Shown here one piece after another: positions 1 through 54,487 of a stretch of DNA of 54,487 nt. A program made the translations under genes and the position numbers. The notes under the pieces were generated by a model that was given only the letters and a program-made list of their open reading frames with translations, was not told the DNA's origin and did not search any database. How positions within the stretch are numbered: position 1 is the first letter of the stretch; each line of letters opens with the position of its first letter. The DNA is from Octopus bimaculoides (lineage: Eukaryota): assembly GCF_001194135.2 (NCBI RefSeq), contig NC_068983.1, forward strand, positions 23,378,497 through 23,432,983. The letters are read 5' to 3'.

Positions 1-52
1 TATATATATATATACTTTATTTAAAAGCAGCAGAAATATAACAAAAAAACCG

Positions 53-124
<72 letters not shown>

Positions 125-170
125 GTAGATAGATAGATAGATAAATAGATAGATAGATAGATAGATAGAT
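1..170. repeat. (TA)n and (GATA)n microsatellites
   Basis: Direct reading. Confidence 0.95.
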
Positions 171-439
171 AACCATCTAAGGATGCATAAGTTTCCATAA
201 CTGCCGTCTCTGAAGAGTGCAGGGTTACATAACTGGGCAGTTTCCTAACACTCCGTTGAACCCCTTGCACGAAACCGATTGGTAAGATCGGCTGTAATGG
301 ATATATAATGCTGTACATTTCAATTAGTATATACATATACATGCACACACACACACACACATATATACAGTGAGCGAATGCGAGAGATGGAAAGAAAGAG
401 AAAGTGAGAGATAGACAAAGAAGAGAGGAGGGTAGGGCT

Positions 440-690
440 GTGTCATATATCATCATGATCATTAAGGTTGTCTTCATCATCATTGTCATTGTTACCACCA
501 TTACCACCACTGCCATCCTCCTTTTCCTCCCATCCTCTTCCTCTCTTCCCTCCTCTCCTCCCTCCCCCCTCTTCCTCCTTGCCATCGTTGTCATTGTTAT
601 CGCCGTCATAGTCCTTGTCATCATCATCATCGTCGTCGCCGTCGTTGTCATCGCTGTCGCCGTCGTCATCATCTTTCATCATCGTCGTCG

Positions 691-734
<44 letters not shown>

Positions 735-820
735 GTCATCATCATCATCATCATCACCATTAACAGCAGCAGTAGCAGTAACAATAACAGCAACAAAAAC
801 AACCACAAAATTATCATTTA
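440..820. repeat. Compound trinucleotide microsatellite (CAT/CGT/CCT/AAC)
   Basis: Direct reading; source of the poly-H, poly-I and poly-M pseudo-ORFs. Confidence 0.95.
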
Positions 821-1200
821 AAAACAAAGACAATTATGATTATAATCTTGATAATAATCCTTTCTAATTTTGGCACAAGGCCAGCAACTGTGAGGGGAGG
901 GGAGGGGGAAGTCAATTACATCAACTCCAGGCCTCAACTGGCACTTTATTTTATCAACCCCAAAAAAGTTGAAAGGCAAAATTGACTTCACAGTATTCAA
1001 ACTCAGAATATAAAGAGCAGAAAAAAATGCTGTTAAGTATTTTGCCCTGTATGGTAACAATTCTATCAGTTCAACAACATATATTACACATTTTCTTTTA
1101 GATGTATTCAGATCAGCTCCAAGAATTTTAATTAGATAGAATCCCCTTTATTCATATATTCATTAATTTCGGAATATTTCATGCACAAGCGTGACTGTAT

Positions 1201-1228
1201 GGTAGTGGTGGTGGTGGTGGTGGTGGTG

Positions 1229-1269
<41 letters not shown>
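1201..1269. repeat. (GGT)n-(AGT)n microsatellite
   Basis: Direct reading; continuous with the family D SINE tail. Confidence 0.95.
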
Positions 1270-1270
<1 letters not shown>

Positions 1271-1608
1271 AGGACCCCCTTTGGTCATGAATGACCATGA
1301 GATGCGCATAGAAAGTTCCCCTCCGAGGCACAAGTCTGGGCAAGGTTATTGATGGTAGGCCAGCAGTCACCCATGCATACAAGCCCCCTCTGCTCTCCAC
1401 ACCACCGATGTTATCCCAGTGAAAGGCAAAGGCCGATACAGCATGGCACCAGTGACGTCGCAACTCATTTCTACAGCTGAGTGAACTGGAGCAACGTGAA
1501 ATAAAGTGTCTTGCTCAAGAACACAACATAAAGCCCAGTCCAGGAATCAAACTCACTACCACATGATTGTGAGCCCGATGCTCTAACCACTGGGCTATGC
1601 ACCTTTAC
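1270..1608 (-). mobile_element. tRNA-derived SINE family D
   Basis: A-box TAGCCCAGTGG, B-box GAGTTTGATTCC, block GTGTTCTTGAGCAAGACACTT, (TAC)n tail. Related copies at about 18255-18525, 1875-1975, 44455-44582. Confidence 0.75.
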
Positions 1609-2069
1609 ATAGTAGTAGTAGTAGTAGCAGCAGCAGCAGTATGGGGGCATGCGCTACTACTCCTGGTGGATGATGCGTCTGTATCAGCCAGGTGACAACT
1701 CTCCAACACATGAGTCTGTTTTGGGTAGTTGCTGCTAGAAAGGGTCTTATGAAGTAGGAGTGCAAATCCTACCCCAACCTTTTTTTTAGTTGCCTTTTAC
1801 GACACATGAGGAAACATTGGGGCTATACTCCAGCATGCCAGTCTCCACACAGCACTAGAACAGCATTTAATGAAGTGTTTTACTCAAGAACACAACATAC
1901 TGCCTTGTCTGGGAATTGAACCCACAATCTGACAATCGTGAGTGTAACACCCTAACCACAAGGTCATATGCTTTCACATGGTGAAGTATTTGTCTCAGAA
2001 GCACATGGTTTCAGGTTCAGTTCAACTTCATGGTACCTTTGGCAAAAATCATTTACTTTGGCCTATATG

Positions 2070-2105
<36 letters not shown>

Positions 2106-2270
2106 CAACGGGCTTCTTCCAGTTTCCGTCTATTAAATCCACTCCCAAGGCTTTGGTCGGCCCGAGGCTATAGTAGAAGACACTTGTCCAAGGTGCCACG
2201 CAGTGGGACTGAACCCAGGACCATGTGGTTGGTAAGCAAGCTACTTATCACACAGCCACTCCTGCGCCTG

Positions 2271-2690
2271 CTTAGCAGCATTTCGTCCATCTTTACATTC
2301 TGAGTTGAAATTCTGTCTAAGCTGACTTTGCCTCTCATCCTTTTAGGTGTCAATGAATTAAATACCAGTGAAACACTGGGGTCGATGTAATCGACTAGTG
2401 CCTTTCCCTCAAGTTTCAGGTCTTGTGCCTATAGTAGAACAGATTATTGTTAGTAAGGCAGTAAGCTGGCAAAATTGTTAGCACACTGGACAGAATGCTT
2501 AGTGGCATTCCGTCTGTCTTTATATTCTGAGCTGAAATTCTGCTGAGGTCAACTTTACCTTTCATTCTTTCGTGGGGGTTGGTGTCAATAAATTAAGTAC
2601 CAGTAAGACACTGGGATCGATGTAATCGACTAGTCCCCTCCCCCAAATTTCAGGCCCTGTGGATTATTATTATTATTGTTATTGTTGTTA
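2271..2690 (+). mobile_element. SINE family C, tandem pair
   Basis: B-box-like TGAGTTGAAATTC, conserved GCCTYTCATCCTTT..GGTCRATAAA..AGTACCAG block, (TTA)n tail. Other copies at about 838-1065(-), 3385-3600(-), 14010-14225(+), 18725-18940(-), 25840-26130(+), 40905-41092(-), 46283-46460(-), 49205-49280(-). Confidence 0.8.
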
Positions 2691-3255
2691 TTGAATGAGA
2701 AAGTGCAGTGCATGCATGCCATCAAAATGACCCTGGGGTACAAATATACGAAGCCCAGTATACCCATCATGACTACTCATCTGATAAGGGTACACCAAGC
2801 ACATGCATCACAACCATATGTGCACGACATGATCCTATATTGCAATATACAGCTCGTGACCTTGTTGGTGAAGGACCTGTATCTATTTCAACCAAATACA
2901 CTGTAGTTGGCAGAGTTATGTACCTTATCTAAGGATATAAGAAAGCCAACTATCTTTGATGTTCAGAGATAATATCATCATTATTGGTTTATAACTAAGA
3001 AAGTTATGGCAGTAGTTATTAAAGAGGAACATTAAAAGCTAGTCCTCTAGCGAGGATACATCAAGACGTTTGCCTATCCTATAGGATAAAAAACAATAAT
3101 GGAGTAATAGCATAAAGAGAAGAATGACTAAACCTAGAGTGACTAAAAAAATGACAGTAAATGTAAGAAAATAAATGATGTTTGCCATTTATTTGAAGCA
3201 GTTTCCTCCCTTTATGAGAACAGTTATTAGGTACATATTTTCAAGCAATACTTGC

Positions 3256-3270
3256 TTAATAATAATGATG

Positions 3271-3334
<64 letters not shown>

Positions 3335-3385
3335 TGACGACGACGATGATGGTGATGATGATCATAATGATGATGATGACGATAG
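3256..3385. repeat. (ATA)n-(ATG)n microsatellite
   Basis: Direct reading; adjoins a family C SINE tail. Confidence 0.95.
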
Positions 3386-3600
3386 CAATTCTGTCTAGGT
3401 TTTGTTGCAAGTCCAGCACTTTTTAGAAAGATGGGAAAAGTCAATTTCATTGGCTCCCCCTCCCCCCAGTGCTGAACTGGCATTTATTTTATTGACCCGA
3501 AAGGATGAAAAGTACAGCAAATCTTGGCAGCATTTGATTTCAGAACATAAAGCTGTATGAAATGTCACTATGCATTTTGTCTGGTGTGCTAACAATTCTG

Positions 3601-3644
<44 letters not shown>

Positions 3645-3903
3645 GAAAAAGAGTGGAAATTTTAGGATTTATGGGGTGGGGATGGGGTTAAAAATTAAAA
3701 AAAAATTCATAATCGTATATAGAATACTAATTCGCAAAAATTGTCTGAAAATTCCGAAAAAAAAAAAAAAAATGTTATGAGGGGTTACACGGGATGCTTA
3801 AACCAGAATTCCACCGGGAGCACACTTGCTTTCACTAGTCTTGACATTTGTTACGGACCACAGACTATAAAAGTTTTATTCTCTGCTTTGTGTCAGTTCA
3901 TAC

Positions 3904-4240
3904 TTAACCCATTACCTAGCAGTGATCTCATATGAGATCACTTAAAAATTACAAATTTCGTAATTATCTCTCAATATTTACACATATCTAACCTTTTTGC
4001 TATATCTACTAAGTATATTTTTTCTGAGGTTTGCTAATTTTTCACCCAATATCTCGCTTATTTCTATTTAAAATGTTATTTTTAAATGCTATTTTGATCA
4101 TTTCAGCGTGTTTCTAAGGCTGTTTTATGCTAGAATTCAAAGTTTCATAAAAAAATAAAATTCCAGTTAATAGAATTATGGGAGGGGCACTATCATGCTA
4201 TTAGCTGTCAGAAGTGAAAGTGCTCACTGCTAGTGAAGTA
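3904..4240. mobile_element. Possible decayed MITE with an internal 22-bp palindrome
   Basis: Starts TTAACCCATTACCTAGCAGTGA; inverted TCACTGCTAG at about 4224-4233; AGTGATCTCATATGAGATCACT at 3921-3942. Confidence 0.35.
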
Positions 4241-4320
4241 TCTGTCTGTCTGCCTGTTGCTGGCCTGTCGATTCTTTGGCTACTGACTGCTAATACCATG
4301 ACTGGCCGGAGCGAGCTATA

Positions 4321-4362
<42 letters not shown>

Positions 4363-4700
4363 TTACTCGAAAGTTCGCGCGTCATTTCCTGAAATTGCAA
4401 ATTATTTAAAATATAAAAATATAATTTTCAACAGAGAGAATTTATCAAAATAGAAAACAAATGAAGTTTGAAGTTTAAAAATAATAGGATCGACCACTCA
4501 CGACTAGCTAGCGCGGACGCGAGTACCCTTATANNNNNNNNNNNNNNNNNNNNNNNNNNNNNNNNNNNNNNNNNNNNNNNNNNNNNNNNNNNNNNNNNNN
4601 NNNNNNNNNNNNNNNNNNNNNNNNNNNNNNNNNNNNNNNNNNNNNNNNNNNNNNNNNNNNNNNNNNNNNNNNNNNNNNNNNNNNNNNNNNNNNNNNNNNN

Positions 4701-5066
4701 TGTTAAACTAAAGACTATATGGCACTCCGTCGCTTACGACGTCGAGAGTTCCAGTTGATTCGATCAACGGAACAGCCTGCTCGTGAAATTAACGTGCAAG
4801 TGGCTGAGCACTCCACAGACACGTGTACCGTTAACGTAGTTCTCGGGGATATTCAGCGTGACACAGAGTGACAAGGCTGACCTTTTGAATTACAGGAAGT
4901 AAGAGTGAGAGAAAGTTGTGATCTGCCACCATCCCCTGCCGGAGCCTCGTAGAAATTTTAAGTGTTTTCGCTCAATAAACACTCACAACGCCCGGTCTGG
5001 GAATCGAAACCGCGACCCTACGATCGCGAGTCCGGTGCCCTAACCACTGGGCCATTGCGCCTCCAC
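4701..5066 (-). mobile_element. tRNA-derived SINE family E (Lys-tRNA-like head), CpG-rich, next to the UQCRFS1 promoter
   Basis: Head GCAATGGCCCAGTGGTTAGGGCACCGGACTCGCGATCGTAGGGTCGCGGTTTCGATTCCCAGACCGGGCG; a decayed copy of the same body is at about 17545-17850. Confidence 0.75.
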
Positions 5067-5105
5067 TAAGAAGATAAAAGATATAACCTTCAGTTATTTC
5101 CCTTG

Positions 5106-5143
5106 TATTATATAATTTACTTCCGTTTTTCTTTCTACTTCCG
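5106..5143 (+). promoter_or_regulatory. Putative UQCRFS1 core promoter: TATA-like tract plus two ETS/GABP-like ACTTCCG motifs
   Basis: TATTATATAA at 5106-5115; ACTTCCG at 5119-5125 and 5137-5143, 80-105 nt upstream of the ATG. Motif match only. Confidence 0.4.
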
Positions 5144-5222
5144 CTTTAAAACTCTTTCGCTCTCAAGTCAACCGAGAGACTTACATTTTGTTCAAAAACG
5201 TTCAGCCTACTTTGGTAGCAAA

Positions 5223-5421
5223 ATGCTCGGTTCCATACCGAGAGGCCTTGGATCAGCCTCAAAACAAGTGGTCTCTCATGTAAATCGCTGTATTATCCCT
5301 GAATTTCATTTATCAAAAGGCAGTGGTATTATAGTAGCGGAACCAGTGGCAGCTTTAACCAATTATTCACTCTCCAAGCTGATCCCAAACAAGCCTCTGG
5401 CTGCCAGTCATGGTGTAACAG
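5223..5421 (+). CDS. UQCRFS1: UQCRFS1 (cytochrome bc1 Rieske Fe-S subunit) exon 1, mitochondrial presequence
   Basis: ATG at 5223; MLGSIPRGLGSASKQ...KPLAASHGVT+G (199 nt, phase 1). Ends at CAG/GCAAGC (GC donor). KPLAASHGVT aligns with vertebrate [10 protein letters not shown]. Confidence 0.9.
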
Positions 5422-6084
5422 GCAAGCTTTTTATTTTTCTGTTATATAATCATATCCTTTCGATTTTTTGTAGGTTTGATTTTTTAAAAAAAAAGTCGTG
5501 TGTACCTCTGATAAATATTTCATTTCATTTATCTATTTCGAAAGAAATCTATTTGTCCTTAAACATTCGCAATGACTTTGATGCTGTGTCTTCCTTGTTT
5601 TGGAAGGTCATTGACATGTCCGAATACAACTCAGTAGTTTCTTATTGCTTGAACACTTTTAACTTACTGTTAGTTATTTAACTTTACTGTAAAGTATATA
5701 TTATATTTCAGTAAAATCACTTGTTTTTCTAGAATATTCTTATTTATTCGAGTGTAGTATTTCTTATCCTTGAACTATTTTCGTGGTATCTTTACAATTT
5801 TGTTTTCTACACTATGAACAAATAGAATGAAGGACAGAAAACAATTTTTTATCTATTTGCAAAAGTTGTAAGAATACCAGTTAAGTGCCTGCAGGGGAAA
5901 TGTCTGTTTCTCCCATTTAGCCAAAGGCTCACCACACCCCAAAATCTCTGAAAGTACTTAATTTGGACTATATGTAATCTGAACCTTTCCCCCCTTATTA
6001 TTTTTTTTTTACGGAATCCCACGTTTTAGGCTATGGAGATTCCGATTCTGAAAAAAAATTTTCAAAAATCTCAATTTCAAAATT

Positions 6085-6531
6085 TCGTTTAACGTCCTCT
6101 TTCCATGCTAGCATGGGTTGGACGATTTGACTGAGGACTGGTGCAACCGGATGGCTACACCAGGCTCCAATCTAATTTGGCAGAGTTTCTACAGCTGGAT
6201 GCCCTTCCTAACGCCAACCACTCAGAGAGTGTAGTGGGTGCTTTTACGTGTCACCCGCACGAAAACGGCCACGCTCGAAATGGTGTCTTTTATGTGCCAC
6301 CCACACAAGAGCCAGTCCAGGGGCACTGGCAACGATCTCGCTCGAAAATCCTACAAGGCCAGTCAGGCGGTACTGGCAACGGTCACGCTCAGGATGGTAC
6401 ATCTTATGTGCCACCCGCACAAGAGCGTGTCCAGGGACACTGGCAACGATCTCACTTGGCTTGCCGGGTCTTCTCACGCACAGCACATTTCCAAAGGTCT
6501 CGGTCAGTAGTCATCGCCTCGGTGAGGCCCT
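6085..6531 (-). mobile_element. 5'-truncated RTE LINE 3' end (family A): ORF C-terminus plus modular 3' UTR
   Basis: Encodes GLTEAMTTDRDLWKCAVREKTRQAK*, then repeated UTR modules and terminal GCATGGAAAGAGGACGTTAAACG. Other copies at about 8113-8325, 10552-10797, 11587-11800, 16225-16475, 19860-20060, 24532-24685, 31055-31170, 31199-31385, 41092-41262, 44047-44245, 51830-51985. Confidence 0.8.
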
Positions 6532-7329
6532 TTATAAAGTATTTAATCTGGTAATTGAAGTGAATAACTAAGAAATAGCGTTATTCAATCAGAACAGTCT
6601 AGAAGAGAAAGAAATATAAAATATGACATGTTTTAAAAAAATGCTTATCACATTCTCTGATTAAAAGAAAAAACAAAGCATTCAAATAGCTAGAATAGAC
6701 AATATTGATATCCCAACAAACTCTCCCTCAGTGTGGAAGGGGGATTAAAATATCTTGTTACAAATATCAATCCAACAAAATAGCTTTTTCCTTAGATATT
6801 TGGACTAATATAGTAGACATTGTTCAACTTAATATTTTAAAACAGTGAGAAAGTACCCAATGAAATCTATGCCTGATTTCAAAAGTTTGATAATACAATT
6901 TAACTGTATTAGTCTTAATTGCAATTTTAAAGTTATGATAACTAAACAAAATAAGTCATTTATAGAGATTCTTTTATTGGAATAATTCCACACACTATAT
7001 CATGGTCAGATTACATGAGAGCAAAAACATTGGGTAGTTCTATTCAGCAAGCTAGGTCTTGAGAATAAGTTCAATTTAATGCTGAATCCTATCAAATGCT
7101 TGTTACTGCTGTGTGCCTTTATGATGTTAATAAGCAAAATTTAAGTCAGGGAATTTGAATAGTCTGTTGCAGACTATATCACGCGGCCAGATAAAACTGC
7201 TACTTCTCAAAAGTATTAAAGAGTGGATGCCGGGCTTTTGTTTGTCAGCCTTCTACTACACAATCTCAGGTATCCTCAGTTTTTCAATCTGGATTGTGTG
7301 TTCTGCTTCCAGGCCCCTTATACCTATAT

Positions 7330-9545
7330 TAAAGATGAAAATTATTGATGGACTGATGCTTTTTGAGAAAGCTTCTGTTGAATATCCTACCTTCAGCATC
7401 CTGAGATCAACTTTCACTCTTTCTGCTTATGCTCTTTTATTCTGTTCCCCATGAATCTCCTTGTTCCTCTTTACCCACTGTCACCATCTATACACATTTC
7501 ATTTCCACACTAATGCAGTCCTTTGTCTTGTACACTTCAACTGATTCCTCTTATTCTCAGTTTTCTCTCCGCTCATGTATCTCTACGTTCATGCTTCATG
7601 CAACACTAATTTTACACATTCAGTAGATCATACCAGCTTTTTTTAATTTTTTTTCATCTTTCATACATTCTCTGCATTCAGTGCTTATATTTAACTACCA
7701 TGCAACATCACAGTTCAAACACAAGCATCATACAATTTGTCCTTTGCTCTGAGAGAATCCTTTTGTTAGCAGATATAATAGCTCCCTGAACTTTTCCCAC
7801 TATTCTAATTCTAGATCCCATGCTTTAAGAATACCCTCTTCCATAGTTAGGCCTCTTGGATAACTAAAGCTCTCAATTATTTCTGTATAGCATTCTGAGC
7901 ATTGCAAGGAATTTTACTTTTGATCTAACTGCTACTCCTGTATATCTACCACTAGCAAAATTCTTACTGTTAGCCTGCCTTTGTATTCTACTATATTTTG
8001 TGTGCCCATAGATCACTGGATAACTGGAAGTTCTACCTACCTTTCTGCATATTGAGTGCCACTATTTTACAAATGGCATCAGTCCTGTATTCTTTCTGAC
8101 TTACTGAAACAAGGGCCAGTCAGGCGGTACTGGCAACGGCCACACTCAAAATGGTGTTTTTTACGTGCCACCTGCACAGGAGCCAGTCCATTCGCACTGG
8201 CAACGACCTTGCTCGAATGTTTTTTCACTTGCCAGTAAGGCGACGCTGGTAATGATCACGCCCAAATGGTGCTATTTATGTGCCACTGGTATGGAAGCCA
8301 GACAGCTGCTCTGGCAATGATCAGAAACAAATAATGAGATCAAAGATGAAAAAAGGGTAATGGGCGTATATGCCATATTTTGAGAGTTTTTGCTCCTTCT
8401 CAGATATGAAACGTCATAGCAAAAACCAGTGCTGGCTATAATTTCTATAGAATATCTGTAGAGATAACCTTAACAAGTAAAATAAGGAGTTAAAGTATGA
8501 CAGAAAGGGCCAGAGCAAGTTTTTTGTTGTAGAGGGCCACAAGGCTGCTCACATTTTAGAAGAGGGGGTGGGAAGTGACCAGGGTGGAGCAACAGGGAAA
8601 AGGTAAAAGTAGTGATAAGGTGTGTGTGGAACTGCAATGTACTTGGGGAGTAGAAATCAATGGGGACAGAAGAACTGGTAGTGTGGGTGGGTCAAAGTTG
8701 CAAGAGTATAGGAAAGTGAAACACAGGGAATGGGTGAGACTTCATATGCGGGTCACATAGGAAGGTTACTTTGTTAATCTGCCTGTGATTCAACTATACT
8801 TTTTGTGTGCCCAAAGCTTACATTGGGTACAACTTATGGAGTTTATACCTACAATTTTTTCTGGATATTGAGCAAGGCCATTTCCCTGAAGCCAGGGTCC
8901 TGTCTTCTTTCCTGTTTACTAAAACCTTGGTTTATGCTAAGTTTACCTTGTGATCTCTTGATTCTATGTTCAGTTGCTTGGAATTTCCTAATTCCTCTAT
9001 CGATTCATCTATTTGAACTAGATCATCAGGATATAAGAGTCTGCATGGATATCCAGTCTTAATCTCCTCTATGTACATCTTTGTACATAACTTGTACATC
9101 CCTCACAAACCATTCATCTACATCTAGTTTCCTCAGTGACCACCAGATAACTGAACATGGTACCTTGTGAAATGCCTTCTCCTAGCAGTTTATTCTTTAC
9201 TAAGTATTTCCCCTGCAGCTGCTTCACCATATTGCGTTAGTGGGTGCCTCTTCCAGGTATGAAGCCAAACTGCATCTCATCTAGGTCTCCTCTATCGTGG
9301 ATTAAATGAACTGTGATCCTCTCTCTGATCCATTAGTGTGATAACTTGATCCACTTGTGAAATTTCTCAGTAGCTACTTATCTCTCAGGCATCTTTGCCT
9401 TTGTAGCAGTTAATATAAAGATACCACTATGCCAGTCATTAGGTATGATATCTTCTTTGTGTAACTTGATTAACTATATTGGTGGTGATTATGTATCTTA
9501 TTTTAAGCATCTTCTCAACTATCCGTATTGATATATCCTAGATAG
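7330..9545 (-). mobile_element. Old, interrupted RTE LINE remnant in UQCRFS1 intron 1
   Basis: LDEMQFGFIPGRG..KQLQGKYLVKNK (about 9150-9300), VIWWSLRKLDVDEWFVRDVQVMY (about 9070-9150), RKLRIRGIS.SVQ (about 7520-7570); heavily decayed. Confidence 0.65.
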
Positions 9546-10849
9546 TTATGAAAGGTCTGTTAATCAGATAATGACCAGATAATATCATCCAAATTTTCTG
9601 TGATTGAGGCATACAGTATTGTGGCATTACTTTTGTTACTCTTTGTAAATCATTCTTATCAAGGGATTTACAAATCCATATTAAGGACTTATGTTGAGCA
9701 TAACATCATTTTCAAACTGCATATTGTGACAATTTTTTGGTTGTCTCAAGGTGAAAATGTCAGTTGTACCAAATCAGTGCAAAATAATCATTTTTGGTAA
9801 AGACTCCTTCTAAGAACATACATATCAATAATTTGACTAATATATTCAAATGAATGATATATTTATCACATCAGCCACTATTCTTTGTTATACATTGAAT
9901 TCTAATATAATATAATGTCTTTATCATGCTATTGTGCTCTCTTTCTGTAAAGGTATTGCTTCCATCAACAACTTTGGTTAAGCATTTTATTTATAAGATG
10001 TTCCAGTTTTGATATCAGAAGCAGTGAGTTTTCAGATCAACTGGTATACAAGTGAACTGAATTAAAAATATTAAATTGAGGATGGGTGCAGTATCTTAGT
10101 TTAAGATCAAGATTGTATTTATCAGTAATCATAATAAACCAATATTGTTAACTGCAACGATAAAAAGAGCAATTCTCGATGAGAGTAGTACAACTAATGA
10201 ATCTACAAGTGATAGATAAATTTACCGTGTTGGTAAAATTTCTTGGCAAAGTCTTGAATTGATTTCTTAGTGCAATCTAATTGTCTTCTTCTCATTAAAA
10301 CTCCTAGTCAGTCAGTCATCTGACCATCTCCCAAAACAAAGCAAATTATTCTTCATTTTCAAGTTGACAGTATCACTTTCTCAAGATTTATCATTTCACT
10401 CAGATCTTTGAGATAAACTCCTGTCCACTTCATATCTCAATTTAGTCCTGGATGATTTTTTTTGTTTGTTTAAATTTCAATGAGTTCCATGCTGACTGCC
10501 CATCATAACAAGTGAGTTATAATTAACCATTTTGAAACTGTAATACTTGTGCATCATCATCGTTTAACGTCCACTTTCCATGCTAGCATGGGTTGGATGA
10601 TTTGACTGAGGACTGGTGAACCAGATGGCCACACCAGGCTCCAATCTGATTTGGCAGAGTTTCTACAGCTGGATGCCCTTCCTAACGCCACCCATTCAGG
10701 GAGTGTAGTGGGTGCTTTTACGTGCCACCGGCACGAAGGCCAGTCTGGCAGTACTGGCAACGGCCACGCTCAAAATGGTGTATTTTATGTGCTACCTGTA
10801 CATAAAATTTTTCTTTTTTGCTTGGTTTGGAGAAAAGAGCTGTGTTCAT

Positions 10850-11570
10850 AGCCTTTACAGGTTCGTGAGCTTGATACTGCCAGAATTCTTTTTGAGCAGT
10901 TACAAATTGGAAACTAAAGGGAATATGTGCAGCATGAGAATTCCAGGGGACTGACATTCAGGGAGAAACAACTGAGCATTGTTAGTGTGGAGATGTGGAG
11001 TGAATACAGTATGGATGGCAAAAGGAAGCAGGACTAGTTGAATGGAGGTGGTATGAGACCAGCCTGCTCTGAGGAACAGAAGCTACTGTAGTGATGGTAG
11101 GAAAGTCAGAGCATCAACAGCCTATTTGTGCTGTTTATGTTCTCTGACCTCTCACCATTAGTACATTTGCAATTGATTGCATGTCAGTTGGCTAAGTGAA
11201 CTTTCTTTAGAAGTTGTCTTGGAGATCTTTGTGTAAGATTTAACAACACGTGTTCCAGACATGGGAACAGTATTCTATTTGTGTATGCAGTGTAGAGTTG
11301 AATACAAAGCAGAGAGCAAATATGGGTACATTTTTCAGAGTACTACCTATAGAAGTCATGGTTGAGAAGCGGGGTGAGTGAAGGTTCTTCAAAGTTGGTA
11401 GAAAGCTTTTTAGGAGGGGAGCAAAAATATTGGTTTCAGTTTGGGAGGCAGACATCTTGAGGAATATGCAATGCACAGAGGCATCTTTTGTGGTTTGGGT
11501 GATAACTTTGCAGGAGTTGTGTTGGTGGATATGAACCATATATTTTGTAGGAATAGATGAATTATGTGGC
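10850..11570 (-). mobile_element. Jockey/CR1-group LINE RT C-terminal fragment
   Basis: QIEYCSHVW and SYHHYSSFCSSEQAGLIPPP match the YKAQIRPxxEYCSHIW / FYRYYHGFCSSEL type RT tail. Confidence 0.65.
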
Positions 11571-12589
11571 AGACAAATAGAGAGTACATCATCGTTTAAT
11601 GTCTGTTTTCTATGCTGGCATGGGTTGGATGGTTTGACTGAAAACTGGTAAGCTGCACCAGGTTCCAGTCTGATTTGGAATGGTTTCTACAGCTGGATGC
11701 CCTTCCTAATGCTAACAACTCCAAGAGTTTAGTCCCAGTAGTGCTTTTTACACACCACCGGCATGGGTGCCAGTTATGAAACACCGGCATCGGCCACAAT
11801 GCTGAAGCTGCTAGTTTTGTCCAGTCAGTACTTATTAAAGAACCTGCTATATTCTTGTCTGATTTGGTTTAAAGAAAAGTGACTATTAAACAATGGGCAT
11901 TTCTGTTTAAGTAATAATTCATTTTTTTTTTATATAATTACTCATCAAATTGTTTTCAGTATGTCAATCTTTAAAATATTATTTTAATCAAACCTCAAAA
12001 TTATTGGAAATATTAGTATCTCATGGCAGGGTGGCATATTGTCTTTTGCATTGGTGTTGGTGCATTCAAGATTTGGGTCTGTAAGAAGAATGAATGTGCA
12101 GCATTCTTTTCTTACTCTGTGACATTTTGTTATCCGATTGAGCTTATCCATTGGAGCTGCCTGATTAATACCTCAACTGCAACATATGGCAACTCTGCCT
12201 TTTCTAAAGTCTCCTGTTGATGTTGATGTTTATTACAAAGTAGAGAATATGTTGATGGTAATGTTAAAGCAGCAGAAATTATATTTTGGGGCATCTCTGC
12301 TTTAAAACCCACCCCTAAAATAGCATTGTCACCATACTACATTAATACATTGATTATCTACATAAAAGAATGGTTTCTGAACCTGAAATATGGTGATTCT
12401 TGGTGTTTTGGAAATATTTTCAAATATATCTGTCCAACTTGAATATTGTAATTATTTTTTTGTATAATTAAAAAGCTTTAAAAAGAAAAAAAAAACTGAT
12501 TTTAAAATATTTTTTTATACATTTTTGTTTATAAAAAAAACCTTAGTTATTAAAATTTATCTGAAAAGTGGTTTTCTTCTTATTTCCAG

Positions 12590-12733
12590 CTAAAACCCAA
12601 GTTAGATTTGCCCACACAGATATCCAAGTACCAGATTTTAGTGAATACCGAAGGGACTCTGTAAAAGATTGCAAGAAATCTTCAAAAGAATCTGATATCA
12701 GCCGGAAAGGTTTTACTTATCTTATTGCCGCTG
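12590..12733 (+). CDS. UQCRFS1: UQCRFS1 exon 2
   Basis: tttccag acceptor, G/gtaagc donor, 144 nt. Encodes (A)[47 protein letters not shown], matching the Rieske mature N-terminus [12 protein letters not shown]. Confidence 0.96.
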
Positions 12734-13040
12734 GTAAGCTTATGTAATGTAATTAATTTTGTGCTTTAAGAATGATTATAAAAGCAACTTTCAATTAGAG
12801 GCAAGTTGAAACTGCCCCATTCATTTACTTGTTGGAGGTGGCTCAGTGGGTTTGGATTATAGTTAGTAACTTGGAGCTGTGAAGACCAAAAGTCTGTTGG
12901 AATATAGCTTTTTGTTAGGTACAAGTTTTTGAAAGAGTTGTTTTTTTCCAGTCAATGTTATATTTAAAATTTCATATCTATGATTCATTCATTCATTTAA
13001 TGCCTGTTCTTCATGCTGGCATGGGTTGTACTATTTAGTA

Positions 13041-13438
13041 TACTCTCTTTTACTTGTTTCAGTCTTTTGACTGTGGCCATGCTGGAGCACCGCCTTTAGT
13101 CGAGCAAATCGACCCCAGGACTTATTCTTTGGAAGCCTAGTACTTATTCTATCGGTCTCTTTTGCTGAACCGCTAAGTTACGGGGGCATAAACACACCAG
13201 CATCGGTTGTCAAGCGATGTTAGGGGGACAAACACATACATATATATATATACATATATATATATACATATATACGACAGGCTTCTTTCAGTTTCGGTCT
13301 ACCAAATCCACTCACAAGGCTTTGGTCGGCCCGAGGCTATAGTAGAAGACACTTGCCCAAGATGCTACGCAGTGGGACTGAACCCAGGACCATGTGGTTG
13401 GTAAGCAAGCTACTTACCACACAGCCACTCCTACGCCT
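13041..13438 (-). mobile_element. tRNA-derived SINE family B, full length
   Basis: A-box TGGCTGTGTGG, B-box GGTTCAGTCCC, CORE-like CTTGGGCAAGT, internal (TA)n, tail GAAACAAGTAAAAGAG. Partial copies at about 2107-2269, 15258-15372, 24125-24500, 24722-24890, 42251-42544, 43810-43940, 45245-45480, 47310-47465, 48290-48500. Confidence 0.88.
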
Positions 13439-14323
13439 ATATGAGTGTATGATTATTTTGTATATTTATCCCATGTTCAAAAATACTACTCTGGCTCTTA
13501 GTATTGGAGTAATAGTTCTTAATTCTGCTATTTCTTTTCAATGTATTTCCAAGTGATATTCTTCCTGGAAAGATCTGGGCTCTGCAAGGTTTAAAATGCT
13601 TAAGATGGAATCTTTATGATCCCATCAGGAGTTGAATGCCCAAGGAAAAAACAATTGATAGACTACAATCTTGCCCCTATGTAAGGTCTCTAACCTTCTA
13701 TGGCTGACCACACTGAGAGAAAATTAAGTGATGTGCAAAGAAGACAGAGAGGAGATAATAGGGATTGTAAGCTACAGTGAAGTAGCCCATTTAGGAGAGC
13801 AGTTATTGTGAACAAAACTGGTTATGAGCATTCTTTGTTTTTGGTAGACAACCCCTTTTGGGTTGGTGTCACAAATGTTCTCAGTTTTCTATATCAGATG
13901 GTTAAGGGCCAAAACAAATAGCGAGTTGCTACAGTTAGCTAATGGTAGCATGGAAAAAGAAAACCTGTCTGTATATCAAGTTTTTAATATTATAGAAAGC
14001 ATCAAAGCTGTGAGGTGGCAGAATCATTAGTACACCAGGCAAAATGCTTAGTGGTATTTTGTCCTGCTTTACGTTCTGAGTTCAAATTCTACCAAGGTCA
14101 ACATTGCCTTTCATTCCTCTTGGGGTTGATAAAACAAGTACCAGTTGATCACTGGGGTTGATGTAATTGTCTTACCTCTCCCACAAAATTGCTATCTTGT
14201 GCCAAAATTTGAAATCAATATTATAGAAAGCATTCTAAGTCTTTGTTTTATTGATTTTCTATTCTTTTTGTTACAGTTTCTATTATTATACATACATTTA
14301 CTTTTTTTTTTTACCTACTCTAG

Positions 14324-14626
14324 CTGGCTCAGTCCCTGCAGTTTATGCTGCAAAAACAGTTGTGCATGAATTTGTTGCTTCAATGAGTGCATCAGCAGAT
14401 GTTCTGGCTCTTGCTAAAATTGAAGTAAAGCTTTCTGATATCCCAGAAGGTAAAAACGTCACCTTTAAGTGGAGAGGTAAGCCTTTATTTGTGAGACATC
14501 GCACTGAAGAAGAAATTGCTACAGAAGCGGCTGTTGATGTGAAAACCTTGCGAGACCCTCAACATGATTTAGATCGTGCTGAAAAACCAAACTGGTTAGT
14601 TGTGATAGGTGTTTGCACACATTTAG
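14324..14626 (+). CDS. UQCRFS1: UQCRFS1 exon 3
   Basis: 303 nt, ctag acceptor, G/gtaatg donor. Encodes [10 protein letters not shown]...[40 protein letters not shown]...GVCTHL(G). Confidence 0.98.
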
Positions 14627-15395
14627 GTAATGTATCTCTTTTAGCTAATATTTTTATTTTTATGAATATTATGTTTTATCACTCTCTTAAAAAGTTAAAG
14701 CATGATTTTATAGTTTTATTTTTACAAATTTGAGATTTAGCTATAAATAGATTGATGCTCACTGAATTATCAAATACAGATTTTATTTTTGAGCTAATAA
14801 ATGAAATTTGTCTTCATTGTAAATCAATTAATAATGCTTATCCTAATTTTTTTATCTATATAATTTGCAAACAGTTGCGTGATTGGCTACAAGTTTCCAA
14901 TGGGGCAATCATTCATTTGAAGAGTACTGGTTTACTGCTAATATTTACATCTTGTCCAACAGTAAAATATATAAATGTACATAATAGATATGACATCTTC
15001 TGCATAGTTTTCATCTACCATATCCTGCTCAGAAGGCAGAGCTTCAGTAGACAGTATTTGCACTAATGTAGATTGCAATAAAATGAAACACAAAACCAAA
15101 AAGTTGCACAGTGAACTTAACTTTACAATCAGTCACAAATTGAGATTTTAATGAAGCATTTTTGGTTTATAATATGAATTATATAGTGTAGAAGTTGAAT
15201 TGTTTTATAAATCTGTTATCAGGAGAGGGAGTAGAAATATTCAATTAATTAAAAAGGTGTGGCTGTGTGGTAAATTTGCTTCCCAATCACATGGTTTCAG
15301 GTTCAGACTCATTGTGTGTTACCATGGGCAAGTGTCACCTCATATAGTCCCTGGCTAACCAAAGCCTGTCATGTCTATATAATATATATTATATG

Positions 15396-16187
15396 GGTGA
15401 CACATGAGGTTTCTCGAGCGAGATGAGCGTGGCCTTTGCCAGTACCGCCTGACTGGCCTTCGTGCGGGTGACACGTAAAAGCACCCACTACACTCTCTGA
15501 GTGGTTGGCGTTAGGAAGGGCATCCAGCTGTGGAAACGCTGCCAAATCAGATTGGAGCCTGGTGTAGCCATCTGGTTTCACCAGTCCTCAGTCAAATCGT
15601 CCAACCCATGCTAGCATGGAAAGCGGACGTTAAACGATGATGATGATGATGATGTAAGACNNNNNNNNNNNNNNNNNNNNNNNNNNNNNNNNNNNNNNNN
15701 NNNNNNNNNNNNNNNNNNNNNNNNNNNNNNNNNNNNNNNNNNNNNNNNNNNNNNNNNNNNNNNNNNNNNNNNNNNNNNNNNNNNNNNNNNNNNNNNNNNN
15801 NNNNNNNNNNNNNNNNNNNNNNNNNNNNNNNNNNNNNNNNNNNNNNNNNNNNNNNNNNNNNNNNNNNNNNNNNNNNNNNNNNNNNNNNNNNNNNNNNNNN
15901 NNNNNNNNNNNNNNNNNNTATGGGTGACACATGAGGTTTCTCGAGCGAGATGAGCGTGGCCTTTGCCAGTACCGCCTGACTGGCCTTCGTGCGGGTGACA
16001 CGTAAAAGCACCCACTACACTCTCTGAGTGGTTGGCGTTAGGAAGGGCATCCAGCTGTGGAAACGCTGCCAAATCAGATTGGAGCCTGGTGTAGCCATCT
16101 GGTTTCACCAGTCCTCAGTCAAATCGTCCAACCCATGCTAGCATGGAAAGCGGACGTTAAACGATGATGATGATGATGATGTAAGAC
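15396..16187 (+). mobile_element. Family A RTE 3' end, duplicated on both sides of an N-gap
   Basis: 15396-15660 and 15919-16187 read identically, including the (GAT)n tail and the flank GTAAGAC. Confidence 0.8.
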
Positions 16188-16791
16188 CTGTCAAGATAAA
16201 TAAAATTGCTGTCTTCCTCATGTACAGGCTTGTCCTTTCAGGTGCTGGCACCACTTAAAAAGCACCTGTACTGGTGCTACCTTGATTCATCCATACTGGT
16301 GCTACGTAAATGCACCCATGCTGGTGGTGCATAAAAAGGCACCCAGCACACTCTGTTTAGGAAGGGCATCTAGCTGTCGAAACCATGCCACAACAGACAC
16401 TTGGAGTCTGAACAGCTCTCTCTAGCCAGTTCCAACCCATGCCAGCATGGAAAGTGGATGTTAGATGGTGATGATGTGTGCATACACTTGTATGTTAGTC
16501 TCTCTTAGCTTTGATATTGTGTGATAGTTGTCAATGAATATTACCATTATTCAAGTGGTGCCCTTCATTGCTAATCTGTGAAAACATATTTGGCTGTGGA
16601 GAAATATTACTTTCTTTGGAAACGTGAGGGTTGGTGACAGGAAGGGCATCCAGCTATGGAAAATCTGCCTCAACATACTCAATGATGATGATGAAGCTCA
16701 TTAAAAAAAATATACTTTCTGGATTAGAATATTGCTAGTTGGTTAATTACAAAAATAATTCAAAACTAATGGATTTCATTTTTCTTTGCAG

Positions 16792-16955
16792 GTTGTGTAC
16801 CCCTTGCCAATGTAGGAGACTTTGGTGGGTATTATTGTCCCTGCCATGGCTCTCATTATGATGCTTCTGGAAGGATTCGTAAAGGTCCTGCACCATTGAA
16901 TCTTGAAGTTCCACCATATATATACAAAGACGAATCTACCTTAGTTGTTGGTTAA
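16792..16955 (+). CDS. UQCRFS1: UQCRFS1 exon 4 (terminal)
   Basis: tttgcag acceptor. Encodes (G)[53 protein letters not shown]. Both Rieske boxes (CTHLGC, CPCHGS) complete; total CDS 810 nt. Confidence 0.98.
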
Positions 16956-17052
16956 CGTACATTCAGTTTAGTTAATTTAAAAGAAATGAATGTGCAGTTT
17001 ATAATTTGATATTCATCAAAGCCCTGCCACTTTAGACTGTTACACATACAAA

Positions 17053-17075
17053 AATAAATAAATAAATAAATAAAA
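17053..17075 (+). terminator. UQCRFS1 polyadenylation signals
   Basis: Overlapping AATAAA hexamers inside an (AAAT)n run about 100 nt after the stop, followed by a T/GT-rich tract. Confidence 0.6.
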
Positions 17076-17243
17076 CTAATTTTGTTCTTTTTTAATGAAT
17101 TTTCAATTTTTAAATTTACTCTTGTAAATTATTTTAAGTGTAGAGTTAAAAATAGCTTGTAGACAATTTGAAATTATTTTCTTTTTCTTTTTAGCTAAAA
17201 GTTCAGTGTAAAAAATATATCAACAGTTCAGTACAGTATTACT

Positions 17244-17459
17244 TTAACCTTTTTAGCATTTAAACCAGCCATATCTCGCTTGTTTTATGTCCAAACTGGC
17301 CAGATTTGGCCCCCTCACGCATGCCCTATTATGTCACTCTAAAATTAAAATATCACACGATCAAAATCTTGAAGCTGTAAGACAATGCATGATAATTCAA
17401 AACAGTGTGAATAAATAAACATTACACTTGACAGAGTAACCTGAGTGCTCAAAGGTTAA
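17244..17459 (+). mobile_element. TTAA-flanked MITE (piggyBac-like, family F)
   Basis: TTAACCTTTTTAGCATT ... AGTGCTCAAAGGTTAA terminal inverted repeats; same body at 31724 and about 45810. Confidence 0.75.
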
Positions 17460-19036
17460 AAAGTGTTGTGGGGCTATTGGGTACACGATTACCAGATTTT
17501 TGTATTATCATTGTGTTACACCTCTGAACAAGGCATCTAGCTTGGGCTCGTGTGGAGTAACATGCTGACACTTGTCAGTTATGACAAGGGTTCTAGATGA
17601 TCTGATCAGCGGAGCATCCTCCTTGTTAAATTGATGTGCAAATGACTGAGCACTCCACAGACATGTACTCTTAATGTAGTTCTCAGGGATATAGAGTGTG
17701 ATACATTATGTGATAAGACTGGTCCTTTGAAATACAGGTACCAATTGTTTTTGCTAGCTGAGTGAACCGGAGCAATAGGAAATAAGTGTCTTACTCAAGG
17801 ACACAATGCACTGCCGGGAATTGAACTCACGATTGTAAGTCGAATACTCTTAATTATAATCTCTAAATGTGAAAAATTAGATATATTTTTTGTTGTAGAC
17901 AAGAGTTAAAAGCATAGGCTGGAGAACTGCTTTGGTTTGTCTGCAATTTTATTTCAGCAAAAAGAGCAGATAAGTTATTCCTATGGAAACAATTGTCTTA
18001 GATAAAGCATCTCGTTTATGCAAGGATGGGTGTAAAAATTCTTTACATAGAAACAAATCAACACTGAATTTAAATTATTAAATTTATATTTGGTTTTGTC
18101 TCTATTTTTCTCATTCTATGACTGATTTTCCATAATGGTATAGCATTTTTTAAGGTCAGAAAAGAAGCTGCACCCATTATCTCTTACAGGTTCTTTTAAT
18201 CTGACAAGGTAAGAAGTCTAAGGAGGAGGTTCAAAAAGACTACATTTAATCATCCTTGAAAGTTACCCTCCAAAGCATAAGTCCAGGGAAGGTTGTTTAT
18301 GGAAGACCAGCAGTCACCCATGCATACCAGACTCCCCTCTCTATGCCACTAATGTTATTCAAAGGAAAGGCAAAAACCAATAAAGCTTGGCACCATTTTT
18401 ACAGCTGAATGAACTGGAGCAACGTGAAATGAAGTGTCTTTTTCAAGAACACAACACACAGCTTGGTCCAGGAACTGAACTCATTACCTCATGATTGTGA
18501 GCCTGGTGTTCTAACCACTGAGTCAAGGGATTAAGAGTAAGAATGGGTGGAGGTTATACACAACTAGTGTGTCTGCAAGTTAGAGTAAAGTATATTAAGT
18601 GAATCCATGCCAATCAATTGAATGTTTAATTGTGCAGTATTGCTGTCCTAGGTGTGACAGTATAATTGCATGTTTGGTTAGATTTTATATTTTATTCATA
18701 AGTTAAACTACGTCAATGTAGTGTTAACATAAGAACTCTTTTCTACTCTAGCACAAGGCCTGAAGTTTTTGGGGAGTGGGGCCAGTTGATTAAATCAACT
18801 CCTGTACACAACTGGTACTTAATTTATTAACCCCTAAAGGAGGAAAGGCAAAGTCGACCACGGCAGAATTTGAACTCAGAACGCAAAGACAGACGAAACA
18901 CTGCTAAGCATTTTGCCTGGTGTGCTAATGTTCCTGCCTTTGTTGGCATAAGAATGGTTTTAGTTATAGAATATATATCTCAATAGGAAATAAGTTTCTT
19001 CTGAAGACATAATAAAATGAGAAGAGTTGTTTGTAT

Positions 19037-19042
19037 TTTATT
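19037..19042 (-). terminator. CTNNBL1 candidate polyadenylation signal
   Basis: AATAAA on the minus strand about 80 nt after the stop; further hexamer at 18692-18697. AT-rich background makes this weak. Confidence 0.4.
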
Positions 19043-19123
19043 TTACAGTGTTACAAATATAGATGGAGGAGTGGTAAGACTTTAATGAGGAGAAAAAAAA
19101 TGATGACTAATGAAAAAGATTAA

Positions 19124-19212
19124 TTAAAATTTGTCCACTAGTTGCAATATTCGGCTTTGTTCTGCTTCTTTACTCTCAGCATCTTTGGCAGTTCCTATAT
19201 TTCCAGCATATT
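19124..19212 (-). CDS. CTNNBL1: CTNNBL1 exon 16 (terminal)
   Basis: (E)YAGNIGTAKDAESKEAEQSRILQLVDKF*; total CDS 1680 nt, all junction phases consistent. Confidence 0.96.
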
Positions 19213-20200
19213 CTGAAATGAAAATATATTTATAGGTTTTTAAACACACACGTATCTAAATACAAGGCTAGTTGTGAAGAGTACATTTGATTAAAATGAC
19301 AGATTTGGATTCAAAATGGGTATTCAAATTTGTTTTGATAAAGCATCTGCCTAGCTTGGCAAAGGTTTGTTGCAAACAACTGTCACTTTGATGCAATGCA
19401 GTAAATTTGCATTGAGAGTCTACATGGTTGGTCAACTTCTTAGAAATAGCAGCCAAGAACACTGGATAATGTGATCTGAAGTACATATTTAAAGAGAAAA
19501 GGATAGGGTATGTCTTGCAAACAACTTGCTCATGCAAGTGCTACCAGTCGAGAACTCTGCATACTGGAAGCCAACAAGTGTATGGGGTCATCAGGAGAGA
19601 ATGCGCGCCGTTTCGGGGCATACCTCTCGACAGCATCAATGCGCACCGGCCAGTCCCTCAATGAAATGAGGCCCCGCTTGCTAGATCAACTGGTCATTTA
19701 ATAACCAGTTGATAGGGTAACCAAGGATGGAGTTGTTTTGTTCACAGGTTTGCTAGATCAAAGGCTGGTTTGATATAAATATAAATTTCTTGCATTATAA
19801 AAAAAAAAAAAATGTGTAATATGTGGTATTTTAAAATTTAATTTCATTTATTATTAAGAACCATACCAAAACAGACCATGCTGGTACCATGTCAAAAGCA
19901 CCTAGTCCACTCTGTAAAGTGGTTGACATTAGGAAGGGCATCCAGCTGTAAAGCCCATGCCAAAACAGACAGTGGCGGTTGGTGTTATCCTCTGGCTTGT
20001 CATCAGCTCCTGTCAAGCCATCCAACCCATGCCAGCATGGAAAATGAAAGTTAAATGGTTTGGACTGTGTAGTGATAATAGGCACTACAAAATATTTATT
20101 AAATTCCGACAATATAATACACTGGACTCCAAAAACATACAATAATTAAGATAAAGGAAATCTGAAAGGAAGAGAAAATGAAAAAGTAGTTGAAATTTAC

Positions 20201-20273
20201 CTCTCATAATGTTGCGAATAGTTTTTAAAGAGCCTCCTCTCATGTTTAGAATCTGCATTACTCTTTGTTTTAC
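20201..20273 (-). CDS. CTNNBL1: CTNNBL1 exon 15
   Basis: 73 nt; VKQRVMQILNMRGGSLKTIRNIMR; AG..GT. Confidence 0.96.
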
Positions 20274-21323
20274 CTGTTTAGAGTAATTTGTAGGAAATTA
20301 AAAAATCACTCATATGTATAATTAAAGGAAAAGGTGGCACATTTTACGATTAGTAAATGAAAAACTATAAGATTACTTGCAGAAGATGTATTATTTGATA
20401 CACTGGCAATTGTACAGATAAATGCCAGATTTAAGAATGTGTTTAGGAATTGCATTCATTATATACATTCTAGGTTTCTATAGCACTAAACAGTGTTTGG
20501 TACAATAAGAAAGGAAATTTGTATATCAAGCACGAATCACTGTAAATATGCAAATTTGTCTGCACTGTAGGAGATATTTGATTTTCAGAGTTGGAATTGA
20601 TAAGATCTGACACAAGGAGAATTAAGTTATGTCCTGTAAATCAATAGATCCAACATTGATTATGAGCCCAAGTTTCCATAGTGTCTGTTGATGTAATGTG
20701 AACTTGTTTCATATTGGGTTTGGGTGCTGTTCTAGACACAAATTCATTCCAGAGGGCCACTTAACTATTGTTTGGTATCCACTGAATATATTATTGTCAT
20801 TAAGTTAGTGATTCAAAGAGTAGATCGTTATAGTAATTTTCAATGGACACAGTACTGCAGAGGTGATATAAATAAACATTTCTGCCAATTCTAGCTCAAA
20901 GGCCAACATATTGAGCTTATTGGCAATAGGATTAAATCTTGATTTTAAAGTAACCAGCAAATATATTAGTAGCTTCACTGCTTTCTATCACTAATTTTAC
21001 CTAAAGATTATAATAATATATAGAAATGTCTCTTATTTCCTTGAATCCAGCATCTTCCTGATGGCATTGGATTGCATCTGCAGGCATCCTGCAGCAAGGT
21101 GCAAAACAAGGACAACCTGCTACCCATTGTGTATAGTGGCTTACTAATACAGATAGGAACTCAACTTAACCCTTCCTGGGTGAAGGCTGTTACAAGACAA
21201 GATGATGGTGTTGCATGAAATTAATCTATATTTTTACTTTGCTAATTTTGAGAAAGTTATCAATATTATTCTTCATTGCATATTAACAATTATGTTTAAG
21301 ATAAAGAAAGAGTGAGAACTTAC

Positions 21324-21461
21324 AGAAGATGCACCACTTGCACAAATTTCCAACATAATGCAGTCTATCAACTGAAGTGTGAACAAGCCTGCTTCAAGTC
21401 GACGTAGATAGAATTGGTCTTCATGATCTTCATCTAATTCTTCATTCATTTCCATTATTCT
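21324..21461 (-). CDS. CTNNBL1: CTNNBL1 exon 14
   Basis: 138 nt; RIMEMNEELDEDHEDQFYLRRLEAGLFTLQLIDCIMLEICASGASS; AG..GT. Confidence 0.96.
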
Positions 21462-21744
21462 CTGCAAAGATAAACATTACATGGATATTCCATATGACAA
21501 TGCTTTATGTCTTAAGCTTTTTTTTACATTTTTAAAACACCATTATTAGCATTACATTCTTTTAATTTTTTTACATTAAAATTTTTTTACTTTCTATGAT
21601 GAGACAAAGAATACGAGTGTAACAGGATGGTAATTTACAATGAATGTGTATATTTAGTTAACTAAGCCTGAACAATCCAGGTTTCTGAAAAGAGATCTGT
21701 GAAATTTGAAGTCACATGGAGCCAAACCAAACTGTTTTAAATAA

Positions 21745-21759
21745 TATTAATATATATAA

Positions 21760-21792
<33 letters not shown>

Positions 21793-21819
21793 CATACATG
21801 CATACATGCATGCATACAT

Positions 21820-21886
<67 letters not shown>

Positions 21887-21903
21887 AATAAATAAATAAA
21901 TAA
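21745..21903. repeat. Compound (TA)n-(CATA)n-(CA)n-(AAAT)n microsatellite
   Basis: Direct reading. Confidence 0.95.
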
Positions 21904-22334
21904 CAACAGATGGATAATGTGTCAAATCACTACAGCTGCTTCCAATGAATTTTTAATTGATTAATGGAGACATTACATCATCAGAAAAAAAAAAACGTTT
22001 TCACCAGGTGAATACTTGAACTATAACATTCAAAATCCAATGGGATGTGCATCTTTCTGATTCTGTGACCCTTGCCCATACTTTGGTACCTGCATATATA
22101 TTCATCTATTTTTGTTGTGTATACATTTTACTTTTTGACCCAACCTGGTGCCTTATCACTGAAGTGCCTGATCTATCACATGTATATATATATATATATA
22201 TATAAGCACACACACACACATATAAGACCCGTCCTCCACAGCAGAAGTGTTAAGGCCACATCACCTGGTGAAGAGGATTAGCCTGCAAGAGTCCTGTGCT
22301 GGTGTCACGTTAAAATCACCCAGCACACACTGTA

Positions 22335-22650
22335 AGGTGTAGCAATGGCAAATTTCAGGGAGCATAGAGGTTTTAAAGGATGCAATGTCTCAGCAACTAA
22401 CAACTGATGCAGGTAGTTTGTTCCTTGCTTCAGCAACTCTGAGTGTGAAAAAATGTTTCTGAAAGTCATGGGAGCTGTGCTGTTTTCTGACTTTGTAGGC
22501 ATGCCTACATGTGTTAGACACATGGAGCTCAAAAAAGGTGTTCAAGGTGGTTGTTGGCATGATGGTTAATAATTTTGTGGGTGTTTACCAAGTCAGTCGC
22601 CAGATGTCGGAGCTTCAATGTATCTATGCCTAGGGAAACAAGACACCCTC
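22335..22650 (-). mobile_element. CR1-type LINE RT C-terminal fragment
   Basis: LGIDTLKLRHLATDLVNTHKIINH...NHLEHLF; a frameshifted continuation resembles the KHFF..RV...WNKLP tail. Confidence 0.65.
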
Positions 22651-22752
22651 AGCCTTCTTGATGATGATGATGATACACATACATACACATTCATAAAGAG
22701 AATACTTTTTTTTACTATAAATCACAATATAAAATTTGTATAAATGACTTAC

Positions 22753-22833
22753 ATGTTTTTCTTTCTCAATTTGATCATCAACACGATGTACTTTTTCCAA
22801 ATATTTGAAATGTAATTCCAATAATCGTTCAAC
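22753..22833 (-). CDS. CTNNBL1: CTNNBL1 exon 13
   Basis: 81 nt; VERLLELHFKYLEKVHRVDDQIEKEKH; AG..GT. Confidence 0.96.
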
Positions 22834-23425
22834 CTGAAAAAATAACATATAACATGAGGTTGTACTGACAAAGTTGATATTTCTCACTAAATGATTTTCT
22901 TTTTACATTGTGGCAAAATTCTACTAGATATAGCTACAATTAAATGAAAGTGTAGAAAGAATTAAAAATATTGGGTTGTCCAGAAAGTTTGTGCCGCTTT
23001 ATAGTAGCTTACCTTTCGACTTATTTGCCATGAAACCACCTCAATTCTGGGAAGAGGGTATTTTCAAGTTAAAGGAAAGATGGAGACGCATTGTGCAACA
23101 AAATGGTTCATATTTGGTTGATTAAAAATGTAATGGCAAGTATTTATTGACCTTTCTCTTTCCTTTAAAAATCGGTATGAACTTACTGGACAACCCAATT
23201 TAATGTAACTAGAAATCTGATACAAACAAACCAAAATATCTACTTTTTAAAGATGCAAAATAGTTAATTGCAACAACTGATAAGCATTATCTACCCTTAT
23301 AAGCAAATGGAAGTAAATTTTTCAGTGACAGGCTAATTTTTGAAAGTAGGCAATAAAAGTAGGGAACTTTTGGAATTAATAAAACATCAGTGAGAAAACA
23401 GCAAAGAAACTTGAACCAGTATGCA

Positions 23426-23790
23426 CAGGCGTGGCTGTGTGGTAAAAAGCTTGCTTCCTAACCACTTGGTTCTGGGTTCAGTCCCACTGCGTGGCACTTT
23501 GGGCAAGTGTCTTTTACTATAGCTTCAGGCCAACCAAAGCCTTGTGAGTGGATTTGGTAGACAGAAACTGAAAGAAGCCTGTCGTATGTGTGTGTGTCTG
23601 TGTTTGTCCCCACAACATCGCTTGACAACTGATGCTGGTGTGTTTACGTCCTCATCACTTAGCGGTTCAGCAAAAGAGTCCGATAGAATGAGTACTAGGC
23701 TTACAAAGAATAAGTCCTGGGGTATATTTGCTTGACTGAAGGTGGTGCTCCAGCATGGCCACAGTCAAATGACTGAAACATGTAAAAAAT
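23426..23790 (+). mobile_element. SINE family B, full length
   Basis: GGCGTGGCTGTGTGGTAA...GGTTCAGTCCCACTGCG...GACTGAAACATGTAAAA; reverse complement of the 13041 copy. Confidence 0.85.
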
Positions 23791-23999
23791 TAGTAATGTA
23801 CAGTTAAGCAGAGTGTTTTATTGAGCATGTGAAGTGAGAAAGAGACAGAGAAGGAGGGAGAGTGAGAAAGATAGCTACTTCCACTGACTACGCTGTGAGT
23901 GAGAATATGAAGAAATTATTACAAATAAGAGATGTCAAATGTCTAAACCTACTGAGTACTCTATAAAAATCAAATGAAAAAACGAAAAATATACTTTAC

Positions 24000-24097
24000 C
24001 TTTTCATGATCATTTTCAGTAAATTTATTTAGAAGTCTCTGCCGTTGGGTGCCTTGACAATTCCTCAATAAATTACAGATAATTGATGTAATGTGTT
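24000..24097 (-). CDS. CTNNBL1: CTNNBL1 exon 12
   Basis: 98 nt; (E)HITSIICNLLRNCQGTQRQRLLNKFTENDHEK; AG..GT. Confidence 0.96.
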
Positions 24098-24681
24098 CTA
24101 AAAAATAAAAATATAAAGAAAGCACATATATATTTCTTTCAGCTTCTGTCTACCAAATCCACTCACAAAGCTTTTGTCAGCCTGAGACTATAGTAGAAGA
24201 CACTTGCCCTAGGTGCCATGTAGTGGGACTGGAGCTATGTGGTTGGGAAGCAAGCTTCTCACCACACAGCCACGCCTGCACTTATACCTTTCATATTTTA
24301 CTTGTTTCAATCACTGAACTACAGCCACGCTGGGGTACCTCTTTAAAAGGTTTAGTCAAACAAACTAACCCCAGTACTTATTACTGTAAAGTTATAAGGG
24401 TGTAAACAAACCAACACCAGTTGTTAAGTGGTGGTGGGGGACAAACATACACCAACATACACAAAATGGGCTTCTTTCAGGGGGACAAACACAAAGACAA
24501 AGGCATACACACACATATAAATATGTAAACATCATCATCATCGTCATTGTTTAACGTTCGCTTTCCATGCTGGCATGGGTTGGACGGTTTGACTGGGGAC
24601 TAATGAGCCAGATGGCCACACCAGGCTCCAATCTGATCTGGCAGAATTTCTACAGCTGGATGCCCTTCCTAATGCCAACCA

Positions 24682-24721
<40 letters not shown>

Positions 24722-25056
24722 CACACGACGGTCTTCTTTCAGTTTCCGTCTACCAAATCCACTCACAAGGATTTGGTTGGCCTGAGACTATAGTAGAGGA
24801 CATATGTCCAAGGTGCCACATAATGGAACTGAACCCAAGATCACATGGTTGAGAAGCAAGGTTTTTAGTCACACAGCAATGCCTGCACCTATGAAATTGT
24901 TAAAAAACTATTTGTTAAAGAAATTTAACAACACTAAACAAACCATATTAACTACTCATATTTGGTAGGATTAACCCAACTAATTATATGATGGGCGTAA
25001 GTGGATTAATGCAACAAACAACCTTTAAGTAAATGTTGCAATATTAGTTTACCTTC

Positions 25057-25500
25057 TAAGGCGGAAAGCTGGTAGAAACGTCAGCACGCCAGGTGAAATG
25101 CTTAGCGGTATTTTGTCTGTCTTTACGTTCTGAGTTCAAATTCTGCTGAGGTCGACTTTGCCTTTCATCCCTTCGGGGTCAATAAATTAAGTACCAGTTA
25201 CGCACTGGGGTCGATGTAATCAACTTAATACCTTTGTCTGTCCTTGTTTGTCCCCTCTATGTTTAGAGGCTTGTGGGCAATAAAGAAATAAGAAACGTTA
25301 GCATGCTAGGTGAAATGCTTAGCGGTATTTCATCTGCCGTTACGTTCTGAGTTCAAATTCTGTCAAGGTCGACTTTGCCTTTCATCCTTTCAGGGTCAAT
25401 AAAGTAAGTACCAGTTGCGTACTGGGGTTGATCTAATTGACTGGCTCCCTCCCACAAAAATTTCAGGCCTTGTACCTATAGTAGGAAAGAATATTATTTT
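25057..25500 (+). mobile_element. SINE family C, tandem pair
   Basis: Two successive GAAATGCTTAGCGGTATTT...GAGTTCAAATTC...GACTTTGCCTTTCATCC units; the second ends at the exon 11 donor region. Confidence 0.8.
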
Positions 25501-25502
25501 AC

Positions 25503-25681
25503 CTTCTAATTCTTCCATAATTGGTCCAGCTTTACTCTGTTTAGGTGTTTTCATGAAAAGAGGAAATATTGTCCGGAGACCCAAAATATCAATAAATTTC
25601 TGACAGTTGTCTGCTCCTTCTGATCCTGTCATAGAATGGTTCAACACTTTAATAGCACTGTTACGAGACATTCGTTTCTCC
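25503..25681 (-). CDS. CTNNBL1: CTNNBL1 exon 11
   Basis: 179 nt after a poly-T acceptor tract; EKRMSRNSAIKVLNHSMTGSEGADNCQKFIDILGLRTIFPLFMKTPK...ELE. Confidence 0.96.
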
Positions 25682-26981
25682 CTAAAAAAAAAAAAAAAAA
25701 AAAAAAAAAATTCTATTGGTTAGAATAATGCAATATACTGGTAATAGATACACAGAAATAAAACACTAGATAATTATAAAACAAAGACTTGGTTTTTAGT
25801 GCTGGAAAAATGCCTTGTGTTATTTGTTCCAGCTCTTTAAGGCAGTGAGCAGGCAGATTTGTTAGTACACCAGGCAAAATGCTCGGCGGAATTTTGTCTG
25901 TCTTAATGTTCTGAGTTCAAATTCTGCTGAGGTTGACTTCAGCTTCCATCCTTCCGGGGACAATAAAATAAGTACCAGTTGAGCACTGAGGTTGATGTAA
26001 TCAATTTACTCAATCCCCAAAATTGTTGGTTTTTTGCCAAAATTTGAAACCATTATTTGTTCTAGCTCTTTATATTCAGGGTTTAACTTTGCCTTTCTTT
26101 CTTCCAGGATTGATAAAATTAAGTAATAACGTAGCATTAAAGTCAATGTCACCAACACCCTCTCTTCAAAATTGTTGGAGTAACAAGAATGTTTGTGTAA
26201 TGCAGGTGGACAAATACATCAGGGTATTTTGTTCAAAAGCACTAGTTTATTGGTTCTTCATTGGATGTATGTTGGAAAAAGAGAAACACACATATATATA
26301 TATATATGATGGGCTTCTATGCAGTTTCTGTCTATCAATTTCTATTCACAAGGGATTGGTTAATCTCATGCAGTGGGGTCAAACCTTGAAACATGTGGTT
26401 ATGAACTGAACTTCTTAACTAAATAATTGAGCTTGCACTAATTATTCCTCTAATATATACTATGATAGACCTCTTCTTTATAACGAAATTTATGCCATCA
26501 TCATCTTCATCCTTTGAACATCCCTTTTTCCATGCTTGCATGAATCAGATGAGGTTTGTGGAAGCAGTGTATTCTCTTTCTATCACCAACTCTTATTTGT
26601 TTCCAAACATGATATTTCTCAGTGGTTGGACATGTTTTCATGAAAGATTGGAAATGAAGGACATTACTTGAATGACAGGACCTCTTGTTTACAACCAATT
26701 CATGCTTGCAAGGAAACACACAGGCATACTCACCCATGTACATGCTCAAATACATATATATACACATTACAGGCTTCTTTCAATTTGCATCTACCAAATC
26801 CATTCACTTATTTACAAGGCTTTGGATGGTCTGGAGTTATAGCAGACGTTTGACCATGTCATTGAATTAAATTTATAAATATTTCATACATTTTACCACA
26901 CTACTTTATTTTCTTTTATCAATAAAACTACTACTCCGTCATATGTAAACAAATTTAAGTTTGTTTTTGAAGCACTGAAAT

Positions 26982-27259
26982 GTATTGTAGTACAAGTAGA
27001 AAGATATATTTTTCAACACGTAAATACTGATAGAACAGTATACATGGGATAATATCCCTTACAGAGCAGAAGAATTTGTCAGTAAAGTAGTTTAGCTTAA
27101 TGGTAGAGCACTTGACCAGAAATCAAAGGGATGTGAGTTCCATTCTCATGGCTGGTTGCTGACAGATTTTTCTGCTTTGTAAGGGATATTATCCCATGTA
27201 TACTGTTCTATCAGTATTTACGCATTGAAAAATATATCTTTCTACTTGTACTACAATAC
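26982..27259. mobile_element. Foldback/MITE-like element: 101-bp inverted arms around a tRNA-like core
   Basis: Arms 26982-27082 and 27159-27259 pair at 96/101 positions; 76-nt spacer folds as a degenerate cloverleaf. Confidence 0.75.
27086..27157 (+). pseudogene. tRNA-like (pseudo-tRNA or SINE-head) sequence, anticodon position AGA
   Basis: D-arm GCTT/GAGC with A-box TAGCTTAATGG; anticodon stem TTGA/TCAA with loop CCAGAAA; T-arm GTGAG/CTCAT with loop TTCCATT; acceptor stem decayed. Not a functional tRNA (C33, no long variable arm for Ser). Confidence 0.55.
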
Positions 27260-27332
27260 TACTCCATGTCTTTTGTTCAGAATGTTACTTGTGTTAAAAG
27301 GAATTTCAATAAAATAGAATAATTTGTCAAAC

Positions 27333-27481
27333 CTGAGCATAAGATTCATCAGCTGTAGACCTTCTCCTTTTAGAAATTTGGCACGATTGCAGGGCAACAT
27401 CAAAGCAGAGCACAAACAATTGAACAAGTTTTCCATTAGTTCAATTTCATCTCTGTTAACAGGATCATGTCTTTTATAAGA
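27333..27481 (-). CDS. CTNNBL1: CTNNBL1 exon 10
   Basis: 149 nt; SYKRHDPVNRDEIELMENLFNCLCSALMLPCNRAKFLKGEGLQLMNLML(R); donor AG/gtttga. Confidence 0.96.
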
Positions 27482-27589
27482 CTATGCATAGAAATAAAAC
27501 AAATATAAATAAAATTAAAGCAATTAAAAATGAAAACAAAGAAACAAAAATAAGTTTCCAGATACCCATTGCTTCACATCTTTTGTGAT

Positions 27590-28760
27590 CAGTTTTGCCT
27601 ACATTGAGCTTTGTTTATTAGGAGAGAAACTCAGTGAGGAATAACATCTATAGAGACTTTGTGGGTCCTAGTTGTAGGCATTTTGTTTGATAAATGATTG
27701 TGCCTTTGTACTATTGAAAGAGATAAGGTTAGTATGACCCTGTGAGAAGATATTTTCAAGATCACTGTTCATAGATCACTGTTCATATAGATTTAGAGTG
27801 AAATATTTAGATTGCATATGGATGACACTTGGTTAGAGACAGTGGTTGTTGTTAGGGGTCATTGATGTATAATAGCGAAGGTTGGGGGATGAAAACTGAA
27901 CTTTATAAGTACACCAGAGTTAATAGATCTTCATCAGTACATACCACAATGGTGTGATCCGATAGTAGGAAACCACTGATCCAAGTGATGGAAGGGCAAC
28001 ATTACCGTTTTTATCAAATTTCATGAGTGTGAGAGCTCACTGGTGTGTGACATGAGAGAATAACTTTGCAGTAGATCTAGCTTTATAGAAACTGTATGAA
28101 TGGTTGTTTAGACAGGAGAAATTCGTGTCTTAATGACCACTAGCCATAATAGAGAAAGTTATTGTTGATGGCTGTTTCCATCGATTTTGAGATTCTAAAA
28201 GTGAATGTGATAAGTTGAAAGTTGGTAGGGTGAGAGGAGTTGCTCTACTTGGGTATAGAACACATTGTTGTGTTTTTAAAGATTAGGAGTTTGGTGAGAA
28301 TCGGAGCTAGTTCTGACGCACACTGAGAATAACAAAGGAACATTGTCAGGAGTAGAGGTCTTGTTGACCTAAAGCAACCAAAAGTGTTTTCACTCTGTGT
28401 TTGTGTGTGTGTGTATGTGTGGGGCTATGAGCGTAGAGGAAAGGAAGCAATGGTTTGCGAGGAGATTTATTAAGTGTGTGAAGTGTGGAATAGGATATAA
28501 AGTAGATGTGGAACCTTTCCTCACAGTTATACTGCTTACAGAACCATCATCAATGAGAAGAGGGAAAGAGGATTATGTCAAGTTAGTAGAGAACCTTTTG
28601 GGAAAGGACAAAAAGGAGTTTGAGTATCAGCAGGGTAACTTGTGGATAGGGCAATATACAAAAGCAACCTTCATGGTTTGGATGATAGTATTTGAGTTAA
28701 GATGAGTAAAAGTATTTAGGTTGTGGGTTGTATTCTTAGCCTGAACTGCTGCAGTGGAGC
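27590..28760 (-). mobile_element. Jockey/CR1-group LINE RT fragment
   Basis: PTNFQLITFTFRISKSMETAINN, WISGFL...INSGV...LLYIND, MNSDLENIF.QG.TNLISFNSTKAQ are decayed RT motifs. Confidence 0.65.
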
Positions 28761-29243
28761 TATGAATGAAGCACATAAAACTTATCTAAGTAAATATATT
28801 TAATCTGTATTGAACAAATTGATGTAAAGTGAAGTAAATAATTTTCTTTGTGAGACAAAATATATAACAACTAAATATCAAAGTAGACATCAAAACCATC
28901 AGTGTAATGTTTTTACAGCATCTAGAACTAATTTGTCACTTATGAGTACTTAAATGTTGATTTTAAATTATTTTATGCATATTTATAACAAATCATTAGC
29001 AAGAACTGCTTTACGTTAGTTTTATATGTTAAAATTAAACAGCAAACTTATACTGCATGATCCAAACCTCAAATGCACATTCCAAGACAAAAAATACTTG
29101 ACTTTTTGAAATAAAATTTATATATTTTATAGAACAACTGTATGTAAATACATACAAAGATTTTGAGATTTTCTAGAGTACTACAATTTATTCTACATTA
29201 TCACTTTCAAAATGTTACAATTTAAATATCGTTCATAACTTAC

Positions 29244-29302
29244 AGCTAATTGTTGGAGCAAAACATCAATTCCGTCTAGTTCACCAATATACTGTCTGTT
29301 TT
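29244..29302 (-). CDS. CTNNBL1: CTNNBL1 exon 9
   Basis: 59 nt; (E)NRQYIGELDGIDVLLQQLA; AG..GT. Confidence 0.96.
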
Positions 29303-29679
29303 CTGGAAAATAAGGAAGGAAGGAAGGGATATGTAGTTACATAAAACTGATATTCACATTTCAAGAATAAATAAACTTTAAAATAAATTACATTTTAATC
29401 TTTCCAACTAAATGATATATATATATATGTTAATACTCCACTGAAAAACCTGTGACAATACCCCACCCTATCATGTGTGGTATCAAATGTGATGAGGTGA
29501 TATTGCTGAATATACCATATTACAGCTTGTCACCATAGTGGCGCTACCTCCCTGCCAACATCCTGTCCAAGGAGGAGCACCTAAGAATAAAGAAAAGAAT
29601 CAATGTCGCTTCCACAGCATTCAAGATAACTAGGAGTTATCTTGAATTAGTCTCAGATACTGTTACTCTTCTCTAGATC

Positions 29680-29975
29680 ACCATCATCATTTAACGTCCA
29701 TTGTTCATACTGGCATGCGTTGGACAGTTTGACCAGGTCTGGCAAGCTGGAAGGCTGTACCAGACTCTAGTCTAATTTGGCATGGTTTTTATGGCTGGAT
29801 ACCCTTCCTAATGCCAACCCAAGAGTGTAATGGGTGCTTTTACGTGCCACCAGCATGAGTGCCAGTTACGTGACATCAGTGTCAGTCACAACTATGATTT
29901 CACTTGGCTTGACAGGTCTTCTCAAACACAGCATAATGCCAAAGATCTCGGTCATTTGTCATTGCCTCCATATCT
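29680..29975 (-). mobile_element. Family A RTE 3' end with ORF C-terminus
   Basis: EAMTNDRDLWHYAVFEKTCQAK*, then UTR and (GAT)n tail. Confidence 0.75.
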
Positions 29976-30494
29976 AATGAAATGAGTTTGTCTAATAAGC
30001 TCACGAAACTATGTTGATTCATTAACTCTTTATCAGTCCAGAACCATAGCCATAACATATAACCCTTAGTGGTCCAGCCCATCTTACATGTAACTTATAT
30101 CACATATGGTGGAATAAGCAGTATTTGCATTGTAAAGTGACAATTGTTTGATATGCATTGCTGTTACTGCTGTATTTAAATATTCCTATGGGATGTTCTG
30201 AAGAACAAGTTTTGGGTTCCACAAGCCTTGTGAATTCAACTTAAATACATTGTGGTGGTAGTAGCCATGGTCTTCAATTGTCAGTACGACAAAAACTCAA
30301 CATCTTTTCTGAGGGCTCAAGCTACAAGAAAATATATTCCTATTTATCAACTTTTACAGCTAAAAGTGATAATTTCTATTAGCTTTTGAGCTTTATAGAT
30401 ATCATCTTAAGACGGGCATGATACTTATAAGCAGTTTTGATATTTGTAAATTCTTTACTTGAAAGGATTCAGAAAAAAGATTCATATTGTAGAT

Positions 30495-30641
30495 ACAGGT
30501 GCAGGCATTCTAGCCACATGGTTTTGGGTTCAGTCCTACTCCATGGCACCTTGGGCAAGTGTCTTCTACTATGGCCTCAACCCAACCAAAGCCTTGTGAG
30601 TGGATCTGGTAGACAGAAACTGAAAGAAGCACATGATATAC

Positions 30642-30682
<41 letters not shown>

Positions 30683-30875
30683 NNNNNNNNNNATATATGT
30701 ATATATCTATGTGTAAATGTCTTTGTGTTCATGTTTTTTCCACCCAGCTGCTTAACAACCAGTGTTGGTGTGTTTATGTCTCCTTAACTTAGTGGTTTGG
30801 TAAAAGAGATCGCTAGAATAAGCACAAGGCTTTAAAACATGGCTCCAGTTAAATGATTGAAACAAGTAAATGATG
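30495..30875 (+). mobile_element. SINE family B with expanded internal (CA)n/(TA)n containing a 10-N gap
   Basis: Head GGTTCAGTCCTACTCCATGGCACCTTGGGCAAGTG; tail GATTGAAACAAGTAAA. Confidence 0.8.
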
Positions 30876-30925
30876 TGTAATGTACATTTGTACTATAACA
30901 TAAATAGATTGCTAAATATACTTAC

Positions 30926-30998
30926 CATCATGATTCTGAAGAAGGATCGACATTATTTCACAAGCATACAGTTTATTGGCATCAAAGGGTATTTTAGC
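30926..30998 (-). CDS. CTNNBL1: CTNNBL1 exon 8
   Basis: 73 nt; AKIPFDANKLYACEIMSILLQNHD; AG..GT. Confidence 0.96.
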
Positions 30999-31723
30999 CT
31001 GAAACCATGAAAGATTACAAATACATTTTAAGCTTAACTCAAACACAGCCATAAAAGCCATGCCAAAACAGACAGGAAAGCCTGGTGCAGTCCTCTGGCT
31101 TACCAGCTCCTGTCAAACTGTCCAACCCATGCTAGCATGGAAAACAGACATATGATGATGATGATGATGAAATTCACCCAGATATGTAAAATGTTGCCAA
31201 CATCATCATCATCAAACATTTGTTGCCCATGCTGGCACGGGTTAGGCAGTTTGACCAGAGCTGGCAAGACAGGGAGCTGCACCAGACTCTAGTTTGATTT
31301 GACATGGTTTCTACAGTTGGATACCATTCCTAACGCCAACCACTTTACAGAATGTGCTGGGTGCTTTTATGTGGCACTGCCACAAGTGCTTTTCACCACC
31401 AGAGGGAAATAATTGCTATACTTATTATCATTGTTAACATACCAGAAACAAAAACTATTAAACCCAGTAGTATAATACAGTTCTATATTTAAGGGATGAG
31501 GAATTATGTACATTATTTACAATTGACGGATATTTGTCCTCATCTTGTTTGTTGTTAACACAACATTTCGGCTGATATACCCTCAGGTGCCTTGGGGAAA
31601 TTTTTGAACCTAGGTTCTCATTCCTAAGGTATTATAACTCAACAATACTTATTTTTAATTCTGCTTGTAATTCATCTCATATTCATTTTCTTAATGAAGT
31701 ATTGCAAACCAAGAATAGATTAT

Positions 31724-31948
31724 TTAACCTGTTAGCATTTAGATTATTTTGTTAAATGTAATGTTTATTTATTCATGTTGTTTTGAATTAATCATGCATT
31801 ATCTTGTAACTTCAAGATTCTAATGATGTGATAGTTTATTTTTAGAAAGACATTGTAGGGTGGGTGTGAGGGGCCAAATTTGGCTAGTTTGAACATAAAG
31901 CGGGTTGAATTGGCTGGATATAGCCAGTTTAAATGCTAAAAGGGTTAA
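31724..31948 (-). mobile_element. TTAA-flanked MITE (family F), inverted copy
   Basis: TTAACCTGTTAGCATT ... AATGCTAAAAGGGTTAA; interior is the reverse complement of the 17244 copy. Confidence 0.75.
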
Positions 31949-32201
31949 CTAAACTTCAAAATAGACTAACAAGAAATATATCTACTAAATTAACGGCACA
32001 AAATTGATGAATTTTTACTTAGTTACTGGTTCAAAACTATACTCTTTGACAATAGTGTGTCATATAGAATGACTTGTAACAGGCCACTTGCACAAGTAAT
32101 TAATTGTAGAATTTTCTTTCTCACGTCAAAAATGAAAGAAAACACACACACACACACATGCACATGCACGCACACACACAAATTTTAAAATAAAAGTCTA
32201 C

Positions 32202-32293
32202 CTTCAATCGTTTTAAAATCCATTGCATTAAACCTTGTTGAGAAGAATCTGGACAAATCTCTGGACGGAACTCTGTGAGGTTTTCCATTATAC
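32202..32293 (-). CDS. CTNNBL1: CTNNBL1 exon 7
   Basis: 92 nt; (G)IMENLTEFRPEICPDSSQQGLMQWILKRLK; AG..GT. Confidence 0.96.
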
Positions 32294-33953
32294 CTGATAA
32301 AGCATTCAATACCATCATTTCAATTACTCAAATAAAATACACTCTTCCATTAAAAACTAGTATTATAGAGAATAATTAGACAACACTTTATTGCTGCCTA
32401 GTTGTCATCTATAATTAATATTAATCAGACCATACCTCAAATATGAAAACAGTTTAATCAATAAAGTTTTAAACTCTTAAGAAACTGTCAAATGAAACTG
32501 TGCGCAAACTAACAAAAGTTTGGGTCTTAAAAAAAAAGCTAAATCAATGAGTAAAGGTTTTAGTCTTAATGGCTAAGAGTGGATCCCCAATGCACTATTT
32601 AGTATTTGAACTCACCTGCTTCCAGTTGTTCTCAGTACTAGAATTTGAGTACAGAAAGTTTTTTTATAAGTGAATATGCTCTGATGTATGATATAATGTA
32701 ACAAAAAAAACAAAAACAAAAAAAACAACAACAAAACAAAACAAATAATTAGATAAAATCTAATCTATAACAGACAAATTAAATATAATAGAAACTGGGG
32801 GCAATTTGTGAAATATAAGGATTAATGAATACAAATCATCCCAAAGAGCTACTGAATGCAAAGTATGAGTTTAAACAAAGACGTTAATAGGGATGAACAA
32901 TCTTTTAATACCATCATTGTTTTAAGCCAGTTTCTCTATGCCATAGAGGATGATTCCAATACAACACCATCAGATCAGAACACACCATGGCTTCTTCAGT
33001 TTCATTGTAGGCTCCATTAGTATCTTCAGTTTGCTTTAAATACATTACGGCTAGTGGTAGACATAGTTTTTAATTCTTCAGTGGGTAGATGGTAGCAGTT
33101 TTATATTAAATTTTGCATTTTGTCCGCACAAGAAGACACTCAACAAAATTTTTTTTTCAATGATTTGATAGATTTTCAGTTTACTTTTACAGCTAACTAA
33201 AAGAAAACAAACTTAAAGCTTTCTGTTAAACTATTTACAATTTCAATAAGTTCTTTGGATTTAAGAACTTTATCAATTAATCTGTTATATTTGAGGGATG
33301 TTCAGATTAATGTTGTTTGATGATAAATGATAACTAGACAGCAATGAAGTATTGCTTAGTAATTAGTGTTATTCCATCTATATCATTTGACACAGTTTTA
33401 ATTAACTGCCATCTTTCATACACATTACATATCTGTAACAATGCAATCTTCTCTCTTACATACCAGACGAATCCATTGACGATCCTATTTTTGTCTCAGT
33501 TCACCTGTACTCTTGTTCATGAATGGAAGATATTACACATTCAATGAAGCATGTTCACTGTATTTCTTTACAGCCTTTGTGTATCATCCCCATTTAATTC
33601 CTATACCTCACTACCATGCAACACTGCACATTGCATACAAAGGTTTATATAATCTACTTAGTCACTAATACAGGCAAGATTAACCTTCATTTATTTATGC
33701 ATGAACTCAGCAAGTTTCTGAAACATTAACTAAACCACTTAAAACCAGTTGGAGCCTTTACATGGTCACTCAAACTGCTAAAAGTAGCAGGCAATTTTCC
33801 ATTAAGTAATATGTTTGCAAAAAAAAAAAAAAGCCTCAAACAAGATGGTCATGGCTAGAATGCTTTTGATCAAAGATCTGCTAGATGAAGACCAATCTGT
33901 AGTTAAACACAACACTTAGTTATGGGAAGTTAATAAGTTAATAGACACCTTAC

Positions 33954-34047
33954 CTAAAGTATTATGTACACCATCAGCCTCTTCCTTTACAGTTTCATCA
34001 AGCCTTTCCAGATTTTGAACCAGCAAAGCTACAATCTGTCCATCCAA
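33954..34047 (-). CDS. CTNNBL1: CTNNBL1 exon 6
   Basis: 94 nt; LDGQIVALLVQNLERLDETVKEEADGVHNTL; AG..GT. Confidence 0.96.
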
Positions 34048-34859
34048 CTGTGAAAATATATAAAATCACATGTGAAAAGTGTGTATGTATGCAGGCATGC
34101 TCTCGTGTATGTGTGTTGATGTTGATTCTAATGTATTTACTGACATGTGTATAGTGAACCATGATGTTGGCTTTGTACAATGTCTTTTATAGGGAAACAC
34201 TACGCTTTTGTATCAATTTGCTCACTAAGAAATAGAAACAACTGAAGTTATTTGTTGCTAGGAAAATCATTAGACTAATTACTAATTTATTTCTGAAAGA
34301 AAATATAAAAGAATATGACTTCATAATATAAAACCAAGTAAAAGTACTCAGAGCTGAAATTCAGTTTTCCCGATAACGTAGACTTGAGTGTCAAGGGACA
34401 TAACAAATGCCCCAAAGTTATTTTGTTTGTGTCCCCTCATGGTTTTGCCAACCTCTACCAACATGTATACTGTTGGCTCTCGTAGTCTGTGTTTCTGATT
34501 AATGGCTTCACATCGTTACAAGAATTTTCAGTAGCAAAAATAAAGAAGATTAATTTTTTTTAATTACAAAAAAAAAAAAATAAAAAAAAAATATGTGTAA
34601 CTCAATATGTGCTGCTTGTAAAAGATATCTGAGGAGATGAACGTGTCTTTCGATTGAGCCATAAGCCTATGCAATACATTGGAGAAAGCTAGCAACTTCA
34701 CCAACCCCACCAGCTTTTCTTGCTTAGTATCATTGTATTTATTTCATTTCAATATACCATTCTGTTATCAGCAAGTGAATGTTAATGAGACACTTTACCT
34801 CGCTCGTTACAAGTTCTTAAACAAGCAATAAATATATCATACATATAAATATATATCAT

Positions 34860-35105
34860 TGTTTATCATTGTTTTAACATCCACTTGTGCATGTTTGCAT
34901 GTGTCAGACAGAATTTACTGAGGCAGATTTTATAGAGCTGATGCCCTTCCTATTGTCAACTCATACTTGTTTTAAGCAAAACAATATTTTCCCATGGCTA
35001 GATACCTTTTTCCTGGAAAATGGTAAATGAATGACAATGTTTGTATGATGAGGACACTCATTTACAACTATTATGCAGTGCCAAGAGAAAGAGGCATAAA
35101 CACAC
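34860..35105 (-). repeat. Second RTE-tail-like dispersed repeat (family H)
   Basis: CATGYTTGCATGGGTCAGA..TTTACTGAGGCAGATTTT..GATGCCCTTCCT..AATATTTCCCCATGGC shared with about 26500-26720, 43565-43780, 47015-47260, 16480-16680. Confidence 0.6.
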
Positions 35106-35206
35106 TTGCAGTTGCTGATGCACTGAATACACAAACTACCATAGAAATTTGGGGACTCAAATTTCTGCTGCCTTATATATATGTGTGTGTGTGTGTGTGT
35201 ATATCA

Positions 35207-35547
35207 TCATTATCATTTAATGTCTGCTTTCCATGCTGGCTTGAGTTAGATGGTTTGACACTGAAATTAATAAGCTGAAGAGCTGCTCCAGGTTCCAGTC
35301 TGATTTGGCATGGTTTCTACAGCTGGATGCCCTTCCTAATGCCAACCACTCCAAGAGGGATGTAATGGGTGTTTTTACATGCCAGTTATGTGACACTGGT
35401 ATCAACCATGACTATGATTTCACTTGGCTTGATGAGTCTTCTCAAGCACAGCATATCGCCAAAAGTCTTGGTCACTTGTTATCACCTCTGTGAGGCCCAA
35501 CATTTAAAGATCGCACTTCACCACCTTGTCCCATGTCTTCCTGGTTA
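35207..35547 (-). mobile_element. Family A RTE 3' end with longer ORF remnant
   Basis: RKTWDKVVKCDL*MLGLTEVITSDQDFWRYAVLEKTHQAK*, then UTR and tail. Confidence 0.75.
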
Positions 35548-35933
35548 TATATATATGAATGACAAGCTTCTTTCAGTCTCAAACAAATCCACTTACAAGG
35601 CTTTGGCTGGTCATGGGCTTATAGCAGAACAAACTAACTTGTAAAATCAAGAATTGTCCCTGTGTATGTCTATGTGTGTATGAACATACACACAGATATA
35701 AAAATTGGCTTCTACACAGTTTCTGTCAACCAGATTTCATTCGCAAAGTCTTCAGCTGACTTAAGGCTATGGTAGAAGTTGACTCTCTGTGTGTCAAAGA
35801 TTTGAACCTGGATCGACATAATTGCAAAAAAAATATCTTAACCACATGACAAATCAGTAAATTAAAGATATTGGGGAGATGAAGAGGTGTCAGGCACTAG
35901 AAAATTTAAGTTAGAAGTTTCACTGATACTTAC

Positions 35934-36031
35934 TAATGCATCAACAAGGGCTGTTGCACCATCTTCACTTTCGTTTAAGGTATCCACATCAGTCAATTCC
36001 TGGATGAGGTCAACTACAGCAATTGAAATAT
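35934..36031 (-). CDS. CTNNBL1: CTNNBL1 exon 5
   Basis: 98 nt; (D)ISIAVVDLIQELTDVDTLNESEDGATALVDAL; donor gtaagt. Confidence 0.95.
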
Positions 36032-37222
36032 GTAATACTGTCAAGGAAACACACACTCCTGGTATAAATCTTGTCAGCATCCATTCATTAAACGAATTTA
36101 AATGAATATAACTTGAAACATTGTCTCGTGTCACTGACACTTTGATTCAAGAGGTTAATCCTGGTAAAACACATATTTTCAAGATCTACTTTTCCTAGAC
36201 AAAGGGTATCAGGCAATCAATACTGTTTATAGAAGGAAGAAACATTAGGTAGCTTCTACATGGTTACTGAACTTGCTAAATCTCCATCAAATTACATTTG
36301 TCTTGTCTCGAGAAAAAGAAACAAAAGACATAATGGATAATGCATTCCTAGATAACATTAATAATGGTCATGGCTAGAACATCTTCGATCATAGACTTGC
36401 TAGATGGATGTTGACCTCGGGCTAAAATCATCAAAAATTTGTTTGGTGATAAGTCCAACCACTAAAACCAAAAAATACTCACTGCGCTACGTGCTAAGTG
36501 CTGTTATTAGTTGAAGTAGTGCAATACTTAAAGCTAGATGCATTGTCACTGAGAGTTAAGTGTCTTGGCCATGAACTCAGTATAGAACTAGGAATTGCAT
36601 GTGAACTATTTACACTTTGATTCATTAAGCAGTACTTTGCCAATGCAACTGTGGCACTCTCTTTCACACATAGTATAAAGCCATTAAATTGTGTTAGTAA
36701 TAACACTTAAACCTTGCTAAAAACTAGTTATTGTACATTTTCATTGGGAAAGATATGTAAAATAGGATGTTGATCAAATGAAGGAGAGTTTTATTTGTAA
36801 AATAGAAAAAGAAATAATAAACAAAAGCAAACCTCCACCGAGGCAACACCAACGTCCTCCCAATGATTAACCGGAGATGTTTATTAAAATGAGAATAACT
36901 GAAATAAACTAGACTGCTCTAACAAACAAGAATACTAAAAATGAACCCGACTGTTCTCAAAAATTAAGTAAAAAAAACAGGAAAAATAATCTGGAATCCT
37001 TGTCTGGTACCGGATCGATCCCAAAATCTAATCAGGTTGTGCCAGTCACAAGGTAGACATCCCTGGAAGTTTTATCCGAATCCATGCAGCGGTTCTTGAG
37101 ATATCTTGTCCATGGACAAATAAACAAACAAACGTGGCTGAAAAAATTACCTCCGCCTTTGCTAAGGCGGAGGTAATAAAACACACAACAAACAAAAACA
37201 AGTTGTCATACACAAAGGATAT
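36032..37222 (-). other. CTNNBL1: U12-type (minor spliceosome) AT-AC intron 4 of CTNNBL1
   Basis: 5' ss /ATATCCTTTG (37222-37213); branch box TTCCTTGAC (36048-36040); 3' ss TAC/ (36034-36032). Splicing restores the conserved DNTDISIAVVDL. Confidence 0.93.
36825..37179 (-). mobile_element. Non-autonomous Helentron/HINE-like element inside the U12 intron
   Basis: Begins TTATTACCTCCGCC with a 14-bp hairpin (37146-37177), then a GTTT microsatellite-like tract, and ends GGTGGAGGTTTGC (inverted subterminal repeat 36831-36839). Family assignment from recalled architecture. Confidence 0.6.
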
Positions 37223-37362
37223 CAGTGTTGTCATGTGTTAATAACTGTAATAGTGACTGTACAGTGTTTAGTTCTACTAAAACATGATAGAGTGCAGGCA
37301 CAGTTGCTACCACATGCATTTCATGGAGGACATCATTCAGTTCCATTTCAGATTCCATAAAC
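37223..37362 (-). CDS. CTNNBL1: CTNNBL1 exon 4
   Basis: 140 nt; FMESEMELNDVLHEMHVVATVPALYHVLVELNTVQSLLQLLTHDNT+G, followed by the ATATCCTTT donor. Confidence 0.95.
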
Positions 37363-38055
37363 CTGTAAAAGAATATTACAGAACACATTATAAGAGAAGA
37401 AAGAATAAAATGTTCAACAGATGTAGTAATAAATAAATGCAGTATAGAAGAAGGAAAATGAAAATATATTTCTAATATGAATAGGTGTACTAGAATTAGC
37501 AAAATTTCATAATCTGCTTCTTGATTAGTTGTAATAATGAAGATACATTAAAAAATATGGTTATAGAAAATTGCAAACTTTAATCTGTCATATGAACTGA
37601 AATTTGTATATTAACATGAAAAAATGACCAAAAGCCTCCATTCTGATGCAGCTTTGGACATCAAATGAAGATATATTTGTAATTCTTGAATGATTTAAAA
37701 ATGATGAACTGATAAAAAATGTGATTAAAAAAAAAAAAAGACTTAGTAAAACGGTCACAAAAAATTGCCTCAGCTGGCTTTATCATCAGCTAACTCCCAA
37801 AACCCAGCACCTATTTCTCACCTACTGTATGTTCTACCAACAGTCAACCTGCCAGAATTCAAGCTGAACATAGATTGCATTGAAAATCTCCTATGTAAGA
37901 TACTTGTAAATGTTACAGGCATTAACACCTCTGCCTAGAGTAAAATGTAATTAAAAAAAAAAAAAAAAAATCCAACTATTGCACAATCTAGAAATATCCA
38001 ACAAAACCATTACGACAAAGTAGAAGGTTTAAAAAAAGTATTGTATTATGTTTAC

Positions 38056-38162
38056 TTTTCTGGCATATCAGGAAATTTGACTCTCATTTCTTGATTTTTG
38101 TAGACTCGTTTTTCAAATTGAAGCAGCATTCTTTTCAGAGCAATTTCATCCAGAACATCAAT
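38056..38162 (-). CDS. CTNNBL1: CTNNBL1 exon 3
   Basis: 107 nt, AG..GT; IDVLDEIALKRMLLQFEKRVYKNQEMRVKFPDMPE(K). Confidence 0.96.
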
Positions 38163-38380
38163 CTGTAAGGTAAGCAGAAAATATTTGATCTATATTTTAA
38201 CAATAATTTCATTTCATGTAATAATTCTGATCATATTTGCCTACCAATTGATCTCAGTTAATTGGACTGCAGCTATGCTGGAGCTCATTGTCTTCAAGGG
38301 TTTTAATTGAGCATAATAGTTTGAAAAAATTTGCAATATTTCATCAACCACCAAGTTTTATATTGTGTTCTTGTAAAGTA

Positions 38381-38765
38381 TTTTACTCTTTTGCTTGTTT
38401 CAGTCATTTGACTGTGGCCATGCTGGAACACCACCTTTAGTCGAGCAAATCGACCCCAGGACTTATTCTTTGGAAGCCTAGTACTCATTCTATCGGCCTC
38501 TTTTGCCGAACCGCTAAGTTACGGGGATGTAAACACACCAGCATCGGTTGTCAACTGATAGTGGGGGGACAAACACAGACACATAAACATATACACACAC
38601 ATACATATATACGACGGACTTCCTTCAGTTTCCGTCTACCAAATCCACTCACAAGGCATTGGTCGGCCCAAGGCTATAGTAGAAGATACTTGCCCAAGGT
38701 GCCACGCAGTGGGACTGAACCCAGAACCATGTAGTCGGTAAGCAAGCTACTTACTACACAGCAAC
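38381..38765 (-). mobile_element. SINE family B, full length, abutting an RTE ORF fragment
   Basis: Same head, internal microsatellite and tail as the 13041 copy. Confidence 0.85.
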
Positions 38766-38789
38766 CACATAATTTGGGATTCAGTCTCA

Positions 38790-39135
38790 CTTTGACCCTT
38801 GTCTTACTGGGTGTCCTGCTTCCACAAGTTCCATCCACTTTAAGTGATTGGCACTTCTTTAAGCAACTGTCCTCATCCATATGCATCACATGATCAAACC
38901 AGCACAGTCTTTTCTCTTGCATACTGCATCTAATTCCTCATATGCCTAACTTTTTTCTCAATACACTAGCACTCTGTTGTACATGTACACTGACACTGCG
39001 CAGCCAACAGAGCATATTAGGTCCTTCCCCTCTAGTCTTTGCATGTCCTCTGCATTCAGGGCCCATGTCTCTTAGAGAGAGAAACTTCTGGCTGCCAACA
39101 GAGATAAAAGCTCTTTGAAATTTTTTCATTTTATT
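38790..39135 (-). mobile_element. RTE LINE RT C-terminal fragment
   Basis: SVSVHVQQSASVLRKKLGI..MQEKRLCWFDHVMHMDEDSCLKKCQSLKVDGTCG; a + strand equivalent is at about 52021-52190. Confidence 0.8.
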
Positions 39136-39309
39136 CTTATTCTAGCAATTACACTTTCAGTACATCCTCCTCCACTACTAATTAAGTCACTTAGGTAGCA
39201 GTAATTAGCCACTACCTAAAATTTAAATATTCATATACTGAAGTGAATACACACACACACGTTTAAAAACATATATATAATCGAAATCATAATTGAACCA
39301 AATTTGATG

Positions 39310-39746
39310 ACTGGCACCCGTGCCAGTGGAGCGCTAACAGCACTGTCCGAGTGTGATCATTGCCAGGGCAGCTGTCTGGCTTCTGTGCCGGTGGCACGTA
39401 AATAGCATCATTTGAGCATGATTGTTACCAGTGTCGCCTTACTGGCACGTGAAAAATCATTTGAGCGAGGTCATTACCTCTGGACTGGCTCCTGCGCAGG
39501 TGGCACGTAAAAAACACCATTTGAGTGCAGCTATTGCCAGTACCACCTGACTGGCCGTCATGCCGGTGGCACGTAAAAGCACCCATTACACTCTCGGAGT
39601 GGTTGGCATTAGGAAGGGTATCCAGTTGTAGAAACTCTGCCAGATCAGATTGGAGCCTGGTGCAACCATCTGGTTCGCCAGTCCTCAGTCAAATCGTTCA
39701 ACCCATGCTAGCATGGAAAGCGGACATTAAACGATGATGATGATGA
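39310..39746 (+). mobile_element. Family A RTE 3' UTR with four GGCACGT modules and (GAT)n tail
   Basis: Repeated GGCACGT(A/G)AA units, most followed by CATTTGAG; terminal GCATGGAAAGCGGACATTAAACGATGATG. Confidence 0.8.
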
Positions 39747-40004
39747 ATCATAATGAGTGATGTAAAAGTATCCTCTGCGCAGCTTTATATTAATGATTCT
39801 TCTCTAAATCTTACTTCTTAGAGTAGTTTAAATAGTGATGACTATGATTCTACTAGATTACTAGTGCAGTTCACAAAATAATGAGATGGCCTTTGTTTAA
39901 TTGTTTTCATTATTGTTATTATTAATAGTACATTTAAGAATCCATCCAATTCATGCCAACATGAGAAATGGACTTAAAAACGAACGAATGAAATTCATAC
40001 TAAC

Positions 40005-40184
40005 CTCAGGCTCTTCATCCTCAACTATCTGAGCAATTTTGACACGAGTCTCTTCAGACAACTGAGATTCAGCTTTCATCAGATCATTTTCTGATAATTT
40101 ACTTTTCTTAGGATAGTCACTTTCGTTATCATTTTCACCTTCATAATGTCGCTGCCTTTTATGACTGAATCCAGGTTTTTCTGG
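40005..40184 (-). CDS. CTNNBL1: CTNNBL1 exon 2
   Basis: 180 nt, tatag acceptor, GAG/gttagt donor. PEKPGFSHKRQRHYEG...PKKSK...IVEDEEPE (basic NLS-like then acidic). Confidence 0.9.
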
Positions 40185-40185
40185 C

Positions 40186-40187
<2 letters not shown>

Positions 40188-40226
<39 letters not shown>

Positions 40227-40362
40227 CAATAAAGTGATAATAATTATTTCAAATGTTTGTCACGAGGGCAGCTTGGGGGAGGTGGGGATGAGTCGACTAC
40301 ATCAATCCCAGTGTTCAATTGGTACTTTTATTGAGTTCGAAAGGATGAAAGGCAAAGTCGCT
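40188..40362 (-). mobile_element. SINE family C 3' part with (TTA)n tail reaching the CTNNBL1 exon 2 acceptor
   Basis: Reverse complement of GCGACTTTGCCTTTCATCCTTTCG...GACTCATCCCCACCTCCCCCAAG, then an ATT-repeat tail ending at TAG/ 40185. Confidence 0.7.
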
Positions 40363-41265
40363 TTGATAATAATAATAATAATACAAACACTAATACAACA
40401 AAAGACTGCACCGCACCCCATAAAAAAAAAAAAAAAAACAGAAACTGATGCAATGCAATACTGGGAAGTTTGTACACTCCCAACAACAAAAATAGAACAC
40501 ACAATGCTGCACATACTCCAGCAACACGGAGGTGTAGTAGAAATTGCCAGAAACTAACAATGATAATAATAAAAATAATAGTAATAACAACAACAACCCA
40601 CAAACACAAGACACACTTTACACAATAAATATCCAATAAGATAAACAACCTCCACGACATGTACTCTAGAGGCCATACACCCAACAGAAGAACACAACTC
40701 GCATTACACACACAACACACACTAATACAACATAAGGCTGCAACCAAAGCCCATAACAAAACAAACATGCAATACAAAACCAGGAAGAGCTTGCACTCCC
40801 CCAACAGTAAAAATGAACACACAATGCTGCACACACATCAGGTGTAGCAGGTGATGCAGTAGAAATCTGCTTGAAACTATCAAATGTCAAATAATAAAAA
40901 TAATAATGGTTTCAAATTTTGGCACAAGGCCAACAACTTTTTTGGGGGTGGGGATAAGTCTTATTTTATCAACCCAGTAAGGTTGAGAGGTGAAGTTAAC
41001 CCCAGCAATATTTGAACCTAGAATGTAAAGACGGATGGATGTTGCTAAACGTTTCACCTGGTGTGCTAACGGTTCTGCCAGCTCACCACCATAATCATCA
41101 TCATCATTTAACGTCCGCTTTCCATGCTAGCATGGGATGGATGATTTGACTGAGGACTGGTGAACCAGATGGCTACACCAGGCTCCAATCTGATTTGGCA
41201 GAGTTTCTACAGCTGGATGCCCTTCCTAATGCCAACCACTCCGAGAGTGTAGTGGGTGCTTTAAC

Positions 41266-41304
<39 letters not shown>

Positions 41305-41308
<4 letters not shown>

Positions 41309-41493
41309 GTCCTTTCTACTATAGGTACTAGGCCTGAAATTTTAGGGAAGGGGGCCAGTTGATTCGATTGACCTCGAAAGGATGAAAGGCAAAATCGATC
41401 TCAGCAGAATTTGAACTCAGAACGTAACGGCAGATGAAATACCGCTAAGCATTTCGCCCAGCATGCTAACGATTCTGCCAGCTTGCCACCTTC

Positions 41494-41495
<2 letters not shown>
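41305..41495 (-). mobile_element. SINE family C, young-looking copy between (TAA)n tracts
   Basis: AAGCTGGCAGAATCGTTAGCATGC...TTACGTTCTGAGTTCAAATTC...GCCTTTCATCCTTTCGAGG. Confidence 0.8.
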
Positions 41496-41529
<34 letters not shown>

Positions 41530-42544
41530 TAGTAGTAATAGTAGTAGAAGATGATGATAGCTTTTGCTTAATTGACAATGTTTTCAAAAGAATCAAAAAT
41601 GATAAATGTACAAAATGGATGAGAAAAATGCAATAATACAAAGAACATAATTAAGATAACTTGAAAGTACTTTAGCAACTTAAATTTCTAGTTAAACCAG
41701 TACACAAGAGGTTGTAGTAACGATATTTAGTGAATAAATAAAGAATCAATCAGCTGACCAATAACTATTAATTCTCTAAAACAAAAACAAATTTTTGCAT
41801 AAGCTTTACATACAAACAACCTGCTTACCAGTAATATATATATATCCCTGATACATACAGGATGAGGTGAAAGTCATGTGCCATAGGAATTAATTAATTA
41901 ATAATGTTTTAAATGTCTAATTTCTTCTGATATCTTCTTATTTGCGGAAACAATTTTGATGAATTAAGATGAGTGAAAAACTAACAAAGGATGAATGAGT
42001 TATCTTTGTGTTCATGTATTGGAAAGCAGATGCTACTCACAGATCTGTTTAAGAGGAACTCAACAGGCAGAATTGATAAGTGTAATTAATCCTTTTAAAG
42101 AAACTAGTAGTGTTGCTGACCGCCCTTGAAGCAGCAGACCAAAAAGTGCAACCAATCCAACATCAATGGTGGAATTGAAAATGAATGCAGTAAAATAACA
42201 GAGGAAACTCTGATGTGTTAACCCTTTAGTGTTCAGATTACTCTATCAGATACTCTTTTACTTGTTTCAGTCATTTTGACTGCGGCCATGCTGGAGCACC
42301 GCCTTTAGTCGAGTAAATCGCCCCCAGGACTTATTCTTTGGAAGCCTAGTACTTATTCTATCGGTCTCTTTTGCTGAACCGCTAAGTTACGGGGACGTAA
42401 ACACACCAGCATCGGTTGTCAAGCGATGGTGGGGGTGGGGACAAACACAGACACACAAACACATACATATATATACATATCCACTCATAAGGTTTTGGTT
42501 GGCCTGAGGCTATAAAGAAACACTTGCACAAGTTGTCACACAGT

Positions 42545-43499
42545 NNNNNNNNNNNNNNNNNNNNNNNNNNNNNNNNNNNNNNNNNNNNNNNNNNNNNNNN
42601 NNNNNNNNNNNNNNNNNNNNNNNNNNNNNNNNNNNNNNNNNNNNNNNNNNNNNNNNNNNNNNNNNNNNNNNNNNNNNNNNNNNNNNNNNNNNNNNNNNNN
42701 NNNNNNNNNNNNNNNNNNNNNNNNNNNNNNNNNNNNNNNNNNNNNNNNNNNNNNNNNNNNNNNNNNNNNNNNNNNNNNNNNNNNNNNNNNNNNNNNNNNN
42801 NNNNNNNNNNNNNNNNNNNNNNNNNNNNNNNNNNNNNNNNNNNNNNNNNNNNNNNNNNNNNNNNNNNNNNNNNNNNNNNNNNNNNNNNNNNNNNNNNNNN
42901 NNNNNNNNNNNNNNNNNNNNNNNNNNNNNNNNNNNNNNNNNNNNNNNNNNNNNNNNNNNNNNNNNNNNNNNNNNNNNNNNNNNNNNNNNNNNNNNNNNNN
43001 NNNNNNNNNNNNNNNNNNNNNNNNNNNNNNNNNNNNNNNNNNNNNNNNNNNNNNNNNNNNNNNNNNNNNNNNNNNNNNNNNNNNNNNNNNNNNNNNNNNN
43101 NNNNNNNNNNNNNNNNNNNNNNNNNNNNNNNNNNNNNNNNNNNNNNNNNNNNNNNNNNNNNNNNNNNNNNNNNNNNNNNNNNNNNNNNNNNNNNNNNNNN
43201 NNNNNNNNNNNNNNNNNNNNNNNNNNNNNNNNNNNNNNNNNNNNNNNNNNNNNNNNNNNNNNNNNNNNNNNNNNNNNNNNNNNNNNNNNNNNNNNNNNNN
43301 NNNNNNNNNNNNNNNNNNNNNNNNNNNNNNNNNNNNNNNNNNNNNNNNNNNNNNNNNNNNNNNNNNNNNNNNNNNNNNNNNNNNNNNNNNNNNNNNNNNN
43401 NNNNNNNNNNNNNNNNNNNNNNNNNNNNNNNNNNNNNNNNNNNNNNNNNNNNNNNNNNNNNNNNNNNNNNNNNNNNNNNNNNNNNNNNNNNNNNNNNNN
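42545..43499. other. Largest assembly gap
   Basis: N-run. Other gaps: 4534-4700, 15661-15918, 30683-30692, 44607-45196, 46928-47010, 47757-48268. No coding exon appears missing, since both CDSs join in frame. Confidence 0.99.
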
Positions 43500-43777
43500 C
43501 CTATACAATATAATAATAAAACTTTTTAGTGCCCTGACATAGCCATGTACGACAAAACAGTACAATTATCATCGTAATTTTAAAGAACACTTTTCCATGC
43601 TTGCATGGGTCAGACAGAGTTTACTGAAGTAGATTTTTTTACAACTGGATGTTCTTCCTGTAACCAACCCTCACCTATATCCAAGCAACATAATATTTCC
43701 TTATTGCCAGACGTTTCCACAGAAAATTGGAAATGAATGCCACTGCTGGTAAGACAGTGACATTCACAACTATCAGT

Positions 43778-43813
<36 letters not shown>

Positions 43814-44256
43814 CCACTCATAAGGTTTTGGTTGGCCTGAGGCTATAAAGAAACACTTGCACAAGTTGTCACACAGTAAGACTGAACCCAGAACCTTGTG
43901 GTTGGGAAGCAACCTTCTTACCCCACAATCATGCCTGCACCTTATGTACTGGTTTTGGTACAGTTTTGTACATATTGTTCTGTTTCCATATGGAAATATC
44001 TGTATATTGTCCAGTGGTTATAATTACCAACTTATTAATATACATGATGATGATCATCATCATCGTTTAACATCCGCCTTCCATGCTGGCATTGGTGGGA
44101 CGGTTTGACAAAAGCTGGCTAGGCAGAAGCCTGCACCAGACTTCTGTAACTGTTTTAGCAAGATTTTTACAGCTGGATGCCCTTCCTAATACCAACCATT
44201 CAGCAGAGTGGACTTAGTGCTTTTTACGTGACACAAGCACAGGCACGATATATGTA

Positions 44257-44298
<42 letters not shown>

Positions 44299-45196
44299 TA
44301 CATATATCGTGGACTCTCCCATTGTTAGATGACGTATGAGGATTTGGCAATTTCTTGCTGAACAACCACACACAAGATTTGTTTATAGTGATCAAATGTT
44401 TGTGTAGACATAAGCACCTGAACAGGTGCACTGTGTTCCACGTCTGATTCTGAAATGATCGCAGAGCAACATGAAATGAAGTGCTTTGCTCAAGAACACA
44501 ACGCAATGCCCGGTCTAGGAATTGAACTCATGATCTTGCAATTGTGAGTGTAACACTCTAACCACTAAGCCATGCACCATCACTATATATATATATATAT
44601 ATATATNNNNNNNNNNNNNNNNNNNNNNNNNNNNNNNNNNNNNNNNNNNNNNNNNNNNNNNNNNNNNNNNNNNNNNNNNNNNNNNNNNNNNNNNNNNNNN
44701 NNNNNNNNNNNNNNNNNNNNNNNNNNNNNNNNNNNNNNNNNNNNNNNNNNNNNNNNNNNNNNNNNNNNNNNNNNNNNNNNNNNNNNNNNNNNNNNNNNNN
44801 NNNNNNNNNNNNNNNNNNNNNNNNNNNNNNNNNNNNNNNNNNNNNNNNNNNNNNNNNNNNNNNNNNNNNNNNNNNNNNNNNNNNNNNNNNNNNNNNNNNN
44901 NNNNNNNNNNNNNNNNNNNNNNNNNNNNNNNNNNNNNNNNNNNNNNNNNNNNNNNNNNNNNNNNNNNNNNNNNNNNNNNNNNNNNNNNNNNNNNNNNNNN
45001 NNNNNNNNNNNNNNNNNNNNNNNNNNNNNNNNNNNNNNNNNNNNNNNNNNNNNNNNNNNNNNNNNNNNNNNNNNNNNNNNNNNNNNNNNNNNNNNNNNNN
45101 NNNNNNNNNNNNNNNNNNNNNNNNNNNNNNNNNNNNNNNNNNNNNNNNNNNNNNNNNNNNNNNNNNNNNNNNNNNNNNNNNNNNNNNNNNNNNNNN

Positions 45197-45244
<48 letters not shown>

Positions 45245-45809
45245 TATATAGCAATATGTGTGTGTGTGTCTGTGTTTGTCCCCCACCAACACTTGACAAC
45301 TAGTGCTAGTGTATTTATGTCCCTGTAACTTAGCAGTTCGGAAAAAGAGACTGGCAGAATAAGAACCATGCTTAAAATAAAAGTACTGGGGTTGATTTGT
45401 TTAACTAAAATTCTTCAATCCGGTGCTCCAGCATGGCTGCAGTTTAATAGTTAAATGACTGAAACAAGTAAAAGATAAAAGATGACACTGATATAATTGG
45501 AATAATCTGGGAAATGTATGTCCTGACTGGTAAAGCAGGACAATGTGAGTTGCTCAGATATTACAATCAAAGACAGAAATGAAGACATCCATTGATACAC
45601 ATTTCAATTCCTTCTGATCAAAACATTATCATGAAAGGAGCCACCAAAGATGTCAAAATACAAGAGCCTCAAAATGGAAGCAGGATGGGATACAAGAGTA
45701 CAAAATAGTAGTGCACTGGATATGCACAAACACAAAAGTCATACCAGGGCTCGCACAACACACAACCCCAAAAGTTAGTCTTACTAAATATGGTAACATA
45801 ACTCAGTTG

Positions 45810-46019
45810 AATTAAACCCAATAAAGTACTGCTTATTTATTCACATAATTTTGAATTAATCATATATTGTCTCATAGCTTCAAGACTTCGATGAACTGAT
45901 TGTTTATTTTTAGAATGACATTTTAGGGTAGGTGTGAGAAGCTGTATCTGGCCAGTTTGAACATAAAACAGATAGAATATTTGGGCTGGATATGGCCAGT
46001 TTAAATGCTAAAGGGTTGA
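45810..46019 (-). mobile_element. TTAA-flanked MITE (family F), one end decayed
   Basis: Ends TTTAAATGCTAAAGGGTTGA; interior matches 31724-31948. A terminal fragment of the family is also at 42218-42250. Confidence 0.65.
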
Positions 46020-49000
46020 CACAAGAAACAACTAAACATATTACAAATACCACAAACACTTTCCCACTTCTTCAGGAGATAAACTACACATATTTTTAAA
46101 AGTAGAGGAATCTACTAAAAAAACACCACAATAATGGCCGCATGGTCTTGAGGAAGAGCATTAATTAAATCCACCCCAACACATTCAACACTAGAAAAAT
46201 GAAGTAGACTCAGAACATGAATATATACTGGAAGGCATTTCACCCAGTACTCTCTGCCGCTCCACAATAATTCTAACTGTAAAACTGTTTCTAATTTTGG
46301 CACAAGGCCAGAAATTTTGAGGAGAATGGATAAGTCAATACCATTGACCCCAACACTTGACTTGCACTTTATTTTATTGAGCCAAAAGGATGAAATGTAA
46401 AGTTGACCTTAGGGAGATTGAAATTCAGAATGTAAAGAGCTAGAACAAATACTGCACTCTAACAATTCCTAATGTCTTTTTACTTCTACTGCTATTGTTT
46501 TGAGTTAGGCACAAGAACAGAAGTTTTAAGGGAAGGGGAACCCCAGTGCTTGAACCCAGAATATAAAGAGTCAGAAGAAATAAGGCATTTTGCCTGAAGC
46601 TCTAATGATCCTATCACACCACCATATTTAATATTTCTACAAAGGTACAAGCATCATAGTTTGGGGTAAGGGAACAGCTGATTATATTGACCCTAGTATT
46701 TTACTCTGGTAGATTAAAAGGCATAGTTCCTGTCTTGTCCTTATCTTTAGGTAAAACCATTACAAGAGATACAGACAAATAATTAATTCATAGAAAATAA
46801 AAGTAACACATTGTTACGGACCCATGTAATAAATTTAAATTAAAATTTAAAACACAAGGACAAGGCCACACACTTTGGGACTTGTGAATGTGTGTGGGTG
46901 TATATATATATATATATATATATATATNNNNNNNNNNNNNNNNNNNNNNNNNNNNNNNNNNNNNNNNNNNNNNNNNNNNNNNNNNNNNNNNNNNNNNNNN
47001 NNNNNNNNNNATATATTCGTTGTTTTAATGCTCACTTTTGCATACTTGCATGGGTTAGATGGAATTTACTGAGGCAGATTTTCTGTGGTTCGATGTCCTT
47101 CCTGTTGCCAACCCTCATTTATTTTGAAGCAAGATAATATTTCCCCATGGCTGGACATGATTGCATGGAAAATTGGAAAAGAATAACACTACTTATATGA
47201 TGGTGCCATCCATTTACAACTTGCATGCAATACCAAGACAAGGAGACATGGAAATACACTTGTCATATATATATACATACAGATAGATAGATAAATATAT
47301 ACATATATATGGTAGGTTTCTTTCAGTTTTCATCTACCAAATCCACTCACAAGGTTTTGCTTGGTCTGGAGCTATAGTAGAAGGCATTTGTCCAAGGTGC
47401 TATGAGGTGGGACTGAACCTGAAACCATGTGGTTGAGAAGCTAACTTATTAACCATACAGCTATGTGTGTGGCAGATAGCGTAGTCTGCTACAGTCTTCT
47501 GCCTAGCCAGCTCCTGTTAAACTGTCCAACCCATGCCAGCAAGGAAAACAGACCTTAAATGATGACAATGATTACAAGTGAGTAGGTAACACATTTATTG
47601 GGAGTTACATGTATGGATCAAAACAGTTTGATTCAGACTCCTTGGTACTCCGAGTTTCAAGCATGTCACTAGTCTTTGACCATTGGAGTCAGGCTCTGAC
47701 AGCTGCAGCTCCAAGGAGTTTGAATCAAACTGTTCTGATATATATATATATATATANNNNNNNNNNNNNNNNNNNNNNNNNNNNNNNNNNNNNNNNNNNN
47801 NNNNNNNNNNNNNNNNNNNNNNNNNNNNNNNNNNNNNNNNNNNNNNNNNNNNNNNNNNNNNNNNNNNNNNNNNNNNNNNNNNNNNNNNNNNNNNNNNNNN
47901 NNNNNNNNNNNNNNNNNNNNNNNNNNNNNNNNNNNNNNNNNNNNNNNNNNNNNNNNNNNNNNNNNNNNNNNNNNNNNNNNNNNNNNNNNNNNNNNNNNNN
48001 NNNNNNNNNNNNNNNNNNNNNNNNNNNNNNNNNNNNNNNNNNNNNNNNNNNNNNNNNNNNNNNNNNNNNNNNNNNNNNNNNNNNNNNNNNNNNNNNNNNN
48101 NNNNNNNNNNNNNNNNNNNNNNNNNNNNNNNNNNNNNNNNNNNNNNNNNNNNNNNNNNNNNNNNNNNNNNNNNNNNNNNNNNNNNNNNNNNNNNNNNNNN
48201 NNNNNNNNNNNNNNNNNNNNNNNNNNNNNNNNNNNNNNNNNNNNNNNNNNNNNNNNNNNNNNNNNNNNTATATATATATATATATTTCTGTGAGTGTGTC
48301 TGTGTTTGTCCACCCTACCACCCGCTTGACAATCGATGCTGGTGTGTTTATGTCCCCGTAATGTAGCGGTTCGCGATAAAATAAGTATTAGGCTTACAAA
48401 GAATAAGTCCTGGGGTCGATTTCTTCGACTAGCACCCTATAAGGAGGTGTTCCTGCATGGCCGCAGTCAAATGAGGGAAACAAGTAAAAAATAAAAGCAT
48501 ATATATATACATACATACACACACATACATATATATGTATACACTAGTAGAGTAAACAGATCTGAGTCGGTCTCAGCAATTAGGATTCATTGTTGTTCAA
48601 TCAACTGAATTAAATGCTCATTGAATAACTGAATTTGTGGAAGTGGCTAAATATTTCAGGTACACTATGGTAATCCTAGGGTAGAATCAGCAATACATAG
48701 TGTATCACAAGGCACAGCCCATTACAGGCACAGCCCATCTGGAAAATATTCGCAGTTTTCATTTACTTAATTTTACTCATTAGGCTTTAATCTACCACAA
48801 GTAATGTTAAAATTCACTCGTCCAAGAAGTTATGAAAGGGGATTTTGTGAATACAAAGCGAACTTCTTGACCATTCGACTATACCAGTATCCTCATACAC
48901 ACACATAATACCCGATTAAACTGATCTTATTGACTAAGTACGTGGTTTATCTACCCTTAGAACTTTGAGCAGCCAATGTCGATTTACGCTTTATTTGTAA

Positions 49001-50231
49001 TGAAAGACATACTGGATAATGTCGCCCAAAATAAAATAATCTCAAAAGACGATGTGGTCATGATCGGAACGCCTTTGACCATAGATCTGCTCAATCAAAG
49101 TAGGGAGTGTGGTATTACACAACAATCCCAAAATGATGAAAAGTAAAAATCTACTCAGAAGGAGCTTGAACGCATATTTCGTATTTGAAATAATCGTTTG
49201 ATCTCGAAGGGATTTGAACTCAGAACGTAAAGATCTGGAATAAATACAGTGAGGTAGTTAATTCGACGCCCTAACGATTCCACCTTTATTTCATGGTGTT
49301 TAGTTTCGTTAGTGAGGGTCACTTTGTTTTAAAAAGCGGTAAATATTCTACAAGATAAGCCATAACCACAGCACGTGTCGTGCCTCAAGGCATTAATATT
49401 TACAAACGGTATCACTTTATTTGATAACTTAATATTAATGACAGCCAATAAAGGAAAAAGTGATTTATGAAGATAGAGTCAAATATACTTCTTATAACAA
49501 CCAAAGGAAAGTGGGACACGACCCAGTGGCCAGCTAAATTAATTTTAGTGACGCTGGTGTATATAAACATTGAGAACACAGAATGGCAGAAGATAGAGAG
49601 AGAAATATAGAATAATGGAAGCTTTATTTACGTAGCAAATCGTGAAATCAAATATTTTCGGATAATCGAAGCTCCTTCTTAATTCTAACTGGTTGTAAAC
49701 ATTTGACTATTGCATTTATAATAAATAATTAAGGAGAAATTTATTTGGAAACTAGCTGATTATTTTTGCTTTGATTCCAGGTTATACAATAATGCAATTA
49801 GATAATGCATATGGAAATTTAATTAAATTAAGATCAGCTCTAGGGACGAATGATTTCAGATCTAATCTTTGATGTTTCCCCAACTTTTATAAAATAAAAA
49901 CCTAGTAGTTATAATAATATAAATCCTGAGATATTTTGTAAAGGAATCTTTGAGGCAAAATATATTTTGTAAATTTTATTTCAATTATATATAAAAAGAA
50001 AAGGAAATTTAGAATACTAAAAAAAACCCCCCAGAAAAATGAAATTATTAAAAATAATATAAAAAGAAAAACAATTCTACTTAGAAATATTCTGTAAGAT
50101 CGAAAATAATAACAAAAATAGTGAAGTGAGGAAATCTTAACTGTAAATATTTAAATTTCCTTATGATATTTGTGAGAGACAACAGCATAAATTGCTAGTT
50201 GCAAGTAAGTATGTAGTCTGACAAGGCTCAC

Positions 50232-50261
50232 CTGGTAAGAGAGCAATTCTCCCACATCCAT
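50232..50261 (-). CDS. CTNNBL1: CTNNBL1 (beta-catenin-like 1) coding exon 1
   Basis: ATG GAT GTG GGA GAA TTG CTC TCT TAC CAG/gtgag = MDVGELLSYQ, identical to the recalled vertebrate N-terminus. Confidence 0.96.
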
Positions 50262-50280
50262 GTTGACTGCATCAACTAGA

Positions 50281-50342
50281 ATTACGCATGCGTAATATAG
50301 TCACGTGCCACATTTCAACCAATCACCATTTTTCCAATGGCG
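50281..50342. promoter_or_regulatory. CTNNBL1 promoter motif cluster (palindrome, E-box, two CCAAT, YY1-like)
   Basis: ATTACGCATGCGTAAT 50281-50296; CACGTG 50302-50307; CCAAT 50319-50323 and 50334-50338; AATGGCG 50336-50342; locally CpG-rich. Confidence 0.55.
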
Positions 50343-50730
50343 ACCTCCGAGGAGTAGACAGAAGTGCTGTAGGATTCTACAACTCTTCGCTGCAATTAAT
50401 TGGATAAACACACAACTTTTATGTGCAAATATTTGGCTTGCTTATAAGCTATCTATCATTCGCTACGCAGACATTATTTTCAAAGGTAAGTCGGTGTTTT
50501 TACAAGGAAATTCTACGTTTTCTGTGTGTTTTAAAAGAAGGGTAATATGAAAATGAATTGTCCATGTAATATTTTTTACCTAATCATCCCTTTTTTTCAC
50601 TTCTTCTTTTCATATTTACATCGTTTCTCTCCTTTGCAGCTAAGGGCATATACTGTGCAATTATATATATATATATGTTTATTCGAATAACATTTGTTTT
50701 GTGTTCAATAAAATAAAATATAGCTTTTGA
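50340..50730 (+). ncRNA. Putative short spliced transcript divergent from CTNNBL1 (ends uncertain)
   Basis: Donor AAG/GTAAGT at 50486; branch CTAAT 50580-50584; AG-free pyrimidine tract to TGCAG/ at 50639; AATAAA at 50707 and 50712; no long ORF. Confidence 0.4.
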
Positions 50731-53332
50731 TTATGTTAAATCTCAATTCCAAAGAGAAAATGTGATTCAGTTTATGCGGCATGAGATCAGAATATATTCG
50801 GTGTTCACACGTTGATTGTAGTAATTGGTTTATTAATAAACAAAATCATTATTTGTTGCAATATTTGCTTTTTTAACATATCGATATCTGTTTTTTTGAT
50901 ATTTTTAAAGATTTTTTTTTGTTTTGTTCGATTGTAATTTTGTTTTAATACACAAAATACTTGCTAATCAGTTACAATACAACTGGTCAACGATGACTTG
51001 AGTAACGTCCCTTCAATATCACTCTTCTCTGTTTATGAACAGATCCGGCTTTTGTTCAACTGTTCAATACTAAATAAAGCTCTCTCTTAGGTTTCATAGA
51101 TGAATATCACGTCGAAGACATAACTCAATGAACCAGCCACGATCATGTACTTAAACCGAGCAAAGAATTCCATCTCAATTACACAAAAGAAAAGTTGGAT
51201 GAATGAAAATGATGTATCTGCTTATATAAAGGGGTCATATTTTTCTAAATTTTGGATCGAATAAACGGTTTTTTTTTTCGCATGTCGAATTTAAAGCTTC
51301 TAATTTGACACTTGGAAGTCGGCAAGTCTCTCTGGTGGTATAGCAGCAGACACCTGGTTTTATTCCTGGCGATGAATTTGCTGCTCACTTTTTTTTTTTC
51401 TAAGGGAATCTTATGTGATATTTTATAGACCCTTCATAGCTACATTTGAGATACACACCCACACACATCCTCAGCTCCTCCCAAACCCCGGATATTCATC
51501 ATCGACCACGCCTCCACCCTTGTTCATCATTCATGTATTCACATCTACCCCCATCTCTAACCATCTCTCATTCTCTTTTCACACTTTTGCAAACTTGCCC
51601 ATTCTTCCCGATCTTATATTCATCTTCTTATACATTGAAGGTATGCCCTGACATCTCATCACCAACATAGTTTCTCTCTCTTTCTCTTTAGAGTAGCCAT
51701 GTATCTCCTCCACAGCAAGACATCTGTTTCCGTCCCTGTGTTATATAGCCTCTCAATACCTAGCATAAAGCCACTTCCCTTAATATACATCCCCAGTCAG
51801 TCGAAGGGACTTGTTTTGTCAGTTACTTGTCGGTGCCTCGAAAAAAGCATCTAATACATTTTGCAAAGTGGTTGATGTTAAAAAGGGCATCATGCTGCAG
51901 AAACCATGCCAAAGCAGACATTGGGACTTGACACAGTTTGGTGGCTCGTTGGAAACTGTCAAACCATCCAATCCATGCTATCGACATTCACACACACGTT
52001 AGAGGGATCTGATGTAGCATGTAAGAAAGAAGGCTGCTGGTATGAACCTATGATGCACATGTTTGCAGACAGCTGTTTCAAGAAGTGCTGATCACTTAAC
52101 GTGGATTGAACTTGTGGAAGAGTGTGACCTAAGAAGACACGTGACTAAGTTGTGAAGGCTGATTTTGAACCTCAGAGAGGAGCTGATAAGGATAGATGGC
52201 AAAATTGAGATTTCGGGAACATGATTATGTATTATATACATGCACACATACATACAATTAGGTCCCTTGCCCAATGTTTTTCCTCCTAAAGCACCACCCA
52301 TCACCTCTATCACTGACCAACCTAAGTGCTGTATTTTGCTACTGTAATTAAACGAGAGCAGAAATGCATATTGCTTCATTTTCTGTAATACCAGTTATTT
52401 TTTTCACTACTTCATTTGTCATTCATCTTTTATTTTTAATTTTGTCCTTCTCCACTCACATTTTACATTAATCTCTGTTCCTGTGTACTGTCTGCCTCTT
52501 CTCTCACCCCCTTGCAACCTATCCACCCATTTCCATTTCCGTCATCCTTTTCCTGTCTACTGTTTTACTATTATTATTATTCTGCTGTTTTTCATTCCTT
52601 CTGCTGTGTCAGTCACCATCACTACTCCCTCTGTCTTCCCCCTTCAAGTCTTGTATCACTGATTCCCCATAACCTTGGACCACCATTCACTACATCTACC
52701 TTTCAACTCTACCCAATCACCTACTATTTCTCTGCCTTCCCACCAGCAAATATTTATCATCAATTACCCATTCACCCTTGTTATTCAGTCATTATATCTA
52801 CCACCTTGTGCATTCCTCATCTCTATTCCTCCCTCATTCTCCTCATACATGCTCCCATCTTAGACCTACCAACATTCCCACTTGTATTCACTTTCTACCC
52901 TCAGGGTCCATACAAACATTTCATCACCACTATTTTATCTCTTTCAGCTCTCTCTCTCTCTCCAGTTATCCCACCCATTTTTCTTTATTATATAAGTAGC
53001 CATGTAGCTCCTCACAACAGGAGGGCTGTTCACTTCAGGCCCTTTCTTTCTTACGTTAACTTCTTATCTCTTTGCATATAGCCACCATTCAATTCAAAGG
53101 GATTTTAGTCTTGTAAGCTACATGGCAATCTCACTAGTGCTGATGTTGTAAAAAAGCTACCCAGTACACTATGTAAAGTGATTGGGTGCCAGCTGTAGCA
53201 ACCGTAACAGACAGACATTTGAGAAGAATGCAACCCTTGTACCCATCAGATGCTATCAACCTTTCTAAGAACCTATTTCAACAAAGAAAATAAACATTAA
53301 AAGATGATGATAAACACATATACTGATATGTA

Positions 53333-53375
<43 letters not shown>

Positions 53376-53416
53376 CCAGCTGTTAAAAGAATAAAACAGC
53401 TGCCTTAGGAATTATA

Positions 53417-54215
53417 ATAGAGGTACCAAATTGTTAGACCATGTCATGAAAGTTAGGAGAGGATTATTGCCCAATTAATTACTTTAGGAATAGAATTAGA
53501 CTAGATGAGATGAAGTTTGGTTTTGTGCCAAGGAGAAGTATTACTGATGCCATCTTAGTTAGACAACTGTAACAGAAGCATTTAGCTAAGAATACTTGGC
53601 ATTTGTTGAGCTGGAAAAAGCCTTTGACAAAACTCTACTTCAAGTAAATGGCTCTGTTTGATATGTAGGAAAGGTGTAGGCAGGAATTCTGTACGATGTA
53701 TCAAGTGCAAACTATGGACATGCAAGAGGTGCAGTGGAATCAGTGGAAGGTTAATGAGAAAACCAGTGCTTATGTGTGGAAGATGCACCGGACTCATAAA
53801 ACTTAAGAATGCATGTAAAATAGATTTTCTCACTAGAAACTTCTCAGAGGCAGTAGATAGTTTCTGCTACATAGGTTGCCTAACTAGCAGTAGAGGATAA
53901 TGATTTGAATGTGTAGTTACTAGAATACAAATAAGAGGAAAATTCAGAGAGCTATCAACTCTGTTGACACAAAAATGACTTTTGCTCATAATAAAAGCAG
54001 GTTCTGTGATGCTTGTATAAAGGATCCCAAATGCAGAGTACATGCAAAAACTAGAGTGGGATAAAGCTGGGATATACACAATTAGACATGCAAAGTCAGT
54101 GTGACTGCATCATAAAGTACTAATGTATTTGGGGAAAAATTGGAGATGAGAAGAATCAGGTGTAATGTATGAAGGAAGAATGCACTATGAGGTTATGTGC
54201 TGAATATGGATAAAA
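53417..54215 (+). mobile_element. Degenerate RTE-clade LINE reverse-transcriptase fragment with a Cys-rich insert
   Basis: RGTKLLDHVMKV, LDEMKFGFVP, LAFVELEKAFD, then CLICRKGVGRNSVRCIKCKLWTCKRC..CGRC, EAVDSFCYIG, GKFRELSTLLT; stops and frameshifts. Confidence 0.85.
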
Positions 54216-54245
54216 ACAGATGCATTTATATGTATATAGGTATAC

Positions 54246-54487
54246 ATCATCATCATCGTTTAACGTCCGCTTTCCATGCTAGCATGGGTTGGACGATTTG
54301 ACTGAGGACTGGTGAAACCGGATGGCAACACCAGGCTCCAGTCTGATTTGGCAGAGTTTCTACAGCTGGATGCCCTTCCTAACGCCAACCACTCAGAGAG
54401 TGTAGTGGGTGCTTTTACGTGTCACCCGCACGAAAACGGCCACGCTCGAAATGGTGTCTTTTATGTGCCACCCGCACAAGCCAGTCC
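54246..54487 (-). mobile_element. Family A RTE 3' end, young, runs off the window
   Basis: About 6 substitutions and one small indel versus the 6085 copy over about 235 nt (counted by eye). Confidence 0.85.

What the first reader, a model, noticed from the sequence alone, without database searches (positions are those of the whole stretch)
36032..37222. Minor-spliceosome AT-AC intron inside a core spliceosome gene
Seen: /ATATCCTTTG donor, TTCCTTGAC branch box 8 nt before TAC/, and the conserved DNTD-ISIAVV junction restored. Established: these are the U12-type consensus signals, and CTNNBL1 belongs to the PRP19/CDC5L complex. I recall vertebrate CTNNBL1 also having a minor intron here (unverified). 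Inference: an ancient intron that lets minor-spliceosome activity limit a splicing factor; likely mis-annotated by GT-AG-only predictors. ATAT at both junctions makes alignments ambiguous.
Basis: partly seen in the sequence, partly recalled or inferred. Interest (0 to 1): 0.7.

Follow-up and report, generated by a model that had tools for sequence, protein, structure and literature searches.

The report
Known minor-spliceosome intron in octopus CTNNBL1
Intron 4 of the octopus CTNNBL1 gene is a textbook AT-AC minor-spliceosome (U12-type) intron, but it is the same ancient intron already described in vertebrate CTNNBL1 and is already spliced correctly in the public octopus annotation, so it is real but ordinary.

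Summary
On the minus strand, exon 4 (37362-37223) is followed by /ATATCCTTT. A TTCCTTGAC branch box lies at 36048-36040, and the intron ends in AC at 36032. Joining 37223 to 36031 restores ...HDNTD|ISIAVV..., which aligns without gaps to human CTNNBL1.

It is the only non-GT-AG intron among the gene's 15, and it has no polypyrimidine tract. The AT-AC-spliced 559-aa model is 100% identical to NCBI XP_052822052.1 (Octopus bimaculoides), so this genome is not mis-annotated.

The same position and phase carries an AT-AC U12-type intron in O. vulgaris, oyster, amphioxus and the vertebrate Callorhinchus. It is a GT-AG U12 subtype in one unidentified species, a U2-type intron in Limulus, and absent in a sea star. 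It is therefore at least bilaterian in age and orthologous to the published vertebrate CTNNBL1 U12 intron (Janice et al. 2013).

The idea that the intron throttles a splicing factor is untested, and CTNNBL1 is dispensable for cell viability. No octopus RNA evidence could be obtained. Verdict: genuine and already known, low interest.

The parts
19124..50261 (-). CTNNBL1 coding region: 16 coding exons, 559 aa, 15 introns (14 GT-AG and 1 AT-AC)
   Evidence: Gene model built. It aligns end to end with human CTNNBL1 7abi_S (E 3.9e-220) and is 100% identical to XP_052822052.1 of Octopus bimaculoides.
37223..37362 (-). Exon 4 (140 nt), ending ...CAT GAC AAC ACT G (first base of the Asp codon)
36032..37222 (-). 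Intron 4: 1191 nt, phase 1, AT-AC termini, U12-type
   Evidence: orthologous introns
37214..37222 (-). U12-type 5' splice site ATATCCTTT (intron positions +1 to +9)
   Evidence: Identical 9-mer in O. vulgaris, oyster, amphioxus, Callorhinchus, L001 and L002.
36040..36048 (-). Branch-site box TTCCTTGAC. The presumed branch adenosine is at 36041, 9 nt before the 3' junction.
36032..36033 (-). 3' terminal AC dinucleotide, with no polypyrimidine tract upstream
35934..36031 (-). Exon 5 (98 nt), starting AT ATT TCA (completes Asp, then ISIAVV...), followed by a GTAAGT donor
37206..37208 (-). In-frame TGA reached after 5 codons (DILCV*) if intron 4 is retained
37210..37211 (-). Cryptic GT 11 nt inside the intron. 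Paired with the AG at 36000-36001 in exon 5, it gives the -7-aa 'DILCELTDVD' product seen in the O. vulgaris gene model.
36000..36001 (-). Cryptic AG inside exon 5 (…ATCCAG|GAA), used by the GT-AG mis-model

Best explanation
Intron 4 of Octopus bimaculoides CTNNBL1 is a constitutive U12-type (minor-spliceosome) intron of the AT-AC subtype, inherited from at least the bilaterian ancestor. It is orthologous to the known U12 intron of vertebrate CTNNBL1.

Inferred mechanism, from established knowledge of U12 splicing:
1. The U11/U12 di-snRNP recognises the rigid 5' splice site ATATCCTTT and the branch box TTCCTTGAC together.
2. The adenosine at 36041 is the branch nucleophile.
3. U6atac replaces U11 at the 5' splice site.
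4. The 3' site is chosen by its short distance (9 nt) from the branch, without a polypyrimidine tract.
5. G37223 is joined to A36031, rebuilding the GAT (Asp) codon.

Shown here: the signals, their exact placement, the gapless restoration of the conserved protein, positional orthology across phyla, and agreement with the public annotation. Inferred: that the octopus minor spliceosome actually removes it. The most economical view of its persistence is neutral retention of an old intron in an old gene. It need not have a dedicated regulatory role.
For: - 5' splice site, branch box and AC at the exact frame-restoring positions.
- It is the only non-GT-AG intron of 15, and the only one without a pyrimidine tract.
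- The spliced protein aligns end to end with human CTNNBL1 (E 3.9e-220) and is 100% identical to XP_052822052.1.
- Every in-frame GT-AG alternative nearby inserts or deletes 3-29 residues.
- The same codon position and phase carries ATATCCTTT plus TCCTTRAY 9-10 nt before AC in O. vulgaris, another octopod, an unidentified species (L001), Crassostrea virginica, Branchiostoma lanceolatum and Callorhinchus milii. One unidentified species (L012) has GTATCCTTT...TCCTTGAC...AG.
- In four orthologues this is the only U12-like donor at an exon end.
- An oyster transcript contig is joined exactly at ...ACAG|ATATCTC....
- Janice et al. 2013 report the CTNNBL1 U12 intron in 41 of 41 vertebrates.
- Molluscs, including Octopus sinensis, retain many conserved minor introns (PMC10639083).
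Against: - There is no RNA-level evidence from octopus.
- Minor snRNA genes could not be looked for, because only this window is available; none lie in it.
- From my own recollection of the literature, 9 nt from branch A to the junction is at the short end of the usual range. It is, however, the same 9-10 nt in all AT-AC orthologues.
Confidence: 0.93

Rival explanations
1. The region is removed by the major (U2-type) spliceosome using nearby GT...AG sites. One option is GT at +11 joined to the AG 32 nt into exon 5, as in the O. vulgaris gene model. Another is the nested GT(+9)/AG(-6) pair.
For: In-frame, stop-free GT-AG pairs exist. One of them is used in the deposited O. vulgaris model CAI9719238.1.
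Against: - Every such pair changes the length of a segment that is gapless from octopus to human: +5, +11, -3, -7, -20 or -29 aa.
- There is no polypyrimidine tract.
- The +9/-6 pair goes out of frame in the related octopod L002, which has an extra T.
- NCBI models for O. bimaculoides and O. sinensis, and the models for Argonauta and Acanthosepion, all use the AT-AC junction.
Confidence: 0.03
2. One reading: the U12 intron is kept because it is a regulatory throttle. Slow or conditional minor splicing, or retention followed by a premature stop and decay, would limit the amount of the NTC protein CTNNBL1. That would couple major-spliceosome composition to minor-spliceosome activity.
For: - Retention gives a stop after 5 codons.
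- The intron has kept its U12 type in molluscs, amphioxus and vertebrates.
- U12 splicing has been proposed as rate-limiting, and other splicing-factor genes (SRSF10, SNRNP48, RNPC3, NCBP2) use U12 elements in regulation (PMC8329584).
- Human CTNNBL1 has a U2/U12 twintron.
Against: - No expression or retention data are available here.
- The intron has been converted to U2-type in Limulus and deleted in a sea star, rotifer-like and pancrustacean-like sequences and Drosophila, while the gene itself persists.
- There is no extra-conserved intronic block between octopus species.
- The human U2 alternative is restricted to mammals.
- Larue & Roy conclude that the functional bias of minor-intron genes mostly reflects gene age.
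- CTNNBL1 is dispensable for cell viability.
Confidence: 0.12
3. It is a chance resemblance: the motifs occur by accident in an AT-rich intron.
For: Each 9-mer alone occurs at about the frequency seen in shuffled sequence. Two other RTATCCTT hits in the window are not at exon ends.
Against: The two motifs sit exactly at the two ends of one conserved exon pair. The same arrangement recurs at the same codon in seven other genomes from three phyla.
Confidence: 0.01

Closest known systems
U12-type intron of vertebrate (human) CTNNBL1 (Janice, Jakalski & Makalowski 2013, PMC3564746)
   Same: Same gene, and the same codon position and phase: Asp of ...NTD|V/ISIAVV, human D156|V157 by alignment. Callorhinchus has the same AT-AC subtype with ATATCCTTT and TCCTTAAC. 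The paper calls the U12 intron ancestral and finds it in 41 of 41 vertebrates.
   Different: In mammals the U12 intron lies within an alternative U2-type intron (a twintron, giving a 376-aa isoform). There is no sign of a conserved competing U2 pair in octopods. I did not inspect the human genomic sequence itself. The link rests on Callorhinchus plus the paper.
Canonical AT-AC U12-type introns in general, as defined in reviews such as PMC8329584 and classified by intronIC in PMC10639083
   Same: Rigid /ATATCCTT 5' splice site, TCCTTRAY branch box close to the 3' end, no polypyrimidine tract, AC terminus, non-zero phase.
   Different: Nothing distinctive. The branch-to-3' distance of 9 nt is on the short side (from my own recollection of the literature).
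Regulatory U12 elements in splicing-factor genes (SRSF10 nested introns, SNRNP48/RNPC3 USSE, NCBP2; PMC8329584)
   Same: A minor-spliceosome signal sits inside a gene for a splicing-related protein, so crosstalk between the two spliceosomes is conceivable.
   Different: Those cases have conserved competing splice sites or U11-binding enhancers with demonstrated isoform switching. None of that is seen or testable here.
Drosophila prospero twintron (U2-type intron nested in an AT-AC U12 intron)
   Same: A GT(+9)...AG(-6) pair is nested inside the AT-AC intron in O. bimaculoides and O. vulgaris, and would add 5 aa.
   Different: The nested pair is out of frame in a related octopod and has no pyrimidine tract. 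There is no evidence that it is used.

Membership tests
U12-type (minor-spliceosome) intron, AT-AC subtype | 5' splice site matching /RTATCCTT directly at the exon end | tested here: met
   ATATCCTTT at 37222-37214, immediately after exon 4
U12-type (minor-spliceosome) intron, AT-AC subtype | Branch-site box TCCTTRAY a short distance upstream of the 3' splice site | tested here: met
   TTCCTTGAC at 36048-36040, with the branch A 9 nt from the junction. The spacing is 9-11 nt in all U12 orthologues.
U12-type (minor-spliceosome) intron, AT-AC subtype | AT-AC terminal dinucleotides | tested here: met
U12-type (minor-spliceosome) intron, AT-AC subtype | No polypyrimidine tract before the 3' splice site | tested here: met
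   The 3' end reads ...CCAGGAGTGTGTGTTTCCTTGACAGTATTAC. The other 14 introns mostly have T/C-rich tracts before AG. This is a qualitative comparison.
U12-type (minor-spliceosome) intron, AT-AC subtype | Positional orthology with an accepted U12 intron | tested here: met
   Same codon and phase as the Callorhinchus, amphioxus and oyster AT-AC introns. The vertebrate CTNNBL1 U12 intron is published.
U12-type (minor-spliceosome) intron, AT-AC subtype | Observed excision at these boundaries in RNA, dependent on U11/U12/U4atac/U6atac | not testable with these tools
No octopus transcript ORFs are in the collection. The only indirect evidence is an oyster mRNA contig with the orthologous junction and the NCBI model.
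U12-type (minor-spliceosome) intron, AT-AC subtype | Host genome encodes the minor snRNAs | not testable with these tools
   Only the 54-kb window is available, and Rfam finds no snRNA in it. The literature reports conserved minor introns in Octopus sinensis and enrichment in molluscs.
CTNNBL1 (beta-catenin-like protein 1, Prp19/CDC5L-complex associated) | Full-length sequence homology to CTNNBL1, including the PF08216 domain | tested here: met
   E 3.9e-220 over residues 1-559 against human 1-563. PF08216 is precomputed on the hits, and the model is 100% identical to XP_052822052.1.
U2/U12 twintron (as in human CTNNBL1 or Drosophila prospero) | Conserved competing U2-type splice sites that overlap the U12 intron and are used in RNA | tested here: inconclusive
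   In-frame nested GT-AG pairs exist, but the +9/-6 pair is not frame-conserved in a related octopod. Whether any pair is used cannot be tested without RNA data.

The most novel reading that the evidence does not exclude
The intron's U12 identity has been held for more than 500 million years in molluscs, cephalochordates and vertebrates because it forms a feedback link. In this reading, CTNNBL1 is an NTC-associated protein that depends on minor-spliceosome output for its own mRNA, and retention leads to a stop after 5 codons. Minor-spliceosome activity would then tune activation of the major spliceosome.
Probability: 0.08. Interest if true: 0.5.

Novelty: already known. Interest (0 to 1): 0.15.

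Why it matters
It matters mainly for annotation quality and as a worked example of minor-intron evolution. It does not reveal a new kind of element.

One ancestral intron position shows four fates across animals:
- kept as AT-AC in octopods, oyster, amphioxus and a shark relative;
- switched to the GT-AG U12 subtype in one unidentified species;
- converted to U2-type in horseshoe crab;
- deleted in a sea star and several other lineages.

In practice, predictors that allow only GT-AG introns damage this junction. The deposited Octopus vulgaris model loses 7 conserved residues there, and several fish, reptile and amphibian models are mis-joined or truncated at it. Those models could be corrected using the AT-AC junction.

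Tried and rejected
- **RNA-seq junction support.** I did not try to get round that with read laying.
- **Octopus transcript ORFs spanning the junction.** Three protein searches found none; the best non-annotation hits are 75% identical or less.
- **Lingula locus (L009).** It is truncated and has no exon 4/5 hit.
- **Bat 'gene' (P0288/L013).** It turned out to be an intronless retrocopy, so I have no mammalian genomic example.
- **Origin before bilaterians.** Distant hits are transcript-derived or continuous ORFs, so plant, fungal or cnidarian introns could not be examined.
- **Other RTATCCTT hits (+5452, -2938).** They are not preceded by coding exons.
- **Conserved regulatory block inside the intron.** The O. 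bimaculoides/O. vulgaris alignment is roughly 85-95% identical along most of its length, with no stand-out block.
- **Palindromic hairpin at 37146-37177.** Its exact form is not kept in O. vulgaris, and it recurs nowhere else.
- **Dispersed repeats.** None of the window's SINE-like copies lies in intron 4.
- **Nested GT-AG twintron.** The pair is not frame-conserved.

Full report
**What is in the sequence.** Read on the minus strand, the window shows an exon ending ...CAT GAC AAC ACT G at 37223, followed directly by ATATCCTTTG. Further on, TTCCTTGAC lies at 36048-36040, followed by AGTATTAC ending at 36032. A new exon then starts ATATTTCAATTGCT at 36031. Joining 37223 to 36031 rebuilds a GAT codon and gives FMESEMELNDVLHEMHVVATVPALYHVLVELNTVQSLLQLLTHDNTD|ISIAVVDLIQELTDVDTLNESEDGATALVDAL. 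That peptide aligns without a gap to residues 110-188 of human CTNNBL1 in spliceosome entry 7abi (E 1.6e-32). One detail needs correcting: the box is followed by 8 nt up to and including the terminal AC, so the presumed branch adenosine (36041) is 9 nt from the junction. The ATAT ambiguity is real. The intron begins ATATCC and exon 5 begins ATATTT, so five placements give the same mRNA, and only the first has AT-AC termini.

**Chance.** RTATCCTTT occurs twice in both strands of the window against 1.49 expected from shuffles, and TTCCTTRAC once against 1.07 expected. Neither motif is remarkable by itself, and the two other RTATCCTT hits (+5452, -2938) do not follow coding exons. What is far beyond chance is that the two motifs sit at the two ends of one conserved exon pair, at the only positions that restore the reading frame without an indel. 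My estimate from those densities is about 1e-9 for a given exon pair.

**The gene.** I reconstructed the whole gene on the minus strand: 16 coding exons from 50261 to 19124, encoding 559 aa. Fourteen introns are GT-AG, mostly with T/C-rich 3' ends. Intron 4 alone is AT-AC and has no pyrimidine tract. The protein aligns end to end with human CTNNBL1 (E 3.9e-220). It is 100% identical to NCBI XP_052822052.1 and XP_014785410.1 and to UniProt A0A0L8FZN0, 'beta-catenin-like protein 1 [Octopus bimaculoides]'. The window is therefore almost certainly O. bimaculoides, and the public annotation already uses the AT-AC junction.

**Rival splice sites.** I enumerated every GT/GC...AG pair near the two ends that keeps the frame open. 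Each one changes the length of the conserved segment, by +5, +11, -3, -7, -20 or -29 aa. The +11/+32 pair gives ...DNTDILCELTDVD..., which is exactly what the deposited O. vulgaris model CAI9719238.1 contains. The O. vulgaris DNA nevertheless has the same ATATCCTTTGT...TTCCTTAACAGTGTTAC signals. Several vertebrate models (Larimichthys, Tachysurus, Notechis, Mantella, two turtles) are also mis-joined or truncated at this very point.

**Comparative evidence.** ORF fragments called on genomic contigs of other species read through into the intron. Ten end ...NTD|IL (G|ATATCCTT), four end ...NTG|IL (G|GTATCCTT), and eight end ...NTG followed by other residues (U2-like). Many others are continuous across the junction. 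I checked this at the DNA level in fetched loci. At the identical codon position and phase:
- ATATCCTTT plus TCCTTRAY 9-10 nt before AC is present in O. vulgaris, another octopod (Logan contig), an unidentified species (L001), Crassostrea virginica (206 nt), Branchiostoma lanceolatum (1401 nt) and the vertebrate Callorhinchus milii (314 nt).
- An unidentified species (L012) has the GT-AG U12 subtype: GTATCCTTT...TCCTTGAC...CTAG.
- Limulus has a U2-type intron there (GTACAT...TTCAG, no box).
- The sea star Patiria has no intron at this position.

In Callorhinchus, amphioxus, oyster and O. vulgaris this is the only U12-like donor that lies at an exon end. A Logan transcript contig from an oyster is colinear with ten exons of the C. 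virginica locus and is joined at ...GAAAACACAG|ATATCTCAATAG. This is transcript-level proof of the orthologous junction.

**What is already known.** Janice et al. 2013 list human CTNNBL1 among genes with a U12-type intron in a twintron arrangement. They find the U12 intron in 41 of 41 vertebrates from human to lamprey, call it ancestral, and report it deleted in Drosophila CG11964. The review PMC8329584 repeats this. Larue & Roy 2023 classified minor introns in more than 3000 genomes, including Octopus sinensis. They found molluscs relatively rich in them, described loss versus conversion and the phase bias away from phase 0, and argued that the functional bias of minor-intron genes mainly reflects gene age. 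The octopus intron is thus the orthologue of a published intron, in a lineage known to keep minor introns, and it is correctly modelled in RefSeq.

**Mechanism and function.** The best-supported explanation is ordinary U12-dependent splicing. The U11/U12 di-snRNP recognises ATATCCTTT and TTCCTTGAC together, branching occurs at A36041, and the AC 9 nt downstream is used. This follows from established knowledge of the pathway and from the sequence signals; it was not demonstrated with octopus RNA. If the intron is retained, translation stops after five codons (DILCV*, TGA at 37208-37206). A throttle on CTNNBL1 output is therefore conceivable, and slow U12 splicing has been proposed as rate-limiting in other genes. 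Several observations weigh against a special regulatory role:
- The intron has been converted or deleted in several lineages that keep the gene.
- The intron body shows no extra-conserved block between octopus species.
- The mammalian U2 alternative is lineage-restricted.
- CTNNBL1, though a bona fide Prp19/CDC5L-complex protein seen in pre-Bact structures, is inessential for cell viability in vertebrate B-cell lines and fission yeast. 'Core' is therefore too strong a word.

**Limits.** No octopus RNA evidence could be obtained. I did not see human genomic DNA; the link to the human intron rests on Callorhinchus and on the paper. A bat 'gene' fetched for this purpose proved to be an intronless retrocopy. 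An origin earlier than bilaterians could not be tested.

**Verdict.** It is already known in substance and already annotated, so its interest is low. The useful by-products are a clean four-fate example of minor-intron evolution at one position, and a list of gene models that are damaged at this junction.

Noticed in passing
L010 (Octopus vulgaris OX597816.1) 14886-16470; protein P0210 = CAI9719238.1: The deposited O. vulgaris CTNNBL1 model reads DNTDILCELTDVD, losing SIAVVDLIQ. It used a GT 11 nt inside the AT-AC intron and an AG 32 nt inside exon 5, although the DNA has intact U12 signals. It also lacks 11 residues near position 390.
   Followed up: yes
Proteins P0257 (Larimichthys crocea), P0217 (Tachysurus ichikawai), P0295 (Notechis scutatus), P0300 (Mantella aurantiaca), P0314 and P0321 (sea turtles): Vertebrate CTNNBL1 gene models are mis-joined or begin abruptly at exactly the NTD|VSIAVV junction. 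This fits predictors failing on the AT-AC intron.
   Followed up: partly
window 14239-14730 (+): An exon of the neighbouring gene for the mitochondrial Rieske iron-sulfur protein (UQCRFS1), E 6e-39 to solved structures. It lies on the opposite strand, downstream of the CTNNBL1 3' end.
   Followed up: partly
window 27086-27157 (+), inside CTNNBL1 intron 10: Rfam tRNA match at 37 bits, above the gathering score, but ARAGORN calls nothing. It is probably a tRNA-derived repeat or pseudogene.
   Followed up: partly
window, e.g. 6085-6247, 10552-10721, 15475-15654, 16002-16181, 24530-24684, 39573-39744, 41094-41265, 54246-54418: A SINE-like dispersed repeat of about 175 nt occurs in at least 16 copies at 70-94% identity on both strands. 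None lies in intron 4.
   Followed up: partly
window 37146-37177 (-), inside intron 4: A near-perfect palindrome (TTACCTCCGCCTTAGCAAAGGCGGAGGTAA) folds into a 14-bp hairpin at -23.6 kcal/mol. The exact form is not kept in O. vulgaris, and it is not repeated elsewhere in the window.
   Followed up: partly
window 4534-4700, 15661-15918, 30683-30692, 42545-43499, 44607-45196, 46928-47010, 47757-48268: Seven assembly gaps (runs of N). 2140 N lie in the 10-kb first intron of CTNNBL1, which is also rich in microsatellites.
   Followed up: no
L007 (Limulus polyphemus) 27755-28027; L008 (Patiria miniata) 3281-3285; fragments P0031, P0033, P0035, P0036, P0039, P0040, P0042, P0045, P0051: The ancestral U12 intron is a U2-type GT-AG intron in horseshoe crab and is absent in the sea star. 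In pancrustacean-like sequences (e.g. Armadillidium) it is absent, but another intron lies 10 codons downstream (…DLLQ|V…).
   Followed up: partly
L013 (bat Cnephaeus nilssonii JAULJE010000013.1) 201-824: The annotated 'hypothetical protein QTO34_004095' is an intronless, diverged retrocopy of CTNNBL1. It preserves the spliced NTD|VSIAVV junction.
   Followed up: partly
Protein P0209 = XP_052822053.1 (O. bimaculoides isoform X2): A second annotated isoform starts at Met46 of the 559-aa protein, giving 514 aa. It differs only at the N-terminus and is unrelated to intron 4.
   Followed up: no
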